From: Patescibacteria group bacterium
GTDB taxonomy: Bacteria > Patescibacteriota > Minisyncoccia > Phycocordibacterales > JACOZG01
Direction of reading: 5' to 3'
Length of the DNA: 64,000 bases
Assembly: GCA_038065495.1 (NCBI GenBank)
Contig: JBBTQW010000002.1
Coordinates: 81,321 to 145,320, forward strand
Shown here one piece after another: positions 1 through 64,000 of the stretch. Each line of letters opens with the position of its first letter. The first letter of the stretch is position 1. Under the pieces are notes generated by a model. It was not told the origin of the DNA. It made no database searches and worked only from the letters and a program-made list of their open reading frames with translations. Position numbers and translations under genes: made by a program.

Positions 1-206
1 CGTTTAATGATTTGCGCAGTACTAACGAATCGCTTCTGTCTGTCAAAACTAACGAAACAATGAAAGTGTTGACTGTTGTCGCTTTTATTTTTCTCCCACT
101 CAACTTAGTCGCACAGATCTATGGCGAGAGCAAGACCACATTTGTGCTCATGATTATCTTGCTAATTACTGGCATCTGGACGGCTAAATCCAAAAAATGG
201 CTCTAA
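1..206 (+). CDS. C-terminal fragment of a CorA-family divalent-cation transporter (5' end lies outside the window); canonical G-M-N loop replaced by G-E-S
   Basis: Frame is open to the window edge. Translation ...VLTVVAFIFLPLNLVAQIYGESK...ILLITGIWTAKSKKWL matches the CorA TM1 / YGMN loop / TM2 / basic KKWL tail architecture. Confidence 0.5.
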   Translation, partial: FNDLRSTNESLLSVKTNETMKVLTVVAFIFLPLNLVAQIYGESKTTFVLMIILLITGIWTAKSKKWL

Positions 207-1306
207 CTCTATTTAACACGCTTACCAAGCAAAAAGAAATTTTCACGCCCAGTTCACCAGAACTGGTGACTATCTACGCCTGTGGTCCCACGCCTTATGA
301 TTACGCCCACATTGGCAATCTTAGAACTTACGTTTTCAACGACACGTTAAGACGCGTTTTAGCTTTCAATAATTATCAGGTTAAGCAAGTGATGAACATT
401 ACCGATGTTGATGACAAGACTATAAAAGCTAGTCAAGCACAAAATATCTCACTGAAAAATTTTACGCAAAAATTTGAAGATTTATTCTGGCTAGATCTCT
501 CAAAATTAAATATTCTCAAGCCAAATATTACACCACACGCAACTGATTATATCCAGCAGATGATCAGCTTAATCGAGACTCTAATAGCCAAAAAAGCGGC
601 CTATACTGCCCCAGATGGGGTCTATTTTGCTCTAGGACAAGCGGAAAAGTACAGGCAGTTATCTGGTCGTCCCAAGCCCGAAACGGCCTCCCAGAGCGAA
701 GATTTCGCTTTATGGAAATTCTGGAAAGAGGAGGATGGCGAGGTGGCTTGGGATGCACCCTTTGGCCGTGGTCGGCCGGGTTGGCATCTAGAATGTTCCG
801 CGATGATTGAGAGCGAGATTGGCGAAACAGTAGATATCCACACTGGCGGCGTTGATCTCATTTTCCCGCATCATGAGAACGAATTAGCGCAGAGCGAAAG
901 TGCTCATGCTGGCGCGCCACTCGCCCGTTATTGGCTCCACGGCGGCTTTGTGAACGTGAGTGATGAGAAAATGAGTAAAAGCTTAAATAATTTTATTACA
1001 CTCAAGAGTTTAGAAGAAAAAAATATCACTCCCCTCGCCTATCGTTACTGGTTACTGCAAGCCAAGTATCGCACGACAGTAAACTTTACTTGGGAAGCTG
1101 TCCAAGCCGCGCAAACTGGTTATGAAAGGTTGATGAAAAAAGTGAAAAGCTTGCCAGAGGGTGATGAAGTAAATCAGGAACTGAAACAGCAATTTCTGGA
1201 CGCAATCAACGATGATTTAAATACAGCAAAAGCGCTGACTATTTTACCTGACAATCAGAAAACTTGGCGCGAGTTTGATAAAGTTTTGGGGTTGGGTTTG
1301 ATTTAA
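197..1306 (+). CDS. cysS: cysteinyl-tRNA synthetase (class I; short form, 369 aa)
   Basis: N-terminus YACGPTPYDYAHIGNLRTYVFNDTLRR (HIGH-type motif) and KMSKSLNN motif; aligns with the CysRS catalytic core. Confidence 0.85.
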   Translation: MALTLFNTLTKQKEIFTPSSPELVTIYACGPTPYDYAHIGNLRTYVFNDTLRRVLAFNNYQVKQVMNITDVDDKTIKASQAQNISLKNFTQKFEDLFWLDLSKLNILKPNITPHATDYIQQMISLIETLIAKKAAYTAPDGVYFALGQAEKYRQLSGRPKPETASQSEDFALWKFWKEEDGEVAWDAPFGRGRPGWHLECSAMIESEIGETVDIHTGGVDLIFPHHENELAQSESAHAGAPLARYWLHGGFVNVSDEKMSKSLNNFITLKSLEEKNITPLAYRYWLLQAKYRTTVNFTWEAVQAAQTGYERLMKKVKSLPEGDEVNQELKQQFLDAINDDLNTAKALTILPDNQKTWREFDKVLGLGLI

Positions 1307-1310
1307 GAAA

Positions 1311-1352
1311 GAAAAAGCCCCGCACCTGCCAAGTAAGCAGGTCGGGGCTTTA
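1311..1352. terminator. bidirectional intrinsic terminator between convergent cysS and pyrH
   Basis: Inverted repeat gccccgcacctgc ... gcaggtcggggc, flanked by an A-run on one side and TTT on the other. Confidence 0.6.
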
Positions 1353-1379
1353 GTTTGAAACCAACAAGACGAGAAACGA

Positions 1380-2150
1380 TTACACACAGGTGTGGACACG
1401 AAGTTCGCCAACAGGATCAGTGTGGATGATCGTACCGATTTCTCCATGCCAGGCCAGAGCCAGAGCATTGACATCATACCCTTGATCACAAACTCTGATA
1501 TCAATCGCCCGGCGTAAGCACAGCTCCACGGCACCCAGATCCATCACCCCCAGCCCCCTTTCGATCATCTCCGCGTGGGAGAGACTGGGAAAAAACTCCG
1601 GCATTGATCGATCCGTAGTCACCTGGGGTTTCTTGGGATCAGAGCTAAAAACTCCTCTCACGTTGGTGGCCTTGATGAGGAGATCAGCATCAATGTCGAC
1701 GGCCAGTTGAGCCGCAGCTGTGTCGGTGCTAACCCCTCCGACACCGGTCCCACCACCAAGAATGGCGATAGAGTACCCAGGCGACTGAGTGACCCACAGA
1801 TCCAATAGGCTTTGGTAATTGAGAACCAGCGCACTTGTGGCCTCAAAGCGAGAGAAAACTAAGGCTTCTCTGCCTTGTTCTTTCAAAGAGTCAGCCAACA
1901 CTTTAGCGTTGGCCAAACTCCCCATCATACCGGCGATGTCGGCCACTTCTTGGCTAATGCCAATATCTTTGGCCTCTCGGCCGCGGATAAAGTTACCGCC
2001 ACCGATTACCACCGCAATTCTCATTCCTCTCTCAACATTACAAAGCCTGGAGATCTGCAAGACCAGACTGCCGATCTTGCTGCGATCCAATGGTCTCACA
2101 CCACTGCCCATAGCCTCACCAGAGACTTTCACTACAACGTGCTTGCTCAT
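1380..2150 (-). CDS. pyrH: uridylate (UMP) kinase
   Basis: MSKHVVVKVSGEAM..., GGGNFIRG motif. Start placed at the internal ATG, which has an AAAGGAG RBS 7 nt upstream; the longer ORF-track start is probably spurious. Confidence 0.85.
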   Translation of the reverse strand: MSKHVVVKVSGEAMGSGVRPLDRSKIGSLVLQISRLCNVERGMRIAVVIGGGNFIRGREAKDIGISQEVADIAGMMGSLANAKVLADSLKEQGREALVFSRFEATSALVLNYQSLLDLWVTQSPGYSIAILGGGTGVGGVSTDTAAAQLAVDIDADLLIKATNVRGVFSSDPKKPQVTTDRSMPEFFPSLSHAEMIERGLGVMDLGAVELCLRRAIDIRVCDQGYDVNALALAWHGEIGTIIHTDPVGELRVHTCV

Positions 2151-2298
2151 CTGCTTAACTCCTTTCCGAGTCAAAAAGGTTACAAAATTGCCAAAGAACG
2201 AGCCTCCAAAAGATAACCCTAGCATATCCCCAACTTATTCCCAAATTGGCCGGGGAACCGCTTGTGCTAGATTTTTCCCATAATGCTAGAATAGCCAC

Positions 2299-3660
2299 AT
2301 GGCTGTAACTACCAAATCTTGGACGCAGACCGGTGTGCGCTTGCCGCCGCAGGATCTCTTTGCCGAACAAGCCGTGCTGGGCTCACTAATGCTCAAGCCG
2401 GATGGCCTGCACGAGATTGATGGCTTACTCGAGCCGATGGACTTTTATGCAGAAAAACACAGACGGATTTATCGCGTGATGTGGGAACTGGGAGAGAAGC
2501 ACGAACCGATTGATCTGGTCTCGGTGACCAGCGCGCTCAAGACTAATAAAGACTTAGAACAAATCGGCGGCTCTAATTATCTCACCGAATTGGCCAGCGC
2601 TGTGCCCTCGGCCGCGAACATTAAATATTATGCGGAAATAATTAAGCAGAAGTCAGCGCGCAGAAAGCTGATTAACTCGGCTGAACAGATTACGGAATTG
2701 GGTTATGACGAACACGAAGAATTAGACAACGTCTTTGACCGCGCGCAACATGCTATTTTAAACATCGGGCACTTCTCCAAGAAAGCGTTTGTACATCTTA
2801 AGGATACATTGAGCGAAGCTTGGGAACGCTTTGATAAACTGCAAAAATCTGATGGCGAAATGCGCGGCGTGCCAACTGGCTTCCGCGATTTGGATAATAA
2901 ACTCTCTGGCTTGCAGAACTCTGATCTGATTATCTTGGCGGCGCGGCCATCGATTGGTAAAACATCGCTGGCGCTGGATATTGCACGCAACGCGGCCTGC
3001 TTGCACGGTAAATCGGTTGGCATCTTCTCACTCGAAATGAGCTCGCAACAGTTAGTCGACAGAATGCTCGCGGCGGAGAGTCGTGTAGACTCGTGGCAAT
3101 TGCGCACTGGTAAAATTAAACATGATGATGACTTTACTAGATTAAGAGATGCAATAGACAGACTAGCCACAGCGAAAATTTTTATTGACGACGAAGCTTC
3201 TAATAACATTAGCAAAATGAAATCCGTGGCAAGAAAGCTCAAGGCCGAGAAAGGTCTAGACTTGATTGTGGTAGATTATCTCCAACTGATGATCCCGCGG
3301 AAAGATAGTGACTCGCTGGTGCAACAAGTCACCGAAATTTCCCGCTCGCTCAAGGGCCTGGCCCGCGAACTAGAAGTGCCGGTGCTGGCGCTCTCACAGC
3401 TTAATCGTAATGTGGAACAGCGCGGCGGCAAGCCAAAATTGTCTGACTTGCGTGATTCCGGCTCGATTGAGCAAGACGCCGACGTGGTGATGTTTATCCA
3501 TCGTGAGGATAAGATGAACGAAAATTCGGAGAAGAAAAATATCGCGGACATTATTATCGCCAAGCATCGCAATGGCCCAACGGGTGAGATCCAGCTCTAC
3601 TTCGACGATGCGCGTGTGAGCTTCCACACTTTAGAAAAGACCGACTTTGGTGGCTTCTAA
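2299..3660 (+). CDS. dnaB: replicative DNA helicase DnaB
   Basis: DnaB N-terminal domain (LPPQDLFAEQAVLGSLML), Walker A ARPSIGKTS, RecA-like C-terminal domain. Confidence 0.9.
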   Translation: MAVTTKSWTQTGVRLPPQDLFAEQAVLGSLMLKPDGLHEIDGLLEPMDFYAEKHRRIYRVMWELGEKHEPIDLVSVTSALKTNKDLEQIGGSNYLTELASAVPSAANIKYYAEIIKQKSARRKLINSAEQITELGYDEHEELDNVFDRAQHAILNIGHFSKKAFVHLKDTLSEAWERFDKLQKSDGEMRGVPTGFRDLDNKLSGLQNSDLIILAARPSIGKTSLALDIARNAACLHGKSVGIFSLEMSSQQLVDRMLAAESRVDSWQLRTGKIKHDDDFTRLRDAIDRLATAKIFIDDEASNNISKMKSVARKLKAEKGLDLIVVDYLQLMIPRKDSDSLVQQVTEISRSLKGLARELEVPVLALSQLNRNVEQRGGKPKLSDLRDSGSIEQDADVVMFIHREDKMNENSEKKNIADIIIAKHRNGPTGEIQLYFDDARVSFHTLEKTDFGGF

Positions 3661-3666
3661 AAAAAC

Positions 3667-4299
3667 ATGCCAGACAACTTGATGCAAGAATTGACTGATA
3701 GCTTCCAACGCTTCCCCGGGATCGGCCCACGGCAAGCTAAGCGTTTTGTTTATTATCTGCTCCACGCCTCCAACGGCACAGCCAACAGATTATTAGAACA
3801 AATTGCCAAACTGCGCCAAGGCGCGGCGCGCTGTAGCGAGTGTCAGAGATTCTATTTTTTAACTAATAACAAAACTAGTCAGATAATTTGTGACATTTGT
3901 CGTGACGAAAATCGTGATGCTAATTTGCTGATGCTAGTCGAAAAAGATATAGATTTAGAAAATGTGCTGAAAACTGGCACATATAATGGCCAGTTTTTTG
4001 TGCTTAGCGGTTTAATCAAAATCTTAGACAAACAACCGGTGGAAAGTATCAACGGTTTAGAACTATTAAACCGAGTGAGAAAATTAGCACCAAATAGCGA
4101 GATAATCGCGGCTTTATCAGCGAATCAAGAAGGCGACCACACAGTTGATTTTCTCAAAAAATATCTAGAAGAAATAATAGCCAGAAATCAGCTCAAGTTC
4201 AGCACTCTTGGCCGTGGTCTCTCCACCGGTGTGGAAGTGGAATATTCTGATGCCGACACGCTCAAGAATGCGCTCAAGAATCGTGAGGCAAGAAGTTAG
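3667..4299 (+). CDS. recR: recombination protein RecR
   Basis: FPGIGPRQAKRFVYYLL HhH motif, C4 zinc finger (CSECQRF...CDICRD), Toprim-like C-terminal domain. Confidence 0.85.
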   Translation: MPDNLMQELTDSFQRFPGIGPRQAKRFVYYLLHASNGTANRLLEQIAKLRQGAARCSECQRFYFLTNNKTSQIICDICRDENRDANLLMLVEKDIDLENVLKTGTYNGQFFVLSGLIKILDKQPVESINGLELLNRVRKLAPNSEIIAALSANQEGDHTVDFLKKYLEEIIARNQLKFSTLGRGLSTGVEVEYSDADTLKNALKNREARS

Positions 4300-4304
4300 T
4301 ATTT

Positions 4305-4634
4305 TTATTTAATACTCAAGATTTCTACTTCCGTGTAAGGCTGCCGGTGTCCCCTTTTCACACGATAACGAGTTTTGTTCTTGTACTTAAAGACGAGCAA
4401 TTTGTCGTGACGATCATCAGCCACGCGCTTGGCGGTCACCTTAACGCCGGCAAGAGCTGGCGTGCCGAGCTTGGTCTCTTTACCATCGCTAGTGAGCAAA
4501 ACCTCGTCGAAAATAACCTCGCTACCCTCTGACTTAACATCAGTTTTAGCCAGTTTTTCCACCTTCAGCTTATCGCCCGGAGCGACCAAATACTGCTTGC
4601 CGCCGGTCTTGATTACCGCAAATTTCATAGTCAT
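4305..4634 (-). CDS. rplU: 50S ribosomal protein L21
   Basis: MKFAVIKTGGKQYLVAPGDKLKVEKL is the typical L21 N-terminus. The true start may be the third codon (ATG at 4628). Confidence 0.85.
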   Translation of the reverse strand: MTMKFAVIKTGGKQYLVAPGDKLKVEKLAKTDVKSEGSEVIFDEVLLTSDGKETKLGTPALAGVKVTAKRVADDRHDKLLVFKYKNKTRYRVKRGHRQPYTEVEILSIK

Positions 4635-4691
4635 AGTGGGGATAGTTTAGCAGATTTGACTTTGGCCGTCAATATAATAAGCTAAAGGTTC

Positions 4692-5765
4692 ATGATCATC
4701 AAAGTTTACAATAAAAAGTTCGAAACTTGGGCTTATCTGGTGATAGATAGTTTAAAATTAGGTCCAGGCAAGGGCGGCATCCGCATGACGCCAAGCGTGA
4801 CCGAAGAAGAAGTCTCGCGTCTCGCCCGGGCGATGACGCTTAAGAACGCGCTGGCTAATATCCCCTTTGGTGGTGCTAAGTCTGGTATCACTTTTGATCC
4901 AAAAATTCACACCAGCAAAGAAAAAAAAGAAATTGTGGAATGGTTCGCGCAAGAACTAAAACCCCTACTCGTTCACAGTTACATCGCCGGACCGGACATC
5001 AACATGACGGAAAAGGAGATGCAATGGTTTGTGGAAGCAGTAAAGAATAACCGCGCGGCAACAGGTAAGCCGAAAAAATTAGGTGGTTTACCGCACGAGC
5101 TGGGCAGTACTGGCTACGGCGTGGCCCAAGCGGCTAAACTAGCACTAGAGTTTAAAAAAATCCCGATCAAGCAAGCTAGCATTGCAATCGAAGGTTATGG
5201 CAATGTGGGTGTTTTTGCTCATCAATTCCTGCAAGAGATGGGCGCGAAGGTGGTCGCCGTATCTGACTCACGTGGCGCAATTTATCTCGAAACTGGTTTG
5301 GATTATAAAAAGTTAGTGAAAATTAAAAAGCAAACTGGTTCTGTCGTTAATTACGCTAATCTTGATAAAAATAGCAGAAAGTTAAGCAATTCAGCCATCT
5401 TTACTCTACCGGTGAGCGTGTTGATTCCGGCGGCCTTGCCAGACGTGATTAATGCCAAAAATATTGACGAAGTAAAAGCAAAAATAATTGTGGAAGGCGC
5501 CAATATCCCAATGCGCGAAGAATTTGAGAAAATTCTGCATCAGCGCGGCGTGCTAATTATCCCCGATATTATTGCGAACGCCGGTGGCGTGATCTCCTCT
5601 TATGCCGAACACAAAAACTTTACGGCAGAAAAAATGTTCAAATTAGTAGCAGAAAAAATTTCTGCCAGCACTCGCGCGCTCTTGCGAGCACTAGCTAAAT
5701 CTAAGAAAACGCCACGCGAGATTGCTTGGCAATTAGCAGAGAAAAAGCTAGGCTCCAAACTCTAA
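4692..5765 (+). CDS. Glu/Leu/Phe/Val dehydrogenase-family protein (leucine/valine dehydrogenase-like)
   Basis: LGPGKGGIRMTPSVTEEEVSRLARAMTLKNA...GGAKSGI matches the LeuDH/PheDH catalytic lysine region; Rossmann motif GYGNVG. Confidence 0.7.
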   Translation: MIIKVYNKKFETWAYLVIDSLKLGPGKGGIRMTPSVTEEEVSRLARAMTLKNALANIPFGGAKSGITFDPKIHTSKEKKEIVEWFAQELKPLLVHSYIAGPDINMTEKEMQWFVEAVKNNRAATGKPKKLGGLPHELGSTGYGVAQAAKLALEFKKIPIKQASIAIEGYGNVGVFAHQFLQEMGAKVVAVSDSRGAIYLETGLDYKKLVKIKKQTGSVVNYANLDKNSRKLSNSAIFTLPVSVLIPAALPDVINAKNIDEVKAKIIVEGANIPMREEFEKILHQRGVLIIPDIIANAGGVISSYAEHKNFTAEKMFKLVAEKISASTRALLRALAKSKKTPREIAWQLAEKKLGSKL

Positions 5766-6073
5766 TCCCCGCCCGCCAACCGCTGTTGCATTGCCTCCAG
5801 CGCGCCGAGAGCTGTCTTGCCGGTGCGCTTTTCTTGTTCTAGAAGTTCTTGTTTTACCCGCTCACCACCCCGATTGTAACCACCCGTTCGGCCAGCAGAA
5901 CGCACTACCCTGTGGCACGGGATATGTGGATCGTGATTACGCGCCATAATGCGCCCCACCGCACGCCAAGCCCGTGGTGAGCCAGCTGCCTCCGCCACTT
6001 CGCGATAATTCATTACTTTGCCAGGCTTGATCGCCTTAACGACTTGATGCACTTTTCTGACAAATTCACTCAT
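5762..6073 (-). CDS. methylated-DNA-protein-cysteine methyltransferase DNA-binding domain protein (Ogt C-domain only, 103 aa)
   Basis: Active-site motif PCHRVV and winged-helix context (YREVAEAAGSPRAWRAVG). Confidence 0.75.
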   Translation of the reverse strand: MSEFVRKVHQVVKAIKPGKVMNYREVAEAAGSPRAWRAVGRIMARNHDPHIPCHRVVRSAGRTGGYNRGGERVKQELLEQEKRTGKTALGALEAMQQRLAGGD

Positions 6074-7115
6074 TTTCCAAATCTGGCTTGTCTAAAACTA
6101 ATGTCTCCATGCTGGAAGTCTCGCCCGTCACCCGTGCCACATCTTTATCAATCTTTTTCAGCTCTTTATACGCCGAATTATAGTGACTAACCGTTGTCCC
6201 CAAGCTTGTGCCAAGTTTGCCGAAATATTGCTCATAAGCCGCGATGTGCTTGCCCAAGTCTTCCACTCTGTCCCGAATCACCTTCGCTGATTCTTCTATT
6301 TGCAACGCCTTCAAGCCCTGCAGAACTGTCTGCAAGTAAGCCAAGAAAGATGTGGGCGAGACAATAATCACGTGTTTATCTTTGAATGCATACTCAATTA
6401 GATCTCTAGTATTTATTTTCACCGAACCAACTTGCGCGACTAATAAGTCATAATAAATCGCCTCGTGGGGAATAAACATGAAGGCGAAGTCCATCGTGCC
6501 CTCGCTCGGTTTGACATATTTACTCGTCTCATCAATTCTGTTCTTCAAATCAGACTTAAATAATTTCTCTAGGCGCTCCCGCTCCACCGGATCGCGTTCT
6601 TCGGCTAGTCTATTATAATTCTCGAGCGAAAATTTTGAGTCAATGGGAATAATTTTCTCTTTTACAAAAACCACCGCATCCACAATCGTGCCGTCTTTGA
6701 ACGGATATTGCATCTGGTAAGAACCAGTTGGTAAAACATTTTTCAGCAAAGTTTCGAGATAATATTCGCCAAGAATACCGCGCTGTTTGGGATTTTTCAA
6801 AATATCTTGCAAGCTCTGGAGTTGATCCGCGAAATTTTCCACGCGCTTCTGGCCTTCACCCACCTTCACCAGCTCGCTCGTGATATCGCGAATCATTTTA
6901 TTAGACTCGCTAGACTGACTCTGGAGCGAAGTGTGGAGAAACTTGCTCGACTCGGTGAGCTTGCTATCCAGCACGCGCGTGAGCTCATTGAGCTGATTCT
7001 GGAGCAAGATTAGCGCTTGATTATCCCCCGCCGGCTTCGGCTTATTCTGCGCCAAGAACCAAGCGATTCCGCCACCCACGAGCAAAGCAATAATTACATA
7101 CAAAATTGTCGCCAT
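6066..7115 (-). CDS. rmuC: DNA recombination protein RmuC
   Basis: N-terminal TM helix and coiled-coil region; C-terminal block GILGEYYLETLLKNVLP...QMQY...DAVVF...IPIDSKF aligns with the RmuC family. Confidence 0.6.
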   Translation of the reverse strand: MATILYVIIALLVGGGIAWFLAQNKPKPAGDNQALILLQNQLNELTRVLDSKLTESSKFLHTSLQSQSSESNKMIRDITSELVKVGEGQKRVENFADQLQSLQDILKNPKQRGILGEYYLETLLKNVLPTGSYQMQYPFKDGTIVDAVVFVKEKIIPIDSKFSLENYNRLAEERDPVERERLEKLFKSDLKNRIDETSKYVKPSEGTMDFAFMFIPHEAIYYDLLVAQVGSVKINTRDLIEYAFKDKHVIIVSPTSFLAYLQTVLQGLKALQIEESAKVIRDRVEDLGKHIAAYEQYFGKLGTSLGTTVSHYNSAYKELKKIDKDVARVTGETSSMETLVLDKPDLENE

Positions 7116-7170
7116 ATTTCGCTAGTTTAGCATGAATCCCGCTTTGGCGGGAAGATTTTTCAGGCAAAGA

Positions 7171-7204
7171 AAAAGCCCCGCACCGATTGGATCGGATTGG
7201 GGCC
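7171..7204 (-). terminator. intrinsic terminator downstream of the 7227..7808 gene
   Basis: On the minus strand: hairpin gccccaatccgat/atcggtgcggggc (with an internal loop) followed by TTTTT. Confidence 0.5.
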
Positions 7205-7226
7205 CTGAAGTCACAAAGTAGACTGC

Positions 7227-7808
7227 CTACTCGACTTTGGGAGAACTTTTTTGGAGTTTTTTCTTAACGTCTTGCCTGATCCGTTCTTCTTCCTTATTGA
7301 CAAACTCCTCCAAAGAGAATGCCACCGGAAGCTTGTAGATGGTGATACGCGTCTCCAACAAGGGCTTGCGGACGGAAACTACATATCTTAGGCTGGACAG
7401 TTGCTGTTGCGATGCTAAACACAGCAGGGCTTGTTCGACCGTCTCTCCGCCTGTCCACTCTCTGAACCAACTTGATGGTCGGAAAAGAGAAAAGTTTACG
7501 CGCTCAAGTATGCTTGGTAATAACTTGCGGAGAATAAACCCATCTTTACCAATGCAGAAAAACTGTTGTGAACCATAAGAAGAGGGAGCGTACGCCATAT
7601 ACTCAAGATCAAAGTTAATATACCCTGTCGAGCGCAGGACATCGAGGTCTAACCGTTCTACCCTGATCTTAAGGTACTTGAGATCCTTTGGATTGATCTC
7701 CCCCAGCCATTTTCGCAAAAATGGAAACTCCGCGATGTATTCTTCGTTTGCAACTTGTAAAGGACTCTTCGACATTTGAAGCTCCTTGTGGCACCGCCAC
7801 ATTTTCAA
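7227..7808 (-). CDS. hypothetical protein (about 180-193 aa, no recognisable domain)
   Basis: Long ORF between rmuC and obg with its own downstream terminator. The start may be the internal MSKSPLQ methionine. Confidence 0.45.
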   Translation of the reverse strand: MKMWRCHKELQMSKSPLQVANEEYIAEFPFLRKWLGEINPKDLKYLKIRVERLDLDVLRSTGYINFDLEYMAYAPSSYGSQQFFCIGKDGFILRKLLPSILERVNFSLFRPSSWFREWTGGETVEQALLCLASQQQLSSLRYVVSVRKPLLETRITIYKLPVAFSLEEFVNKEEERIRQDVKKKLQKSSPKVE

Positions 7809-7922
7809 GATAAAGCACCGCCTTACCTTGGGGAACTATCCACGAGTAATACCCGCGGATTCTCGCCCAAAAACACATCGTTTTCAGGTCTAAACTAAGC
7901 CTAGCATACTAACTATCTTGTG

Positions 7923-8891
7923 TCAAGCCCCCTTCTCTTTTCCTATTTTATTCAAAACTTTCTTCACTTGTTCTAGACTATCCAGATCAAAAACGGAAAT
8001 CGCCATCGCTTTGACTTTCAACTTCGCTAATTTGGCGAGTTTAGCTTTCACTTCAGTTTTCTCTAATAAATCAGTTTTATTTAAAAATACATGCTCCTGC
8101 TTTTTTATTAATTCCGGATTATATTGTTTTAATTCTTGTCTAATTATTTTATAATCCCGCGCCACGTCATCAGATTCGCCAGAAATAATGTGGAAAATCG
8201 TTTTCGTGCGTTCAATGTGTCGCAAAAACTTAATGCCCAATCCCCGACCCTCGCTCGCGCCCTCAATCAAGCCCGGCAAGTCAGCGAGAATCAAACCGTA
8301 ATAAGCGCCCAAGTGCGGCTCGAGCGTAGTGAACTGATAATTTGCAATTTTGCTCTTCGCATTTGTTAATTCATTAAGCAAACTCGATTTGCCAGCATTC
8401 GGTAAACCAACTAGGCCAATGTCAGCGATTAGTTTTAATTCTAATCTTAGTTCAAATTCCTCGCCCGGCAAACCAGGCTGGAACTGTTTCGGCGAAGTAT
8501 TGATAGAAGAACGGAAGAGAAAGTTCCCCTTCCCACCCAAGCCACCCTTCGCTACCAAGACTTTCTCACCAATCTTGACCAACTCTTGGTCGAAGCCGGT
8601 CGTAAGATTGTGGATCACCGTGCCCACCGGCATCTTGAGCAGAATATCCTTGCCCGTGTGGCCATCGCGATATTGTCTCTGCCCGTTCTCGCCGTTCTCG
8701 GCCTTCTTCTGCTTCTCGAAGCGGAACTGCGCCAATGCACCGATATCGCTAACCGCCTCGGCAAACACGCTCCCGCCCAAGCCGCCACTACCACCAGTCG
8801 GTCCTAGCGCCAGCTTATTGCGTTCAAAAGCGACCGAGCCACGCCCGCCGTGTCCGCCGGCTACTCTAATCTTGATATCGTCAACTAACAT
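7923..8891 (-). CDS. obg: GTPase Obg/CgtA (short form, 322 aa)
   Basis: Gly-rich Obg fold (GGHGGRGSVAFERNK...GGSGGLGGSV) and G domain (GLPNAGKSSLLN, DLPGLIEGASEGRGLG). Confidence 0.85.
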   Translation of the reverse strand: MLVDDIKIRVAGGHGGRGSVAFERNKLALGPTGGSGGLGGSVFAEAVSDIGALAQFRFEKQKKAENGENGQRQYRDGHTGKDILLKMPVGTVIHNLTTGFDQELVKIGEKVLVAKGGLGGKGNFLFRSSINTSPKQFQPGLPGEEFELRLELKLIADIGLVGLPNAGKSSLLNELTNAKSKIANYQFTTLEPHLGAYYGLILADLPGLIEGASEGRGLGIKFLRHIERTKTIFHIISGESDDVARDYKIIRQELKQYNPELIKKQEHVFLNKTDLLEKTEVKAKLAKLAKLKVKAMAISVFDLDSLEQVKKVLNKIGKEKGA

Positions 8892-9002
8892 TGTAACCAG
8901 AGCATACTGGAAGTGGTGCTGTAAGTAAACAGGCCCTTCTTCGTCTAAACTAGAGTATGTTCAGAACAATTAAGAAATTATTATTAATCTTTAGTCACAA
9001 CT

Positions 9003-9155
9003 ATGCTCACGAATATCGCCATCGTTTTAGTAGTTCTCTGGGTGCTCGGTTTCTTTGGTTTCCATATTATCGGTTGGTTTATTCACCTCTTACTAGTCGT
9101 CGCGATTATCCTCTTTCTGCTCCGTATCATTAGAGGCGAGAATCCGTTGAAGTAG
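9003..9155 (+). CDS. lmo0937-family small membrane protein (50 aa)
   Basis: Not in the ORF track (under 60 aa). ATG..TAG ORF translating to MLTNIAIVLVVLWVLGFFGFHIIGWFIHLLLVVAIILFLLRIIRGENPLK, the typical two-TM pattern of this family. Confidence 0.5.
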   Translation: MLTNIAIVLVVLWVLGFFGFHIIGWFIHLLLVVAIILFLLRIIRGENPLK

Positions 9156-9208
9156 ATAGAAAAAAAATAGATTTTGTCATTTTAACCCAAAAATGATAGA
9201 ATGCCTGT

Positions 9209-9418
9209 ATGAATTTTGAAGAATTTTTACAAAAAGTAGCCCCAAAAGTTGGTCCTAATGGGGCATTTAGTCTAGCTAGGGACGCGCGTATAACCGCTTT
9301 GGAAAAAATATTAAGTAGTAAACTAAATATCCAAAAAGAAGAAATTGATAAGTCTGTGGACGAAGAATTAGAGAAGTTAGCTACAAATATTCTTAAAATG
9401 CCGCCACTGCCTAATTAG
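9209..9418 (+). CDS. hypothetical protein (69 aa), AT-rich
   Basis: ORF in an AT-rich segment next to tRNA-Glu; no recognisable motif. Confidence 0.35.
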   Translation: MNFEEFLQKVAPKVGPNGAFSLARDARITALEKILSSKLNIQKEEIDKSVDEELEKLATNILKMPPLPN

Positions 9419-9422
9419 AATC

Positions 9423-9989
9423 ATGAGTAAAAAGATTGATTACTACGAGGATTTCCTGAGAGTTATAGGCGAGCGAGATAGGATTATAAGAGAAAATAAA
9501 AACAAACAACTAGTTTTTAGTTTAATAGCTTCGATTATCTCAATTCTAGCTCTTGCGTTTTTTTCGACTAGCTCTGGTGTATCTCTTTTCTTAAGCCCCG
9601 TATTTAAAAGCGAGGATCCCGCCACTCAGGAATTAGCAACAAAAGTAGACCGACTGCAAATCGATATTACCAACATTAAGAAATTATTTAACAACACCAA
9701 CGTTCCCTCTTTTAATTATCTAAATTCCAAACTCGTATCGATTGAACAAAAAAATGAGTACTTATACAACACCATCTTAGAAAACCCAGATAACGCCATT
9801 ACACCAATCATACTCAGAAAGGAGCAGAACAATTTAGACCAAAAAATTGAAGACTTAAGAAATCGTGTTGATACAACTAACAGTTGGCTTTTTGGAATAA
9901 TTGCGACTCTTGTCGTGGCAATAATTCTATTTCTTGGAAAACAAATTTTGACGTATTTTTCTAAGGAAAAAAACTCTATCAGAGAGTAG
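9423..9989 (+). CDS. hypothetical membrane-anchored coiled-coil protein (188 aa), AT-rich
   Basis: One TM helix (LVFSLIASIISILALAFF); sits 4 nt after the previous ORF, suggesting an operon. Confidence 0.4.
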   Translation: MSKKIDYYEDFLRVIGERDRIIRENKNKQLVFSLIASIISILALAFFSTSSGVSLFLSPVFKSEDPATQELATKVDRLQIDITNIKKLFNNTNVPSFNYLNSKLVSIEQKNEYLYNTILENPDNAITPIILRKEQNNLDQKIEDLRNRVDTTNSWLFGIIATLVVAIILFLGKQILTYFSKEKNSIRE

Positions 9990-10008
9990 TCCCAGAATAT
10001 TCAGTTTT

Positions 10009-10080
10009 GTGACCCTACAGGGAGTCGAACCCTGCTTCTAGCCTTGAGAAGGCTATGTCCTAGCCGATAGACGATAGGGC
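10009..10080 (-). tRNA. tRNA-Glu (anticodon CUC)
   Basis: Reverse complement folds as GGCCCTA/TAGGGTC acceptor, GTC/GAC D-stem, anticodon arm TAGCC-TTCTCAA-GGCTA, T-arm CAGGG-TTCGACT-CCCTG, discriminator A. CCA is not encoded. Confidence 0.8.
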
Positions 10081-10117
10081 CCCGATTTTGTTAAACGAAG
10101 TTTCTACAAAATCGAGG

Positions 10118-10154
10118 GTCCGCGATCCTCGACTTTAGTCGGGATCGGGACCAA
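10118..10154. repeat. left arm of a two-block inverted repeat flanking the GIY-YIG gene
   Basis: gcgatcctcga ... tcgggatcggga. Its reverse complement recurs at 10421-10458 (12/12 block plus a 9/11 block). Confidence 0.6.
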
Positions 10155-10166
10155 GTACCCATATTA

Positions 10167-10406
10167 TTACTTTTTTAGTAATCTTTCAATCGCCGCACGA
10201 CTTTTCCACTTTTTAATCTGGTATTCACGACCTTGAGCCAAAGATCTGTTTTGGTAGGTTTCCGAGTAAATAAGCTGACAAGGTAAATTATTTTTTGTTG
10301 ATTTTACTTTCCCATTCTGATGCTCAGTTAATCTTTGTTCTAAATTACCAGTGCTTCCAGTGTAATATGATCCATTACTCAGTTTTAGAATGTAAGTGGA
10401 ATACAT
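10167..10406 (-). CDS. GIY-YIG nuclease-domain protein (about 80 aa)
   Basis: MYSTYILKLSNGSYYTGSTGNLEQRLTEHQ is the GIY-YIG motif. Start chosen at the ATG with an AAGGAAAG RBS. Confidence 0.75.
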   Translation of the reverse strand: MYSTYILKLSNGSYYTGSTGNLEQRLTEHQNGKVKSTKNNLPCQLIYSETYQNRSLAQGREYQIKKWKSRAAIERLLKK

Positions 10407-10418
10407 TTTTATCTTTCC

Positions 10419-10460
10419 TTTCCCGATCCCGATTCTTCGAATCGTGGATCGAGGATCCAC
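10419..10460. repeat. right arm of the inverted repeat flanking GIY-YIG; also contains the local palindrome cgtggatcGAGgatccacg
   Basis: tcccgatcccga (reverse complement of tcgggatcggga) and ggatcgaggatcc. An adjacent second hairpin gacgttaa...ttaacgtc overlaps the murF stop codon. Confidence 0.6.
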
Positions 10461-10475
10461 GACGTTAATGTTTAA

Positions 10476-11765
10476 TTAACGTCGGGACCAGTTTTCGTCT
10501 TGCCTGACAAGTAATTTACTTTTCTCTTCTGGTTGCGCCATAATCTCCTCCACCACGCGCTCCATGCGCAGTGATTGCGAACCTTTTACGAGAATCACAT
10601 CAGCTGGCGCAATAAAGTTCTGCAGAAACTCGCCAGCCTGGCGCGAATCATCGAAGTGATAAACATTTTTCTTGCCCATTTTTTTCTTCATCGCTTCTTC
10701 CACGGCAAATTTCATCCGGAGTCCGACAGTCACCAACACGTCCGAGACGCGCGAAGCCAGAATCCCCACTTTCCGGTGCTCATCTATCGTATATTTGCCA
10801 AGTTCGAGCATATCACCCAACACTGCGATCTTCCGGCCAGTAATTTGCAAGCTGTTGAGAGTCTGGAGCGCCGCTTCTATTGCCGCCGGCGAAGCATTGT
10901 ACGTATCGTCAATAATTAGCGTTTCTTTAATTCCAGCTAGCAAGCGCATCCGGCCAGGCGGTGTGGTGAGGGTTTTGAGCGCTTCGCTCGCGCTCGCTAG
11001 ACTCATCCCCTGCGCCACGGCCGCGGCGGCAGCCGCAAGCAGCGCGTAGAGCTGGTGCTCTCCGAGCACGCCGTGGAGCTCAAACTTAACGCTCTCGCCG
11101 GCATAAGTAATCTGCACACTCAAGCCAACTGGCTGATTTTCATAAATAATTTGCACATCAGACGCCAGCAAATCAGAACCCGTTTGGAAGCCGTAGCTTA
11201 ACTTTCTCGCCTTCAAGCCATCAGCTAAATCGCGAATTTTTTCGTCGTCATGATTATAAATGACCAAACCCGATTCACTTACCGCTTGCGCGAGCAACCA
11301 CTTTTCTCGCGTCACCTCTTCGGCGGATTTAAAAAACTCCACATGCACTGGCACTTCCGGCAAACGGGTAATCACAGCCACGTCCAGCTTGAGCCAGCTC
11401 ACCAAGCGCGCCACATCGCCCGGGTGCTGAATGCCCACTTCTAACACCAATAATTCCGGATAATTAGTTCTAAACAGAATTAAACCCAAACCTTCGATAA
11501 TATTCTTCAACCACAAAACTAGATTCCACCAAGCGTTATCGCAATTTAAGATAGTGAGCGGCAAACCAATCTCGTGATTAAAGCTCTTCTGACTCGCTCT
11601 CAATCTAAATTTACCAGAGAGGACAGTCGCAATCGCATCTTTTGTACCCGTCTTGCCCACACTGCCAGTGATGGCAATGATTTTGGGCTGGTACTTTTTT
11701 AAGACCAATCTCGCCTCCCAGCGGAGAATCGTCGTGATGAGAAATCTAGCGGTCTGGCGGAACAT
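10476..11765 (-). CDS. murF: UDP-N-acetylmuramoyl-tripeptide--D-alanyl-D-alanine ligase
   Basis: KIIAITGSVGKTGTKD P-loop and Mur ligase middle and C domains; sits in the dcw cluster. Confidence 0.85.
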   Translation of the reverse strand: MFRQTARFLITTILRWEARLVLKKYQPKIIAITGSVGKTGTKDAIATVLSGKFRLRASQKSFNHEIGLPLTILNCDNAWWNLVLWLKNIIEGLGLILFRTNYPELLVLEVGIQHPGDVARLVSWLKLDVAVITRLPEVPVHVEFFKSAEEVTREKWLLAQAVSESGLVIYNHDDEKIRDLADGLKARKLSYGFQTGSDLLASDVQIIYENQPVGLSVQITYAGESVKFELHGVLGEHQLYALLAAAAAAVAQGMSLASASEALKTLTTPPGRMRLLAGIKETLIIDDTYNASPAAIEAALQTLNSLQITGRKIAVLGDMLELGKYTIDEHRKVGILASRVSDVLVTVGLRMKFAVEEAMKKKMGKKNVYHFDDSRQAGEFLQNFIAPADVILVKGSQSLRMERVVEEIMAQPEEKSKLLVRQDENWSRR

Positions 11766-13464
11766 TGTAGTAGTTTAGCAAAAATTTCGTGAGCTTCATA
11801 AAGGGCTCGGTGAGCGTGGCCGAGGCGTAAGGCGCGCCTTGCGGATGGAGTTGGTAGAGAAAAACGAGAAATCTAGGATTAGAAGCCGGGAAATAGCCAA
11901 AGAATGAGTGGAGAAAATAATCTGGATCATAGCTATTTGCCCCCGGACGAACCTGTTGGGCTGTTCCCGTCTTGGCCGCCACGCTGTAGCGTTCGTTCTT
12001 GTGCTGACCACCAAGTAGCGCTGTATCTACAACAGTCACGAGCATTTGAGTAATAGTTTTGCTAGTTTCAGGTTTAAGCACTTGCCGGATTATTTCTGGC
12101 TTGATGACTTGTGTGAGTTTAGAATTATTGCGGCTGATCTCGGTGACCACATGCGGCTTCACCAGCACACCGCCATTACCGAGCACGGCGAGCGCTCGAG
12201 CCATCGTAATGGGCGTAACGGCCAAACCTTGGCCGAAAGCAGCCGTAGCGTACTCAATATCTCGCGTGCTATTTAAATTAGTAATCAAATTATTAACTTC
12301 GCCGGGCAGATCTATGTTAGTTTTCTCAGCCAAGCCATACTTGAACATATACTCACTAAACTTGATGCGGCCAAGCTTTTGCATCGCAAACACCGCGCCG
12401 GTATTAAGCGACTGATTAAGCACTTCTTGCATCGAGACTGTTCCCCTGCTTTTGAAATCAAAGTTGTTGATCGTTTTGTTGTTCAGCATCAGCGTGCCAG
12501 CGTCAAAATATGTCGTGCTGGGTTTAACCACGCCCGCGTCCAGCGCCGCCGCCATGGTGAGGGGTTTAAAGATTGAGCCCATCTCGTAAACTCTCTCTAC
12601 CAGTGGATTGGCGAGAATATTGAGATTATCTTTTTTACCACCAGGGTCAAAGTCTGGTAATGCCGCCATGGCGAGCACAGCGCCCGTGTGCGGGTCCAGA
12701 ATAATCCCACCGACCGTCTCCGACTGCCATTTGCTCTTGATCAGCGCCAGTTCTTGCTCCAGAGTTTCTTGCACTGTTGACTCAATACTCGTCACAATAT
12801 CCGCCTCGCTGGTATTGACCGCCTTGCCCCAGAGCGATCCGCCAAAATCAGATAAGACTTCTGACAAAAAGCTGACAAAAGTTTTATCTGATTCACGTTT
12901 TAGCAGACTCTCATACTGCTTTTCCAAACCATAACTGCCCACACCTTCGTAATTTAAGAAGCCCAGGGCATGTGCTGCCGTAGCACCAGCGGGATAAAAC
13001 CGCCAGCGTGTTTTGTACAAGTTTACACCTGATAATTTTAGACTTTTTATTTTGTCAGCTGTGGCTTGATCTAATCTCGTCGCAATTTCCTCATACGGAT
13101 CAGTGCTCTTGCTGGCTTTGGCGATGAAACTCTCGTGATCTAGTTCTGGCAAGATATTAACTAGCTTGCTGTAAATATTTTCTAAATCTGGACTCGCGCT
13201 AGAAATTAGCGTGGGATTAAGCGCGAGGATAAAACCGTCACGCATAGTGGCGGCAGAAACAAGTTGCGCATTTTGTTGCTTAAAGAAAATTGTACCACGA
13301 TCACTAAGTTGCCCCGCCGGACGCTGATATTGCCTATCAGCTTTATCAGCATAAAAGTTATTCTTGATTAGTTGCAAAAAAAAGAGCCGGCTCACTAGAA
13401 CCAGAATCATAATGAAAATTATCAGCGACAAGAGCCGTACTCGACCAGTAAAATTAACAGACAT
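11746..13464 (-). CDS. ftsI: peptidoglycan D,D-transpeptidase FtsI (class B PBP)
   Basis: N-terminal TM helix, SxxK (SIFKP), SxN and KTGTA motifs; dcw cluster position. Confidence 0.85.
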   Translation of the reverse strand: MSVNFTGRVRLLSLIIFIMILVLVSRLFFLQLIKNNFYADKADRQYQRPAGQLSDRGTIFFKQQNAQLVSAATMRDGFILALNPTLISSASPDLENIYSKLVNILPELDHESFIAKASKSTDPYEEIATRLDQATADKIKSLKLSGVNLYKTRWRFYPAGATAAHALGFLNYEGVGSYGLEKQYESLLKRESDKTFVSFLSEVLSDFGGSLWGKAVNTSEADIVTSIESTVQETLEQELALIKSKWQSETVGGIILDPHTGAVLAMAALPDFDPGGKKDNLNILANPLVERVYEMGSIFKPLTMAAALDAGVVKPSTTYFDAGTLMLNNKTINNFDFKSRGTVSMQEVLNQSLNTGAVFAMQKLGRIKFSEYMFKYGLAEKTNIDLPGEVNNLITNLNSTRDIEYATAAFGQGLAVTPITMARALAVLGNGGVLVKPHVVTEISRNNSKLTQVIKPEIIRQVLKPETSKTITQMLVTVVDTALLGGQHKNERYSVAAKTGTAQQVRPGANSYDPDYFLHSFFGYFPASNPRFLVFLYQLHPQGAPYASATLTEPFMKLTKFLLNYYNVPPDR

Positions 13465-13496
13465 GGCTCCAGATTAGCAAATTACTCTAGCGCAGA

Positions 13497-13826
13497 CTAG
13501 GGTAACGCAACTTTCGTGTTCAATGCCACCACACCACCAGCGAGTGGCCGGGCGAAAATGACGCTCCCAGCAGCATCGTGGAAGCCGAGCGCATAAGCTC
13601 TGTCGAGCGTTACGCCACCAGATAGAGCCAAATATTCTGTTTCTAATGAGACAACGGCGCTCTGGCGTGTGGCCAAGTCGTCCAGCGCGCGCTGACGGCC
13701 CACGAGGTTGAAGACTACGCTATTGACGAGGCAAATATAGAGCACAAAGAGGGCTACCACGCCGCTGGCGAGTTGCTTAAAGAGTCGCTCTTGTTGATAA
13801 ATTTTATTAATATTTCCCGCTGTCAT
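13497..13826 (-). CDS. ftsL: cell division protein FtsL-like
   Basis: 109-aa single-TM protein between rsmH and ftsI. Confidence 0.6.
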   Translation of the reverse strand: MTAGNINKIYQQERLFKQLASGVVALFVLYICLVNSVVFNLVGRQRALDDLATRQSAVVSLETEYLALSGGVTLDRAYALGFHDAAGSVIFARPLAGGVVALNTKVALP

Positions 13827-13830
13827 CTTT

Positions 13831-14733
13831 TTATATTTTTTTAATAATCCTTAATTGCGCACTGCGTGATCTGGGATTTTGTAATGTTTCAGCTCTAGCT
13901 GGTTTAACTGCATGTTTAGTGAGAATCTCGCCACTATTTTCCTCTGCTTTAGCTTTGTAGAAGTCTTTGACAATCTTGGCCTCCAAACTGTGGAAACTGA
14001 TCACGGCCAATCGGCCGTTCTTCTCGTCTAGCTTTTGCCACACTGCATCTAATCCAGCTTTCAGCGCGCCCAGTTCGTCGTTTACAACAATCCGCAAAGC
14101 TTGGAAAGTTTTAGTCGCAAAGTGTAACTTTCTCGCCTTACTCCGGTACCAAGCTGGTACGGCATTCCTGATTATTTCCAGCAAGTCAGCCACTGTTTCG
14201 ATTTTTTTATTTTGCCTCTGCGCTACAATTTCTCTGGCAATTCTTTTAGCAAAGCGTTCTTCGCCATAAGCGTAGATCACGTCAGATAAAGTCTCTTCTC
14301 GCCAGTGATTCACAACCTCACTAGCCGTTAATTCAGGATTTTCACTAAAGCTCATCAGCAATTTCTCGTCTAATTTCTGAAACGAGAATCCCCGGCCCGA
14401 TTCTTCCAATTGCTGCGAACTCAAACCGAGATCAAATAACGCCGCATCTAACTTATTAATTCCCGCTTGTTCTAGTAATTCTGCTAAATTTCTAAAATTG
14501 CTATTTAACAAAATTATTTTTGCGCCGGTGTTTGCTTTTTCGAGATTAATTTTTGCTTCGGCAATAGCGTTCTTATCAGCATCAATGCCAACTACTGTTC
14601 CTGTTTTGCCAACTTGTTTCGCTAGTTCCACAGCATGTCCAGCGCGGTTTAGAGTAGCATCAAGTACTGTCTCACCAGCTTGAAGATTCAAACCTGTCAA
14701 AACTTCTTGTAAAAGAACTGGATCGTGTTTCAT
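13831..14733 (-). CDS. rsmH: 16S rRNA (cytosine1402-N4)-methyltransferase RsmH/MraW
   Basis: MKHDPVLLQEVL N-terminus and SAM-binding fold; follows mraZ. Confidence 0.9.
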   Translation of the reverse strand: MKHDPVLLQEVLTGLNLQAGETVLDATLNRAGHAVELAKQVGKTGTVVGIDADKNAIAEAKINLEKANTGAKIILLNSNFRNLAELLEQAGINKLDAALFDLGLSSQQLEESGRGFSFQKLDEKLLMSFSENPELTASEVVNHWREETLSDVIYAYGEERFAKRIAREIVAQRQNKKIETVADLLEIIRNAVPAWYRSKARKLHFATKTFQALRIVVNDELGALKAGLDAVWQKLDEKNGRLAVISFHSLEAKIVKDFYKAKAEENSGEILTKHAVKPARAETLQNPRSRSAQLRIIKKI

Positions 14734-14757
14734 CAGAATTAGTTTCAGAAAAACAGT

Positions 14758-15192
14758 TTAGAACACTCCAATCTCGCCTAACTTTTCTGCCAGGGCATCG
14801 GCTTGCTTCTCCACGTTCTGTTTGTAAGCTTGCCAACGCTCTTCGTCCCAGATTTCCAAGCGAGAGTGCACACCAGCGATCACCGTTTTGGTCTGCAAGC
14901 CCGCGAATTGCCGCAAGTAATCAGGCAAGAGGATGCGACCCATGCTATCCACTTCGCACTCCGCCGCGCCACCGAGCATAAACCGGTTGAAGCTTCTGGT
15001 ATCTGCTCGCAACATGGATAAGCTAGCCAGCTTTTCCGAGATCCTCTTCCACTCCTTGAGCGTGTAGACAAAGAGACAATTATCCAAGCCTGGCGTAATC
15101 ACCACCTGACGACCCACCTCCTTGCGCCATTTGGCGGGTATTGCCAGGCGCTTTTTGTCGTCAATCGTGTGTTTGTGTTCGCCAATCAGCAT
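14758..15192 (-). CDS. mraZ: transcriptional regulator MraZ
   Basis: MLIGEHKHTIDDKKRLAIPAKWR matches the duplicated MraZ motif. Start placed at the internal Met. Confidence 0.85.
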   Translation of the reverse strand: MLIGEHKHTIDDKKRLAIPAKWRKEVGRQVVITPGLDNCLFVYTLKEWKRISEKLASLSMLRADTRSFNRFMLGGAAECEVDSMGRILLPDYLRQFAGLQTKTVIAGVHSRLEIWDEERWQAYKQNVEKQADALAEKLGEIGVF

Positions 15193-15226
15193 ATTTCGAT
15201 TTCCCACTTCTCCCCACTTACCTACT

Positions 15227-15255
15227 ATTCTATCCCACCCATCACCATTTACCAA
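15227..15255 (-). promoter_or_regulatory. candidate sigma70 promoter of the dcw operon (TTGGTA-N17-TAGAAT on the minus strand)
   Basis: Hexamers read directly on the minus strand about 30 nt upstream of the mraZ start. Confidence 0.3.
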
Positions 15256-15295
15256 CCCGAGTTATCCACAGTTCCCCAGTACTGTTTTTTAGACA

Positions 15296-15325
15296 AGAAA
15301 AAACCACTACTCTAGTGGTTTTTCG
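15296..15325. terminator. bidirectional intrinsic terminator after the HlyD-like gene
   Basis: aaaaaccacta-ctc-tagtggttttt: 7-bp stem flanked by an A-run and a T-run. Confidence 0.6.
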
Positions 15326-15344
15326 AGAAATTATTTTAAAAATT

Positions 15345-16883
15345 TTACGGCAACACGATCTCGTCTCCCAAATTTAAGCCACTCACAATCTCCACTTGGC
15401 CGTCAGAAGCGCGCAAACCGGTCGTCACTTTTACTTCTTCATTTTCGCCATTAGCATTCTGACGCGTCACCATCGCCTCGGCACCAACAAACTTGATTGC
15501 TCGCGTGGGCACGGCCAGCACTTGCGCTCGCTGGCCAGTTACCAGCTCAATATTGGCCGTCATGCCGGAGCGGATTCGGGCGTCACTTTCGGCAAAAGTG
15601 AGAGTAATTTTGTAAGTCGGTACACCCTCCAAGATCGTCTCCGCCGGATCAATCGCGGTGACAGTGGCCTCAAACTTGGCCGCATCGCCGTAAGCGTCGA
15701 GTAGCACAGTCGCCTTGTCACTCAATTTCACTTTCGCAATATCAACTTCTGGCACATTAGCTTCCACAATCAGTTGACCATCAGTAATCAAGCCCACCAG
15801 CGCCGTGCCGGCGGTGGCAAATTCGCCCACGCGCGCTTCTTGTTTCGTTACAATGCCAGAGAACGGCGCGCGGATCGCGTAATCAGCGAGCTTGGCTTGC
15901 GCGTTTTGCAAACTATTTTTCTTCTCGTTCACCACTACCGCTTGCGACTCGAGGCTGAAATTATTAGTGCTACTGTTTAATCTCTCCTGACTAATCGTGC
16001 TGGTAATCGCTCCGAGCTCGGCCACGTAGCTATTGATCGTCTGCAATTGTGTGCCTAGCCGCGCCCATTGCTCGGCGACTAGATCTGCCTGTAGCGATGT
16101 CCAATCGCCAGAAACTGATTTATCGTGGAAATATTGCACGAGATCTCGTCCCAATTTGATCAACTCACTCAACTGCTTGAGCACTTGGTGAGTATCAGTG
16201 ATTATTTTTTCGTCTAGAACAGTGTCGGTGACATTAGCCTGATCGCGTTGCTGATAAAGCGCAAACAACTTAGCGTAATTATTTTTTAGAATATTATATT
16301 GTTGCTTGGCCGTGCTTGGCACCGAGCGAAATTTGGTCTCATAACTGCTAACCACCGTGGCGTAATAAGTGAGATTATCACCGCCGATGGTAGAACTAGT
16401 GAAGTCGCTATCGAAAAAAGTGTGATTGACCGAATCCAGAATATCGCCCGCCTCGCCAAAGACGCGCACCAGCACGCTCAAGCCATCCTGCCGCGCTTTG
16501 TCTAGTTTGTTGGTGACGAACTGACCAGTGCTGGGGTGCTCCAGCTTAGCAAGATCAACTTGCGCTGTCTCCAGTGCTGCCTGGGCGTCATTGACCGCCT
16601 GGACGGCGTCGCGGCTATCTAGCCGCGCCAGCACGCTGCCAGCTGGCACTTGCTCGCCCACCGCGCGCTCAACAGCCACAATAAAACCGCTTTGCTTAAA
16701 CGCGAGATCAGCTTTTTGGTTCGCCTTCACTTTGCCAATCACGCTCACGCGCTCTAATAAATCAGTTTTGGCAACTGTAAAAGCGCCAGCATCGCTGTTA
16801 GTATTGCGAGTGAAGAAAAAAATTGCCAGTAAAATAATTACAACAACAGCAATCCCCGTCCAGAGTAATTTTTTATTTTTCAT
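15345..16883 (-). CDS. HlyD/membrane-fusion-family periplasmic adaptor protein
   Basis: N-terminal TM helix, long coiled-coil, beta-barrel/lipoyl-like C-terminal region typical of efflux or type I secretion adaptors. Confidence 0.65.
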   Translation of the reverse strand: MKNKKLLWTGIAVVVIILLAIFFFTRNTNSDAGAFTVAKTDLLERVSVIGKVKANQKADLAFKQSGFIVAVERAVGEQVPAGSVLARLDSRDAVQAVNDAQAALETAQVDLAKLEHPSTGQFVTNKLDKARQDGLSVLVRVFGEAGDILDSVNHTFFDSDFTSSTIGGDNLTYYATVVSSYETKFRSVPSTAKQQYNILKNNYAKLFALYQQRDQANVTDTVLDEKIITDTHQVLKQLSELIKLGRDLVQYFHDKSVSGDWTSLQADLVAEQWARLGTQLQTINSYVAELGAITSTISQERLNSSTNNFSLESQAVVVNEKKNSLQNAQAKLADYAIRAPFSGIVTKQEARVGEFATAGTALVGLITDGQLIVEANVPEVDIAKVKLSDKATVLLDAYGDAAKFEATVTAIDPAETILEGVPTYKITLTFAESDARIRSGMTANIELVTGQRAQVLAVPTRAIKFVGAEAMVTRQNANGENEEVKVTTGLRASDGQVEIVSGLNLGDEIVLP

Positions 16884-18348
16884 TTTTTGGTTTTAGCGTG
16901 GGGAAGAAAATTACTTCTTTGATATTACTCGTGTCAGTAAAAAGCATTGCGAGACGATCAATACCGATGCCAATGCCACCATTAGGCGGCATTCCGTATT
17001 CCATGGCCTCAAGATAATCCTGATCGCTTGGCGAAATTTCACCTTCACCGCCTTCTCTTTTTTGATCTTGCTCGCGATAACGTTCTGCCTGCTCCACGGG
17101 GTCGTTTAATTCGCTAAAGGCATTGACCATTTCTAGACCCACGATAACTAACTGGAAACGGTCAATAAAACGCGGGTCATCTGCTTTGCGCTTAGCAAAT
17201 GGATTGAACCCCACGGGGTAGTCAATGATAAATGTCGGCTGGAGAAGCTTTGGTCGGCAAACTTTTTTGTAAATATTGTCCATAATTTTCTCTGTCGCTT
17301 CGCTCGGTTCCACCGCCACGCCAAGCTGGGATGCCTTCAATTCAAGCTCGCGACGAGTTGCATTGGCCGGATCAGGGATCAGCGCGTAACGTTTGAGCAG
17401 GTCAAAAAAGCCAACAACACTAAATTTTGGAGCAAAATTAATTTTCTCATTGTTGTACTCTAGAGTGTCTGTGCCAAAAATTGCTTTTACCAAATACTTG
17501 AATAGCTTTTCCACAAACTCACGCTGACTGGTCGCGTCGGCATAAGCCTCTTGCGACTCCAACATCGTAAACTCCGGATTGTGTGTGGTATCAATACCTT
17601 CGTTGCGAAAGATCCGGCCAATCTCATAGACTCGATTGAGACCTCCCACCAACAGCTTTTTGAGATAAAGCTCTTGAGCAATCCGCAGATTAAAGTCCGT
17701 GTCGAGAGCTTCGTGATGGGTCACAAAAGGCCGGGCCGTGGCTCCACCAGCCAGAGCTTGGAGAATTGGTGTTTCTACTTCCAAATACCCGTGTTGATTA
17801 AAAAATTTCCTGATCGCAGTAATTAGCCGCGATCGTGTTTCCAATTTGGTTCTAACTGGAGGCGACATCATTATATCCAGATAACGCCGCCGGAATCGCT
17901 CTTCCACATCTTGCAAACCGTGCCATTTATCCGGCAAGGGTCGCAAACTCTTGCCGAGTAGACGCCAAGTTTTTACGGCTAAACTCTTCTCTTCTCTTTT
18001 TGTGATAAACAAACTGCCGCTGGCTTCGATAAAATCGCCAACATCTATAACGTCACGAAAAAGTTCAAATAATTTTGCGTCCATTTCGTCACTTTTCGCC
18101 ACTAACTGCAATTTTTCCGTGCCGTCATCTAAATCGAGAAATAAAATAGAACCTTGACCACGGATTGCCCGTACGCGCCCGGCCACTGTCAGCGCTTTTT
18201 TGCGTTTGCTAAGTTTTGTAAAATCAGATAAAACCTGCGTGAGAGAAAAATCTTGCTGTGCGCTCACCGGATAAGCCTCGGCGCCATGCTCGCGCCAGAG
18301 CGCTAATTTGCGCAAACGCTCGGTCCGCAATTCTGCTAGCGATGCCAT
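16873..18348 (-). CDS. lysS: lysyl-tRNA synthetase (class II)
   Basis: OB-fold N-domain; class II motifs FRNEGIDTTHNPEFTMLE and GIGIDRLAMLF. Confidence 0.9.
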   Translation of the reverse strand: MASLAELRTERLRKLALWREHGAEAYPVSAQQDFSLTQVLSDFTKLSKRKKALTVAGRVRAIRGQGSILFLDLDDGTEKLQLVAKSDEMDAKLFELFRDVIDVGDFIEASGSLFITKREEKSLAVKTWRLLGKSLRPLPDKWHGLQDVEERFRRRYLDIMMSPPVRTKLETRSRLITAIRKFFNQHGYLEVETPILQALAGGATARPFVTHHEALDTDFNLRIAQELYLKKLLVGGLNRVYEIGRIFRNEGIDTTHNPEFTMLESQEAYADATSQREFVEKLFKYLVKAIFGTDTLEYNNEKINFAPKFSVVGFFDLLKRYALIPDPANATRRELELKASQLGVAVEPSEATEKIMDNIYKKVCRPKLLQPTFIIDYPVGFNPFAKRKADDPRFIDRFQLVIVGLEMVNAFSELNDPVEQAERYREQDQKREGGEGEISPSDQDYLEAMEYGMPPNGGIGIGIDRLAMLFTDTSNIKEVIFFPTLKPKNEK

Positions 18349-18369
18349 TTTGTTTTTAAAAAAATTAAA

Positions 18370-18837
18370 CTAGTCTATGCTAACCACTTTGTAACTCACT
18401 TTGCCTTTTGGTGTCTGCACCAGCGCTTCTTCCCCCTTTTTCTTGCCCAGCAGAGCCAAACCCAGCGGCGACTGGCCGGAAATCTTGCCGCTCGCCACGT
18501 CTGCCTCCTCCGAGCCCACAATCGTCAGTTTACTCTTCTTGCTGTCACTCTGCTTTTCTACCGTCAGAGTTGAGCCAATTTCCACCTCTGCACTGTGGTG
18601 TAGCGCCATGATCTGGGAAGTCTTGAGCAAATTCTCCAGCTGGCTAATCCGATCCTCAATTTCCGCCTGTTCTTCACGCGCCGCGTGATACTCTGCATTT
18701 TCTGATAAATCGCCCAGAGACTTGGCAAACTCCAACCGTTCTGCCACCTCCTTGCGCCGCGTCATCTTGAGCTCGCTTAGTTCGGCTTCCAGCTCCGCAA
18801 ATTTCTCTTTACTCAAGTAGTCTGTATTCATAGGCAT
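18370..18837 (-). CDS. greA: transcription elongation factor GreA
   Basis: Coiled-coil N-domain (LGDLSENAEYHAAREEQ) and FKBP-like C-domain. Start placed at the internal Met. Confidence 0.8.
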   Translation of the reverse strand: MPMNTDYLSKEKFAELEAELSELKMTRRKEVAERLEFAKSLGDLSENAEYHAAREEQAEIEDRISQLENLLKTSQIMALHHSAEVEIGSTLTVEKQSDSKKSKLTIVGSEEADVASGKISGQSPLGLALLGKKKGEEALVQTPKGKVSYKVVSID

Positions 18838-18954
18838 GTTATTGGTTATAAACAGTCCGACTATTCTAAACCAAAAAGCTTTTTTAAGCAAGAAAAAAGC
18901 CTCGTGCTCGCCTATTTAGATAGACGAACCGAGGCTCTGGATCAAGATTTCACG

Positions 18955-19179
18955 CTACTTCTGCCCAGCTCGCGACTCAGCTTCGGCAATGGATTCTGCC
19001 CGATTCCGCCAAAGAAACCGAGTACGATTCAAATCACTAACACGAGTGACGTGACCAGGGCAATCCTCATTACCACACAGTGGCCCCGCCAGCATATCTC
19101 CCTCGTTCTCTCGTATTTGCGATCCATCCCATAAAGCCCAACAATTATCGCACTCATAAGTACCAATGTACGCCGACAT
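18955..19179 (-). CDS. small Cys-rich (zinc-ribbon-like) hypothetical protein, 74 aa
   Basis: CDNC ... CGNEDC cysteine pairs; ORF only, no known family recognised. Confidence 0.35.
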   Translation of the reverse strand: MSAYIGTYECDNCWALWDGSQIRENEGDMLAGPLCGNEDCPGHVTRVSDLNRTRFLWRNRAESIAEAESRAGQK

Positions 19180-19271
19180 ACTTAAACCTCCAATTTTTTG
19201 AGAAAAGTTTAGAAGAAAAAAGAGCCTCTGGAATCAACTATACACCGAATTGCTTATTTGTAAAATAATTT

Positions 19272-20921
19272 CTAACTCTTAAAATATTCTGGCGCATTGG
19301 TGCGCATCCAGTCAAAGACTTGCCGCATCACGTAAGTGGCGCCAATGAGGTTAGTATGCGAACCTTTTTCCATCACAATTGTAAACGCGTAGCGCGGATT
19401 ATCGTAGGGGAAAAAGCCCGCTACCCACGAGTTCACAAACTGCTTGCTGGCGCCCAGCTCGGCGGTACCAGTTTTACCCGCCACAGCTAGATCAGTCATG
19501 TTCAAGCCAACAGCCGTCCCCTCGCGCACAGATAAGCGCATGCCCTCGCGCACAATCTGGAGATTATCATTATCAAGCCCGGGAATCGTTTCCCACATTG
19601 GCGAGGCGCCAGGCTCGGTAGCTGTGAGCGTGGGTGTGACAAGATGTCCACCGTTGGCAATCGCCGCAATCGCCCGCACGATCTGTAGCGGCGTGACTTG
19701 GAAGCCATATTGACCGATAACCGTGTGATAAGTATTGCCGAGCAACCAATCGGCGCCGTCAAAGTTCTCACGCTTCCACTCCGGCGTGGGCACCGCGCCG
19801 GCCGCTTCGCCAGCGAACTGACTGCCGGTCTTCTCGCCCAAACCAAACAAGTGCGCATATTGATCAATTTTCGCGATGCCCAAACCTTTTTGATCAGCGT
19901 ACCCGCCGCCAATCGCATAAAAATAGACATCAGACGAAACAGCAATTGCGTGACGCAGATCGACCCAGCCATGCGCCTTCCAGTCTTTAAAGACAGTTGG
20001 CTTATCGGGAAAGTACGGATTAGGAATGCTAATCTGCCCAGTGCTCTCAATTTGCTTGTCGGGCGAGATCAATTTTTCTGTCAGCGCCGCTGTGGCCATA
20101 ATCGGTTTGATGATCGAGCCAGGCGTGTACAAACCAGCCACCGCGCGGTTTAAGAACGGATGACGTTCATCTGTTATAAAAGAATTTATTTTAGTTTTAT
20201 CAACGCCAGCGACAAGAATATTCTGATCATATTCTGGATTATTGACCAGCGCGATAATCTCGCCAGTGCTCACGTCCAGCATCACACCGGAGCCAGCCAC
20301 AAACTTGCCGTCACTGACCAGGCTATCAATTGCATGATAAAACGCGCTCTGGAGCCGAGCGTCTACAGCAAGCGTGAGATTCTCACCGGCCACTGGCGGC
20401 TCGAGTAAATAATCCGAATGCGGTTTACCCGCCACGTCCACTTCTTCAATTTTAATTCCAGGCGTGCCACGGAGTAGCAAGTTAAAAATCTTTTCCGCGC
20501 CATCACGGCCGATCAGTTCATCAGCGTCAAAGTTTTCTTCTTTTACTTCTGACTCTTTTGGCTTGCTAATGTAGCCAACCAAGTGCGCAAAACCGGGTTG
20601 AGTGATGTAACGCCGACCGTGATCGTTCCAAGCTAGTTCTGTACCCAATCGATCCGTAATAATTCCTCGATCTGCGAAAATATCTAATCTTCTTAGTGTG
20701 TTGTTCGCACTGCGCGTCGCTAATTCTTCGCCATTTACAATCTGCAACTGCAAAGTCCGGCCAAAAAAGATCAAAACTACCAGCAACAAACTGGCTGTGA
20801 GCCAAGAGAAAGCACGCCGACCAATCGGCCGCTCGATCTGCCCTTCAAATTGTTGTTTATCGAAAGAAGGTAAATTGCTGGCATCGAGCAAAACTTCTTC
20901 TGGATCTAAATATTTCTTCAC
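19272..20921 (-). CDS. mrdA: peptidoglycan D,D-transpeptidase MrdA (PBP2)
   Basis: N-terminal TM helix, SxxK (SIIKP), SSD, KTGTAE motifs; directly follows mreBCD. Confidence 0.85.
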   Translation of the reverse strand: MKKYLDPEEVLLDASNLPSFDKQQFEGQIERPIGRRAFSWLTASLLLVVLIFFGRTLQLQIVNGEELATRSANNTLRRLDIFADRGIITDRLGTELAWNDHGRRYITQPGFAHLVGYISKPKESEVKEENFDADELIGRDGAEKIFNLLLRGTPGIKIEEVDVAGKPHSDYLLEPPVAGENLTLAVDARLQSAFYHAIDSLVSDGKFVAGSGVMLDVSTGEIIALVNNPEYDQNILVAGVDKTKINSFITDERHPFLNRAVAGLYTPGSIIKPIMATAALTEKLISPDKQIESTGQISIPNPYFPDKPTVFKDWKAHGWVDLRHAIAVSSDVYFYAIGGGYADQKGLGIAKIDQYAHLFGLGEKTGSQFAGEAAGAVPTPEWKRENFDGADWLLGNTYHTVIGQYGFQVTPLQIVRAIAAIANGGHLVTPTLTATEPGASPMWETIPGLDNDNLQIVREGMRLSVREGTAVGLNMTDLAVAGKTGTAELGASKQFVNSWVAGFFPYDNPRYAFTIVMEKGSHTNLIGATYVMRQVFDWMRTNAPEYFKS

Positions 20922-20923
20922 AG

Positions 20924-21193
20924 TTAGATTCTAACATTTTGATGCAACTCGCGCGCCAGCAAGAGCAAGATCACAGCAAAAATTGTCACCGGAAGTGTGA
21001 GCCGTAGCGGCCCAGCCAAACGCGCGCTGTAAGTGAGATCAAAAAGTAGAGCAATAAATAATAGCGCGTAAAAATCCGGATAAAATAAAATTAAGCCAAA
21101 AATGGCGAGCACGATCAACCACCACGGCAGCCACCACACGCCCAAGAGCAAAACTAAACTAATTATTATCTTGTTTCTGTAAGATAGAGACAT
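20924..21193 (-). CDS. mreD: rod shape-determining protein MreD-like
   Basis: 89-aa polytopic membrane protein between mreC and pbp2. Confidence 0.55.
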   Translation of the reverse strand: MSLSYRNKIIISLVLLLGVWWLPWWLIVLAIFGLILFYPDFYALLFIALLFDLTYSARLAGPLRLTLPVTIFAVILLLLARELHQNVRI

Positions 21194-22001
21194 ATTTGAG
21201 ACTATTTGCGTCTAGTGGTGCTCGGAGATAGAGCGTTTGCTCAGTTTTATTGGCTTCACTCTCCACTGCGCCAACTATTGCGACTAACCAATCCTGGCTA
21301 GCGCTCGGCACAATTGCTCGCTCGCCCACCGCCACGCTCAAGCCGCGCGGCACGGTAGCGATAAAATTGCCGCCACCACGACCAAGCAGTGTAACTGGCA
21401 CGCGCGCCTCGCCCAAGAGCGCTGGGGTAGTAAGACCAGCGAGCGTGAGTAATCTAACGCGACTGGTCGCACCGGTAACCTGCACAACAGCGCCAAGCCA
21501 GACGTGATCAAGCGTGGTGATCCAGTCATTAATTTTTATTTCCGGCTGACTATTGGCACTCCCCAGATCAAGTGTCAGCACATCAAACGGACCCGAATGC
21601 TCTGCACCCAAAGAGCGAGCGATTAATTGTGTTGATTTATTTTGTTCAAGAATTTTACCAGCACTGGCCCGCAAGCTTTCGTTATCTTTCTGCAATTGCT
21701 CACTCTGTGTGGCCAATAAATTAGCGCTGGCTAGTTTGAGTTGCAAATCTTGATTCTCTAAAATTAGTTTATTTTTATCAGCAAAAGCGACCGTAAAACC
21801 TTGCCAGATACTGGCAACATTCGTACCGATATTCCAGAAAGGTCGAGCGACACTTGTAGCCACGCCAGCGCCCAGCTGATGAATCCCCGCACCAGCAAAA
21901 ACTAAAACCACCAAGACAGCTATTAAGCCCAGAGTCAGCTTGAGCGACTTTTCACGCCGGCCATTATCCTGGCGTCTATTTGGGAGGGAGCTCATTGTCA
22001 T
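21159..22001 (-). CDS. mreC: rod shape-determining protein MreC
   Basis: N-terminal TM helix and coiled-coil, beta-rich C-terminal domain; follows mreB. Confidence 0.7.
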   Translation of the reverse strand: MTMSSLPNRRQDNGRREKSLKLTLGLIAVLVVLVFAGAGIHQLGAGVATSVARPFWNIGTNVASIWQGFTVAFADKNKLILENQDLQLKLASANLLATQSEQLQKDNESLRASAGKILEQNKSTQLIARSLGAEHSGPFDVLTLDLGSANSQPEIKINDWITTLDHVWLGAVVQVTGATSRVRLLTLAGLTTPALLGEARVPVTLLGRGGGNFIATVPRGLSVAVGERAIVPSASQDWLVAIVGAVESEANKTEQTLYLRAPLDANSLKYVSILQKQDNN

Positions 22002-23028
22002 CAGTAATTAAAATATCGCGGAAATGGTCAAGATCTTCCAAGATCACGCCCGTACCGCGCACCACAGACGTAAGTGGATCATCCGTGAGATGAATCGGAA
22101 TTTTTAGTTCACTAGCCAGCAACTCCGGCAAACCTTGGATCAGCGAGCCGCCACCTGTGACCACAATCCCCTTGTGCATAATGTCAGAAACAACTTCCGG
22201 CGGCGTCGCTTCCAGCACTTCCTTCACCGCATCAACCAGCAGAGAAATAGAATCACTAATCGCCTCGCGAATATCGGCATCAGTAATCACTACCTCTTTG
22301 GGCAAACCAGTCACCAAGTCACGCCCACGAATCGTCGCATCTTGGGTCTCGCGCCGCTTCTGCACCGAGCCAATCGCAATCTTCACTTCTTCGGCCGTCT
22401 TCTCGCCCAGCAAAATTTTAAATTCATCACGCACATAAGCCACAATATCTTGATTCAATCTATTACCCGCGATCCTCAAATTTTTCGCCTGCACAATCCC
22501 ACCCAAGCTAATCACCGCAATGTCCGTTGTACCACCGCCAATGTCTACAATCATATTGCCCACCGGATCATGCACCGGCAAGCGGATCCCGACCGCTGCG
22601 GCCATCGGCTCCTCCACAATGTGCACGACGCCGGCACCAGCATTCTTGGCCGCATCACGCACAGCTCTAATCTCCACATTAGTGATCCCCGACGGCACAC
22701 CAATCACCACTCTTGGCCGGAGAAACTTCTTAGTCGAATCTTGGGCGACCTGACGCAAGAAATAAGCGAGCATCTCTTCGGCCACTTCAAAGTTCGAAAT
22801 CACGCCATCCACCAGGGGCTTGACTACCGTAATGTGCGTGGGCGTGCGGCCAACCATCTGCTTGGCGTCATTACCGATCGCCACCACGCGGCCGGTTTTC
22901 TCGTTAAGCGCCACCACCGATGGCTCGTTGATTACGATCCCGCGCTCTTTCACATACACCAGCGTATTGGCTGTGCCCAGATCGATGCCAATGTCATTAG
23001 AAAATAATTTATAAAAGCGCTTAAGCAT
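21976..23028 (-). CDS. mreB: rod shape-determining protein MreB (actin homologue)
   Basis: IGIDLGTANTLVYV, DIGGGTTD and GGGSL motifs of the MreB/HSP70 actin fold. Confidence 0.9.
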   Translation of the reverse strand: MLKRFYKLFSNDIGIDLGTANTLVYVKERGIVINEPSVVALNEKTGRVVAIGNDAKQMVGRTPTHITVVKPLVDGVISNFEVAEEMLAYFLRQVAQDSTKKFLRPRVVIGVPSGITNVEIRAVRDAAKNAGAGVVHIVEEPMAAAVGIRLPVHDPVGNMIVDIGGGTTDIAVISLGGIVQAKNLRIAGNRLNQDIVAYVRDEFKILLGEKTAEEVKIAIGSVQKRRETQDATIRGRDLVTGLPKEVVITDADIREAISDSISLLVDAVKEVLEATPPEVVSDIMHKGIVVTGGGSLIQGLPELLASELKIPIHLTDDPLTSVVRGTGVILEDLDHFRDILITDDNELPPK

Positions 23029-23036
23029 TATTTAAT

Positions 23037-24290
23037 TTATTTTGCCAAAAATCTAATTAATTCTGTTTCGTCAATATTAGTTACTTCTCCAGTCTGCCGA
23101 TTTTTAAATTCTAATTTACCAGCCTCTAATGTTTTACTGCTGACTACAATCCGATTTGGCAAGCCAATCAAGTCCGCATCCGCAAATTTCTCTCCCGCCG
23201 GTGCGTCGCGATCATCGAACAAAACTTCAATCTTATTCTGCACTAATTTTTGATACAGTTTCTCACTAGCTTGTTTAACTTCGTCACTTTTGCCAGCCAG
23301 CGAAATTAAGTGAACCGAGAAAGGCGCGACACCTTCTGGCCAAACTAAGCCATTCTCGTCGCTCAAGACTTCGGCAATTGTGGCGAGCAAGCGACTTGGG
23401 CCCAGACCATAACTGCCCATCCAGACCGGCTGTTCTTTCCCTTCGGCGTCAAGAAAATTTAGTTTCAGTGGCTCAGAAAATCTGGTCCCGAGCGAGAAAA
23501 TATTGCCGACCTCGATTGCCTTGTGCGGCACTAAATCCTCTTTTTTTAAACCTAATTCTTCTAGCACTTCTGGCGTCGCCACCTCGATATTCACGGCCAG
23601 CTTCTCATCAGCTGATAAGTAAATCGTGTCTTCGCCGGCTTCAGAAAGTGTCTGGAACTCGTGACTATACTTCGAGAAAGCGCCGCCAGAAGCGAAAGTT
23701 AAGTAAGTTCTGTCACCCAAGCCAACTTGTTTAAAAATATTCTGATAAACGAGCAAAACTTGCTGATAAAATTCTTCCTGCTCTGTTTGCGTGGCATGAA
23801 AAGAATATAAATCTTTCATCAAGAATTCTCGACCGCGCATCAAGCCCGATTTTGCTCGTGTTTCGTTTCTAAACTTAGTCTGGATCTGATAAATCGCTCT
23901 GGGTAAGTCGCGATAAGATTTAATGTGATCGCGTAATAAATTAGTCAGTGGCTCTTCGTGGGTAAAGCCTAAACCAAGTTCACTCTCGTTTTTTAATTTA
24001 GTTTTGAACCACACGTCCACTTCCTGATCATTCCAACGACCACTCGCCTGCCAGATTTCTGGATTCTGCAAGGCCGATAAATTTACTTCCACCGCACCTA
24101 ATTTATTCATCTCACTTCTAATCAGTCTGTTTATCTTTTCTAGCGTCTTTAAGCCCAGCGGCAAGTAACTATAAACTCCGGCCAATTCTTTGTGCACAAA
24201 GCCGGCTCTAATCAGTAACTGCGCGTTTTTGCTAACCTCATCCTTCGGCGCCTCGCGACGCGTTTTCGTAAAGAGTTGTGATTGTTTCAT
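23037..24290 (-). CDS. proS: prolyl-tRNA synthetase (417 aa, lacks the bacterial INS editing domain)
   Basis: Class II core MKQSQLFTKTRREAPKDEVSKNAQLLIRAGF... plus a C-terminal anticodon-binding domain. Confidence 0.85.
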   Translation of the reverse strand: MKQSQLFTKTRREAPKDEVSKNAQLLIRAGFVHKELAGVYSYLPLGLKTLEKINRLIRSEMNKLGAVEVNLSALQNPEIWQASGRWNDQEVDVWFKTKLKNESELGLGFTHEEPLTNLLRDHIKSYRDLPRAIYQIQTKFRNETRAKSGLMRGREFLMKDLYSFHATQTEQEEFYQQVLLVYQNIFKQVGLGDRTYLTFASGGAFSKYSHEFQTLSEAGEDTIYLSADEKLAVNIEVATPEVLEELGLKKEDLVPHKAIEVGNIFSLGTRFSEPLKLNFLDAEGKEQPVWMGSYGLGPSRLLATIAEVLSDENGLVWPEGVAPFSVHLISLAGKSDEVKQASEKLYQKLVQNKIEVLFDDRDAPAGEKFADADLIGLPNRIVVSSKTLEAGKLEFKNRQTGEVTNIDETELIRFLAK

Positions 24291-24310
24291 GGTGAGGCTA
24301 GTTTAACGCA

Positions 24311-24347
24311 AAAAAAGAGCCCCCGCAAACACTTGCAAAAGGGGCTC
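24311..24347 (-). terminator. intrinsic terminator on the minus strand, downstream of the 24436..24663 ORF
   Basis: gagcccc...ggggctc stem; the plus-strand A-run (24311-24316) gives a T-run after the hairpin on the minus strand. Confidence 0.6.
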
Positions 24348-24435
24348 AAGAAAATCTATTAAGCCGGCGAGCAACAAAAAGGGCCCGCCACACACGTGAC
24401 GAGCCCAGCATCGCCTTCACCAACCCTGGCTTAGG

Positions 24436-24663
24436 CTAGCAGAAACACTCGGGAGTTGTTTTTTCTTTGGGAACTGCAAAACCAAACACAATCTGTTCGC
24501 CGGGGCGAGAAGCTCTTTTCTTAGCTTTGGCTTGCTTCTGTTGCGCTTCCCGACGTTTATGGACTGACTGAAACAAGATGTTGACGATCCTCACTTCAGC
24601 ATCGCCGACAGTGGTTGTGTTCGATCTCCCGAAAGAACTATTTGTTGGCTTTGTTTTCTTCAT
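24436..24663 (-). CDS. hypothetical basic small protein (about 75 aa)
   Basis: ORF between rseP and the terminator; GAAAGGA RBS-like sequence upstream of the internal ATG; no recognised family. Confidence 0.35.
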   Translation of the reverse strand: MKKTKPTNSSFGRSNTTTVGDAEVRIVNILFQSVHKRREAQQKQAKAKKRASRPGEQIVFGFAVPKEKTTPECFC

Positions 24664-24701
24664 AACCAACCATCCTTTCTGATTAGAACTATATCACAAA
24701 G

Positions 24702-25808
24702 CTATTTTAATAGCAAGCGCGCAATATCGCCGTAAGTGACCACCGCCATCAAGAGCAAGAGCAAACCAAAGCCAACCAGATTTAGAGTGTTAGCAACTTG
24801 CGGCTTGATCGCCGAGCCTTTGATTTTTTCTATTAACAAAAACAACAATCTGCCGCCATCGAGCGCCGGGAAGGGCAACAAATTTAGCACGGCTAAATTT
24901 ATAGATATAAAAGCCGTGAACGAAAGCAAGTAAACCCAACCGAGACTGGCCGCATCGCCGACTAAGCCAGCCAAGCCCACCGGCCCGGTGATATTCTCCA
25001 GCACTGGTTGGCCAGCAAAAGCTTGTTTAATTAAATCAAATAAACCAACGACAGTAGCGATAGTGATGTCAGAAGTTAGCACTGCGCCACGAGCAAAGGC
25101 CGGGAACAAGCCAAGTTTAGAAGTAATCACTTCTTCCAAACCAATGCCAATGATGGCCCGTGATTCTGAATTAGTTGGATCAATTTGTGGTTGAACAGTA
25201 ATTTTCTGTTCAGTTCCGGCTCGTTTAATCACTAAATCTAGATTTTGCGCCGGATGTGCGGCCATAAAGTCAGCCACAGTTTTTGGCTCTAGTTGCTCTG
25301 GCTGTTTTTGTAAACTGTCAGTTAAGCTCACAATTTCGTCACCAAGCTTGAGGCCAGACTTTTCTGCTGGGGAATCAGTTTTGACTGTTGTAATTAGTAA
25401 GCGCGACTCGCCAGTCAAGCCCGCTGGTGCCTCACTACTCGCCACTGGCAAGCCGGACATCAGGCCAATGCTCAAGAAGAGCCAAGCCAGAATCAAATTG
25501 CAAACCACGCCAGCGACAAGAACTAAAGCCTGCTGATATCTTGGTCTATTTATCAAACTCCGCGAGGCGTCAAAACCGGTGAGCGCTTCTTCGTCTGGAT
25601 TCTCGCCAAAAATTTTCACGAACCCACCAAATGGTAACCAGTTTAAAGAATAAGTAGTTTCCCCACGCTTAAAACCGAAAACGCGCGGTGGGAAGCCGAG
25701 GCCAAACTCGTCCACACGCACACCACACTTCTTGGCCACGATAAAATGCCCAAACTCGTGCGAGAGAATCAGCACGGCGAGAACAATAATAAAAATAATT
25801 ACAGACAC
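24702..25808 (-). CDS. rseP: RIP zinc metalloprotease RseP (site-2 protease)
   Basis: HEFGHF zinc motif in TM1, PDZ domain, LDGG motif. Confidence 0.85.
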   Translation of the reverse strand: MSVIIFIIVLAVLILSHEFGHFIVAKKCGVRVDEFGLGFPPRVFGFKRGETTYSLNWLPFGGFVKIFGENPDEEALTGFDASRSLINRPRYQQALVLVAGVVCNLILAWLFLSIGLMSGLPVASSEAPAGLTGESRLLITTVKTDSPAEKSGLKLGDEIVSLTDSLQKQPEQLEPKTVADFMAAHPAQNLDLVIKRAGTEQKITVQPQIDPTNSESRAIIGIGLEEVITSKLGLFPAFARGAVLTSDITIATVVGLFDLIKQAFAGQPVLENITGPVGLAGLVGDAASLGWVYLLSFTAFISINLAVLNLLPFPALDGGRLLFLLIEKIKGSAIKPQVANTLNLVGFGLLLLLMAVVTYGDIARLLLK

Positions 25809-25826
25809 AAAATATTTTTTACTAAA

Positions 25827-26378
25827 CTAACTCCCAATTTCCGTCTCTTTGCGCGCTTTCATTTCGTCTATTTTTGCACTTTCTGCATCCACAATTTTCT
25901 GCAATTCTTCTTTCAACCTAAACTTATCGTCTTCGCTAATTTCTTTATTCTTTTCTTTTTCTTGAATCTCATTCCAAGTTTTTTCCCGTTCTTTCCGGAG
26001 CGAGATTTTTGCTTCTTCAGATTTTTCGTGAGCGAGTTTAAGTAAAATCTTGCGTTTATCAGCCGTTAATTCTGGGAAAATCACACGGATCGCCGTGCCG
26101 TCTGTGGTGACAGACACGCCAAGATTTGCAACTTGAATAGCCTGCTCCACGCCTCTGACTTGCGACTGATCCCACAAGCCAATCTTGAGCGTCCGCACAT
26201 CCTCCACGCCAATCGCGCCCACGCTCTTGAGCGGGACCCGCGCGCCGTAGCTCTCCACTTGCACGCTATCCAAGAGCGCTGGCGTGGCTCGACCCGTCCG
26301 AATGCTCGCAAACTCCCGCCCGAGCCAATCCTCGATCTCGGTAATCTTATTTTTTAAACTAGCAAAGTTGTAACTCAT
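25827..26378 (-). CDS. frr: ribosome recycling factor
   Basis: Full-length match to the Frr pattern (…ASIRTGRATPALLDSVQVESYG…). Confidence 0.9.
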   Translation of the reverse strand: MSYNFASLKNKITEIEDWLGREFASIRTGRATPALLDSVQVESYGARVPLKSVGAIGVEDVRTLKIGLWDQSQVRGVEQAIQVANLGVSVTTDGTAIRVIFPELTADKRKILLKLAHEKSEEAKISLRKEREKTWNEIQEKEKNKEISEDDKFRLKEELQKIVDAESAKIDEMKARKETEIGS

Positions 26379-26406
26379 AAAAATTATTCTACCAGATTTT
26401 TAGACA

Positions 26407-26436
26407 AGAAAAAAGGCGCACCGCTAGGGATGCGCC
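26407..26436 (-). terminator. intrinsic terminator on the minus strand after the 26474..26977 transcription unit
   Basis: ggcgca-ccgctaggga-tgcgcc hairpin; the plus-strand A-run gives a T-run after the hairpin on the minus strand. Confidence 0.6.
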
Positions 26437-26473
26437 TTGGAGATTTTGCGAAAACCTGCCTAAAAACATTGCC

Positions 26474-26977
26474 CTACGAGCCCCACCGAGAGTGACGACT
26501 GTTACGTACCTCCCAGGAATTCCGGCACATTTGCCGAGGATATGAACCCATCTTCGCAAACTTGTCTGCCAACTCCTGGAAAGTGCCCTTCTCCCGTGCT
26601 GAGACCCAAGAATGTATCCGAGGTGGGCAACTTATTTTAACTGGCCGAACCCATCCGTGCCTGCCCCGGTTATGACCCCACAGCCATCGATACCCTTTAT
26701 AAGATATCTTGAGCTTAGAAACAAAGTGTTGTTCGGGACTGTATCGCACCTCAGGAAGAGACGATCCGGTGGCCACAACACGAATACCGCCACCAAACAA
26801 AACGACTCGCCAATGTAATTCGTCGATCAATGTCCATGCTGGAGCAGAAGTATACTTAATTTGTTTGGGGAAGAACATAGGTAGTTCAACTTCCTTTTCT
26901 GCGCGAACCTGATCAATGGCGATCAAGCTTTGTTTGATAACCTGAATTACAAATTCAGGAAGGACGATAGTAGTCAT
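26474..26977 (-). CDS. hypothetical protein. The N-terminal ~95 aa look protein-like; the C-terminal ~70 aa (W/R/H-rich, GC-rich DNA) look non-coding, so the 3' part may instead be a structured RNA.
   Basis: ATG preceded by an AAAGGTGG RBS and a consensus promoter. Only one frame is open, but the 3' half has aberrant composition (…YRWLWGHNRGRHGWVRPVKISCPPRIHSW…). Confidence 0.4.
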   Translation of the reverse strand: MTTIVLPEFVIQVIKQSLIAIDQVRAEKEVELPMFFPKQIKYTSAPAWTLIDELHWRVVLFGGGIRVVATGSSLPEVRYSPEQHFVSKLKISYKGYRWLWGHNRGRHGWVRPVKISCPPRIHSWVSAREKGTFQELADKFAKMGSYPRQMCRNSWEVRNSRHSRWGS

Positions 26978-27082
26978 AACGACCACCTTTCTTCCGTACT
27001 GATAACACGGACAATTCGATGCGCAAATAACGCACCAACTCTTAACTAAATTGTGAAAGAACGCCTCTCACTTCCAACCCCC

Positions 27083-27110
27083 ATTATAGCAAATGGGTAG
27101 AAATTGTCAA
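27083..27110 (-). promoter_or_regulatory. near-consensus sigma70 promoter (TTGACA-N16-TATAAT on the minus strand) driving the 26474..26977 unit with a ~100-nt leader
   Basis: Reverse complement reads ccccTTGACAatttctacccatttgcTATAATggggg. Confidence 0.6.
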
Positions 27111-27130
27111 GGGGTAAAAAGTGCTTATTC

Positions 27131-27856
27131 TTAGCCCTGCTTTAGCACCGGCAAAATGAGCGCAATGTGTTGCAGAACTAATCTAGAAGCGCCAGATGGA
27201 TGTGATAAGTGCTCGCGGCCAGCGCGGATTTCGGCTAGAGCGAAGATTAATTGCTCACTCGCCTCTTGTGGTTTGAGTATTTTTGCTAAAGCTTGCTCGA
27301 GATTATTTAAAAAATCCAAACTCACGCCTTTGTGATTATCTTCGTTATCGTCTAGTAATTTTTCGAGATATTTTAATCTCACTTCTGGATTATTTTTGAT
27401 AAAATCTAATATTTCTGTTTGCTCTATTTTTTCTTCTGTTTTATTTTCAGTTTTTTCCGGCAAAATTAACTTTTCTAAGCGAGATAAAAGCGTAGGCAAG
27501 AGCAAGCCAGAATTACTTGTCCCCAAGATGAAAACTGTGCCGAGTGGCGGTTCTTCGAGGATTTTCAATAAAACATTCTGCGCTTCGGGCGTGATGCTCT
27601 CGAACCAGATCAGAATAAACTTTTTATTTTCTACATCACTCGCTCGCCCACCACGTTCGCGAATCTCGCGCGCTTCGTTGATGCCAATAATGCCAAAAGT
27701 CCAATTCTCTATTTTATTTTTTTCCTCGTTGAGTAGCAGAGAATCAGGCAAGCCAGACCAAACTTCTGTCGTGCTAGTGACGAGATAAGCGTGATGCTTA
27801 AAATCAGTTTTTGGAGATGATACTCTTTTTGTAGACATTGAGATGCTCCAGCGCAA
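27131..27856 (-). CDS. holB: DNA polymerase III delta-prime (HolB)-like clamp-loader subunit, short form
   Basis: HAYLVTS..., the ILEEPP sensor-motif region and AAA+ lid. The start may be the internal MSTKRV methionine. Confidence 0.6.
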   Translation of the reverse strand: MRWSISMSTKRVSSPKTDFKHHAYLVTSTTEVWSGLPDSLLLNEEKNKIENWTFGIIGINEAREIRERGGRASDVENKKFILIWFESITPEAQNVLLKILEEPPLGTVFILGTSNSGLLLPTLLSRLEKLILPEKTENKTEEKIEQTEILDFIKNNPEVRLKYLEKLLDDNEDNHKGVSLDFLNNLEQALAKILKPQEASEQLIFALAEIRAGREHLSHPSGASRLVLQHIALILPVLKQG

Positions 27857-28817
27857 TGCCGGTGCCGTTGACGACGCAGTAGAGCGGATCGGTGGCCACG
27901 CGCGCTTTTACTCCAGTGCGCCGGTAAACCAGTTCTGCGAGGTTAGATAACTGCGCCGAGCCGCCGGTCATAATCACGCCGTGGTCGATGATGTCACTAG
28001 CCAGCTCGGGTGGAGTGTCTTGGAAGACGCTCTTGATTGCTTTCACAATTTCGCGTAATTCATTATCAATCGCTTTTACAATCTCATTCGTTTTTACTTC
28101 CGCTGATCTGGGTAGACCGGTGAGGAAGTCGCGGCCTTTGATGGTATAAGATTCTTCGTTCTCAATCGGCACGGCGGAACCAATTTTGATCTTCACTTCT
28201 TCCGCCGTTTTATCACCAATCGCGAGATTGAAAGTTTTTTTGATGTAATCCGTAATCGCCTGATCTATCTTATTGCCCGCGTACTTTACAGACGTAGAAG
28301 CCACGATGCCGCCCAAACTAATTACCGCCACATCGGTAGTACCACCGCCAATATCGCAAACCATATGACCTCTTGGCTCATAGATCGGAATGCCCGCGCC
28401 GATAGCGGCCAAAATTGGCTCTTTAACGACGTAAGCATTCTTCGCGCCCGCTTTGAGTGCTGCTTCTATAACAGCTCGCCGTTCCGTACTCGTCACACCG
28501 GCGGGGACAGAGATCATCACGTCTGGTTTGAAGAAGTTAAACTTGCCGATTGCTTTATTGATATAGTAACGCAACATTACTTCTGTCACTCGGTAATCCG
28601 CAATTACGCCGTCCTTCATCGGCCGATAGGCGGTAATATTATCCGGCGTTTTGCCGATCATCTCTTTGGCCTCAAGACCAACGGCTAAGACTTTATTATC
28701 AAGTTCTGAAACGGCAACAACCGACGGCTCGTTTAAGACAATTCCTCGTCCGGGGACGAAGACGAGCGTATTGGCTGTGCCAAGATCAATGCCCAATTTT
28801 TTGACCCAAAAGCTCAT
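27804..28817 (-). CDS. mreB: second MreB/Mbl-family actin homologue (paralog)
   Basis: LGIDLGTANTLVFV, DIGGGTTD and MTGGSA motifs; clearly distinct from the 21976..23028 copy. Confidence 0.85.
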   Translation of the reverse strand: MSFWVKKLGIDLGTANTLVFVPGRGIVLNEPSVVAVSELDNKVLAVGLEAKEMIGKTPDNITAYRPMKDGVIADYRVTEVMLRYYINKAIGKFNFFKPDVMISVPAGVTSTERRAVIEAALKAGAKNAYVVKEPILAAIGAGIPIYEPRGHMVCDIGGGTTDVAVISLGGIVASTSVKYAGNKIDQAITDYIKKTFNLAIGDKTAEEVKIKIGSAVPIENEESYTIKGRDFLTGLPRSAEVKTNEIVKAIDNELREIVKAIKSVFQDTPPELASDIIDHGVIMTGGSAQLSNLAELVYRRTGVKARVATDPLYCVVNGTGIALEHLNVYKKSIISKN

Positions 28818-28866
28818 GCCTGACAGTGTATGGCTTTTTCGCCCTTTTTACAATATAGTGAGGCTC

Positions 28867-30792
28867 ATGAAAATCGTCACAGTCATCCCCATTTCTCGAG
28901 GTATTTTTCGCGAATATCTCACTTATTTTACAGCGCAAGAAGTGGAAGCTGGCGACTTGGCAAAAATTGTGGTGAGAAACAAGGCAACTAGTGCTTTGAT
29001 CATCAAAACCGAATCACTAAGTAATTCTGCTTCCACAAAAAGCGAGCTAAGATCAGCCGAGTTTAAATTAAAAAAACTGGGTCTAGTTATTACTAAACAG
29101 TTTCTGGATAAGCAAGTAATTAACGCGGCACAAGAAACCGCTGATTATTACGCGAGTAGTCTGGGTGTGGTGCTAAAAAGTTTACTGCCGCAAGCTTTGC
29201 TCACGAATAACAAAACCCGCAAAAATAATAAAAAGACAGAAACAGAATTAGCTAAATCAGAAACAGGGAAAGCAGAGATCAAGACAGAAAAGTTAGCTTT
29301 GCAAGATAGCGACTTGGAAAGATTAACTTATTACAAAAGTCTGATCCGCGAGGAATTTGCCAAAAAGTGTTCGGTCCTGATCTGCTTTGCCAGCTTGGCA
29401 GAACTGATGAATGCGAAAAATATTCTCGAAAAAGGCATCAGCGCTTACACTGTAATTTTACACAGTCAGTTGAGTCCAAAAGTTTTCCTTGAGACTTGGC
29501 ACGAGGCTGTTACAAATAAACATCCAGTTTTGATCTTAACTACCGTTTCTGGCTTAACTCTGCCCCGCAACGATTTATCGACAATAATTCTAGAACGGGA
29601 AAGTGCGGCGGCTTATCGCGGTTTCGCCCGGCCATTTATTGATTATAGATACTTTGCCGAAAAGCTCGCGCAAGCGAAAAGTTTAAAATTAATTTTGGGT
29701 GATATTTTATTGCGACCAGAGACTGGTTATAGATTAGAAAATCGAGAAATTATGCCAGTGCAAGCGCCACGCGCGCGGCTGGCCAGCTTGAACGAAACAA
29801 AATTATTGAATGTGGCTGGCAGTGATATTTTGACCACAGAAGTAAAAAGTTTAATTGCTGAAACTAATCACAGCCACGAGAAAATTTTCTTGCTGGCGAA
29901 CAGACGCGGCTTAGCGCCACTGATTGTGTGCGACGACTGCGGCCAAGCCATGCTCTGCGGCAACTGCGGCGCGCCGGTAGTGCTCCATCAGGCAGAAAAA
30001 GCTCAACAAGGCATCAAAGAGACCACTATTTTCCGCTGTCACCAGTGCGGCGAGACTAGAACGTCAGAAGAAAAGTGCAAACACTGCCAGAGTTGGCGCT
30101 TGCGGGCGCTAGGTACAGGAATTGAGAAAGTGGCCGCAGAATTGAAGACACTAGCGCCACACCGCGCGATCTTCCAGCTCGATAGCGATCATATTAAGAC
30201 CTACAAACAAGCGAGTGACTTAATGACTAAATTTTATCAGAGCCAGAATGGCATACTGTTGGGGACAGAAATGGCGCTAAATTATTTAGCAGAAGCCGAA
30301 AAAGTAGCGCACAGTGTGGTAGTAACCGTTGACGCAATGCTCGCGCTACCAGACTTCCGCATTAGCGAGCGCGTCTTTACGCTCATCTCGCGCCTGCGTG
30401 CACTAACGAGCAAAACGCTCTTGATCCAGACCAGGCAGGAACAAAATGAAACACTAGCGCAAGCCGAGCGCGGCAATTTATTAGAATTTTACCGGAGCGA
30501 AATTGCTCTGCGTGAGAAATTAGTTTATCCGCCATTCTCGCTACTCATCAAGATCACACGCGAGGCAACGACAACCGAAAATCGTCAGATTTTTAAGCTC
30601 TTAGCGCAACGTTTAGAAAAATACGAGCCAGCGGTTTATCCGGCTCTGCACCAGCCCGGCAAGCACATCTCGCGTTTAAATTTATTACTCAAGTTAAAAA
30701 CAAGCAACTGGCCGGATGCTGAACTTGCGAACAAATTAAAAGCCTTGCCGCCAGACTTTGTTATCCATGTTGACCCAGAATCAGTTTTGTGA
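28867..30792 (+). CDS. priA: primosomal protein N' (PriA)-like; Cys-rich zinc-binding region retained, helicase Walker A and B motifs apparently absent
   Basis: N-terminal 3'-DNA-binding-domain pattern (MKIVTVIPISRGIFREYLTYF...GDLAKIVVRNK) and CDDCGQAMLCGNCGAP...CHQCGE...CKHCQ zinc fingers. Start set at the ATG after a GTGAGG RBS, because the ORF-track start overlaps mreB. Confidence 0.6.
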   Translation: MKIVTVIPISRGIFREYLTYFTAQEVEAGDLAKIVVRNKATSALIIKTESLSNSASTKSELRSAEFKLKKLGLVITKQFLDKQVINAAQETADYYASSLGVVLKSLLPQALLTNNKTRKNNKKTETELAKSETGKAEIKTEKLALQDSDLERLTYYKSLIREEFAKKCSVLICFASLAELMNAKNILEKGISAYTVILHSQLSPKVFLETWHEAVTNKHPVLILTTVSGLTLPRNDLSTIILERESAAAYRGFARPFIDYRYFAEKLAQAKSLKLILGDILLRPETGYRLENREIMPVQAPRARLASLNETKLLNVAGSDILTTEVKSLIAETNHSHEKIFLLANRRGLAPLIVCDDCGQAMLCGNCGAPVVLHQAEKAQQGIKETTIFRCHQCGETRTSEEKCKHCQSWRLRALGTGIEKVAAELKTLAPHRAIFQLDSDHIKTYKQASDLMTKFYQSQNGILLGTEMALNYLAEAEKVAHSVVVTVDAMLALPDFRISERVFTLISRLRALTSKTLLIQTRQEQNETLAQAERGNLLEFYRSEIALREKLVYPPFSLLIKITREATTTENRQIFKLLAQRLEKYEPAVYPALHQPGKHISRLNLLLKLKTSNWPDAELANKLKALPPDFVIHVDPESVL

Positions 30793-30821
30793 GATAATTA
30801 CGAAATAAAAATAAAGAAATT

Positions 30822-31340
30822 ATGCAAAAGATAGTCCAAAAAGATGCGGCAGTTTTGAGACAAATTGCTAAAGCGGTTACTAGACCAGAATTCAATTCGC
30901 CAGCGCTCAAGACGCTCTTGCGTGACATGAGCGCGAGTCTAGCACAGGAACCGGACGGCATCGCTCTCGCTGCGCCCCAGATCGGCGTGAGTAAGCGCGT
31001 CTTCATCGTCTCTCACAAAATTTCTGGCGAGAATAATGAGAAGACAGAAGTAAGGCCAGATCTCGTCTTCATCAATCCGGTGATTACTAAACTGTCAAAA
31101 AAGAAGAAGTTGCTCGAAGAAGGTTGTTTATCTGTCCGGCCAATCTATGGCGAAGTCGCCAGAGCTGAGAAAGCGAGCGTAGAAGCTTATGATGAAACCG
31201 GTCAGAAATTTACACGTCACGGTTCTGGCTTGCTCGCGCAGATTTTTCAACACGAAATCGATCACTTGAACGGGATTCTGTTTATTGATAAAGCTGAAAA
31301 CTTGCACGAAATCTTGCCAGAGGAACTAGAAAACAGCTAA
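30822..31340 (+). CDS. def: peptide deformylase
   Basis: GIALAAPQIG, EGCLS and QHEIDHLNG motifs. Confidence 0.9.
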   Translation: MQKIVQKDAAVLRQIAKAVTRPEFNSPALKTLLRDMSASLAQEPDGIALAAPQIGVSKRVFIVSHKISGENNEKTEVRPDLVFINPVITKLSKKKKLLEEGCLSVRPIYGEVARAEKASVEAYDETGQKFTRHGSGLLAQIFQHEIDHLNGILFIDKAENLHEILPEELENS

Positions 31341-31355
31341 AAATAAAAATCTAAA

Positions 31356-32207
31356 ATGCTTAATTTTGCTTTCTTCGGCACAGATGAATTCGCGGTTGGA
31401 GTTCTAGAACAGTTGAAAAATAAAAATTTCCTGCCGAGTTTGATCATCACCACGCCAGATAAACCCAAAGGCCGGAAATTAGTGCTCACTCCCCCACCAG
31501 TCAAGATCTGGGCGGAAAATAATAAAATAAAATATTTACAACCAGAAAAATTAAAAGAGTTTAAATTAGAAAATAATTCAGAAAATAGTTTTGAAATTTT
31601 TGTCGTCGCTTCTTATGGCAAAATAATTCCCAAAAATATTCTAGATTTGCCAACGTTTGGCACGCTCAATCTTCATCCTTCACTGCTCCCGAAATATCGC
31701 GGACCCACGCCAATCCAAACGGCAATCTTAAATTCTGACAAAGAACCAGAAACTGGCATAAGCGTGATGCTCGTAGATGAAGAAGTCGATCACGGACCAG
31801 TGCTAGTAGCTGCTAGCTGTGAGCTTGGAGCGATGAGCTTTCTGAAACTTAGAGAAAAATTAGCCAAGCTCGGCGCGGACTTGCTTGCCGAGGTGATGCC
31901 AAAATGGACTGCCGGAGAAATAGAAGCGCAAGCACAAGATCACGCGCAAGCGACTTTCACAAAAAAGATAAATAAATCAGCTGGCGAAATAATTCTAGAC
32001 GAAAAAAATAGTGAAATAAACTACCGAAAATTTCTCGCCTACACGCCATGGCCGGGCATTTACTTCTTCGACCAGCAAAACAAGCGCGTGAAAATTACAG
32101 CTGCGAGTTTAGAAAACAATGTTTTTGTAATAAAAAAGGTCGTCCCGGAGGGACGACCTGAGATGCGTTGGGAGGATTGGGAGCGAGGATTAGCTAGAAA
32201 CTACTGA
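31356..32207 (+). CDS. fmt: methionyl-tRNA formyltransferase
   Basis: Formyltransferase N-domain (FFGTDEFAV, SLLPKYRG) and C-terminal tRNA-binding domain; follows def. Confidence 0.85.
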   Translation: MLNFAFFGTDEFAVGVLEQLKNKNFLPSLIITTPDKPKGRKLVLTPPPVKIWAENNKIKYLQPEKLKEFKLENNSENSFEIFVVASYGKIIPKNILDLPTFGTLNLHPSLLPKYRGPTPIQTAILNSDKEPETGISVMLVDEEVDHGPVLVAASCELGAMSFLKLREKLAKLGADLLAEVMPKWTAGEIEAQAQDHAQATFTKKINKSAGEIILDEKNSEINYRKFLAYTPWPGIYFFDQQNKRVKITAASLENNVFVIKKVVPEGRPEMRWEDWERGLARNY

Positions 32208-32951
32208 ACGGGAACGCAAGTGCCCGAGGAGGCGGTCGCGATCCGTCCAATCGACGCAGAGCCTGCAGTCGCCCGAGGCATAGAGCACGAACGGCACACG
32301 GCCATCTGAGTAACGGGAACCGGCACAGAGAGTCCAGTTCTCGATGTCTAAATGCCTACCCGTCTCCCAGTGATAGAAGAGTTCCAGCAAGAGCCGCTCC
32401 AGCAGAGTCATGCCCAAATGGTCACGCGACTGAAGGTCATCAGCCGAGAGATTTTTATTCTCCTCATCGGCCTCCACTCGATCGCGGATCCAGATGGCGT
32501 AGTTCTGGGTGGGCTCACGGTCATTGTGGACAATTGCTCCGTTGAGATCCTCCGTCCAGCGCCAACTGGGGAAACTCTTGGCACAGATGCCGAAAACTTG
32601 ATTGCAATCCAAGCCCTTCAGCACCACCACGAGCCGGTAGAAACCCGCTCGCCTCAATGGCACTCGGAGCTTCTTGAACTCCGCCCGCAAAGTGCTCGAC
32701 TTGATGCCGAAGACGAGACGATAGAAGTTCTGCCAGCGCTCGAGCCACTTGTCCCGCGCCAGAATAGCCTTGACCGGCGCACTGGGATCAGATCTCGACT
32801 CCAGCTTCAGCCAGCAAGTCTCCTTGCGGAGAAACTTCTTGCCTTCGGCGAGCCACAGTTCGCCATCCTCGCCCGCCAATCTCTCTTCCAATTCCGCTCT
32901 CAGTCCCTGCACCGCAGAGAGTGGGAGCCTGCCGAGCATGTGCTTAGACAT
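32190..32951 (-). CDS. hypothetical protein (about 254 aa), GC-rich relative to flanks; no recognised domain
   Basis: Start set at the ATG with an AAGGAAGGAG RBS 6 nt upstream. The 3' end overlaps the convergent fmt by 18 bp. Composition is visibly GC-richer than its neighbours. Confidence 0.5.
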   Translation of the reverse strand: MSKHMLGRLPLSAVQGLRAELEERLAGEDGELWLAEGKKFLRKETCWLKLESRSDPSAPVKAILARDKWLERWQNFYRLVFGIKSSTLRAEFKKLRVPLRRAGFYRLVVVLKGLDCNQVFGICAKSFPSWRWTEDLNGAIVHNDREPTQNYAIWIRDRVEADEENKNLSADDLQSRDHLGMTLLERLLLELFYHWETGRHLDIENWTLCAGSRYSDGRVPFVLYASGDCRLCVDWTDRDRLLGHLRSRSVVSS

Positions 32952-33067
32952 GGTCAGCTCCTTCCTTGTGAAAGGTCTAATCTCGGTCACTGCCGAGCCA
33001 GTTGTCCCGCAACACGCGAGGACCTCAACCCCCATTATACACCCAAGCGCTCCATTTTGTCAATCCC

Positions 33068-33721
33068 CTACTTAATTTCCACTTTTTCGATTTTCACATC
33101 TTCTAATGGATGCGCGTTTTCGTTCACTTTCACCTGTTCGATTTTATCGACAACTTCCATGCCGGCAATTACTCGCCCGAAGGGCGTGTGCTTGCCGTCC
33201 AGCCAGTCCGTGGCTGGCGCGGTGATGATGAAGAACTGCGAGCCGTTCGTATCTGGCCCGGCGTTCGCCATCGCGAGAATCCCACGCACTAATTTAGTAT
33301 CGTTACCGGCAAACTCATCGGCAAACTTGTAGCCCGGATCGCCCGTGCCGTGAATGGCAAAATTACTTGGTTGAGACTTAGTGAGTGGATCGCCACCTTG
33401 GATCATAAAAGTCTTAATAACTCTGTGGAATAAAGTGCCGTCATAAAAGTTACGTTTAGTTAACTTTAAGAAATTTTCAACCGTCTTGGGTGCTTTGTCG
33501 GCAAAAAGCTCAAGCGTAATATCGCCCAGATTGGTGTGGAGAATAACTTGTGGATTTGTGTTCATGTTAGTTTTAGTATCTTTAATTTTTTCTATTTTTT
33601 CTTGCTGTTCGGGTCTTTTGGGATCAGTGTGGCTTTTTTTATAGTTATAATTGTTGTACCAATTCCAAGCAAAGACCACGACAACAGCCAGAACAATTAC
33701 ACCCAAAATTTTGTTATTCAT
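33068..33721 (-). CDS. ppiB: cyclophilin-type peptidyl-prolyl cis-trans isomerase, membrane-anchored
   Basis: N-terminal TM helix; HRVIKTFMIQGGDP and following cyclophilin motifs. Confidence 0.85.
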   Translation of the reverse strand: MNNKILGVIVLAVVVVFAWNWYNNYNYKKSHTDPKRPEQQEKIEKIKDTKTNMNTNPQVILHTNLGDITLELFADKAPKTVENFLKLTKRNFYDGTLFHRVIKTFMIQGGDPLTKSQPSNFAIHGTGDPGYKFADEFAGNDTKLVRGILAMANAGPDTNGSQFFIITAPATDWLDGKHTPFGRVIAGMEVVDKIEQVKVNENAHPLEDVKIEKVEIK

Positions 33722-33742
33722 AATTTTTTATAATTTTATTTC

Positions 33743-34123
33743 TTACTGTCTCTTCCACGGATTAATACTTCTTAACATGTTCTTGATTCTCCGCCCACCG
33801 CGGCGCAAGAGTGTGTGACGTTTGCCATGCCAACGTTTGATCTCGCTAATTATCTCGTCCTGCATTTCGTCAATCGCCGCGTACAGGTCGTCCTTATTAG
33901 CACTCGCGTGGAGACTCCGACCACTGAGTAGAATGGTTATTTCGGCCTTGAAAAAGTCGCCATTCTTATGATGTTGTGTGGTTTTGGCCAAGTTTACCTC
34001 CGCCCGGGCAATTGCTCGCTCAGACTCCGTAATAAACTTCTCGACGTGGGCCAATTTCTCATGCAAATAAGCCTCCAGCGCGTCTGTGAGCTCGAGGCCA
34101 GTCGTTTTGATATTTATATTCAT
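33743..34123 (-). CDS. hpf: ribosome hibernation promoting factor (HPF/RaiA family)
   Basis: MNINIKTTGLELTDALEAYLHEKL... matches the S30AE/HPF family. Confidence 0.8.
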   Translation of the reverse strand: MNINIKTTGLELTDALEAYLHEKLAHVEKFITESERAIARAEVNLAKTTQHHKNGDFFKAEITILLSGRSLHASANKDDLYAAIDEMQDEIISEIKRWHGKRHTLLRRGGRRIKNMLRSINPWKRQ

Positions 34124-34611
34124 AAAGTTAGTATAACAAAAACCAGCGCTATCAGTAAAATTTGCAAAAACGGACCCAAGATCATTCTCTTATTTAGGCG
34201 CCAATCAGTGTGAATCCAAACATGGAACTTCTGCAACAATTTGAGTACTGGCCACTCTAATTTAAAATAAGCAAATTGCAGAAAGTCTGGCAAAACAGCA
34301 CCGATTAAGCCCCAAATCACCGCACTATTTAACTGCCAAGCTAAAAAATTAACAGCGAAAAGTAAAACTAGCAAGCCGAGCAATAAATCTAAAAATATTT
34401 TCGCGAGATCAAAAACGAAATCGCGATTAATGGCCATGCGCGGATCAAGCGGATTCTCCGGATCAAACTTGTGTGTCCGTAACGGATAATCCCAATGCGG
34501 GACTGCATCGAGCAAAAAGTGTGATAAAAAGCCGGAGAGAAAGGCTAGCGCCGGGTTGCTAATAACTTGCCCAAGTGCCGCGCCAGTAATAAGATGTGTG
34601 GCTAGAACCAT
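34120..34611 (-). CDS. membrane-bound metal-dependent hydrolase (DUF457/YdjM-like)
   Basis: Polytopic protein with an H-x3-D-x3-H motif (SHFLLDAVPH). Confidence 0.5.
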   Translation of the reverse strand: MVLATHLITGAALGQVISNPALAFLSGFLSHFLLDAVPHWDYPLRTHKFDPENPLDPRMAINRDFVFDLAKIFLDLLLGLLVLLFAVNFLAWQLNSAVIWGLIGAVLPDFLQFAYFKLEWPVLKLLQKFHVWIHTDWRLNKRMILGPFLQILLIALVFVILTL

Positions 34612-34629
34612 GTTTTTGTTTTTAAAAAA

Positions 34630-35910
34630 TTATTTAAACTCCTGTTGACCAACTGGATTACAAACCGGGCAAGATTCTGACAAAACATGTGTCTCGCCGA
34701 AAGCGAGCAAAGCCTGACGAAATGGCAAAATGGAAATAAAATATCTAAAATCAGCTAGCCGACGAAATATCCAGCCCAAGTAGCCATAGAGCGTGAGGGA
34801 GCCAAGCACTGTCGCCGCCCAGTCCGGGCCAACGGGAATGGACGAAAACGGCACCTCCGGCCGATAAACCCGCACCGCCTGACCAAGTGCAAGCGCTTGG
34901 AAAGCCCGAGCCACGTGGGCGCCATCACGCGCCGCGGTGCTGGCCAGGCCACTGTACTTGGTGGCCGCGCAATCACCAACCACAAACACGTTTGGGATAC
35001 TACTGGTGCCATCCAGGGCAAGCATGGGCCGGAGCGCACCATCCACCAGCACGCGGCTTTTTTTATCAAAGCGTAAACCCGGGACACCAGCCAGCAAACT
35101 GTGAGTTTTGACACCAGCTGTCCAGATGATTGTCTTAGATCTAATCGTCATATCGCCAAGCTCAATACTGTTTACTTCTTCTCGCTTCAAGACTCTGTTT
35201 AAGAACACATTTACACCCAAGCCGTGCAAACGGGCTTTTACTCTCTCCGAAACTGGGGCTGGCAAAGCCGGCAACAATCTGGGTGCGGCTTCGATTAGAT
35301 CTACAGTCACGAGCGCCGGCTCCAAACCGTGCTTCTCGGCCAATCGCCGGCCATAGATCGCTAGCTCACCAGCCAGCTCCACGCCCGAGGCTCCACCGCC
35401 AACCACCACCAAGTGCGCGCCGCAGACTTTGTCATCGCCCGTCGCTGTGCCGGCCGCGCAACTCTGGAATAGCTCATGCAAATGTGATTTTAACTTTAAT
35501 GCTTCGGCAATAGATTTGAAACCAAACGAGAACTCCGGCAAGCCGCTGATACCAAAGTAACTCGTCTCACTGCCCAGCGCAATGACTAAATAATCAAAAC
35601 TGTAACGCGAACCGGATTGGCCGGTTAATATTTTCCCAGCTAAATCTATTTTATTAATCCGGTCGCCAATTATTTCTATTTTTTCTTTCTGTTTATTTTT
35701 CTGATCGCGATAAGGCGCAAAAATTTGTTCCAATGGCACGCACACTTCCAGCGGCGAGCGGCCGGTGACCACACGATACAGCGCCGCGTGATACTCAAAG
35801 TGCGGTTTGTCGCTAATTAGTTTTATCTCAAACTCTGGCAGATTTAACTTGGCTAAATTTAAGGCTGTACTCACACCGCCAAAACCGCCACCGAGAATCA
35901 CAATTTTCAT
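34630..35910 (-). CDS. ndh: type II NADH dehydrogenase (NDH-2; FAD/NAD(P)-binding oxidoreductase)
   Basis: MKIVILGGGFGGV and VVVGGGASGVELAGEL dinucleotide-binding motifs. The upstream in-frame extension in the ORF track is considered spurious. Confidence 0.8.
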   Translation of the reverse strand: MKIVILGGGFGGVSTALNLAKLNLPEFEIKLISDKPHFEYHAALYRVVTGRSPLEVCVPLEQIFAPYRDQKNKQKEKIEIIGDRINKIDLAGKILTGQSGSRYSFDYLVIALGSETSYFGISGLPEFSFGFKSIAEALKLKSHLHELFQSCAAGTATGDDKVCGAHLVVVGGGASGVELAGELAIYGRRLAEKHGLEPALVTVDLIEAAPRLLPALPAPVSERVKARLHGLGVNVFLNRVLKREEVNSIELGDMTIRSKTIIWTAGVKTHSLLAGVPGLRFDKKSRVLVDGALRPMLALDGTSSIPNVFVVGDCAATKYSGLASTAARDGAHVARAFQALALGQAVRVYRPEVPFSSIPVGPDWAATVLGSLTLYGYLGWIFRRLADFRYFISILPFRQALLAFGETHVLSESCPVCNPVGQQEFK

Positions 35911-35989
35911 TACATCTATTTTAGCATAACAAAAGCCGTCTGCAGAAATATTTTTATGAGAAATACTGCGAGACGGCTTATTGCACCCT

Positions 35990-36190
35990 TTAACCGCGCT
36001 GTCCATAAAGTCTCCTCCATGCTTCGCTAAATTTTCCACTCGCTGTGTTGTAGAGTTCTTGCCATTTGGTTTTATCCAACGGCAGTTTACTCACAACATG
36101 CGTAAGGCCATAGGCCCGACGCATAAACGTTTCTTCCACATCATCCAGATCTGCTAGTCTCACAACTTGCACAAACTTGGCTTCGTCCAT
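35990..36190 (-). CDS. small hypothetical protein (66 aa) with a perfect Shine-Dalgarno sequence
   Basis: AAAGGAGGTGA lies 7-8 nt upstream of the ATG; protein-like composition. Confidence 0.5.
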   Translation of the reverse strand: MDEAKFVQVVRLADLDDVEETFMRRAYGLTHVVSKLPLDKTKWQELYNTASGKFSEAWRRLYGQRG

Positions 36191-36285
36191 TTTTCATCAC
36201 CTCCTTTCGGTGTTCAAGAAAAGTTCAAGAGACTAATTTTAGTCTAGCAAATTTAAACTATTCTAGCCAGCCAAAATCGATTTAC

Positions 36286-37149
36286 TTATTTGCGAGCGAC
36301 AAGCACAGATTGAGGATTAAAAACATCTCGTCTATCAGGAAAACCTAAAAATCGAGACTTCGTAACAGTAAATCCAGCTTCTTTTAAAATTTCGTTCCAA
36401 TCCTCAAGGGTTCGATAAGCAAAGGGCACAGGCATGGCTGTCCTCATACTAAATACTCGATTGGCAATCCAATCATTTACACCCACAACCTTGTGGCGTT
36501 CTACTGGATTTAATTTCATGAAATCTTCATACTGATTTTGCCCTAATTCTGGCGGTAAGATTTGAGAATAAGCATCTTCGAGAATGATCAACGTTGCGCC
36601 AGCATTTAGAACTTCATGCAAAGACTGCAAATATCTTTTTTGCTGATCATACTCCATATGATGCAAGACCCAAGTAATAGTGACGATGCCTGGTTTTTCT
36701 TTCGCCACAAAAGATAAAAAATCATTTTCTTGAACTACTTCGAATCTGGCCCCCTCTTTCTTTAGATTTTCCCATTCGGGATTCTGCTTAATATCGATAC
36801 CAACAATTTCACTGTTTGTACCACGATTGATTAAAAGTTTGATTAAAGTGCCAAGACCGCAACCCAAATCGAGAACTTTTCCACCATTCGGCACTTCAGA
36901 GACGATGTATTCAGAAAAATATTCGGGCACTAGCTCGCCAAAAAAGTGTTCCAGCTCAATTTTTCTCAATTCGTCTTTGTGTCTTTCAATAAAAACAGGC
37001 AAATCAAGTTTAGTAATATTTTCCAGAAATTCGCTAATTAACAACTGCGAGAAACCCAAACTGGTCATTGATTCATGTAAATTTCTTACGATAAAATCGC
37101 GCAACTTAGCGTCAGATAAAACGTCTCTGAGCAAATCATGATATTCCAT
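36286..37149 (-). CDS. class I SAM-dependent methyltransferase
   Basis: Motif I VLDLGCGLGT, acidic post-I and motif II regions. Confidence 0.7.
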   Translation of the reverse strand: MEYHDLLRDVLSDAKLRDFIVRNLHESMTSLGFSQLLISEFLENITKLDLPVFIERHKDELRKIELEHFFGELVPEYFSEYIVSEVPNGGKVLDLGCGLGTLIKLLINRGTNSEIVGIDIKQNPEWENLKKEGARFEVVQENDFLSFVAKEKPGIVTITWVLHHMEYDQQKRYLQSLHEVLNAGATLIILEDAYSQILPPELGQNQYEDFMKLNPVERHKVVGVNDWIANRVFSMRTAMPVPFAYRTLEDWNEILKEAGFTVTKSRFLGFPDRRDVFNPQSVLVARK

Positions 37150-37157
37150 AAGAGCAA

Positions 37158-38219
37158 CTATTTTCCTTCGGCAAACTTTTCAACAATCAGTCTCGCCTCT
37201 TGGTCAGTAGATTGTCGAAGTGGATGTTTGAAAAAGTAAGAACTCCACTCTTGATAACCAGAAAGCGAGCGATCTAGAGCCAACTTCATTGCTCTAATTG
37301 CGTCCACCATTACTCCGGCACTGTTCGGACTGTCTTCAACGCTTAACTTAGTTTCTATCTCAAACGGCACATCGCCAAATTGTCGCCCTCTAATATTAAT
37401 GTAAGCAATTTTATTGTCTTTAAGGTGTGGCACATAATCAACGTTACCAAGCTTGATCGCACCAATCTTTCCATGCCAAGCAACGGATTCTGTTTTTGAC
37501 TCGCGCTTAAACTGACACCGTTCCCCAGTCATCATGTTTTCGAAATCCGTGTTACCACCAATATCAAGCTGATAAGTATCGTCAACAGATTGTCCACGAT
37601 CAAGCACAAGTTGGGTCAAGGCGCGATGAACAATAGTCGCTCCTACTTGGCTCTTGATATCGTCTCCAGCACAAGGGATACCTGCTTCGGCAAAACGTTT
37701 CGACCACTTTTCATCGCTAGACACAAATACGGGAATCGCATTGATAAAAGCAATTTTATGTTCTAACGCTTTCTCCGCCCAGAAGTGAGTAGCCTTGATC
37801 GATCCGACTGGCAAATAACTTACCAATATCTCTGCGCCACTTTCCTTCAAAATAGAATCCACATCATTGGGTTGGCTTACAAGCGGAAACTTATCTTGCA
37901 TGTGAGTTGCAATACCATCAAGAATCGGTCCTGCAAATACCCTTACTCCCGTATTTGGAACCTCAGAAAATTTTGTAGTGCAATTTGGTTCAGCAAAAAT
38001 TGCTTCGCCGATATCTTTGCCAACCTTGTTGGCGTTAACATCAAAAGCAGCAACTATTTTGATATCTCTAATTAAGTAACCACCAAAATTATTTTTCATT
38101 AGTCCCACAACTGGCTCAGATTTTTCGTCCACATTTTTATAGTATTCAAGTCCCTGAATGAGAGAGCTTGCGCAGTTACCTAAACCAACGATAGCTACTT
38201 TTATTTTTTGATCTTTCAT
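37158..38219 (-). CDS. ino1: myo-inositol-1-phosphate synthase (archaeal/actinobacterial short type)
   Basis: KVAIVGLGNCASSLIQGLEYY N-terminal NAD-binding motif and overall length match the MIPS family. Confidence 0.65.
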   Translation of the reverse strand: MKDQKIKVAIVGLGNCASSLIQGLEYYKNVDEKSEPVVGLMKNNFGGYLIRDIKIVAAFDVNANKVGKDIGEAIFAEPNCTTKFSEVPNTGVRVFAGPILDGIATHMQDKFPLVSQPNDVDSILKESGAEILVSYLPVGSIKATHFWAEKALEHKIAFINAIPVFVSSDEKWSKRFAEAGIPCAGDDIKSQVGATIVHRALTQLVLDRGQSVDDTYQLDIGGNTDFENMMTGERCQFKRESKTESVAWHGKIGAIKLGNVDYVPHLKDNKIAYINIRGRQFGDVPFEIETKLSVEDSPNSAGVMVDAIRAMKLALDRSLSGYQEWSSYFFKHPLRQSTDQEARLIVEKFAEGK

Positions 38220-38266
38220 TATTTTTATAATAACAAAAAAAACTGCTTCACTAAAATATTCTAGCT

Positions 38267-39472
38267 TTAATCAACAAACGTGAGCGCGTGACCAGTTTTA
38301 TTACCCCGCCCCGTGCGGCCAATGCGATGGACATAATCCTCATAAGTCGCGGGCAAATCATAGTTGATCACGTGACTGACATTATCAATATCTAGACCAC
38401 GCGCGGCTACATCTGTCGCCACTAAGATCTGACTGTGATTACCATCAAACTGGCTTAGCGCGCGCTGACGCTTAGACTGATTCTTGTTACCGTGAATCGC
38501 TTCGGCTTTGAAGCCACGTTTAATTAAATCTTGCGAGAGCCGCTCCACGCCATGTTTCGTCCGGCCGAAAATTAAAACTTTGCTGAAATGCGACTGGATG
38601 AGTAAATTATGCAAGACTTCGATTTTCTCTTCGCCCCGCTTCACACGCACCACGTCTTGATCAATATTCTTGGAAGTATCACCGGTTTTGACAGAAATCG
38701 TGACCGGCTCTTTGAGAAATTCGCGAATCAGTTTATCTAATTCTGGCTTGATAGTAGCTGAGAATAATAGAGTCTGCCGTTTGGCCGCCATCTGCGACAT
38801 AATAAACCGCATGTCATTAACAAAGCCCATGTCGAGCATTCTGTCTGCCTCATCCAAAACAATAGTGCCGAAAGTTGGCAGTTTCATCACGCCGCGCTCC
38901 ACCAAATCTTTTAACCGGCCCGGTGTGCCGATCACAAAGTTGTGTGGCCGGCGGAGATTAGCGATTTGCTGACCAATCGACGCGCCGCCAACAGTACAAA
39001 CCGAGAAAACGCGCAAAGCACCACGGAAAGCAGCAAATTCTTCGTTAATCTGAATTGCTAATTCCCGCGTGGGCACTACGATCAAGACCCGTTCGCTAGA
39101 ATTAACCAGCACTTTGTTGAGAAGTGGAATCAAGAAAGCCGCTGTCTTGCCGGTTCCCGTATTGGCAATCCCCACCACATCCGAGCCGGCGAGAATAACC
39201 GGGATCGCCTGATCTTGGATTGGTGTCGTTGCTGTGTAACCTTTTGTTAGAATATTGCGTTTAAGTTCCGGACTAATCGCAAAATCAGTAAATTTATGTT
39301 TAGAAGCATAAGCCTTCATCTCCGCCACTGGTTCGGCCTTGCGGATAAACCGCGCTGGATTGATTGCCGGCCCACCCCGGAACCCGCCCCGACCACCACT
39401 TGGCCGGCGAGAATAACCGCCAGGCGGGCGGCTACGACCTCTATAACTACCGTGATTATTACGCTGATACAT
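38267..39472 (-). CDS. DEAD-box ATP-dependent RNA helicase with an RGG-rich N-terminal tail
   Basis: Q-motif, GTGKTAAF, PTRELA, DEAD, SAT and HRIGRTGR motifs. Confidence 0.9.
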   Translation of the reverse strand: MYQRNNHGSYRGRSRPPGGYSRRPSGGRGGFRGGPAINPARFIRKAEPVAEMKAYASKHKFTDFAISPELKRNILTKGYTATTPIQDQAIPVILAGSDVVGIANTGTGKTAAFLIPLLNKVLVNSSERVLIVVPTRELAIQINEEFAAFRGALRVFSVCTVGGASIGQQIANLRRPHNFVIGTPGRLKDLVERGVMKLPTFGTIVLDEADRMLDMGFVNDMRFIMSQMAAKRQTLLFSATIKPELDKLIREFLKEPVTISVKTGDTSKNIDQDVVRVKRGEEKIEVLHNLLIQSHFSKVLIFGRTKHGVERLSQDLIKRGFKAEAIHGNKNQSKRQRALSQFDGNHSQILVATDVAARGLDIDNVSHVINYDLPATYEDYVHRIGRTGRGNKTGHALTFVD

Positions 39473-39513
39473 ACTTAACTTCAGTATATATTAGTCTAGA
39501 TTAGATGTCAAGG

Positions 39514-40488
39514 TTAGAGTCCGCGATAGACGATAGCCGAGATATCAGCGATCACTTGTTGCAATTGCCCAAAGTCCTGCCCCTTGGTCATTACACAGAG
39601 CAAATAAGGCCTGGTGGGATAATAAACAACGCCACAGTCGTGGAGCTCACGAGAGATTACTTGTCCGAGAGCGTCGGTGCTGGTATGTTCGCCAAATTTA
39701 TGAGCCACCACTATATCTGCCGGTACACCGGCCACTAGACCATGCTTGAAGGTAGTGAGGGAAAGGAGCTGGAGAGCATACTCCGATAGACCCCGTGGCA
39801 GATAAGTAGAACTAAAGAGTGTCCGGATAATTTGAGAGAAAACCTGTGGTGACATGTAATCAACCGTATCAGCTGTTGGTGGCGGTGGGATCTTGAGGCC
39901 TTTAAAGACTTCGGCCAAAGCTTGTTTATGCTGATCAAACAGAAGCCCGAGGGCCACATTATCGGAGTCGACGATCATTGCTTCAATCAATTGTTTGATA
40001 GTATAGCGACCGTCTGCTAAAACATGACTGGGTGGATAATGCTGACCAAAATCAGTTTTGTTTTTATAATACAATTCCTCTGTCAGGATATCTGGATTAG
40101 TGCTGGCCGCCTTGAGATACCAGAGCATCACCGCCACCTTAAGCATACTCGATGGGCCATAGAGCCACGTCTCATTTACCCCAGTCCACCGGCCAAAGTT
40201 GAGGTCACGAAAATAAACGGAAATTGATTCGGCCTTACCCTCTCTGGTGGCCTTGTGCACAAACTGCTCGATTTGGCTCTTGAGTGCCGCATACTCCGGC
40301 GACTCACGTGGTATGTCAACGAGCAAAAGAGGTCGGATAAAATGATATTGGCTAGAATCCTCCCGTATCTGTACTAGCGGATTAGGTTGGTGCGAGACAT
40401 ACCAGACACGGAGAAACCAGCCAAGCACAGTACCAACTATCAAAGTAGTCAGAGCAACTTGCCACCAAACTAGACGCTTAAACATCAA
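39514..40488 (-). CDS. class A beta-lactamase-fold serine hydrolase (PBP/beta-lactamase-like), membrane-anchored
   Basis: SMLK (SxxK), SDN loop (DSDNVA) and a KFG triad variant; N-terminal TM helix. Confidence 0.6.
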   Translation of the reverse strand: MMFKRLVWWQVALTTLIVGTVLGWFLRVWYVSHQPNPLVQIREDSSQYHFIRPLLLVDIPRESPEYAALKSQIEQFVHKATREGKAESISVYFRDLNFGRWTGVNETWLYGPSSMLKVAVMLWYLKAASTNPDILTEELYYKNKTDFGQHYPPSHVLADGRYTIKQLIEAMIVDSDNVALGLLFDQHKQALAEVFKGLKIPPPPTADTVDYMSPQVFSQIIRTLFSSTYLPRGLSEYALQLLSLTTFKHGLVAGVPADIVVAHKFGEHTSTDALGQVISRELHDCGVVYYPTRPYLLCVMTKGQDFGQLQQVIADISAIVYRGL

Positions 40489-40515
40489 GCCTAGTTTAAC
40501 AAAAAATCACTCTGC

Positions 40516-40543
40516 TTGACAATTTAACTCACTCGACTATACT
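40516..40543 (+). promoter_or_regulatory. near-consensus sigma70 promoter (TTGACA-N16-TATACT) with no downstream ORF
   Basis: Hexamers read directly from the sequence; predicted TSS near 40550. Confidence 0.5.
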
Positions 40544-40549
40544 TATAGT

Positions 40550-40722
40550 GTAAGTTCATTGGGCATGTGAGAATGATCGTTGATAGATAGAGTTATCTTC
40601 TAGTTTTCCAATCAGTTCAGCTGTTTACCCATAAACCATAACTCTCTCTTCTCTTCGACTTCATTTCCCTCTCATCCCCAATCCACTTACACCCCCTCGT
40701 CGCTTCGGCACGAGGGTTTTTT
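40550..40722 (+). ncRNA. candidate small RNA (about 170 nt), pyrimidine-rich 3' half with CCUC/CUCU motifs
   Basis: Bounded by the promoter above and a UUCG-loop intrinsic terminator; no ORF longer than a few codons; lies between two minus-strand genes. Confidence 0.4.
40694..40722 (+). terminator. intrinsic terminator (ccctcgt-c-gc-UUCG-gc-acgaggg + TTTTTT)
   Basis: Plus-strand hairpin with a T6 tail. It cannot serve the adjacent minus-strand gene, which ends at 40731. Confidence 0.6.
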
Positions 40723-40730
40723 CATGTTAA

Positions 40731-41309
40731 TTAACGACTTTCTCCTTCGAAGTCTTGGGCCACTTCGCCAAATTTCAAAGTCACGGGATCAAGCTTGAGC
40801 CAGACACTCTCGCCGACCGAAGGCGCCACTGTCATCGGCTCATCTGGTTTACGCACAGCGTAATTGACCACAATCACATTGTCTCTCAGCGTTTCTCGCA
40901 CTGTTACACCCTCATCAAGATTGACCGACTGCGGCGCAATCCGATCGCCCAAAAAGTAAGAATCAGAACCAACGTGGCCATTGACTGTATCCAGCACGGC
41001 TACGACGTAGAAAAATGTTCCGCTGCCGCCGCCAGTTTGAGTGACCAAGAACACCAAATCTTCTCGGCCATCATTATCCAAGTCGTGTTTAAGTTCGTGA
41101 CCAAAATAGCGGGTAGTAATTTTTGCTCCGGGGATCGAGGCCAGTGCGACTTCCGCCACGCCATCCACCAGCGTAACTGGTGTATTCTCGACTTTAAACG
41201 TTGCGTTGCGCGCATCGAAATTTGCAGAGTTCTCTGACCAGCTAAAACAAATAGCGATAGCAACAACAATGCTAACTACAATAATTAGATAGACGATACT
41301 CTTTTTCAC
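40731..41309 (-). CDS. hypothetical membrane-anchored exported protein (192 aa)
   Basis: N-terminal TM/signal anchor and a DLDNDGREDLVF calcium-binding-like motif; no family recognised. Confidence 0.45.
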   Translation of the reverse strand: MKKSIVYLIIVVSIVVAIAICFSWSENSANFDARNATFKVENTPVTLVDGVAEVALASIPGAKITTRYFGHELKHDLDNDGREDLVFLVTQTGGGSGTFFYVVAVLDTVNGHVGSDSYFLGDRIAPQSVNLDEGVTVRETLRDNVIVVNYAVRKPDEPMTVAPSVGESVWLKLDPVTLKFGEVAQDFEGESR

Positions 41310-41381
41310 GTATCCTGAATTATATCTAAATTAAAACTTTTTTGTAATGCCACTGTTGCGCCGGCGTCTTAGCTAGAGAAG

Positions 41382-41564
41382 ATGACTGATATTATCCATG
41401 CCGATATCTTCTTCTTTGTGGCAACGCTCGCGCTCATCGCCATTAGCGTTCTCGTAGCGATTGCCCTGACTTATTTGATTATCTTACTCCGCCGTCTCAA
41501 CCAGACTAGCAAAGATGCCGCCAATATTGTGTCGCGAATCAAGAAGTTTTTTAAAAAGCGTTAG
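41382..41564 (+). CDS. small membrane protein (60 aa)
   Basis: Single TM helix (FFFVATLALIAISVLVAIALTYLIILL) with a basic C-terminal tail. Confidence 0.4.
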   Translation: MTDIIHADIFFFVATLALIAISVLVAIALTYLIILLRRLNQTSKDAANIVSRIKKFFKKR

Positions 41565-41602
41565 AAATTATTAAGAAATAAGACAAAAATAAAAAGAAAA
41601 AT

Positions 41603-41782
41603 ATGAAGAAAAAACCAGAGAAAAAACCAGAGAAAAAACAAAATTATGAGGCGATCACTCACGCCATTGCTGATAAGTACCACGTGCTCAAGCAGGCCAG
41701 CCTGGATGATATTCTCGTCTTTGCCCGCGATCTCAATCACGCTTGGCAGAAGTTGGAGAAAAGCGCCGGCAAGAAGATATAA
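41603..41782 (+). CDS. small basic hypothetical protein (59 aa; MKKKPEKKPEKKQ... N-terminus)
   Basis: ATG..TAA ORF just below the 60-aa track cutoff; tandem 12-bp repeat gaaaaaaccaga x2 encodes the KKPE repeat. Confidence 0.35.
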   Translation: MKKKPEKKPEKKQNYEAITHAIADKYHVLKQASLDDILVFARDLNHAWQKLEKSAGKKI

Positions 41783-41794
41783 CAAGATATAACT

Positions 41795-41941
41795 ATGCCT
41801 GATACAAAATCAAAAGATATTGACGCCGACAACGCTAGCCGAGAGGCCGCTGAGGCCGAGGAGCGAGCCAATGACGCCCACGAAGCCGCTGCCAAAGAGC
41901 ATGAGGAAAAAGCCGCCGAACACGAAGAGAGGAGCAATTAG
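41795..41941 (+). CDS. small acidic low-complexity protein (48 aa)
   Basis: ATG..TAG ORF; E/A-rich (AAEAEERANDAHEAAAKEHEEKAAEHEE). Confidence 0.3.
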   Translation: MPDTKSKDIDADNASREAAEAEERANDAHEAAAKEHEEKAAEHEERSN

Positions 41942-41948
41942 AATTAAC

Positions 41949-42023
41949 TGGCTCCCTGGGTAGGATTCGAACCTACGACCAATCGCTTAACAGGCGACTG
42001 CGCTACCGCTGCGCCACCAGGGA
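41949..42023 (-). tRNA. tRNA-Asn (anticodon GUU), CCA encoded
   Basis: Reverse complement folds as TCCCTGG/CCAGGGA acceptor, GCGC D-stem, GTCGC-CTGTTAA-GCGAT anticodon arm, GTAGG-TTCGAAT-CCTAC T-arm, G discriminator, CCA. Confidence 0.85.
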
Positions 42024-42042
42024 ATAAAAGGAATCGGAAATA

Positions 42043-43074
42043 CTATAACACAACTCCCCCGCCCAAGCATCTCTCGCCAGCGTAGAGTACTAAAGATTGA
42101 CCAGAAGCTAGCGCGCCCGGAGAAACCAAGAAGGTGACCTTATTTTTGTTAATTTTACAATCCAAAAGTTCTCCGCGATGCCTAATCCGCGCCTGATAGA
42201 TCTCACCAGTTTCTGGTCTCGCTAACCAATTAGTATCGACTAGATTAATTATATTATTTTCTAAAACTGGTGGCTGGTCTGACACAATTAAAATATTCCG
42301 CTTCAAATCTTTCCGCACAATATAACCGTGATGACGCTCGCCGATCGTGTAGAACCACACGCCGTCGTGCTGGCCCACCACTTTCTCTTTCCCAGCAACA
42401 ATTTTCACCACTTTACCGGTTTTAGTTTTAATATATTTCTGCAGAAACTTTTTCACATCCAATTTGCCAATAAAACACAAACCCTGACTATCTTTCTTCG
42501 CAAAATTTGGTAGCTTAAACTTTTTCGCTAATTTTCTCACTTCAGTTTTCTGATAATTCCCAACCGGAAACAAGCACTTCTCTAACTGTTCGGGTTTTAA
42601 AGTCCACAAGAAATAGCTCTGATCTTTATTCTTGTCTCTACCCATCGCGAGCGAGAAAATATTTTTATTTCTAACAACTTGCGCATAATGTCCAGTCGCG
42701 ACAAAGTCCGCGCCGTTCTTGATGGCCCAATCGTAAAAAGCGCCGAATTTCACACTTCTATTACATTCAATGTCCGGATTCGGCGTGCGGCCAGCTTTAT
42801 ATTCTCGAATCATATATTTCACCACTTGCTTCTCATATTCTTCGCTCAGATCTATCGTAACAAGTGGAATATCCAAGACTGCCGCCACGCGCATGGCCTC
42901 GCGTCTATCTTCTCTCCAAGTACACTTAAAACCTTCCGGCTCCCAGACTTTGATAAACACGCCGGTCACGCTGTAACCAGCTTGCTTGAGTAGCGCCGCC
43001 GAGACCGAGCTATCCACGCCACCGGACATGCCCACAAAGACTCGTTTATTTCGCTCTCCTTTCTTATTCATCAT
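42043..43074 (-). CDS. mnmA: tRNA-specific 2-thiouridylase MnmA
   Basis: PP-loop VGMSGGVDSSVSA, NPDIECN motif and C-terminal beta-barrel. Confidence 0.85.
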   Translation of the reverse strand: MMNKKGERNKRVFVGMSGGVDSSVSAALLKQAGYSVTGVFIKVWEPEGFKCTWREDRREAMRVAAVLDIPLVTIDLSEEYEKQVVKYMIREYKAGRTPNPDIECNRSVKFGAFYDWAIKNGADFVATGHYAQVVRNKNIFSLAMGRDKNKDQSYFLWTLKPEQLEKCLFPVGNYQKTEVRKLAKKFKLPNFAKKDSQGLCFIGKLDVKKFLQKYIKTKTGKVVKIVAGKEKVVGQHDGVWFYTIGERHHGYIVRKDLKRNILIVSDQPPVLENNIINLVDTNWLARPETGEIYQARIRHRGELLDCKINKNKVTFLVSPGALASGQSLVLYAGERCLGGGVVL

Positions 43075-43091
43075 AATTAAGCTAACATATC

Positions 43092-43817
43092 TTGATGTTA
43101 ATAGTAATCAGCTTGGCGACAGCTATCTTTACTCTACTTGGTGGCTTATTCGCGCTCAAGTTCCGCGATAAACTGCACTTGATTCTCGGCTTCTCGGCCG
43201 GCGCACTCATCGGCGTGGCTTTCTTCGACTTGTTACCCGAAGCTCTCGAGCTTGGCGAGAATTATTTCTCTACTTCGCAAATCACTAGTCTAATCGCGCT
43301 GGGCTTTCTAGTTTATCTAATCTTAGACAGATTAATCTTGCCCCACAGTCATCATCACGATGAACATTGTGAGAACGAGAGTCACCGTGGCCGGTTCGCT
43401 GCCGGCTCGCTCTCCTTCCACAGCTTGCTCGACGGCATCGCGATCGGTCTCGCCTTCCAAGTTTCTAGCGCGGTTGGTTTAATCGTGACTCTCGCAGTGC
43501 TAACTCACAAGTTTCTCGACGGCATCAGCATCGTTAGTTTAATCCTGAAAGACGGCGGTGAGAAGAAGCTAGCCTTCCAGTGGCTAAGCCTCGCTTCCAT
43601 CGCGCCAGTGGTTGGCATCATCTCCACCCTGTTCTTCACTCTCCCACAATCTGCGCTCGCACTGATCCTCGCATTCTTCGCCGGCTTCTTCTTCTACATT
43701 GGTGCCAGCGACTTGCTCCCCGAGAGTCATCACGCTCACCCCACGCGCTGGACAACTCTTGCTACTATTTTGGGCCTTATCGTGATTTACACGGCGGTTA
43801 GTGTGGCTGGGGTTTAG
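43092..43817 (+). CDS. zupT: ZIP-family zinc transporter
   Basis: HSLLDGIAIG and HKFLDGISI metal-binding TM motifs and a His-rich loop (PHSHHHDEH). Confidence 0.8.
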   Translation: MMLIVISLATAIFTLLGGLFALKFRDKLHLILGFSAGALIGVAFFDLLPEALELGENYFSTSQITSLIALGFLVYLILDRLILPHSHHHDEHCENESHRGRFAAGSLSFHSLLDGIAIGLAFQVSSAVGLIVTLAVLTHKFLDGISIVSLILKDGGEKKLAFQWLSLASIAPVVGIISTLFFTLPQSALALILAFFAGFFFYIGASDLLPESHHAHPTRWTTLATILGLIVIYTAVSVAGV

Positions 43818-43848
43818 GAAATTTTGGGAAAATAAAAAAGCCACCGGA

Positions 43849-44181
43849 TTAGGGTGGCTCGACGAAAAATGCTTCCATCATCGTCGTTTTGATTCTAGAA
43901 GAGAGATCTCCTTCGATGATCTTGGGAATAACCTGACTAATCAAGTTCAAGAGAACTCGTGTATCTATCTCTGTGAACTGTTCAGCAGTCCTTCCGGACG
44001 ACTCAAGATCGACAATCTCAAGCTCTAGTTTTTCGAAAAGTTTTCGCGCCAATTTTTCCTCTTTCTTGTAAACCTTGACCTTGCAGAAGGTAAAGGCAAG
44101 AACGAAGAAAATTTCCACCGTCGGATGATTCATATTCATATTAACTCCAATCTTCAAAGACCGTGAGCGGCACGTTGCCAC
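43849..44181 (-). CDS. hypothetical protein (about 96-110 aa)
   Basis: ORF only; start uncertain (possibly MNMNHPTV). Confidence 0.3.
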   Translation of the reverse strand: MATCRSRSLKIGVNMNMNHPTVEIFFVLAFTFCKVKVYKKEEKLARKLFEKLELEIVDLESSGRTAEQFTEIDTRVLLNLISQVIPKIIEGDLSSRIKTTMMEAFFVEPP

Positions 44182-44305
44182 CTTATCTAGTGATAGACTA
44201 CAAAACTACAACACACTGTCAAGTCTTGACAAAATGTGGTGTAATCACGCCACAGGCGGACAAGTTTTCTGGCAATCCTCCTTCGCCAAGGCTACGGCGG
44301 GATAA

Positions 44306-44351
44306 ATAAAAAAAGCGCCTCGGGTTTGTAGCCCGAAGCGCTTGTGATTTT
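44306..44351. terminator. bidirectional intrinsic terminator (A-run, gcgcctcggg/cccgaagcgc hairpin, T-run)
   Basis: Lies downstream of the minus-strand dockerin-like gene. Confidence 0.55.
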
Positions 44352-44395
44352 TCGTCTAGAACCAATCACTGGGATTAGCTCAGACTAGTTTCTCC

Positions 44396-44767
44396 CTAGT
44401 TGAGTAGCAAAGAAACGAAAGTGGGAATGTCAAGTTCCGAGGCCCAGAGACCGCTGGGCGTTCCCTGACCATAAATCTTGGCAAGGACGAAAGCTTGGAC
44501 ATCCAAGCCGTCGATTGCGCCATCGCAGTTCACATCTCCGGAGAGACATTGCGTCATGGCACGGAACAAGAATTCCGAGCCGTGCCAGACAGTGAGACCG
44601 CCGCCAGTTGAGACGCCAGTTATCGGCTGGCACAACAAATGGAACGCTGGTCCAGCCGAGGTCATTGCGCCGCTGGATAGCACGGCATGACGGATCTCGA
44701 TATCGGCTTGAGCGCTGACCGGAAGCAAGCAAGCAAATACACACAAAACGAACAGAAACCTCTTCAC
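44396..44767 (-). CDS. secreted small protein with a dockerin-type Ca-binding repeat
   Basis: Signal peptide MKRFLFVLCVFACLLPVSAQA; DVNCDGAIDGLDVQAFVLAKI matches the dockerin DxNxDGxxxxxD repeat. Confidence 0.5.
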   Translation of the reverse strand: MKRFLFVLCVFACLLPVSAQADIEIRHAVLSSGAMTSAGPAFHLLCQPITGVSTGGGLTVWHGSEFLFRAMTQCLSGDVNCDGAIDGLDVQAFVLAKIYGQGTPSGLWASELDIPTFVSLLLN

Positions 44768-44825
44768 AATTTTAACCTCTTTTCTTTCTTCGTTTGTTTT
44801 GTTTCTAGTTCTTGAGCAACTCAGA

Positions 44826-45548
44826 TCACGGACCGGTTATGGTCAGACCTTTGCAAGTGAGCCATCCGCTGGAACCATCCAGAGTGACGGTCTCCTGCCC
44901 GGCAGAATCGCAGGCAAAGACTTTGCCACTCCCGGCATTATTCCTTAATCCCGCCAACAGTGTCCCATTGGCAGAAAAAACGTTAACGACACCATTGATT
45001 CCGTCGAGAAAGATCACATCAACATTCGCTCCGTTCTTGATAACCAAAGAGCCCGGAGCAGAAGTTTGACCAAGGACAAGATTATTCGGGACCGTCGCGG
45101 CATAAACCGCATAAGGTACCCAAACAAACTGGATTCTTGGCGAAACCGCATTGCCATCGACAGAGAGCTCCAGATAACGATCACTGCCACCGGCAAACGA
45201 GGCAACCTGGACGGTAAACAGTGTGTTAATCACACCGTTGGTGACAGGCACGCTGGCAATGCTGTCTGGCGTCCCAATCACCGCGCCACCCGTTGGAGCA
45301 TTATAGATCGTAAAGGTCAGATCTGCCGGACCGAGCAAAGCCTGTGTGCCATCCATAAGGAGAGCACTGTAGCTAAACTCGACATCACTCACGCTTCTCC
45401 CGCTATTGTTAACAACAACCGCGAGCTTTGGGTCCTGGACCTGAACAGAGCCAGGGCCAGCAATCGCTCTGCTCTGCAGATGGGGAAGCAAAAAAGCTCC
45501 CGCAACGACACAGGCGAACGCAAACGAACCGAAACATTTTCGAACCAT
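44826..45548 (-). CDS. secreted hypothetical protein (240 aa), GC-rich
   Basis: Signal peptide, beta-rich composition, no recognised domain. Confidence 0.45.
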   Translation of the reverse strand: MVRKCFGSFAFACVVAGAFLLPHLQSRAIAGPGSVQVQDPKLAVVVNNSGRSVSDVEFSYSALLMDGTQALLGPADLTFTIYNAPTGGAVIGTPDSIASVPVTNGVINTLFTVQVASFAGGSDRYLELSVDGNAVSPRIQFVWVPYAVYAATVPNNLVLGQTSAPGSLVIKNGANVDVIFLDGINGVVNVFSANGTLLAGLRNNAGSGKVFACDSAGQETVTLDGSSGWLTCKGLTITGP

Positions 45549-45613
45549 TTTACTTTCCTCTATCTTTCTTTTTTCCCGCTAGAAGCTTGAGCTTCTAGCT
45601 TTTAGTTTACTGT

Positions 45614-46981
45614 TTACTCACCAACCACAGCCGGCCCACCGTGGGCCCTAATGGTCAGAAGTTTGCTTGTGCTGAACGCGTTTCCTTCCGCAGCCGTGTA
45701 ATGGCCATTAACAACCACAATCAGTCCGCCACTAGCAATTCTCGTGACAGCCTCTGATAGATCAAAGTGTGGCCGGAACACGGTGCCTTCGATATTGTTC
45801 ATTGGCTGTGGGTGATTTCTATCCACCAACCGAAACTCCGCAAAAGAACCTTTCATGTAATTGGCAATATCAGCCTCAAACTGATTATTCTCAAACGAGG
45901 TTCCCTTATTGCCAGCGGGCGGATTACAGCCACCATGCGTGTGGATACCCATCACTAGGCCATTAAGTTCCAAAATGATCGGACTGCCAGAGTTGCCACC
46001 GGTAGTGTTCACTCGATACTCATGATTGATCCAAGAGGAGCTAATCGTATTCTCAGCCACATAAGGACCAGTGGCCGTTTGCCGAGTAAAATTGTCCACA
46101 CCGCTATCGCTACCAAAGCCGGTCACTCGGACAATGCCACCAGCGGCCGGTTTCTCTCGCGTTAAGCGAAAACCAATGCCGTACTTCTGCCAAGGCAGAA
46201 GACCATCACTGTTTGGCCCAATCGAGAAAATGGCATAGTCATTACCCGGCACAGCCGTCTCACCTGGGGAACGAACAATTGCACCAGTGAGATCCACTGG
46301 GAACTGGTCGGCCACTGGTGCCGGATTAATCGTTCCGTCGAGGTCGGAAGCTGGGACAGGTCCAAACTCCGCCACGCCAGAAAGATCCAAGACGCCGTTA
46401 CCGTCAGGATCAACGCAATGCCCGGCACTGAAGACAACTTCTCCCACACCCAGGCCACCACGTGAGCCAATGCCAACGGTAAAGCAAGTGCAAGGCCCAA
46501 GGCCAAGTCGCCCGATTCTGCCGTCGTTAGAAGCCACGCGATCGTCAGGGCCACACAAGCTTCTCTCTACTTGCTCCTGACCTCTTAGACCTTCCAGTAC
46601 TTCATCAACAGACACGGAGATACCTTGCTCGCCGGGCGCCACGTGGAGTTCGATCTCCACCGCATCGCCCTTAAAGAAAGCCGACGCATTGGCCCAGAGA
46701 GCAAGCGCCGTGCTGTCCAACTTCTGCTCCTCCAAAGTTTGGAGACTTCGCAGAATAATGTAGCTGCGCTTACCCAAATTTGCTTTGAGATGAACCCGCA
46801 GCCACGGAGCGCCAACAAATTGTACGGTACCCCCCGAAAAGGGTTTGGTAAATTTGTCGGTGTGATTACCGTGAACTTGTGAGTCCAGGGCAACACAGTG
46901 ATGTGTATACCTCGGTCTTGGCTCACCAAAACTTGGTGAGGCCAAAACCAGAACTAACAACAAACTACTCAGTCTCATCAA
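45614..46981 (-). CDS. secreted trypsin-like (S1 family) serine protease with an N-terminal pro-region
   Basis: Signal peptide; catalytic His (SAGHC) and Ser (TTGGNSGSPI) motifs. Confidence 0.65.
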   Translation of the reverse strand: MMRLSSLLLVLVLASPSFGEPRPRYTHHCVALDSQVHGNHTDKFTKPFSGGTVQFVGAPWLRVHLKANLGKRSYIILRSLQTLEEQKLDSTALALWANASAFFKGDAVEIELHVAPGEQGISVSVDEVLEGLRGQEQVERSLCGPDDRVASNDGRIGRLGLGPCTCFTVGIGSRGGLGVGEVVFSAGHCVDPDGNGVLDLSGVAEFGPVPASDLDGTINPAPVADQFPVDLTGAIVRSPGETAVPGNDYAIFSIGPNSDGLLPWQKYGIGFRLTREKPAAGGIVRVTGFGSDSGVDNFTRQTATGPYVAENTISSSWINHEYRVNTTGGNSGSPIILELNGLVMGIHTHGGCNPPAGNKGTSFENNQFEADIANYMKGSFAEFRLVDRNHPQPMNNIEGTVFRPHFDLSEAVTRIASGGLIVVVNGHYTAAEGNAFSTSKLLTIRAHGGPAVVGE

Positions 46982-47144
46982 TACACCTTCTTTCTTTTTC
47001 TTTTTTTCTAGTTGTTTTTTTGCTTACTTTTACTTCTCAAAACTAATTAAGAAGAATGATTGTCAATGACCTGCTCTCACACATAAATGCGAGCAAAAGA
47101 TCAAAGCCAATCTCAAATTACACCAAAAGACCTATTCCGTCAAA

Positions 47145-47696
47145 TTACGGTAGTTCTAGTAGTTTCTTGAAAATCTCGAAGGTCGTGCGCGCGTCGGCGA
47201 GGGCTGTGTGAGCTGACTGATTCTTGACGCCAAAATATTCGCTCAAAGCCCAGAGGGAGAGTTTCTGCAGTTCCGGCCGCGCGTGCAATTTACCAAAAAC
47301 CATCGAAGGCAAGTCCATCTTGTGATAAAACACTCGCGGCATGATCTTCGTCTCTGCGAAAGCATGCTCTAAGAATGACCAGTCGAAGGTCACATTCTGC
47401 GCCACCACAGTTGTATCTTGAATTTTTTCAGCCAGAGTTTTCATCGCTTGTTCGAGCGAAACAGCAAAAAGCCAATCGCCATCGTTGTAACCATTCACCC
47501 GCAAGGCTTCTGGCTCGGCTTGGTTGAGTCTAGTCGGCTTCACCTTCAGTTCTAGCTCATCGACAATCTCCCATTTTGGCCTGGCACTATCATCCAGTGG
47601 CCGGACGACTAAGCAACCTAATTCGATTATTTCATGCTTAGACGGATCCAGTCCGGTCGTTTCTAAGTCTACGAACGCTAATTTAGTTTTCTTCAT
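47145..47696 (-). CDS. DnaQ-like 3'-5' exonuclease (DEDDh family)
   Basis: Exo I FVDLETTGLDP, Exo II and Exo III HTALADA motifs. Confidence 0.8.
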   Translation of the reverse strand: MKKTKLAFVDLETTGLDPSKHEIIELGCLVVRPLDDSARPKWEIVDELELKVKPTRLNQAEPEALRVNGYNDGDWLFAVSLEQAMKTLAEKIQDTTVVAQNVTFDWSFLEHAFAETKIMPRVFYHKMDLPSMVFGKLHARPELQKLSLWALSEYFGVKNQSAHTALADARTTFEIFKKLLELP

Positions 47697-47712
47697 GTTT
47701 TTTATATTTAAT

Positions 47713-48621
47713 TTAGCGCAGGTATTTTACCTTATTTTGTTTGTGTCCAGCAAAGTCCACGGCATAGTGCGTCTCGCCTTTCCGATCGGCCAAGTAGAAC
47801 CAATAATCAGACTTGGTGGGATGGATCGTGGCCTCAATCGCTTTTAGTCCTGGCGCCACAATCGGCCGCTCTGGCAAACCGCGCTTCTGGTAAGTCACCC
47901 GCGCTACATCTACTTGCAACATCATTTTGTCGTCTAGGCGCTTCCACAAGATTCCCGCGATCAGCTGCCGCGTGGCGTAATCATGCGCTTCTTCTTCCAC
48001 AATCGCCGCCATGTTTAAGATATCTTCCCAATCTCGGCCAGACAAAAGTGACTCGCTGTGCAAGCCGGCCGTTTGCCGCAGAAAGTTTTTCCGCAGAGTT
48101 TCTACTAATTTATCCGCACTAATTTCTGATGGAAAAAAGTAAGTATCCGGAAAATTTTCCGCCGGCTTTTCGTTCAATAAAGCTAGCAGATTCTCTGGCT
48201 CTAGTTTTGTTAATTTATTAAGCAAGATTTGCGAAATTTGTTTGGGTGATGAACCTTCGGGAATCGTCACCTTCACCGGATTAAGCACAAACTGGCCACT
48301 CACTAGCCGTCTGGCAATCGTCCAGCTGTTTAGTTTACTCTCAAACCAATAATCACCCGCTTTAATGCCATCATTCCCGCCAGAAATCCTCACTAACAGA
48401 TTAAATAACAAGCCGGTTTTAATCACATTTTTCTCGGCTAAATTTTCCGTAATTTCTGCCAAACTTGCTCCGTCTGGGATTTCTATTTGTTTATTTTTGG
48501 GGAAATTACTCGGCGCTTGGATGAGCCAGACGAAAATGGCTAACAGTGCAATTAAACCAAGCAAAATCACTTGCTTGCGACGAGTGAGTTTAATTTGGCG
48601 AAGGCTAGAAAAACGACGCAT
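47713..48621 (-). CDS. mltG: endolytic murein transglycosylase MltG (YceG-like)
   Basis: N-terminal TM helix and the YceG domain with a RGLPERPI motif. Confidence 0.75.
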   Translation of the reverse strand: MRRFSSLRQIKLTRRKQVILLGLIALLAIFVWLIQAPSNFPKNKQIEIPDGASLAEITENLAEKNVIKTGLLFNLLVRISGGNDGIKAGDYWFESKLNSWTIARRLVSGQFVLNPVKVTIPEGSSPKQISQILLNKLTKLEPENLLALLNEKPAENFPDTYFFPSEISADKLVETLRKNFLRQTAGLHSESLLSGRDWEDILNMAAIVEEEAHDYATRQLIAGILWKRLDDKMMLQVDVARVTYQKRGLPERPIVAPGLKAIEATIHPTKSDYWFYLADRKGETHYAVDFAGHKQNKVKYLR

Positions 48622-48645
48622 GTTGAGCTAAATAAAATCTAAAAA

Positions 48646-49872
48646 TTAAATTGGCAGATTGGCTGGCGGCTCGGCGCGCTTGGACTCGATCTTGCCCAGC
48701 GTTGGCGTCATCGCGGCACTACCTGGGAAGTGGTAAATTGTCGCTAGTTCCTCGGCACTAAGAGTAAACTGCGCGCCCACATAGGGTGGATAAAAGAACG
48801 CACGTTGGCGATAATTATTAAAGAAAACTGCTTTAAACTTCGCCAAGCTATAGCCACGCCAGAAGGCGCTCCACGGATATTTATCGCTGGTGGTAAAAGC
48901 GGTTTTGAAGCCATTTGAGTCTGCCGCATTGTATTGCTTAAAGATCCCGAGCGTACTCACAACCCTGTTTGGATGATACAGCTCCGGCTTGGCCAAGTAG
49001 AGCGCGCGCAGGCCACAATCAAAGCCGGGCTTGGCCAGCGAGCGCTCGATATCCTCCACCACTTTGCGCTCGCCAGGCGAGAGAATGGTTAGGCCCAAAC
49101 TTTCGTCTTCACCGCCTTTTTTGTCGCGTTGCATAATCTTCTCGATTAACGCTTTACCTTCGTCTTTCCATCCCTGTTTGCCCCACCAAGTGCCAGGCTT
49201 GTGGAAGCGGTCTTTGGCCGCTTGCACTGGGATCTGGATCCACAGTTGCTCACCCGGCTTCATCGAGCCAAGATATTCGAGAACAGCCGTAATGGGATCC
49301 GTGCGCCAAGCGTCGCTCTCACTGTCGCTAGAGATTTTATCTAAGCCATAATTAACGTAAGTCTTGATGGGGTAAGCGTCGGCTTTGCTAAGTTTAAACT
49401 CCGCGCCCCAGAGCTTCCAATCACTGCCGGGCAAGTCATACGGCACATTGTGGACGTAATCTTCCACTTCGTGAATTTCGATTTCTGGATATTGCGCGTA
49501 GAACTGCGCTTCGATTAAATTTTTAAAAAACTTTTGGGCCCAAATATAGAAGTGCACTTCGCCACCAATCGAGACTAGCTCGAGCGATGACCAGGCACGA
49601 GCCTGACCCAGAAACCAAATTTTATAAAAATTATCCCCATCCCAGCCTTGATGCAACGCATTAAGCGCCAGCTCCATCGCTTGTGGCGTTTTCATGAGAG
49701 TCTTGGGAATCTTGATCTCAAGCAAGACAAATTCTGTCTCACCAAGATATTTCGCCCGCGTGTAGTAACGCAAGAGCTTCCACGCTGCCACAAATAGTAA
49801 AACCGGCAGACAGTAAAAAACTATCGGTATACTGATGCTAACAACAGACTGAATTAGCGGCTCAAAAGTCAC
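48646..49872 (-). CDS. hypothetical membrane-anchored protein (408 aa), aromatic-rich ectodomain
   Basis: N-terminal TM helix; W/Y/F-rich soluble domain; no family recognised. Confidence 0.45.
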   Translation of the reverse strand: MTFEPLIQSVVSISIPIVFYCLPVLLFVAAWKLLRYYTRAKYLGETEFVLLEIKIPKTLMKTPQAMELALNALHQGWDGDNFYKIWFLGQARAWSSLELVSIGGEVHFYIWAQKFFKNLIEAQFYAQYPEIEIHEVEDYVHNVPYDLPGSDWKLWGAEFKLSKADAYPIKTYVNYGLDKISSDSESDAWRTDPITAVLEYLGSMKPGEQLWIQIPVQAAKDRFHKPGTWWGKQGWKDEGKALIEKIMQRDKKGGEDESLGLTILSPGERKVVEDIERSLAKPGFDCGLRALYLAKPELYHPNRVVSTLGIFKQYNAADSNGFKTAFTTSDKYPWSAFWRGYSLAKFKAVFFNNYRQRAFFYPPYVGAQFTLSAEELATIYHFPGSAAMTPTLGKIESKRAEPPANLPI

Positions 49873-49893
49873 GCACTAATTATAACACAAAAA

Positions 49894-50949
49894 CTATTTT
49901 GGATTCGAGAAGAGACCAGACTTTTTATCTTCTTTAAAGAATTTAGGATTCTTGAGGTTAACTAAGATAGTATTATCTTTGACATAACGCTCTTTCTTCA
50001 CAGCCGCCATCACTTGAGCTTTCGTCATCGCGCCATTTTTGTCGAGAATTTGCTTAATCACGTCGCGAACAATACCCGGCGTGTAGCCCCAATCGCCAAG
50101 CGCATATAATCCCCGCCCAACGAGCACGAATCTCGGATCTTTAATTAATTCATTGTGACTAGTCGCGGCATTAGTTTTGCGACCAAAGGTGGCCGTAATC
50201 TCTTTGGCGACTTCGGTAAAGTGCATTGGAGAACCCTTGCGACGCATGACGAGGAAAGCGTAATCTTTGATCCCTCTTACGCGCACATTTGGCGACTTGG
50301 CCAGGCCCCACTCGCCCACCGGACTCAAACCAATCTCTTTGGAGAGCTTGAGCCAGTTCTTGACCTTCTGCCGAGCCATCTCTGGCGAGACGCGTTTATC
50401 CAAACCACTCATAAAGTGCTCCACAATTTTATCTTCAGAAACTAATTCGTTAGTATCGAGAACTTGGCAGAGATTGCGTAGTGACTGATGCACGCCTTCG
50501 GCGAGGCTCGCATCCACCGTCCAACGATGATGGAAATAATCATCTTCTTTTAGTTTCGCAAAAGCGTCGCCGAGCACAAGCAAGAAGTGCACATTATTCT
50601 GGACCACCTGATCTTTAGAAATATGATCAAGAAACTCCTGCTCGTGCACCAGGCCGCCGTAATCTTCCATCACACCCTTGAGCTGGGCAAAGATTGACTG
50701 AGCAGCTGTATTGGCCTCAGACTTCTTGATCTGCGCAATCGTGGCATTCTCAATCTGCCGCACGCGCTCGCGGGTGATGCCATAGATCTGGCCCACCGCC
50801 TCCAGTGTCATCGTCTCTTTCGTCGCCAAGCCATAACGACGCTTAACTACGTCACGTGGCCGCGCCCCAAGGCTGGCCAAAAGCTCTTTTACCACCTCAA
50901 CTGGCTTGAAGGCCATCACCTCTTTTGTTTCTTTGCTGTTGTTATTCAT
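49894..50949 (-). CDS. sigma-70 region-4-like HTH domain protein fused to an unknown ~280-aa C-terminal domain
   Basis: TLEAVGQIYGITRERVRQIENATIAQIKK is a canonical sigma70 region 4.2 HTH; regions 2 and 3 are not detectable. Confidence 0.55.
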   Translation of the reverse strand: MNNNSKETKEVMAFKPVEVVKELLASLGARPRDVVKRRYGLATKETMTLEAVGQIYGITRERVRQIENATIAQIKKSEANTAAQSIFAQLKGVMEDYGGLVHEQEFLDHISKDQVVQNNVHFLLVLGDAFAKLKEDDYFHHRWTVDASLAEGVHQSLRNLCQVLDTNELVSEDKIVEHFMSGLDKRVSPEMARQKVKNWLKLSKEIGLSPVGEWGLAKSPNVRVRGIKDYAFLVMRRKGSPMHFTEVAKEITATFGRKTNAATSHNELIKDPRFVLVGRGLYALGDWGYTPGIVRDVIKQILDKNGAMTKAQVMAAVKKERYVKDNTILVNLKNPKFFKEDKKSGLFSNPK

Positions 50950-53900
50950 GTTTTTATATTATCATAGATTACAAAATTAAGCAAACGTCCTGGGATATAA
51001 ACTACCTTTTTTACCGTTTTATTGTCAAGCCACTTCTGCACTTTAGGGCTCTGTAGAGCCATATTCTTGGCTATTTCTTCTGTTGCTTCTTGCCCGCCAC
51101 TCAACACGATTTTGTCACGAATTATACCATTGACCTGAATCATAATATTTTGCTCACGTGTTGTAGTTTTTTCTCCAGATTCACTCAGTTCTGGCCACTT
51201 CTCTTGATGAATCGAGGTGTTATGTCCCAACTTTTGCCACAATTCTTCTGCGATGTGCGGCGCAAAGGGTGCGAGAAGCTTAAGAAAAACTTCATAATCT
51301 GTTTTACTCACGCCTTCTTTCTCAAAAGTGTTCAACAAAATCATCAAGCCAGAAATAGCCGTGTTAAATTTGAGACTTTCAATATCTGATGTTATTTTCT
51401 GCACCGAATCAGCTAAATTTTCTGCAGTTTTTTCTGACAGATTATCACTCAATTTCCAGACTCTCTCCAAGAATCTTCTTGGCCCAATTATACTTTCTGT
51501 ATTCCAAGCCACCGCTTGCTCAAATGGACCCATGAACATTTCGTACAATCTCAGCGTATCAGCGCCATAAAGTCCCACAATTTTATCGGGATTAATGATG
51601 GTCTCCGGCTTTGACTTACTCATCTTCACTCCACCTTCAGCGAGAATTAAGCCGTGACTCGTACGCTTCTGATACGGTTCAGAATTTGGCACTAATTTGA
51701 GATCAAATAAAAATTTATGCCAGAATCTAGAATAGAGCAAGTGCAGAGTCGTGTGCTCCATGCCACCGTTGTACCAATCCACGCCGCCAAGACTTGTTCC
51801 AGTTTTGCCTAGCCAATATTGCAATTTTTCTTCACTCGCAAATTCTTGAGCATTTTCTGGATCGCAGTAACGCAGATAATACCAGCTTGAACCCGCCCAG
51901 TTCGGCATCGTGTCAGTTTCTCGCCGCGCTTCGCCGCCACATTTCGGACATTTCACATTCACCCACTCACTCACGCTCGCGAGTGGCGATTCGCCGTCAT
52001 CACGGGGTTGATATTCTTTGACTTCCGGCAAAATCACTGGCAAATCACTTTCTGGCACAGGTTGCCAATCACATTTGCTGCAAAAAATCATCGGAATCGG
52101 CTCACCCCAATAGCGCTGTCGCGAAAAAATCCAATCGCGCAGTTTGTAAGTCGTTTTCGCCGTGCCAAATTTCGCGATTATTTTTTCCCGCGCCTCAACA
52201 GAATCTAAGCCGGAGAATTCGCTGGAATTTATCATTACACCTTCGCTAGCCCAAGCATGTTCGGGTTTAAAGAACCGGTCGAGCCACAGCTCGTATTCTG
52301 AACATTTGATATTTTTGTCTTTCGCCAGTTCGTCCCAAGTTAGCCAAACGACTTCATGAATCTGTTTCTCCTCTTCCGACAACTCTTGCTGTTCTTCGTT
52401 CTCTAACTCAAAAACCAGAGCGTGAAAAACCGCTTTTCGGTTCTCGTTCTTGTGATTAGCAAAGAAATGCGACTCGACTGGACCACCTAAAGTTTTCACA
52501 TACTTCACATTTTTATAGCCGGTTTCTTCGGTAATTTCTCTTTTTGCTGCTTCCACCATATCTTCGTCACCCTCGATCCCACCAGTGATAAATGTCGTCC
52601 AGGGAAATTTTTTCCACTTCAAACACAAAACTTTCTGATTTTTGGGATTAATAATTATCGCCTGAATGGCATTTCTCGCTACCGTTTTCACGCCTTCGCG
52701 CGGCGGATCGTGGGTGTCGATCATTTTGGGCGTCACCACTTCTCTAATCGGTAAATTATGTTTCTGCGCAAAAGCAAAATCCCGCTCATCATGGGCCGGC
52801 ACGCCCATCAGTGCGCCGGTGCCCACATCAGACATTACATATTCTGCTTCCCACACTGGAATCTCCTCCCCCGTGGCCGGATTAGTCACATACTGGCCAG
52901 TAAATTTATCGGTTTTGCCAGCAATGGCCAGATAAGTCGCGCCGAAAATCGTTTCTGGCCGAGTGGTGAAGACTTTGATCACCCCACCCGCACCCTCCCC
53001 CAAGGGGAGGGCTAAGTTTATTTGCTCCAAAACTTTTTTAATGTTATTTAAAACCTCTTCGTTGCTGAAACGAATAAGTTTATAGCCGAGTTGTGCCAAA
53101 TATTTTGTTCTTTCTTCGTCAGATTCCTTTTGATAATCATGAACATCCCCGTCAACTTCTACTACCAACATTTTTTCTAGACAAACAAAATCAACAATAA
53201 ATTTTCCAATAATATGTTGGCGGCGAAAGTGGCAACCTAGTTTATTGTCTCTTAATTCTTGCCACAATTTCTCTTCAGCTTCAGTAGGATTCTGACGCAT
53301 ACCCACCGCTTTTTCTTGTAAAGCGCGGTAGGCGACTGGATCAGCAGTTTGATAGCCAAATTCGCCCCACCCATTCCCTCCCCCAAGGGGAGGGTTCTTT
53401 CTCTCTTCCCCCTCTCCTTTGGGGAGGGGGTCGGGGGTGGGGCTGAATGGAAACTCAATCTCCGCTCCCTCACTTCTCCCAATCCAATTTCTCTGCTGGA
53501 TTTTGATTTTTTCTAAATAGTCTACCGTGTCCAGATCTTTATCCAATCTGTCCGCATACTTCGTAATCGCCAGCATCCATTGCTCTTTCTCTCGTTGTTC
53601 CACTTCCGTACCACAACGCTCACACTTACCATCAACCACTTCTTCATTCGCCAAACCAATTTTATCTTTCGGACACCAGTTAATTAGCGTTTTCTTCTTA
53701 TACGCCAAGCCGTGCTGATAGAACTGCAGAAAGAGCCATTGCGTCCATTTGTAATATTCCGGATCAGTGGTGTTGATCTCGCGTGACCAATCAAATGAGA
53801 AGCCAAGCGCTTTGAGCTGTTTACGAAAGTTATCCGTATTTTCTTGCGTCACCAGTGCCGGCGCTTTGCCCGTTTTGATTGCGTAATTCTCTGTTGGTAG

Positions 53901-54161
53901 ACCGAAAGCGTCCCAGCCCATCGGATAGAGCACGTTCTGACCCATCATCCTCCGCTTTCTCGCCAAGATATCCAGCGCCGTATAACTCCGGATGTGACCG
54001 ACATGCAAGCCATCACCAGACGGAAACGGAAACTCCACCAAACAATAAAACTTATTTTTTTCTCCCGCTTCGCTTTTTTCTTGCGCAGAATAAATACCAG
54101 ACTTCTCCCATTCCGTCTGCCATTTCTGCTCTATTTGATTGTGATCGTAAGCTTCAGCCAC
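50946..54161 (-). CDS. leuS: leucyl-tRNA synthetase carrying an in-frame DUF559 endonuclease-fold insertion (1071 aa)
   Basis: HIGH-type motif (HVGHIRSY), CP1 editing motif TTRPETIFGATY, KMSKS and the anticodon-binding domain are all present. About 160 extra residues lie between NWIGRSEGAEIEF and VFTTRPET. Confidence 0.9.
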   Translation of the reverse strand: MAEAYDHNQIEQKWQTEWEKSGIYSAQEKSEAGEKNKFYCLVEFPFPSGDGLHVGHIRSYTALDILARKRRMMGQNVLYPMGWDAFGLPTENYAIKTGKAPALVTQENTDNFRKQLKALGFSFDWSREINTTDPEYYKWTQWLFLQFYQHGLAYKKKTLINWCPKDKIGLANEEVVDGKCERCGTEVEQREKEQWMLAITKYADRLDKDLDTVDYLEKIKIQQRNWIGRSEGAEIEFPFSPTPDPLPKGEGEERKNPPLGGGNGWGEFGYQTADPVAYRALQEKAVGMRQNPTEAEEKLWQELRDNKLGCHFRRQHIIGKFIVDFVCLEKMLVVEVDGDVHDYQKESDEERTKYLAQLGYKLIRFSNEEVLNNIKKVLEQINLALPLGEGAGGVIKVFTTRPETIFGATYLAIAGKTDKFTGQYVTNPATGEEIPVWEAEYVMSDVGTGALMGVPAHDERDFAFAQKHNLPIREVVTPKMIDTHDPPREGVKTVARNAIQAIIINPKNQKVLCLKWKKFPWTTFITGGIEGDEDMVEAAKREITEETGYKNVKYVKTLGGPVESHFFANHKNENRKAVFHALVFELENEEQQELSEEEKQIHEVVWLTWDELAKDKNIKCSEYELWLDRFFKPEHAWASEGVMINSSEFSGLDSVEAREKIIAKFGTAKTTYKLRDWIFSRQRYWGEPIPMIFCSKCDWQPVPESDLPVILPEVKEYQPRDDGESPLASVSEWVNVKCPKCGGEARRETDTMPNWAGSSWYYLRYCDPENAQEFASEEKLQYWLGKTGTSLGGVDWYNGGMEHTTLHLLYSRFWHKFLFDLKLVPNSEPYQKRTSHGLILAEGGVKMSKSKPETIINPDKIVGLYGADTLRLYEMFMGPFEQAVAWNTESIIGPRRFLERVWKLSDNLSEKTAENLADSVQKITSDIESLKFNTAISGLMILLNTFEKEGVSKTDYEVFLKLLAPFAPHIAEELWQKLGHNTSIHQEKWPELSESGEKTTTREQNIMIQVNGIIRDKIVLSGGQEATEEIAKNMALQSPKVQKWLDNKTVKKVVYIPGRLLNFVIYDNIKT
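52993..53011. repeat. 19-bp near-palindrome ccctcccccaaggggaggg (copy 1), flanking the DUF559 insertion
   Basis: Identical 19-mer at 53376..53394; both copies preceded by ccccaccc. On the coding strand it encodes PLP(K/L)GEG. Confidence 0.8.
53376..53394. repeat. 19-bp near-palindrome ccctcccccaaggggaggg (copy 2)
   Basis: Direct copy of 52993..53011. Because the unit is near-palindromic, the pair also acts as terminal inverted repeats. Confidence 0.8.
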
Positions 54162-54188
54162 GGCAATTTTACTTCACCAGCTAGAAAT

Positions 54189-54749
54189 TTACTGATTCTG
54201 ACTTAACTTCTTAATCCCCAACCAGATTAGAGCAATCAGCGCGACCGCGAGGATGATTAAGCGCAAGTAATCGTTCATGTCACTCCAGTAACGAGTAGAG
54301 CCGACGATGAGCGAGACCACGCCGCCAAAGGAGACACCGAGTGAGACGGCGCCCGACTGCGTGAGCCAGAAGCCCGCGCCGAGCGAGAGCAAACCCAGCA
54401 CGATCAGCACAATGAACACGTTGCGATTATAAACTTTGTGCACTTCATTATATTCTTTCGCACAAGTGAAAGTGACATCGCAGTAGCCCTGCGGTTCAGC
54501 CGGCGTGAGCGTGGCTGGCACAGTTACAGGCCGTGGCTCTTTACTGAAGCTTGCGGGAGCGTTCCAAGCACCACCCACGCCCACACAATCCTTCTCATTA
54601 CTTGGCGAAATGTTGACTTGCTTCTGCGGGCAATAAGTGTCCCACGTTGGCTCCTGATAAACCACCTTGGTCGCAAAGTGGAAGAACAAATTGAGCACAA
54701 TAATCAGCGACAAGATTAGTGCCCATTCCAAAATTTTTGAATGTTTCAT
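54189..54749 (-). CDS. hypothetical membrane protein (186 aa, 3-4 TM helices, Cys-containing extracellular loop)
   Basis: TM helices at the N-terminus and C-terminus; no recognised family. Confidence 0.45.
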   Translation of the reverse strand: MKHSKILEWALILSLIIVLNLFFHFATKVVYQEPTWDTYCPQKQVNISPSNEKDCVGVGGAWNAPASFSKEPRPVTVPATLTPAEPQGYCDVTFTCAKEYNEVHKVYNRNVFIVLIVLGLLSLGAGFWLTQSGAVSLGVSFGGVVSLIVGSTRYWSDMNDYLRLIILAVALIALIWLGIKKLSQNQ

Positions 54750-54785
54750 CTCTAAATCTTAACACGAATCAGAAATAGTTCCGAC

Positions 54786-54815
54786 TTGACAGAATTGGCA
54801 CAGTTTGCTAAGAAT
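54786..54815 (+). promoter_or_regulatory. promoter TTGACA-N17-TAAGAAT upstream of alpha-CTD-like gene 1
   Basis: The 20-mer tttgctaagaatgtaagtgg is repeated (19/20) at 55528 upstream of gene 2. Confidence 0.5.
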
Positions 54816-54911
54816 GTAAGTGGTCAAGGTCTTCGAAATTACAGATTGCAACGCGTGTTGTGATCACCAAAATTGGTTAGAGGAACAAAACAGAAAGGTA
54901 CAGGGTAAAAC

Positions 54912-55448
54912 ATGTCCATGGGAATCTACTCCGATGTGACGGCGAAATACGAAACAACGAATCCAGCCACAATACCGCCACTTGAACTCACCTCGAAAGA
55001 CACCGTGTTTCTAAGTGAGATAGCGGGTAATTGTGAGCCCATCAACGAACACTCGGTGAGGATTCTCGTTCTTGTTGGACGTCGAGTCAGGAAAGAACAC
55101 GAGAGGTTGACTCTCCTTTCGGATCAAAGAAAAAAGTCTCACGAAGCAGAATTGGTTGCATTGAGAGAAACACACGAGGGTAGATTAGAATTGTTGAAGG
55201 TTCAACACGCAGATGAGGTTGGGAATCTCAAAAGGCAGCTATTCAACTCTCACAAGTCCATCTTCGAGATTGAAATCCAATTCACGGCTTCACAAAAACG
55301 CAAGCTGCAGAGAGCTGGCCTCGCTCGTCTCTATGACTTCACCCAGAAAACATGGGACGAAATCAAGCAACTGCTTGGCACGAGAAAGGCTGACCTAATC
55401 GGCCAAGTACTTATCCTTCGTGGCCTTCAGTTCAAGAAATGCCGGTAA
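54912..55448 (+). CDS. protein with a C-terminal RNA polymerase alpha-subunit CTD-like HhH domain (178 aa)
   Basis: C-terminus SQKRKLQRAGLARLYDFTQKTWDEIKQLLGTRKADLIGQVLILRGLQF aligns with the alpha-CTD pattern (L.RAG.....D..Q.T..E...L.G..K.........L...GL.F). Confidence 0.55.
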   Translation: MSMGIYSDVTAKYETTNPATIPPLELTSKDTVFLSEIAGNCEPINEHSVRILVLVGRRVRKEHERLTLLSDQRKKSHEAELVALRETHEGRLELLKVQHADEVGNLKRQLFNSHKSIFEIEIQFTASQKRKLQRAGLARLYDFTQKTWDEIKQLLGTRKADLIGQVLILRGLQFKKCR

Positions 55449-55455
55449 CCAATCA

Positions 55456-55493
55456 ACCACCAGAGCGCAACGCGCTCTGGTGGTCTTTTTATT
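55456..55493 (+). terminator. intrinsic terminator (accaccagagcgc-aac-gcgctctggtggt + T-rich tail)
   Basis: 13-bp perfect stem followed by cttttatttcc. Confidence 0.7.
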
Positions 55494-55510
55494 TCCAAGA
55501 ATTTATCTGC

Positions 55511-55540
55511 TTGACAAAGTTAGCCCAATTTGCTAAGAAT
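55511..55540 (+). promoter_or_regulatory. promoter TTGACA-N17-TAAGAAT upstream of alpha-CTD-like gene 2 (duplicate of 54786..54815)
   Basis: Same hexamers and the same downstream GTAGGTGG motif as copy 1. Confidence 0.5.
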
Positions 55541-55582
55541 GTAGGTGGCAATAGTGCCTTTTGACAGAAAGTAGGTAGACAC

Positions 55583-55846
55583 ATGAAATCTGGGTCCTCA
55601 CTGCAATCGTTATTCATGGTAAAGTGTCTGGTTGACGAACTAATTCTCGACCGACCAATTACTGAATTGGGATTATACCAAAGAGCAGAAAACATTCTGA
55701 GATCAGTCCATATCGACACCATCAGAAAGCTCACCCAAAGCTCTGAACGTGTGTTTCTCTCCTACCGTGGGGCAGGAACAACCTCACTGAAAAGTATCAA
55801 GCGTGAGCTAAACAAACTGGGTCTTTCGTTGCAACAAGAAACCTAA
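55583..55846 (+). CDS. standalone RNA polymerase alpha-CTD-like HhH domain protein (87 aa)
   Basis: ITELGLYQRAENILRSVHIDTIRKLTQSSERVFLSYRGAGTTSLKSIKRELNKLGLSL matches the alpha-CTD consensus (EL.L..RA.N.L....I.T...L....E......G..SL..IK..L...GLSL). Confidence 0.6.
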   Translation: MKSGSSLQSLFMVKCLVDELILDRPITELGLYQRAENILRSVHIDTIRKLTQSSERVFLSYRGAGTTSLKSIKRELNKLGLSLQQET

Positions 55847-55868
55847 GATCAATTAGCTCGATATTCGT

Positions 55869-55900
55869 AACCGGAGCACACGCGCTCCGGTTTTTTATTT
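55869..55900 (+). terminator. intrinsic terminator (aaccggagc-acacgc-gctccggtt + TTTTTTATTTTT)
   Basis: 9-bp stem plus a long T tract. Confidence 0.7.
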
Positions 55901-55961
55901 TTCTAAATTTTGAATTCCAGAACCCGCCTTCGCTAAAGCTACGGACGGGCAAGCATCGCCG

Positions 55962-56951
55962 TCAGATTTTAAACTCAATTACATCTCCGTCACTCACCAC
56001 ATAATCCCGCCCAACCGTACGCCAAGTTTTGCCGGCCAGTAAATCTGGCCAAGTAATCACTTCCGCTTTGATAAACTTTTCTTGGAAGTCGCCATGGATC
56101 GCCGTGCCAGCCTCGGGCGCCGTCCAGCCTTGCTTGATCGTCCAAGCCCGCGTTTCGTCCTCGCCAGTGGTAAAATATGTGGCTAAGCCGAGCAAAGCGT
56201 AACTCTGTTTGATGAGCTCATCCAAGCCGGTGTTGAAAATCGCATCAACTTCCACCCACTTCGCGCCTTGTCCGGCCATCAGATTTTCTAAAGCTTTCGT
56301 ATCCGCTTTGGCGCCAGCCGCTTCGGAATTATTGAAAACATAGAGCATCGGCTTGGCGGTGAGCAAGTGCAAACTCTTGAGCAAGATTTTTTCTTCTTTA
56401 TCTAAACTTAATTCTGACACTAACTTTCCCTGTTTTAAAATTTCTTCAAGTTTTTTCAACAACTTTTCTTCAAGAACTGCCTCTTTATCACCCCGACGCA
56501 CATCTTTCCCAATTGTCATCAAGCGCTTTTCAACTGTTTGCAAATCTGCGAGCGCTAATTCTAAATTGATAGTTTGCACGTCATCCAGTGGAGAGACTTT
56601 ATTATGCACATGGATAATATCTTTATCGTCGAAAATCCGCACCACCTCCGCAATCGCATCCACTTCGCGAATGTGCGAGAGGAATTTATTACCCAAACCC
56701 TCACCACTCGCCGCGCCCTTCACCAAGCCAGCGATGTCTACGAATTCGATCACCGCTGGCACTGTCTTGGCTGACTTGGAAAAATCTGACAATTTCTGTA
56801 ATCTCTCATCTGGCACCGGCACCACGCCCACACTCGGATCGATAGTACAAAATGGATAATTTTCTGCCGGAACAGACTTCTTCGTGAGCGCATTGAAGAG
56901 CGTGGACTTCCCCACATTTGGCAGGCCGACAATGCCGATTGAGAGCTTCAT
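55962..56951 (-). CDS. ychF: ribosome-binding ATPase YchF (Obg-family GTPase, short form)
   Basis: MKLSIGIVGLPNVGKSTLFNALTK G1 motif, DIAGLVKGAASGEGLGNKFL, and a TGS-like C-terminal domain. Confidence 0.85.
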   Translation of the reverse strand: MKLSIGIVGLPNVGKSTLFNALTKKSVPAENYPFCTIDPSVGVVPVPDERLQKLSDFSKSAKTVPAVIEFVDIAGLVKGAASGEGLGNKFLSHIREVDAIAEVVRIFDDKDIIHVHNKVSPLDDVQTINLELALADLQTVEKRLMTIGKDVRRGDKEAVLEEKLLKKLEEILKQGKLVSELSLDKEEKILLKSLHLLTAKPMLYVFNNSEAAGAKADTKALENLMAGQGAKWVEVDAIFNTGLDELIKQSYALLGLATYFTTGEDETRAWTIKQGWTAPEAGTAIHGDFQEKFIKAEVITWPDLLAGKTWRTVGRDYVVSDGDVIEFKI

Positions 56952-56990
56952 GTTGCTAAATATGCCTTATTTCCAGCTAAAGTTCAAGCA

Positions 56991-57034
56991 AAAAAAAATA
57001 AACCCCGTTCGCGATGCTGTGCATCGGAACGGGG
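56991..57034 (-). terminator. intrinsic terminator on the minus strand after the PEP-CTERM gene
   Basis: ccccgttcgcgatgc-tgt-gcatcggaacgggg, a ~14-bp stem; the plus-strand A9 run gives a T-run on the minus strand. Confidence 0.65.
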
Positions 57035-57080
57035 CGGTGTGGTTCAAATCAGTGTCAGATTATGATCAGGTGATTTGAGA

Positions 57081-57794
57081 TTAACAGAAAGATCTGCGCC
57101 GGCGAGGAAACAGAGGGAGTGAACCCAATCCGGCGATTGCCAGCGTCGCTGGTTCCGGCACCGGGCGATAGTCATAAGTGACTTTCGCGGTCAGGTTGAG
57201 AACCGGGTTCTCCACCTCTAGTTGCCACGAATCGGGCACATACGGCCCGAAGTTCGCCGTCTGGAAGATCACGTCCGGCGTGAACATGAAGTCCGCTGTG
57301 CCTGCGCCCAGATACGCCGCAAGCGGCTGAGCAGGATGTGAGACGGTCAATGTGGCATACGAGACGGTGCCAAAGTTGTGACCGTCTGGGCCAGAACTCT
57401 GGAAAACATCGTTATTACCACCATCGCCGTCATCCGGAGTAAGTGGGACCGAGGCTGTGTTCACAATCTTGGTATCGCCACTCGCGAGGCCGGCCGGGCC
57501 AGTCACTGACCACGAGCGAATCAGCTGACCTTGGACAAACAACTGCTGACCATGGTCAAACGGATCGTCGTTATCGGCCTGCAGATCCACCGAGCCATCA
57601 TGGCAAAACTCCACCAGCACACCGACCAGCTCGCGCGTGCCACCCATGTCGTCGAACTTGGGGACACTCACCACCACGCTCGGCTGGAGCGCACTCTCGA
57701 ACGAGTTCGATCCACTCACCATGTACGAATCCGCGCGCGCCGCGCTGGCCGTGAGCAACACGGCGACCATCCCCACCAAACTGGGAACTTTCAT
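57081..57794 (-). CDS. secreted protein with a C-terminal PEP-CTERM sorting signal
   Basis: Signal peptide MKVPSLVGMVAVLLTASAARA; C-terminus PVPEPATLAIAGLGSLPLFPRRRR (PEP motif, TM helix, Arg cluster). AAGGAG RBS before the internal ATG. GC-rich. Confidence 0.6.
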   Translation of the reverse strand: MKVPSLVGMVAVLLTASAARADSYMVSGSNSFESALQPSVVVSVPKFDDMGGTRELVGVLVEFCHDGSVDLQADNDDPFDHGQQLFVQGQLIRSWSVTGPAGLASGDTKIVNTASVPLTPDDGDGGNNDVFQSSGPDGHNFGTVSYATLTVSHPAQPLAAYLGAGTADFMFTPDVIFQTANFGPYVPDSWQLEVENPVLNLTAKVTYDYRPVPEPATLAIAGLGSLPLFPRRRRSFC

Positions 57795-57910
57795 ACTCAA
57801 ACTCCTTCTTGTCGAAGAACAATTTAGCCGCAAACCCTGCAGCCTTGGGAAGTTAGACGAAAATCTAACCAACTTATACCCTAGCAGATTTGCAAAAACT
57901 TGTCAAATAT

Positions 57911-58132
57911 TTAGCTCTGCTTCAGTTTTTCTAGCTCTGCTTGGTGGGTTAGCATCACTTCCATGGCCGCGGCTTGTTGATCTTGGCCAGACTTCACTTT
58001 TTCTTGTATTTCTTCCGCAATTTGCTTAAAAAGGGCGGGATTCTGCTTCACAATATTCATCACTTGACCGGCTTGCTCCTCGCTCACACCGTGAGATTTG
58101 AGCATTTTCTTCAAGATAAAGTCGCCAAACAT
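57911..58132 (-). CDS. small hypothetical protein (73 aa)
   Basis: ORF only; helical, no family recognised. Confidence 0.35.
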   Translation of the reverse strand: MFGDFILKKMLKSHGVSEEQAGQVMNIVKQNPALFKQIAEEIQEKVKSGQDQQAAAMEVMLTHQAELEKLKQS

Positions 58133-58190
58133 AAGTTTCTAATTTAACAAATATATGCTACAGTGGCAAACGAAAAGTTTTAAAATATTT

Positions 58191-58261
58191 GGGCCTATAG
58201 TATAGCGGTAGAACGGTTCCATGGCATGGAACAGGTCCGGGTTCGACTCCCGGTAGGTCCA
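58191..58261 (+). tRNA. tRNA-Ala (anticodon GGC)
   Basis: GGGCCTA/TAGGTCC acceptor with the G3:U70 Ala identity pair, anticodon arm GTTCC-ATGGCAT-GGAAC, T-arm CCGGG-TTCGACT-CCCGG, discriminator A. CCA is not encoded. Confidence 0.8.
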
Positions 58262-58273
58262 CAGAGTTTCCCC

Positions 58274-60013
58274 CTACTTCACCTCTTTCTCGATATCTTC
58301 GATTTCTTTTTTGATATATTTCTCAGCGGTCCGAAGATTCTTGCGGACACGAGTGAGGATGCGCGCTTCTTCGCGAGTCAAGTCGCGCTTCGTTTTAGCT
58401 TTCTCTAGCAAGCTTAACTGCTTCTCCAGATCTTCGCGCAGGAGATCAAAGGCTTGGCCGATTGACTCTTCTGCCTCATGCACTTCGGCTCGCACCTTGC
58501 GCCGCAGGCGATGTAAAGCGCGCTGGCTGTGCTCGAGCAAGAGCGCGAGTAAGACGAATAGCGCCACAAAAGGAATCGCGACCGAGAGAGCGGAAACAGC
58601 TTTATTGCCCAAGCGCCACCAGGCCGGCGGGCGCACGTTCAGCTCAATCGCCGTGCTGGGCAAACTACTCGCGCCGTCATCGCGTAGCACTCGGGCGGTA
58701 ATCGTATAATTGCCGGCCGGCAGTTTCTCTGGCGAAACAAAAGTAAAGCTGCCGAGGTTATCGCTCTTGATGCTGGCAATTTCGGCTGGATTAGCCCCTT
58801 CTTGCACGCTCACAAGCAAGCCGGTATCGGGATAAGTTTGACCTTTGGCCACCAAATTCTGCCCGGCGAGTAGATCGGTTGGGTAATCCGTCCAAGTTGG
58901 CGAGAGTAGCGGTAGAACCGTGACAGAAATCGAAGAGAGTAATGCATTACCAGCGCGATCGAAAGCGCGCGCGGTAATAGTGTGTGTGCCCGGTGGCAAG
59001 GCTGGCGTGCGATAAACTTCACCACGACCGCCACGCCAAACAGGCAGAGTCTCACTACCCGAACGTAATTCGTAATAATCTAAGCCAGAAGTACTATCGC
59101 TCGCGCTTAAGAGTAATTTAACTTTTGGATCCGTGTCGTCGTCCCGGGCGCTCTCGCGAATAAAGAAATTAGTCGGCTTAGTCGTGTCTATTTGCAGGCG
59201 ATAATGACTCGTCTCACTCCACTCGCCGTTACCCAATTTAGCTTGAACGTGGAAATACCACCTGCCGTCACCCAGATCATCCAAAATTTTCTCGCTCACG
59301 GCTGGCTCATAGAGCACGCTCGCCTCGCCACGCGCTGTTTTATTGACCGCTAGGCGCACCGCACTCGCGCCACTTGGCAAATCCCAGCTCAACTTGGCCG
59401 TGCTGGCACGATACCATTTGTCTTGATCTGGATGCGTGCTGGAAGTAATATTTAAACTATTCTGATCATCTTCAGTTTCAGAAATATCCGGAATTATCGG
59501 CTTGGCGATAGTTGGCTCTGTCGCCGCACCGCCAAGTTGCAAGCTGGCACTACCGGCGCTAGTCAAGATATTACTGCCTTGGCCGTCATTGGCGAGCACG
59601 GCTGGTGTGACAAAACTTAATTTGGCCGAGCCCGCACGCTTGGCTCGGAAGTTGATACTCAAAACTCGGCCAGAATTACCGGTAAAACCGGGATTAAGCG
59701 CCACGCCTTCGAAATTTATTGTTCCCGCAGAATTAGAAAAGCTCGGCTCTTGCACCCACAGGCCGACGACCGAGCCGCCCTTGGAGAGCGAAGTGACTTG
59801 CAAGAGATCAGCGGGGAAAGTGACAACGCCAGAAACAGCGTTCATGGCTTGGTCAGGTGTGGAAACGATTATTGTAACAGCAAAATTCTGACCAGCTGAG
59901 AAATTTCCAGTATTTGGACTAAGACTAAGTGACGCCGCGTGCGCAAAACTTGGCGCTAAAAAAAGAACTGAAGCAAAAAAGATTAAAAATATTTTTGAAA
60001 TAGAAAAATGCAT
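58274..60013 (-). CDS. cell-surface protein: signal peptide, cohesin-like N-terminal domain, Ig-like repeats, C-terminal TM anchor and a coiled-coil cytoplasmic tail
   Basis: SLSLSPNTGNFSAGQNFAVTIIVSTPDQAMNAVSGVVTFPADLLQVTSLS...LWVQEPSFSNSAGTINFEGV resembles the cohesin domains of CPR-type surface proteins; TM segment AIPFVALFVLLALLL near the C-terminus. Confidence 0.5.
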   Translation of the reverse strand: MHFSISKIFLIFFASVLFLAPSFAHAASLSLSPNTGNFSAGQNFAVTIIVSTPDQAMNAVSGVVTFPADLLQVTSLSKGGSVVGLWVQEPSFSNSAGTINFEGVALNPGFTGNSGRVLSINFRAKRAGSAKLSFVTPAVLANDGQGSNILTSAGSASLQLGGAATEPTIAKPIIPDISETEDDQNSLNITSSTHPDQDKWYRASTAKLSWDLPSGASAVRLAVNKTARGEASVLYEPAVSEKILDDLGDGRWYFHVQAKLGNGEWSETSHYRLQIDTTKPTNFFIRESARDDDTDPKVKLLLSASDSTSGLDYYELRSGSETLPVWRGGRGEVYRTPALPPGTHTITARAFDRAGNALLSSISVTVLPLLSPTWTDYPTDLLAGQNLVAKGQTYPDTGLLVSVQEGANPAEIASIKSDNLGSFTFVSPEKLPAGNYTITARVLRDDGASSLPSTAIELNVRPPAWWRLGNKAVSALSVAIPFVALFVLLALLLEHSQRALHRLRRKVRAEVHEAEESIGQAFDLLREDLEKQLSLLEKAKTKRDLTREEARILTRVRKNLRTAEKYIKKEIEDIEKEVK

Positions 60014-60015
60014 GT

Positions 60016-60912
60016 CTATTTATTATACTTCAATCGTGCAAACAACCACAAGCTCGCAATAATCCCCGCTACGAAAATTGCGAGCACGCCCAACTTTTTA
60101 CGCAATGAGAAAGTTGAGACTGGTTCTAATTCTAACTCTGGCGCTGTTTGCGGCTTCTCCACCGAGCTAGGAAAATTATTCTGAGAATTATTTTCTGGAT
60201 TTTTGTTCAGATTCATAGTCACCGGGATCTTTACCTCAGGCAAAACATTTTCTGGTTCTGGCTGGTTAATTACCTGCATCTGGGTTGAGAACAATCTCTG
60301 CCTAATTAAATTAAGCAAATTTAACAATAAATTTCTCAGATTTTCAGAAATTGTCGTAATAGCATTCGTGACGCCGTGGCTGATATTGCCAATAAAGCCC
60401 GAGCCACCACTGGAGCCATTCCCCGATCCTGTTCCGGTTTCTGTCTCCGTCCTGGCCGAAGCTGGTCGCCAGTCAGTCTGGACGGAACAATTGTCACAAT
60501 CAAAAGTCACTCGTCCCACACTATTACCAGATGTCCCAGCCGTACCCGCAAAAACACCATTATCACTGATACTGATGCCGCCTAAGTCGAGCCAGCCGAG
60601 GCCCGAGACCCACGCCGCGCCGCTCAAGCTCCCCTCGCTGGTATTGGCCACGCTCTGGCTAGAATTGCTGGGCTGGAAGTTGATCCAACCATATTTGCTA
60701 CTCCAGCCATAACCGGATAAGCCGGAGTCGGTGACTGTGACACCCACATACTCGTCGCTAGTGTTCGTTGGCGCGAGATTGATCCAACCGAGATTCTCAC
60801 CCCAAGCATAAGCGTGGCTGGCGCTGACCGTCCCCACAGTTTCGGAAGCTAAAGCAGGACTCACCAACGCTAGCGCGAGCAAAAAGATCAAACAGACTTT
60901 TTTAAGGCGCAT
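60016..60912 (-). CDS. secreted, membrane-anchored protein with three GW(I/L)(N/D)(L/F) repeats
   Basis: Signal peptide; repeats WGENLGWINL, YGWSSKYGWINF, AAWVSGLGWLDL; Gly/Ser/Thr-rich linker; C-terminal TM helix. Confidence 0.45.
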   Translation of the reverse strand: MRLKKVCLIFLLALALVSPALASETVGTVSASHAYAWGENLGWINLAPTNTSDEYVGVTVTDSGLSGYGWSSKYGWINFQPSNSSQSVANTSEGSLSGAAWVSGLGWLDLGGISISDNGVFAGTAGTSGNSVGRVTFDCDNCSVQTDWRPASARTETETGTGSGNGSSGGSGFIGNISHGVTNAITTISENLRNLLLNLLNLIRQRLFSTQMQVINQPEPENVLPEVKIPVTMNLNKNPENNSQNNFPSSVEKPQTAPELELEPVSTFSLRKKLGVLAIFVAGIIASLWLFARLKYNK

Positions 60913-61333
60913 GTTGTTCTACTTGTTCTGTTTTATTTTCGGCCTCTGCTTGCACCTGCGCGAGGGGCGCTGTTGTCACAATTTTATCCACCGCCGGCCG
61001 ATACAGCACAGCTAGATGGGCTTGCGGGAAAACAATCACCTTATCGCCGTTCTGAGCTGAACGAAAGAAGTCTTGACCGTTCAATTTTTCGCGATCAGAC
61101 ACCGTGGCCACCACCACACCGGTTTCGTCTGGGATAATCATCAGTCGCGCCAGTGATTTAATTATTTTTGTCGTTTCATTTTTCGCTCGGATTTCCGGAT
61201 CAGTCTGGAGCGTGCGATAGCGTTGATAGAGATAAGCCACCGCTACTAAACACAACACAAGTAACGCAACCAGAATCCGCGTCAAAACCGTTTGTCTGGC
61301 ATTAGTTGTTTTACGATTAGTACTAACAGTCAT
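60902..61333 (-). CDS. hypothetical membrane-anchored protein (143 aa)
   Basis: Single N-terminal TM helix (ILVALLVLCLVAVAYL); no recognised domain. Confidence 0.4.
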   Translation of the reverse strand: MTVSTNRKTTNARQTVLTRILVALLVLCLVAVAYLYQRYRTLQTDPEIRAKNETTKIIKSLARLMIIPDETGVVVATVSDREKLNGQDFFRSAQNGDKVIVFPQAHLAVLYRPAVDKIVTTAPLAQVQAEAENKTEQVEQHAP

Positions 61334-61345
61334 GATCTAAAAATA

Positions 61346-63850
61346 TTAAATAGTTTCTGGGACAACAATTTCTTCTGCTTGTTCAGAATTTTCTGGATTT
61401 TCTGACTTTAGTTCTGGTGCTGGTTCTGGTTTAGTAATAACTTCCGGTTCTGGTTCTGGTTCTGGTTCAGATTTAACTTCCGGCGTCACACTGGCAGGAG
61501 TGACTGACTGATTTAGTTTATCAAAATCTTCGGCCTTCAAACATTTTTCCGTGCCATCTGCTCGTTGCAAACACAGCTCTCTAGTGTGAACTTTCTCAAA
61601 ATAACCAACAACTGCCGTTACTCGCGCGCTGACAAAGTCAGTCACGGGCTTTAAACCTGTTTTAACTTTTTCCAGAATATATTCGCGCGCGTTTCGAGGA
61701 CTTTCCGTACTCACCTCATCCAAATTTAGTGTGAGTCCGCGGCTCTCCAGTGTCTCACCCCAACGCGCTTCTTGCTCTTGCACGGCGCGTACCACCAGCG
61801 CCAAGATCGCCCGGTCATCAATACCGCTAATCTGGCCCTCACCATCATGTGTCGCCAAGTGGTCATCAACTTCGGCAGTATCTTCCGCAATAAAACCGTA
61901 ACGCGTCCGACCGTCGCCCTCGTTGTAGACGAAAGAGACCGGCTCCAGACCGGCTAGAGTTTCTAAACCAGCCACTTCTAGCTCGGCGATATCATGCTTT
62001 GTCGCGCGGGTGGAAGACAAGCAAGCATCAGAGGCGCTGTTATACACAACTTGCTTACTAGAGCTCAAGCACAGCGAGCCAGCGCCAGTAGAGCCAGTGA
62101 GACCGTCGAAGCCGACTGTGCCAGTAACCGAGAGCGTGCGCCACGGCGAGGTGGTGGCCACGCCCAAGTTGCTGCCCACTTGGATATTGCCAGTGAGCGT
62201 AATCGCCGGATTGATCAATTTATCCAACTGACAAGCTGAGCAAGAAACCGTGCCAGTGCCATCAATGCTGTAAGTAGTAGTGGAAGCAGTGGTAATGCCA
62301 TTGAGCGAGAGGCCATTACCAGTGATGGTGATGGGAGCAATAGTACTATCGGGAATTAATTGTGCGCCAGAAACGTATGTGGTGCCACCACCAGTGTGAT
62401 AAAGCGGATAAGTACCACGCATCACACCACCTAAGACCTTCAGATCATCGCCGCCACTACCATTGCTAATACCGTGAGGATAAAGAGCTACTTCCAGCGT
62501 AACCCTAGCCGGAGTACCACCACAACCAGGCATATCAAGGGCGCCTTCGGCATTGGCGTCAAAAACTCTAGCTTTGACATAAAGGTTGCCGCAAGCAACC
62601 TCAATACCACTACCAGTGCCACCGCCTTCGCCACCCATAATAGTATCGGCATATAGATTAACATTGCCATCCGTCACAACGGCGTCATACTCTATGGAAG
62701 AAATATCGCGAGTCACGTGAGCAGTAAATTGCGCACCAGAACCAACCACAATCGCACTGGCATTAGGCGAACCGGCAGAGATTGAGCGAATGCGCTCGGC
62801 TGAGACTGTGACGGAGCTGGCGGCATTGGTGATAGAAAAAGGGGCGTGATCATTACTTCCAGCATTGCCCGCATAAATAAACTGACCGTGGCCACCAATA
62901 GTAGAAGTTGCGGCCCCGTTAGTGCCATTTGCACCATCATCAAAGATCGCCGCGCCAGAACCGGTAAAATAGACTACAGCGCCAGGCTCAAAGTAATAAT
63001 TAACGCCAGTCTTGAGCAGATTACTAGTGTCATAAAAACCCGGGCCAACATAAATAGTGCTGGATGCAGTAGCGTCTTGTTTTGCCTTCTGCAACATCGC
63101 ACCGCGCGCGGCGTTGGTGTCGGAAGAAATATAAGTTTTAGTACTAGTCGGTGTTTGTAGAACAATCGAGCCGGCCAGCGTAGTGGTGGCGGTAAAAGTG
63201 TTGACGCCAGAATAAGAATTGGTGGAAGTGGTACTAACATAGTCTAACCCGGCCGTGGCTACGCTCACGAGGCCAGTGGTGGACTTGAGCAAACCAGAGA
63301 AAGAATTGATGGAAACATTGCCGGTAAGGTTGAGCCCGCCGGAGCCGGCTTGCAAGTTGAGTGCGGTGGCGCCAGTGGTATTGCCAAGCGTGATTGTCTT
63401 GGCGCTGGAGCCGGTGCCAAAGTTTAGAGCACTAGCCGCAGCCGAATCAACCGTCAAAGCACCGCTACCAGTAATCGTCCCGCCGTTGACGCTAATATTA
63501 TTGGCAAAAGTGGTGGAGCCATCGTCGCCAAAGGTGACAAAAGCCGTGCCATTATCTTTGATAATAAAGTCGCCCTGGCCTGCGAGATTAAAAATCAAAT
63601 TAGAATCCGTGGCAGTGTCGGCGAGGGTGAAGGTGAGATCACGATTATCAGTGGTAACAATCGCATTGCCACTGGTGGCGTTATAAACTGCCTGCAAGGT
63701 CGAGCTGGCCACCGTACAGTTGGCAGTGGTTGGCGCACATTCGGGATCCAGCGTCTCGCCCGGGTCATAGGGTTGACCATCCCAAGCGGCAAACACCACT
63801 GAAGTGAGCAATAAACTAGTAACGATGACAGCGATGCCTATTTTCTTCAT
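61346..63850 (-). CDS. secreted beta-helical fibre/adhesin-like protein with an internal peptidase-S74 intramolecular-chaperone auto-processing domain and an acidic EP-repeat tail
   Basis: Signal peptide; long G/T/S/N-rich beta-solenoid-like region; ...TKHDIAELEVAGLETLAGLEPVSFVYNEGDGRTRYGFIAEDTAEVDDHL...ISGIDDRAILALVVRAVQEQ matches the S74/endosialidase-chaperone consensus (LKxNIxxL..LxPVxYxxK...GFIAQEVxxVxPE...VxYxxLxxLLIEAIKEL). Confidence 0.55.
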   Translation of the reverse strand: MKKIGIAVIVTSLLLTSVVFAAWDGQPYDPGETLDPECAPTTANCTVASSTLQAVYNATSGNAIVTTDNRDLTFTLADTATDSNLIFNLAGQGDFIIKDNGTAFVTFGDDGSTTFANNISVNGGTITGSGALTVDSAAASALNFGTGSSAKTITLGNTTGATALNLQAGSGGLNLTGNVSINSFSGLLKSTTGLVSVATAGLDYVSTTSTNSYSGVNTFTATTTLAGSIVLQTPTSTKTYISSDTNAARGAMLQKAKQDATASSTIYVGPGFYDTSNLLKTGVNYYFEPGAVVYFTGSGAAIFDDGANGTNGAATSTIGGHGQFIYAGNAGSNDHAPFSITNAASSVTVSAERIRSISAGSPNASAIVVGSGAQFTAHVTRDISSIEYDAVVTDGNVNLYADTIMGGEGGGTGSGIEVACGNLYVKARVFDANAEGALDMPGCGGTPARVTLEVALYPHGISNGSGGDDLKVLGGVMRGTYPLYHTGGGTTYVSGAQLIPDSTIAPITITGNGLSLNGITTASTTTYSIDGTGTVSCSACQLDKLINPAITLTGNIQVGSNLGVATTSPWRTLSVTGTVGFDGLTGSTGAGSLCLSSSKQVVYNSASDACLSSTRATKHDIAELEVAGLETLAGLEPVSFVYNEGDGRTRYGFIAEDTAEVDDHLATHDGEGQISGIDDRAILALVVRAVQEQEARWGETLESRGLTLNLDEVSTESPRNAREYILEKVKTGLKPVTDFVSARVTAVVGYFEKVHTRELCLQRADGTEKCLKAEDFDKLNQSVTPASVTPEVKSEPEPEPEPEVITKPEPAPELKSENPENSEQAEEIVVPETI

Positions 63851-63855
63851 TCACA

Positions 63856-64000
63856 CTAATTATAACCCACTTTTTTCACATCCCAAAGCTCTTTGCCCAC
63901 ATATTTTTCCACTTTTTCTAAGTCAGTTAATAACTTGGTTTCGGCTGCTTTTTCTTCGTGAGCCAAGTCACGAGTCAGCTTAGCTTGATGTAAGATATTT
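63856..64000 (-). CDS. 3' end of a minus-strand gene running off the window (C-terminal 48 aa: ...AKLTRDLAHEEKAAETKLLTDLEKVEKYVGKELWDVKKVGYN)
   Basis: Frame is open to the window edge and ends at TAG (complement of 63856-63858). Not in the ORF track because less than 60 aa lies inside the window. Confidence 0.3.
   Translation of the reverse strand, partial: NILHQAKLTRDLAHEEKAAETKLLTDLEKVEKYVGKELWDVKKVGYN

What the first reader, a model, noticed from the sequence alone, without database searches (positions are those of the whole stretch)
57081..57794. PEP-CTERM-sorted secreted protein, GC-rich, with no exosortase gene in the vicinity
The C-terminus PVPEPATLAIAGLGSLPLFPRRRR is a canonical PEP-CTERM exosortase recognition signal. 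Such proteins normally co-occur with exosortase (EpsH/XrtA) and EPS loci in Gram-negative bacteria. Here the gene is a compositionally distinct singleton between ychF and tRNA-Ala with a strong terminator, and nothing exosortase-like is within 64 kb. Either the sorting machinery is encoded elsewhere, which is informative about this organism's envelope biology, or the gene is a recent horizontal acquisition whose sorting signal is orphaned.
Basis: partly seen in the sequence, partly recalled or inferred. Interest (0 to 1): 0.5.

Follow-up and report, generated by a model that had tools for sequence, protein, structure and literature searches.

The report
Planctomycete surface-protein gene inside a CPR bacterium
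A tiny groundwater bacterium (Patescibacteria/CPR) carries one secreted surface-protein gene taken from Planctomycetota; it has kept the protein's body under selection, while the imported PEP-CTERM sorting tail drifts, probably now serving only as a membrane anchor.

Summary
Window 57081-57794 (minus strand) encodes a 237-aa protein with a signal peptide, a jelly-roll "choice-of-anchor E" domain (NF033208, above cutoff) and a PEP-CTERM tail. It is the GC-richest of 56 genes and is followed by a strong terminator.

The window is a Patescibacteria MAG from Hainich groundwater. The same gene sits at the same locus in three assemblies and in five divergent CPR alleles, so it is not a chimera. All nine GTDB species genomes with a homologue are Planctomycetota, where it occurs as tandem pairs among other PEP-CTERM genes. 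A more distant CPR relative has the empty site, with the 71-aa gene overlapping ychF. This indicates transfer from Planctomycetota into one CPR subclade.

The gene is not decaying: domain dN/dS is about 0.11 and PEP is invariant. The post-PEP tail is 39% identical among CPR copies against 85% among Planctomycetota copies, although the domains are equally conserved (82% vs 84%). That fits an orphaned sorting signal reused as a generic membrane anchor.

No exosortase lies in the 84 kb I could reach. None lies near the donor homologues either, so its local absence says little. The whole genome could not be searched. I rate this an ordinary family in an unusual host, of moderate interest.

The parts
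57081..57794 (-). CDS of the 237-aa secreted protein (stop codon 57081-57083)
   Evidence: ORF and translation. The exact protein is recorded in NCBI GCA_964356885.1 as 'PEP-CTERM sorting domain-containing protein [Patescibacteria group bacterium]'.
57732..57794 (-). N-terminal Sec-type signal peptide (aa 1-21, MKVPSLVGMVAVLLTASAARA|D)
   Evidence: Read from the sequence: a basic N-terminus, a hydrophobic core and an A-x-A site. A21 is invariant and D22 nearly so. AlphaFold models a helix at aa 5-19 ahead of the domain. No signal-peptide predictor was available.
57168..57680 (-). Choice-of-anchor E domain (aa 39-209), a jelly-roll beta-sandwich
57084..57164 (-). PEP-CTERM tail (aa 211-237): PEP at 57150-57158, 15 uncharged residues, RRRR, then 3 extra residues SFC
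   Evidence: The PEP codons vary synonymously among CPR alleles while the amino acids stay fixed.
56989..57035 (-). Intrinsic terminator of the gene (15-bp GC-rich hairpin plus U-run)
   Evidence: the 101-nt stretch containing it folds at -34.2 kcal/mol, z -6.5. It is conserved in CPR loci L008, L026 and L027.
57878..57906 (-). Candidate promoter: TTGACA (57901-57906), 17-nt spacer ending in TGC, then TAGGGT (57878-57883)
   Evidence: Read. The -35 hexamer is invariant and the -10 is TAGnnT in the four CPR loci whose sequence reaches it (W, L007, L008, L026; L027 starts downstream of it). The element travels with the gene in L008, where GrpB intervenes. The consensus scanner did not call it, so this is inference.
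57802..57807 (-). Shine-Dalgarno AAGGAG, 7 nt before the ATG
56952..57910 (-). Whole inserted expression unit (promoter, 5'UTR, CDS, terminator and the ychF promoter region) between the stop of the 73-aa gene and the ATG of ychF
   Evidence: Empty site in the CPR relative L029: the 71-aa gene overlaps ychF at ATGA. L028 carries different GC-rich cargo at the same junction.
57607..57607 (.). Approximate recombination breakpoint inside the CDS
   Evidence: Window versus L007: mostly 90-100% identical per 100-nt window upstream (a few windows down to 76%) and 96% over the first ~190 nt of the CDS. Identity drops to 67-76% from about 57607 to the 3' end.
57911..58132 (-). Flank: conserved 73-aa CPR gene, the ancestral upstream partner of ychF
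58191..58262 (+). Flank: tRNA-Ala(GGC), present next to the 73-aa gene in every CPR relative whose contig reaches that far
55962..56951 (-). Flank: ychF GTPase
   Evidence: Pfam YchF-GTPase_C and MMR_HSR1.

Best explanation
The gene is a Planctomycetota surface-protein gene, consisting of a signal peptide, a choice-of-anchor E jelly-roll domain and a PEP-CTERM tail. The ancestor of one Parcubacteria-type CPR subclade captured it.

It is now a self-contained expression unit with its own promoter, Shine-Dalgarno sequence and terminator. It sits in the junction between a 73-aa gene and ychF, next to tRNA-Ala. Since then it has been kept under purifying selection, and its alleles have been shuffled by homologous recombination between CPR strains.

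Proposed mechanism in the CPR cell:
- The protein is exported by Sec and its signal peptide is cut after ARA.
- The C-terminal hydrophobic segment plus Arg cluster acts as a stop-transfer anchor.
- The jelly-roll domain is therefore displayed on the outer face of the cytoplasmic membrane as a type I, C-terminally anchored surface protein.
- The exosortase step used in the donor is most likely no longer carried out. The sorting signal is orphaned and survives as a generic anchor.

What is shown: the gene's identity and architecture, its foreign origin and the direction of transfer, its retention under selection, the mosaic alleles, and the tail-specific relaxation of constraint. What is inferred: the promoter, export and topology, the absence of an exosortase in the rest of the genome, and the biological role (adhesion or surface structure).

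Sub-confidences: transfer from Planctomycetota about 0.9; gene functional in CPR about 0.8; tail works without an exosortase about 0.5-0.55.
For: Identity. NF033208 scores above its cutoff and PEP-CTERM tail models match. PEP is invariant in 20 homologues.

Not an artefact. The same protein and context appear in NCBI, ENA and Logan assemblies. Five distinct CPR alleles occupy the same locus.

Donor.
- All 9 GTDB species genomes with a homologue are Planctomycetota, including the deep branches at 36-47% identity.
- In the closest donor genomes the gene is a tandem pair. The scanned Planctomycetota loci hold 1-4 PEP-CTERM genes, most 2-4, per <=20 kb.
- Gene GC is 0.56-0.59 and GC3 0.63-0.69 in CPR copies. 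CPR loci are 0.47-0.50 overall, while Planctomycetota loci are 0.587 with gene GC3 0.72.
- The CPR alleles form one clade with 96% NJ bootstrap, or 70% on the domain alone.
- L029 has the empty site, and L028 has other GC-rich cargo at the same junction.
- Donor-type and CPR copies come from the same aquifer, Hainich wells H41 and H51.

Functional retention. All alleles have intact ORFs. Domain dN/dS is 0.11 in CPR against 0.08 in Planctomycetota. Promoter, SD and terminator are conserved.

Orphaned tail.
- Domain identity is 82% in CPR and 84% in Planctomycetota. Post-PEP tail identity is 39% (range 32-50) against 85% (67-100).
- Tail dN is 0.50 against 0.11, and tail dN/dS 0.32 against 0.14.
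- CPR tails gained extra residues after the basic cluster, whereas all Planctomycetota copies end at ...IRR(K/R)R. The hydrophobic run of 14-16 residues and the 3-4 basic residues persist.
- Only one PEP-CTERM-like tail occurs in 84 kb of the CPR genome.
- No Exosortase_EpsH hit and no unexplained ORF with 5 or more TM segments occurs there.
Against: PEP, and in fact PEP[AS]T[LI], is still invariant in all CPR alleles despite synonymous changes in those codons. A plain membrane anchor would not need this, and it could mean the motif is still recognised by an enzyme.

Only about 84 kb of a genome probably near 1 Mb was inspected, so an exosortase elsewhere is not excluded. Exosortase-family proteins are known in some single-membrane bacteria (my recollection, not tested here).

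The CPR clade has only 70% bootstrap support when the signal peptide and tail are left out. At nucleotide level, the core of the window allele is no closer to other CPR alleles (71-75%) than to one Planctomycetota copy (76%). Repeated import therefore cannot be ruled out.

A 14-15-residue hydrophobic stretch containing two prolines is short for a stable transmembrane helix. Expression, export and surface location are untested.
Confidence: 0.55

Rival explanations
1. The sorting machinery exists elsewhere in this CPR genome. An exosortase-family enzyme, co-acquired or native, recognises the PEP motif, cleaves the tail and attaches or releases the protein. The gene would then be a fully working exosortase substrate in a CPR bacterium.
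For: PEP[AS]T[LI] is invariant in all CPR alleles while the codons change synonymously. Tail dN/dS of 0.32 is still below 1. PEP-CTERM genes normally lie far from their exosortase (PMC1569441). Less than 10% of the genome was inspected.
Against: There is a tail-specific loss of conservation: 39% against 85% identity with equal domain conservation. CPR tails also carry added residues after the basic cluster. Only one PEP-CTERM-like protein occurs in 84 kb, against 1-4 (mostly 2-4) per <=20 kb in donor loci. As far as I recall, single-substrate exosortase systems usually keep enzyme and substrate adjacent, and here nothing is adjacent. No held paper mentions exosortase or PEP-CTERM systems in Patescibacteria. 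Haft 2006 found PEP-CTERM only in bacteria with an outer membrane.
Confidence: 0.28
2. Host-link reading. The CPR lineage lives attached to Planctomycetota cells. It acquired and keeps a host-type surface protein for attachment or surface mimicry, and the PEP-CTERM tail may even be handled in the context of the host envelope.
For: The donor phylum is specific: 9 of 9 GTDB genomes. Donor-type and CPR copies co-occur in the same aquifer. The ectodomain is as conserved in CPR as in Planctomycetota. The alleles are mosaic and more divergent than their flanks, as is typical of interaction surfaces.
Against: There is no direct evidence of association. The Hainich study reports co-occurrence of Patescibacteria with Planctomycetota mainly in another well (H52, mostly Brocadia) and regards most CPR there as free-living. 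A second compositionally odd gene I tested is CPR-native, not planctomycetal. One transferred gene is thin evidence for a host relationship.
Confidence: 0.12
3. Artefact or decay: either a misassembled or mis-binned Planctomycetota fragment, or a dead passenger gene on its way to loss.
For: The gene is a compositional outlier. It is a single gene with no known function in the host.
Against: Three independent assemblies and five alleles share the same CPR synteny. The flanking promoter and terminator have CPR-like composition and are conserved. All ORFs are intact, with domain dN/dS 0.11.
Confidence: 0.03

Closest known systems
Planctomycetota choice-of-anchor E / PEP-CTERM proteins, e.g. the tandem 232-aa pair after frr in GCA_016235815.1 (JACRIM010000010.1) and in GCA_964559885.1 from Hainich well H51
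   Same: They are 71-76% identical over the full length. They share the same architecture of signal peptide, jelly-roll domain and PEP-CTERM tail, and the same GC and GC3.
   Different: The window copy sits in a CPR genome as a single copy. It has a 2-aa insertion before PEP (DYR[PL]VPEP against EY--TPEP), a fast-evolving tail and extra residues after the Arg cluster. The Planctomycetota tails are nearly invariant and end at IRR(K/R)R.
PEP-CTERM/exosortase (EpsH, XrtA) sorting system of outer-membrane bacteria (Haft et al. 2006, PMC1569441)
   Same: [quoted passage not shown]
   Different: The host is a Patescibacteria member, a group generally held to lack an outer membrane (established knowledge, not tested here). 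Only one such protein and no exosortase or EPS genes occur in 84 kb. Constraint on the tail is relaxed.
Choice-of-anchor domain families (NCBIfam NF033208, choice_anch_E)
   Same: The protein scores above the curated cutoff over nearly the whole profile. Relatives carry alternative C-terminal signals: 86 of the best 149 have PEP-type tails and many of the other 63 have [IV]P[AT]PG...RRRR tails.
   Different: The family has no known function, and the model says nothing about what the domain binds. No specific structural relative was found.
LPXTG/sortase surface proteins and simple C-terminally anchored (type I) surface proteins of single-membrane bacteria
   Same: The proposed end state is the same: a Sec-exported domain held at the cell surface by a C-terminal hydrophobic segment plus a positive cluster. 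Haft 2006 notes that the two signal types are physically so alike that LPXTG tails are top noise hits to the PEP-CTERM model.
   Different: There is no LPXTG motif and no sortase in the window. The likeness is functional analogy, not homology.
Flocculation-associated PEP-CTERM protein PepA of Zoogloea (NF033554)
   Same: It is also a small secreted PEP-CTERM protein, and there is a weak partial match (E 4e-4, 20 bits).
   Different: The match is far below the 80-bit cutoff and is driven largely by the tail. This protein is not a member of that family.

Membership tests
PEP-CTERM sorting domain (TIGR02595 / PF07589; Haft 2006) | Nearly invariant Pro-Glu-Pro motif near the C-terminus | tested here: met
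   PEP lies at aa 213-215 (window 57150-57158). It is invariant in 20 homologues and preserved through synonymous codon changes in CPR alleles.
PEP-CTERM sorting domain (TIGR02595 / PF07589; Haft 2006) | A hydrophobic stretch of about 14 residues followed by a strongly basic cluster at the extreme C-terminus | tested here: met
   There are 15 uncharged residues and then RRRR. Three extra residues (SFC) follow; the Planctomycetota copies have no such extension.
PEP-CTERM sorting domain (TIGR02595 / PF07589; Haft 2006) | Score above the curated HMM threshold | tested here: not met
   PF07589 scores 19.5 bits against a gathering score of 20.7, so it fails narrowly. Nine NCBIfam PEP-CTERM family models hit the tail only, all below their whole-protein cutoffs. 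The Planctomycetota homologues carry precomputed PF07589 hits. NCBI's own annotation names the protein a PEP-CTERM sorting domain-containing protein.
PEP-CTERM sorting domain (TIGR02595 / PF07589; Haft 2006) | N-terminal signal peptide | tested here: met
   By inspection only: MK, a hydrophobic core and ARA|D, conserved across homologues. The model places a helix at aa 5-19. No dedicated predictor was available.
PEP-CTERM sorting domain (TIGR02595 / PF07589; Haft 2006) | Several PEP-CTERM proteins per genome (median 8) | tested here: inconclusive
   One PEP-CTERM-like tail occurs in the 84 kb of this genome that could be read. Planctomycetota loci hold 1-4, most 2-4, per <=20 kb.
PEP-CTERM sorting domain (TIGR02595 / PF07589; Haft 2006) | An exosortase (EpsH family) encoded in the same genome | not testable with these tools
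   None is present in the window or in record positions 15070-98723 of CAYHIU010000001.1. The remaining roughly 250 kb of that contig and the other contigs could not be fetched.
PEP-CTERM sorting domain (TIGR02595 / PF07589; Haft 2006) | Host has an outer membrane and exopolysaccharide genes | not testable with these tools
   No EPS locus lies in the 84 kb seen. The window carries peptidoglycan and cell-shape genes only. That CPR bacteria lack an outer membrane is general knowledge, not tested here.
Choice-of-anchor E domain (NCBIfam NF033208) | Score above the curated cutoff over the full domain | tested here: met
   38.6 bits against a cutoff of 23.8. Residues 39-209 align to profile positions 16-172 of 172.
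Choice-of-anchor E domain (NCBIfam NF033208) | The same domain occurs with different C-terminal anchoring signals in different relatives | tested here: met
   Of the best 149 cluster representatives, 86 have PEP-type tails. Many of the remaining 63 have [IV]P[AT]PG + hydrophobic + RRRR tails, and a few have other endings.

The most novel reading that the evidence does not exclude
The transfer records a physical association. This Parcubacteria-type groundwater lineage would be an episymbiont of Planctomycetota, and would display a host-derived jelly-roll surface protein for attachment to, or mimicry of, the host envelope. The locus would then be the first sequence-level pointer to a Planctomycetota host for a CPR lineage. 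It would also be a natural experiment in how an exosortase signal evolves after losing, or changing, its enzyme.
Probability: 0.12. Interest if true: 0.7.

Novelty: new member of a known kind. Interest (0 to 1): 0.42.

Why it matters
PEP-CTERM signals were defined as a feature of bacteria with an outer membrane and an exosortase. Here an intact one has been maintained for a long time (synonymous divergence about 1) in a CPR lineage, after transfer from a different phylum living in the same aquifer.

The two clades give a clean internal comparison. The ectodomain is under the same constraint in both, while the sorting tail has lost most of its constraint in the new host only. This shows which parts of the signal depend on the sorting enzyme: the transmembrane sequence and the exact C-terminal end. 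It also shows which parts persist without that dependence: PEP[AS]TL, hydrophobicity and positive charge.

The locus also names a specific donor phylum for a CPR lineage whose hosts are unknown. That is a testable lead, though a thin one. The gene family and the signal itself are already known, and NCBI already annotates the protein as PEP-CTERM.

Tried and rejected
- Assembly or binning artefact: rejected. Three assemblies and five alleles share the same CPR synteny.
- Phage or prophage origin of the gene or its neighbours: no PHROGs hit for nine local proteins and no relative in IMG/VR. The upstream 834-aa protein does carry a Peptidase_S74 domain.
- Composition as proof of transfer: not sufficient. 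Gene 32190-33035 is equally GC-rich but belongs to a CPR-wide family (Nomura-, Falkow- and Moranbacteria). Its synonymous codon usage is only the 13th most atypical of 56 genes.
- Exosortase next to the donor homologues, to obtain a query and a reference context: none found. The multi-TM neighbours are HtpX-like, UbiA-like, WecA-like, CPBP-like and transporter proteins.
- The 186-aa four-TM neighbour (54189-54749) as a hidden sorting enzyme: no family hit. A 173-aa ORF with a similar C-terminal sequence occupies the same position in L029, which lacks the PEP-CTERM gene.
- Literature: no held paper pairs exosortase with Patescibacteria. The few papers that pair PEP-CTERM or exosortase with CPR, Patescibacteria or Parcubacteria either do so only in a reference list (the two I opened) or, judging by title and term counts, are on unrelated topics.
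- Independent import of each CPR allele from Planctomycetota: not favoured, given the shared 2-aa insertion and 96% bootstrap for the CPR clade. It is not excluded for the 3' two-thirds of the window allele.
- The sigma-70 consensus scanner did not call the promoter I propose.

Full report
**What is there.** On the minus strand, an ORF runs from ATG at 57794 to TAA at 57081-57083 and encodes 237 aa. An AAGGAG Shine-Dalgarno sequence lies 7 nt upstream. The protein has three parts.
- A Sec-type signal peptide, MKVPSLVGMVAVLLTASAARA|D. This is by inspection, supported by conservation and the modelled helix.
- A domain matching NCBIfam NF033208, 'choice-of-anchor E', at 38.6 bits against a 23.8 cutoff and covering nearly the whole profile.
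- A C-terminal PEP-CTERM tail, VPEP-ATLAIAGLGSLPLFP-RRRR-SFC.

A 15-bp hairpin plus U-run follows the stop codon. The 101-nt stretch containing it folds at -34.2 kcal/mol, z -6.5. The gene is the most GC-rich of 56 window genes: GC 0.591 against a mean of 0.473, z 2.8.

**Whose genome.** The exact protein is on record as 'PEP-CTERM sorting domain-containing protein [Patescibacteria group bacterium]'. It occurs in NCBI GCA_964356885.1 (a 334-kb contig), in an ENA assembly of Hainich groundwater well H41, and in a Logan assembly. The neighbours are the same in all three.

The window is typical CPR housekeeping DNA: CysRS, RecR, Obg, a Mur ligase, PBPs, MraW, MreB/C, RseP, PriA and LeuRS. Homologues of the neighbouring 73-aa gene include one named Candidatus Vogelbacteria, which belongs to the Parcubacteria group.

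**Where the gene came from.**
- Protein search found 16 close homologues at 59-81% identity.
- Four of them (P0002, P0003, P0004, P0007) lie in CPR contigs at the same place, between the 73-aa gene (with or without a GrpB gene) and ychF, next to tRNA-Ala(GGC).
- The others for which context exists lie in Planctomycetota genomes. There they form tandem pairs downstream of frr, among beta-helix/dockerin and DUF1573 genes.
- A scan of one genome per GTDB species found nine genomes with a relative. All nine are Planctomycetota, including the deep branches at 36-47% identity.
- Those loci hold one to four PEP-CTERM-tailed ORFs, most of them two to four, per <=20 kb.
- The CPR copies have GC 0.56-0.59 and GC3 0.63-0.69, in CPR loci of 0.47-0.50. 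The Planctomycetota loci are 0.587 overall with gene GC3 of 0.72.
- The CPR alleles, plus one context-less sequence (P0008), form a clade with 96% NJ bootstrap, or 70% on the domain alone. The five alleles with known CPR context also share a 2-aa insertion before PEP, which P0008 lacks.
- A more distant CPR relative, L029 (ychF 70% identical), has the empty site: tRNA-Ala, then the 71-aa gene, then ychF overlapping it at ATGA. An intermediate relative, L028 (ychF 81.5% identical), carries two different GC-rich genes at the same junction.

I conclude that one transfer from Planctomycetota into one CPR subclade occurred, at a junction that repeatedly accepts foreign DNA. Donor-type and CPR copies are both found in Hainich wells H41 and H51, which tap the same karst aquifer.

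**Is it alive in the CPR host?** Yes, on the evidence available.
- All five CPR alleles are intact. Whole-gene pairwise dN/dS is 0.08-0.16.
- Domain dN/dS is 0.11 in CPR against 0.08 in Planctomycetota.
- The upstream region is conserved among the CPR loci and moves with the gene in L008. It contains TTGACA, a 17-nt spacer, TAGnnT, a 5'UTR and the SD sequence. The downstream terminator is conserved in the loci that keep the ychF junction.
- The alleles are mosaic. Window and L007 are mostly 90-100% identical per 100-nt window upstream (a few windows down to 76%) and 96% identical over the first ~190 nt of the CDS. Identity is 67-76% from about 57607 to the 3' end.
- For that pair, gene dS is 0.95 against 0.17-0.31 in the flanking genes.

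This pattern points to recombination among deeply diverged alleles, as is often seen for exposed surface proteins.

**The sorting question.** No exosortase is in the window. Only three ORFs have four or more hydrophobic segments. They are an M50 protease, a ZIP transporter and a 186-aa unknown, and none matches an exosortase model. L029, which lacks the PEP-CTERM gene, has a 173-aa ORF with a similar C-terminal sequence at the position of the 186-aa unknown.

Precomputed Pfam hits over record positions 15070-98723 (84 kb) show no Exosortase_EpsH. That stretch holds no other PEP-CTERM-like tail and no further multi-TM ORF.

This local absence says little. Haft et al. 2006 describe PEP-CTERM genes as mostly single-gene operons (PMC1569441). 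None of the Planctomycetota loci I scanned that carry a homologue has an exosortase within the <=20 kb held.

The informative result is comparative.
- Within the CPR clade and within the Planctomycetota clade the domain is equally conserved: mean pairwise identity 82% and 84%.
- The post-PEP tail is 39% identical in CPR (range 32-50) against 85% in Planctomycetota (67-100).
- Tail dN is 0.50 against 0.11, and tail dN/dS is 0.32 against 0.14.
- All Planctomycetota copies end exactly at ...IRR(K/R)R. CPR copies carry varied extra residues: SFC, LVCR, LI, QLT, FLA and WTG.
- What persists in CPR is PEP[AS]T[LI], 14-16 uncharged residues and 3-4 basic residues.

So sequence-specific constraint on the tail collapsed after the transfer, while generic anchor properties were kept. 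This is what I would expect if the co-evolved exosortase was left behind and the tail now works as a stop-transfer anchor. The invariant PEP motif is the main counter-evidence, and it keeps the 'exosortase elsewhere' rival alive at about 0.28.

**Comparison with what is known.** The protein is a member of the choice-of-anchor E family, with the cutoff met. In the wider family there are 2048 cluster representatives at E <= 1e-3. Among the best 149, the same domain carries either PEP-type tails (86) or, in many of the remaining 63, [IV]P[AT]PG...RRRR tails.

It has every sequence feature of a PEP-CTERM signal but misses the Pfam threshold narrowly. The genome-level features of the PEP-CTERM system could not be tested: an exosortase, multiple substrates, an outer membrane and an EPS locus. 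The partial evidence for them is negative. The held literature has nothing on PEP-CTERM or exosortase systems in Patescibacteria.

**Verdict.** Two qualifications apply: the acquisition is not very recent, and the gene is maintained rather than decaying. The missing exosortase in the vicinity is ordinary.

This is a new member of a known family in an unexpected host. I rate interest as moderate (0.42), for the natural experiment on sorting-signal evolution and for a thin but testable pointer to a link between Planctomycetota and this CPR lineage.

Noticed in passing
window 32190-33035 (minus strand): A second GC-rich single gene (GC 0.576, GC3 0.709) lies between fmt and a cyclophilin gene and has no Pfam hit. 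An opposite-strand 326-aa ORF overlaps it and is probably spurious. Its homologues are hypothetical proteins spread across CPR (Nomura-, Falkow-, Moran- and Parcubacteria), so it is CPR-native despite its composition.
   Followed up: yes
window 58274-63850 (minus strand) and beyond; L031 1-15577: A co-directional run of large secreted or membrane proteins with almost no family hits lies just upstream of the target: 1985, 236, 313, 318, 310, 674, 834, 143, 298 and 579 aa. The 834-aa protein has a Peptidase_S74 (endosialidase chaperone) domain. The 579-aa protein has Ig-like (Big_13) domains, a TM segment and a charged coiled-coil tail. There are no PHROGs hits. It may be a CPR surface-appendage or adhesin cluster.
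   Followed up: partly
L028 6315-9710: In a CPR relative, the same junction between the 72-aa gene and ychF holds two other GC-rich minus-strand genes: a 611-aa ResIII/Helicase_C_2 helicase (GC 0.56) and a 262-aa protein (GC 0.58). The junction next to tRNA-Ala therefore looks like a recurrent landing site for foreign DNA. GrpB genes also move around it in L007 and L008.
   Followed up: partly
window 50946-54161 (minus strand): The LeuRS is 1071 aa and carries DUF559/MTES_1575 (endonuclease-like) and NUDIX hits inside the synthetase. The LeuRS of relative L029 is 776 aa. This suggests a large insertion in an essential gene.
   Followed up: no
window 55583-55846 (plus strand): A stand-alone 87-aa protein matches only the RNA polymerase alpha C-terminal domain (PF03118). 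It is conserved at this position in several CPR relatives.
   Followed up: no
P0173, P0210, P0216, P0221-P0227 and others: Many distant members of the same domain family end in [IV]P[AT]PG + hydrophobic + RRRR instead of PEP. This looks like a variant exosortase-type signal on the same domain.
   Followed up: partly
window 44396-46981 (minus strand): Three adjacent secreted proteins of 123, 240 and 455 aa are above the window's mean GC (0.53-0.55). The largest has a weak trypsin-like peptidase match, and the other two have no family hit.
   Followed up: no
window ~10167-10406 (minus strand), next to tRNA-Glu at 10009-10081: A small 79-aa GIY-YIG domain protein, called in L030 at 19971-20210, sits directly beside a tRNA gene.
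   Followed up: no

Follow-up and report, generated by a model that had tools for sequence, protein, structure and literature searches.

Surface genes next to tRNA-Ala in a Patescibacterium mostly reflect a conserved operon, extended by one recent cassette

In an ultra-small groundwater bacterium of the Patescibacteria (CPR), a tRNA-Ala gene is followed by four consecutive genes for envelope proteins on the minus strand, here called A to D. Are these genes a locus for surface attachment, or the remains of a degraded prophage with its tail-fibre region? Both readings had been offered by a first-pass annotation of the sequence. To our knowledge, host attachment in CPR/Patescibacteria is largely unknown beyond type IV pili. 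What looked like a tRNA-adjacent island is for the most part a conserved operon, to which a single cassette was added recently.

We analyzed a stretch of 64,000 nucleotides (the window). The annotated succession of a tRNA-Ala gene and four minus-strand genes was recovered by tRNA searches and open reading frames (Table 1). Homologues were found elsewhere for all four reading frames, so that A, B, C and D are all real genes. D and C are separated by a gap of 12 nt and B and A by one of 2 nt; the reading frames of C and B share 11 nt. The tRNA gene is convergent with gene A, with its 3' end 11 nt from the stop codon of A, and forms the downstream boundary of the operon.

Table 1. Features at the distal end of the operon (window coordinates; aa, residues of the respective product).
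Feature	Position	Strand	Basis or remark
tRNA-Ala, anticodon GGC	58191..58262	+	ARAGORN; Rfam tRNA, 57 bits
Gene A, 579 aa	58274..60013	-	ORF; long cohesin anchor
A, transmembrane helix (aa ~469-497) and cytoplasmic helical hairpin/coiled coil (aa 498-579)	58277..58609	-	Hydropathy, AF2
A, domains 2-4, three Ig/FN3-like β-sandwiches forming the stalk (aa 189-461)	58631..59449	-	
A, domain 1, cohesin fold (aa 27-160)	59534..59935	-	
Gene B, 298 aa	60016..60912	-	ORF; W-rich β-barrel protein
B, conserved domain without a Pfam name (aa 22-155)	60448..60849	-	
Gene C, 143 aa	60902..61333	-	ORF; small anchored protein
Gene D, 834 aa	61346..63850	-	ORF; S74 fibre protein
D, S74 chaperone/autocleavage domain (aa ~613-700), putative Ser613-Lys618 dyad	61751..62014	-	
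D, central region, replaceable (aa ~275-560)	62171..63028	-	
674-aa gene, 3' end	63856..64000	-	Paralogue of A; extends beyond the window edge
Promoter-like site TTGGGA-16-TATAAT, 10/12	63859..63886	-	Consensus match alone; just upstream of D

The first-pass annotation had confined the cluster to positions 58191–63850. Its gene content stands; the boundary at 63850 does not, as the same operon continues upstream past the window. We read the genes beyond the window from a matching Patescibacteria MAG (GCA_964356885.1), in which six further co-directional genes with short gaps between them precede D. With at least ten genes, the operon extends beyond the window, and A to D occupy its 3' end. From 5' to 3' on the minus strand it encodes a giant β-helix protein, proteins of 236, 313, 318, 310 and 674 residues, and finally D, C, B and A. 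Everything preceding D lies outside the window save the 3' end of the 674-aa gene: residues 628–674 of its product are 100% identical to window positions 63999–63859 (tblastn). The 674-aa protein shares 34% identity with A (E = 8e-51). The promoter-like site 5' of D could serve as an internal promoter of the operon. In two relatives (loci L004 and L009) the tRNA gene is found beside the h73/ychF side, and the genes between it and A vary. Since 0, 1 or 3 unrelated genes separate A from the tRNA gene in relatives, the adjacency looks incidental.

Gene A encodes a type-I membrane protein comprising a signal peptide, a cohesin domain, three Ig-like domains, a transmembrane helix and a cytoplasmic coiled coil, in this order. 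The first domain shows the nine-stranded jelly roll of the cohesin fold. Its score against Pfam Cohesin (PF00963) is 18.6 bits, below the gathering cut-off of 24.1, and the same model matches 33 of 58 members of the A family at E ≤ 0.01 (best E = 2.7e-7). The AF2 model places helices at residues 464–542 and 547–578. The annotation of A as a cohesin-like anchored protein with a coiled-coil tail is consistent with this domain order. The cytoplasmic tail is kept across the family (consensus ...KEIEDIEKEVK). Sequence searches of the PDB with A, B and D gave no useful match; a profile of the A family matched only an Ig-like adhesin and ATP-synthase-b-like helices. More than 530 homologues of A were found, those listed being mostly ~560–600 residues long and, beyond the closest relatives, 37–56% identical. 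Relatives of A are encoded in at least 514 GTDB species-representative genomes. Some of the corresponding locus titles name Saccharibacteria, Gammaproteobacteria, Methylomirabilis or Deferribacteres. We treated these odd titles as unverified MAG labels and not as evidence for the family outside Patescibacteria.

A closes a module of three genes, which encode a dockerin protein, a cohesin anchor of ~300 residues and a cohesin anchor of ~580 residues. The first two are referred to as g318 (the 318-aa dockerin protein) and g310 (the 310-aa short cohesin anchor). A synteny comparison in relatives, as proposed by the first-pass annotation, was run for A: of the 63 informative loci, 62 have g310 as the immediate upstream neighbor of A, and 58 keep the order g318-g310-A. 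In one genome g310 and A are fused into a single reading frame of 866 aa. The protein g318 consists of Big_6 domains and a dockerin, its Ig-like domains being the only domains besides the latter. Dockerin_1 (PF00404) matches 32 of 34 members of the g318 family (best E = 2.1e-9); the copy of the window genome scores 13.8 bits, under the cut-off of 22.9. This copy carries a duplicated F-hand Ca-binding segment (DxNxDGxVxxxD, twice), GDLNGDCKVNLVDFSI ... NLSGEGAVDLRDFSI, and the family consensus is a duplicated KGDLNxDxRVNLVDFSI...DLNxDGKVDLVDFSI. In the g310 family, Pfam Cohesin matches 7 of 40 members. A is part of a family that spans the lineage and keeps its synteny, and so is no variable island gene. 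Membership in ordinary conserved envelope-biogenesis families with synteny across the lineage had been named in advance as speaking against an attachment locus. For A the lineage-wide synteny is present; the family itself is uncharacterised and does not belong to a known biogenesis family.

D, C and B have a different history. In the sub-clade of the window they are placed, together with the 674-aa paralogue of A, between g310 and A, the last two genes of the module. The arrangement 674-D-C-B-A was found only in the window and in loci L004 and L091. In loci L092 and L009, where A is 56% identical, a 674-like gene is followed directly by A. D, C and B are a recent add-on cassette that was acquired only in this sub-clade. 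Within it, the order D-C-B-A is kept in relatives with A as low as 64% identical.

The largest cassette protein, D, is secreted. It has a Sec signal peptide, is rich in Thr, Gly, Ala and Ser, and carries a C-terminal S74 intramolecular-chaperone domain. The phage-type chaperone domain noted in the first-pass annotation was confirmed by a match to Peptidase_S74 (PF13884) with 35.2 bits (cut-off 22, E = 1.5e-8, residues 615–662). Residues 612–618 read SSTRATK, so that S613 and K618 lie five positions apart at the start of the domain, as in a Ser-Lys dyad. This spacing equals that of the dyads of endoNF (S911/K916) and MyRF (S587/K592) (PMC8326128). As judged by its sequence, the S74 domain of D is genuine and of the self-cleaving-chaperone type. 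By analogy with the family, D would form a trimer and cleave itself. In the relative at L091 the central part of D is absent or replaced, whereas the N-terminus (76%) and the C-terminus (70%) are kept. The alignment of the D family is shallow (8 sequences). Residues 253–293 match the start of a viral 578-aa reading frame (IMG/VR), the N-terminus of which in turn matches rhamnogalacturonan lyase 5olq. Composition, together with this weak, transitive link to a β-helix cap, suggests that the central region may be a right-handed β-helix. D resembles phage tailspikes and fibres (endosialidase endoNF, the T5 L-shaped tail fibre, GA-1 gp12), and eukaryotic MyRF, in its S74/ICA domain with correctly spaced Ser and Lys. 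As in phage tailspikes and fibres, its ends are conserved and its middle is exchangeable. It differs from them by its Sec signal peptide, its place in a cellular operon with no virion genes nearby, and ~130 extra residues past the chaperone domain, which form an acidic, Pro-rich tail.

Protein B consists of a signal peptide, a W-rich β-barrel domain, a disordered linker and a C-terminal transmembrane anchor. Its domain contains the invariant residues W37, W43, W70, W76, W101, C139 and C142. B had been annotated as a GW-repeat protein. The recurrent Gly-Trp dipeptides are indeed present, and they are all that B shares with the GW modules of Listeria and Staphylococcus (InlB, Ami). We rejected a Listeria-type module: no GW domain model matched, and in the predicted structure, which was compared with PDB structures, the three G-x-x-W...GW(I/L) motifs are hairpins of one small β-barrel of ~130 residues and not SH3-like modules of ~80 residues. 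The only Pfam match at E ≤ 0.1 is a weak one to DUF5559 (E = 0.036); the GW module family of Listeria is thus unmatched as well. The barrel belongs to a large family without a Pfam name, and in other CPR proteins it is fused to dockerin, PG_binding_1, SLH or SH3_3 domains.

Protein C was correctly annotated as a small anchored protein. It has a single transmembrane segment at the N-terminus (residues ~16–36) and a conserved outside domain of ~70 residues, and it belongs to a very large family of such small proteins, again without a Pfam name (5195 representatives of 50%-identity clusters at E ≤ 1e-3). LytR_C (PF13399) weakly matches 5 of 50 family members (best E = 6e-6) and does not match C itself. 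In 8 other lineages, C-like genes immediately precede the dockerin gene.

The first three genes of the operon, all outside the window, resemble WxL systems in their layout. They encode the giant β-helix protein with a WxL-like C-terminal domain, a small WxL-like protein (g236) that shares this domain, and an anchored WxLIP/DUF916-like protein (g313) with two Ig domains and a C-terminal anchor. In a mixed set of 33 homologues of g313 and g236, WxLIP_PGBD (PF06030) matches 5 sequences (best E = 2.1e-8); the copy of the window genome is unmatched. Pfam WxL matched none of the g236-type and giant-type homologues in the 33-sequence set, nor was the dual W-x-L motif apparent. A WxL cluster consists of one WxLIP, a small WxL and a large WxL protein (PMC10599100). 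The arrangement of g313 with a small and a giant protein is like that of the WxL/WxLIP (DUF916-DUF3324) Csc clusters of Firmicutes (PMC10599100, PMC1534035). Unlike those clusters, the present operon yielded no Pfam WxL match and shows no evident dual motif, and it is joined to a cohesin-dockerin module, which has not been described for WxL clusters.

All four products of A to D carry a signal peptide or a transmembrane anchor, as seen from sequence reading and hydropathy, and cohesin, Ig-like, S74 fibre and extracellular barrel domains are typical of surface display. These features agree with the annotation as a surface-appendage or attachment locus. We propose, with a probability of roughly 60%, that A to D are the distal part of a cell-surface operon encoding a membrane-anchored cohesin-dockerin display scaffold with lineage-specific adhesive cargo. 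The stalk of three Ig-like domains would keep the cohesin module of A clear of the membrane, and the cytoplasmic coiled coil could link the complex to the cell interior or drive oligomerisation. In the proposed mechanism, the cohesin modules of A and g310 would capture dockerin-bearing proteins in a Ca2+-dependent manner. Candidate partners are the neighboring g318 and other dockerin proteins encoded elsewhere; D and B are devoid of a dockerin. The outcome would be a non-covalent display scaffold anchored in the membrane, to which the D-C-B cassette would add surface cargo. D is probably a trimeric fibre, whose S74 domain would fold the trimer and then cut itself off at Ser613, and its exchangeable middle probably determines binding specificity. 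The barrel of B, displayed on its own transmembrane anchor, is probably ligand- or glycan-binding, and C would be a small anchored accessory protein. The complex probably helps the bacterium either to attach to a substrate or host cell or to organise its envelope.

The most serious alternative casts the whole module, A among its genes, as a housekeeping machine of the envelope, perhaps a tether for an S-layer or wall polymer or a trans-envelope scaffold for structure or division, with D, C and B as passengers. Such a role would account for the extreme conservation, uniform length and conserved cytoplasmic tail of the module at least as well as host adhesion would. Synteny is nearly universal and mean column identity reaches 55% in A and 48% in g318. 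A lacks the fast divergence that is normal for variable adhesins, and in other genomes the module is flanked by ordinary housekeeping genes (ribosomal proteins, FtsH, glycosyltransferases). However, no connection of the module to a known biogenesis pathway has emerged, and many genomes place it beside WxL-like, giant β-helix or Laminin_G genes, whose products are typical adhesin-type proteins. We consider a pure housekeeping role unlikely, though deserving real weight. It is compatible with the cohesin-dockerin mechanism and differs from the display scaffold in purpose alone.

A cellulosome-like complex, in which the cohesin anchors hold glycan-degrading enzymes and D acts as a tailspike-like depolymerase for polysaccharide or the host wall, is distinctly improbable. 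The lyase-related β-helix cap in D and the PG_binding_1 domains in some members of the B family point in this direction. The former link, however, is transitive and spans 41 residues, no gene of the operon encodes a catalytic CAZyme or peptidase domain, and the conserved dockerin protein bears Ig-like domains alone. Within the operon there is no dockerin-bearing glycoside hydrolase. The similarity to the anchoring scaffoldins of Firmicutes cellulosomes (the cohesins of C. thermocellum OlpA/OlpC, PDB 3ul4 and 4dh2; ScaC, 4uyp) lies in a surface-exposed cohesin that docks dockerin partners, and here a dockerin protein is encoded alongside. In contrast to the scaffoldins, the anchor is a transmembrane helix with a conserved cytoplasmic coiled coil instead of SLH repeats or a sortase signal, each protein has a single cohesin, and the partner has no enzyme. 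The bacterium itself, a member of the CPR, shows no sign of cellulolysis, and the sequence similarity is below or near the Pfam thresholds.

The second reading of the first-pass annotation, a degraded prophage, here taken to include an island of phage origin that entered at tRNA-Ala and left the tail-fibre gene D as its remnant, is already contradicted and very improbable. It could draw on the position of the cluster at the 3' side of a tRNA gene, on the S74 domain, of a kind first described in phage tailspikes (PMC8326128), on the 50% identity of the S74 stretch of D to a protein in a phage-like locus with tail-protein PHROG matches (L005), and on the swapping of the middle of D between relatives, as in phage receptor-binding proteins. 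Against this, no PHROG matches A to D significantly (lowest matches noted, E = 0.0054 and 0.094), and INPHARED yields a match only over the S74 stretch (28% identity). Among the 2.9 million viral contigs of IMG/VR there are no relatives of the A and B families, and D is matched only by a 41-aa motif. The proposed search for integrase or other phage genes past the window end found no integrase, capsid, terminase or tail Pfam family in the six upstream genes, for which no Pfam family of any kind is on record, or in the downstream genes. The 3' end of the tRNA has no second copy within 15 kb (22.5-kb locus L001), so that no att repeat was seen, and GC3 of A to D is typical of the genome and similar to that of housekeeping genes. 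The four genes are embedded in a conserved cellular operon; A, the gene nearest to the tRNA, is the most conserved cellular gene of the set, and the order D-C-B-A outlasts the divergence of A to 64% identity.

Beyond the display scaffold proposed for this locus, it is possible, if tentative, that the operon of dockerin protein, short and long cohesin anchor is an undescribed core envelope complex across Patescibacteria. Its coiled coil would couple the cell interior to modular cargo (WxL-like giants, S74 fibres, W-rich barrels), providing a platform for the hold of episymbionts on their hosts. As a candidate core surface complex found in the same order in hundreds of species, the module is biochemically testable, and it extends cohesin-dockerin biology well outside cellulosomes. 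Cohesins and dockerins beyond plant-cell-wall degradation are known from Archaeoglobus fulgidus (2xdh) and Clostridium perfringens NanJ/NagJ (2vo8, 2w1n). In those cases the modules occur in isolation, within enzymes or soluble proteins, whereas those of the present module belong to a fixed operon of three genes that includes membrane anchors and is conserved in hundreds of species. We found no paper on cohesin or dockerin operons in CPR. SEML1_0315, an essential dockerin protein of Southlakia epibionticum, was considered as a counterpart and rejected: it is monocistronic, 927 aa long and without cohesin neighbors. The same operon is found in Ca. Microsyncoccus archaeolyticus (MCSN_0750), where the published paper does not discuss it; this Patescibacterium has been studied in methanogen-containing enrichment cultures and offers an experimental handle on the operon.

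The tRNA-Ala gene and four minus-strand genes, here called A to D (Table), were recovered by ARAGORN, Rfam and ORF calls where the first-pass annotation had placed them. The packing of the four genes is operon-like, with 12 nt between D and C, an 11-nt overlap of C and B, and 2 nt between B and A. A and tRNA-Ala are convergent, and the stop codon of A is 11 nt away from the tRNA 3' end. Since each of the four has homologues in public data, they are real genes. The cluster does not start at 63850, as had been assumed. The exact D sequence was found on a contig of the MAG GCA_964356885.1 as well as in a Hainich groundwater assembly, and the MAG contig contains six further co-directional genes upstream. 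Among these, g318 carries a dockerin motif of the textbook duplicated form.

Genes and protein segments of the locus and other features of the window
Feature	Position	Strand	Description	Basis
tRNA-Ala(GGC)	58191-58262	+		ARAGORN and Rfam
Gene A	58274-60013	-	579 aa	ORF
Gene B	60016-60912	-	298 aa	ORF
Gene C	60902-61333	-	143 aa	ORF
Gene D	61346-63850	-	834 aa	ORF
674 gene	last 47 codons at 63859-63999 in window	-	A paralogue, 34% identity, E 8e-51
g310	outside window	co-directional with A-D	310 aa, cohesin-like, TM helix
g318	outside window	co-directional with A-D	318 aa, Big_6 domains, duplicated dockerin motif
g313	outside window	co-directional with A-D	313 aa, two Ig-like domains, C-terminal TM helix
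g236	outside window	co-directional with A-D	236 aa, homologous to giant C-terminal domain, 32% identity
Giant	outside window	co-directional with A-D	1985 aa, T/G/S-rich
A, signal peptide	before the beta-sandwich			AF2 model
A, beta-sandwich	aa 27-160			AF2 model
A, disordered linker	between beta-sandwich and Ig-like domains			AF2 model
A, three Ig-like domains	aa 189-461			AF2 model
A, helices	second helix ending aa 578		TM helix running into long helix, then second helix	AF2 model
Leucyl-tRNA synthetase	50946-54161	-	1071 aa
Insert 1 of the synthetase	aa 281-385		DUF559 (Vsr/restriction-endonuclease-like), E 6.6e-35
Insert 2 of the synthetase	aa 497-615		NUDIX, E 5e-15
Choice-of-anchor E protein	57081-57872	-	PEP-CTERM-like C-terminus
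351-aa protein	49894-50949	-	sigma-70 region 4, HARE-HTH
87-aa protein	55583-55846	+	stand-alone RNA polymerase alpha C-terminal domain

A relative of A is encoded in at least 514 genomes of a scan with one genome per GTDB species. The record titles cover many groups of Patescibacteria: Portnoy-, Wolfe-, Falkow-, Colwell-, Magasanik-, Jorgensen-, Uhr-, Wildermuth-, Komeili-, Brenner-, Taylor- and Staskawicz-bacteria, Paceibacterota and Microgenomatus. Synteny was analyzed by tblastn over 80 retrieved A loci, 63 of which had enough upstream DNA to be informative. A homologue of g310, the short cohesin anchor, lies directly 5' of A in 62 of the 63. In this comparison, suggested by the first-pass annotation, the complete order g318-g310-A is kept in 58 of 63 loci. 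D-C-B lies between g310 and A in none of the 80. A g313 homologue is located farther upstream in 21 loci and a C-like gene directly ahead of g318 in eight. Conservation is highest in the g318 family (48-63% identity), with Dockerin_1 and Big_6 matches in 32 of 34 members; a Cohesin match was obtained for 7 of 40 g310 relatives. Ca. Microsyncoccus archaeolyticus also has the operon (MCSN_0750). In one MAG (L016, 6871-9471) g310 and A are joined in a single 866-aa ORF (P0137). The fusion may be genuine or may stem from a sequencing error; a genuine one would speak for a functional connection of g310 with A. In the alignment many g318 homologues, e.g. in L006 and L007, begin with an additional Cys-rich module (consensus CGN..GE.CDG...C) that g318 of the window genome lacks, and one family member matches DUF4215. 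The dockerin protein that is reported to be essential in Southlakia was checked as well and is a different protein.

More than 530 homologues of A are known. Among the matches listed, most are about 560-600 aa long and aligned over nearly the full length, with identities of 37-56%, closest relatives aside. The mean column identity of the alignment is 55%, cytoplasmic tail included, and the family is remarkably uniform. The AF2 model of A has a pLDDT of 86.6.

The upstream genes g313, g236 and giant reproduce the '1 WxLIP + small WxL + large WxL' layout of Firmicutes WxL clusters (PMC10599100). PF06030 (WxL-interacting protein PGBD, formerly DUF916) gave five matches in a mixed set of g313 and g236 homologues (best E 2.1e-8), and the giant and the small 236-aa protein have a C-terminal domain in common. 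Pfam WxL gave no match in the g313/g236 homologue set scanned, so the likeness is a resemblance, not membership.

The locus is shown to be a single operon that codes for a dockerin protein, for two or three cohesin proteins anchored in the membrane, and for several proteins with adhesin-like domains that are secreted or anchored. Binding of cohesins to dockerins would create a non-covalent scaffold for display at the level of the membrane or wall. The three-Ig stalk of A would push its cohesin outward, and the conserved cytoplasmic coiled coil may oligomerise or connect to an internal partner. B would display a ligand-binding barrel. D is predicted to trimerise and to cleave itself at Ser613, yielding a fibre whose specificity would be set by its middle part. 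The system could serve to attach the cell to a host or substrate, or to organise the envelope. A housekeeping envelope role is a live alternative, because the module is strongly conserved. The component systems are of known kinds, namely cohesin-dockerin assemblies, WxL clusters and S74 fibres. What appears new is a fixed, phylum-wide operon of a dockerin and two TM-anchored cohesin proteins, one with a conserved cytoplasmic coiled coil, as well as its combination with WxL-like genes; a literature search found no paper describing a dockerin/cohesin operon of CPR.

The order 674-D-C-B-A was found only in the window genome, in L004 (A 89% identical) and in L091 (A 64%). L092 and L009 (A 56% identical) have the order giant-236-313-318-310-674-like, followed directly by A. 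Judged from this gene order, the A/674 duplication is older, and D-C-B was inserted, or retained, in one sub-clade alone.

Residues 22-155 of B form a domain without a Pfam name, with invariant tryptophans and two invariant cysteines. About 200 other proteins of Patescibacteria have it in fusion with dockerin, PG_binding_1, SLH, SH3_3, fn3 or Big_6, and it is therefore a putative extracellular, wall-proximal 'cargo' domain. B itself is anchored by its own C-terminal TM helix. C is an N-terminally anchored protein. Its family is very large, with 5195 cluster representatives at E <= 1e-3, and a few members weakly match LytR_C. The B domain and C appear to be two new, large unnamed families.

For D, eight relatives are detectable among 5.8 billion proteins. 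It has a significant Pfam match to Peptidase_S74, a chaperone/autocleavage domain, and Ser613 and Lys618 (SSTRATK, aa 612-618) show the spacing of the endoNF and MyRF catalytic dyads. In the L091 homologue (3897-6098), which is broken into ORFs of 429 and 250 aa, conservation covers 120 residues at the N-terminus (76% identity) and 270 at the C-terminus (70%), and the central third (aa ~275-560) is replaced. Receptor-binding proteins have this kind of modularity, with an exchangeable middle and kept ends. The sole hint of a beta-helix is that 41 residues match the beginning of a viral ORF, the N-terminus of which matches a rhamnogalacturonan lyase. The metagenomic contig L005 (1-17898), with tail-protein and tail-fibre PHROG matches, may come from a phage that infects a related host. 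It encodes a 1253-aa protein with an S74 region 50% identical to aa 562-696 of D, so this domain may have been exchanged with phages.

The proposal of a degraded prophage tail-fibre region failed in all checks, and the locus is cellular, with a possibly phage-exchanged S74 domain in D. A-D had no significant match in PHROGs (weak ones at E 0.0054 and 0.094), the INPHARED match was confined to the S74 stretch of D, at 28% identity, and IMG/VR contained no relative of A or B. The neighbouring genes showed no phage family either: the six upstream genes are without any Pfam family on record, the downstream genes without a phage family. No second copy of the tRNA-Ala 3' end is present in the 22.5-kb locus L001. 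The GC3 of A-D is typical (0.44-0.54, vs 0.45-0.57 for housekeeping genes of the window). The adjacency to tRNA-Ala appears incidental, since relatives have one (L004) or three (L009) genes between A and the tRNA, where the window has none (58263-58273). This interval next to the tRNA resembles an insertion hot spot of small size; in L004 it is the stretch 7695-8426, with a gene for DUF3850 and NUDIX domains, and in L009 the stretch 1868-4289.

Elsewhere in the window, two domains are inserted within the leucyl-tRNA synthetase. The choice-of-anchor E protein is 76% conserved in L004, and its gene has a GC3 of 0.68 vs about 0.5 in its neighbours. A sorting signal of the exosortase type would not be expected in a Patescibacterium, so this gene may be a horizontal acquisition. 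The 351-aa and 87-aa proteins are unusual small proteins of regulator type.
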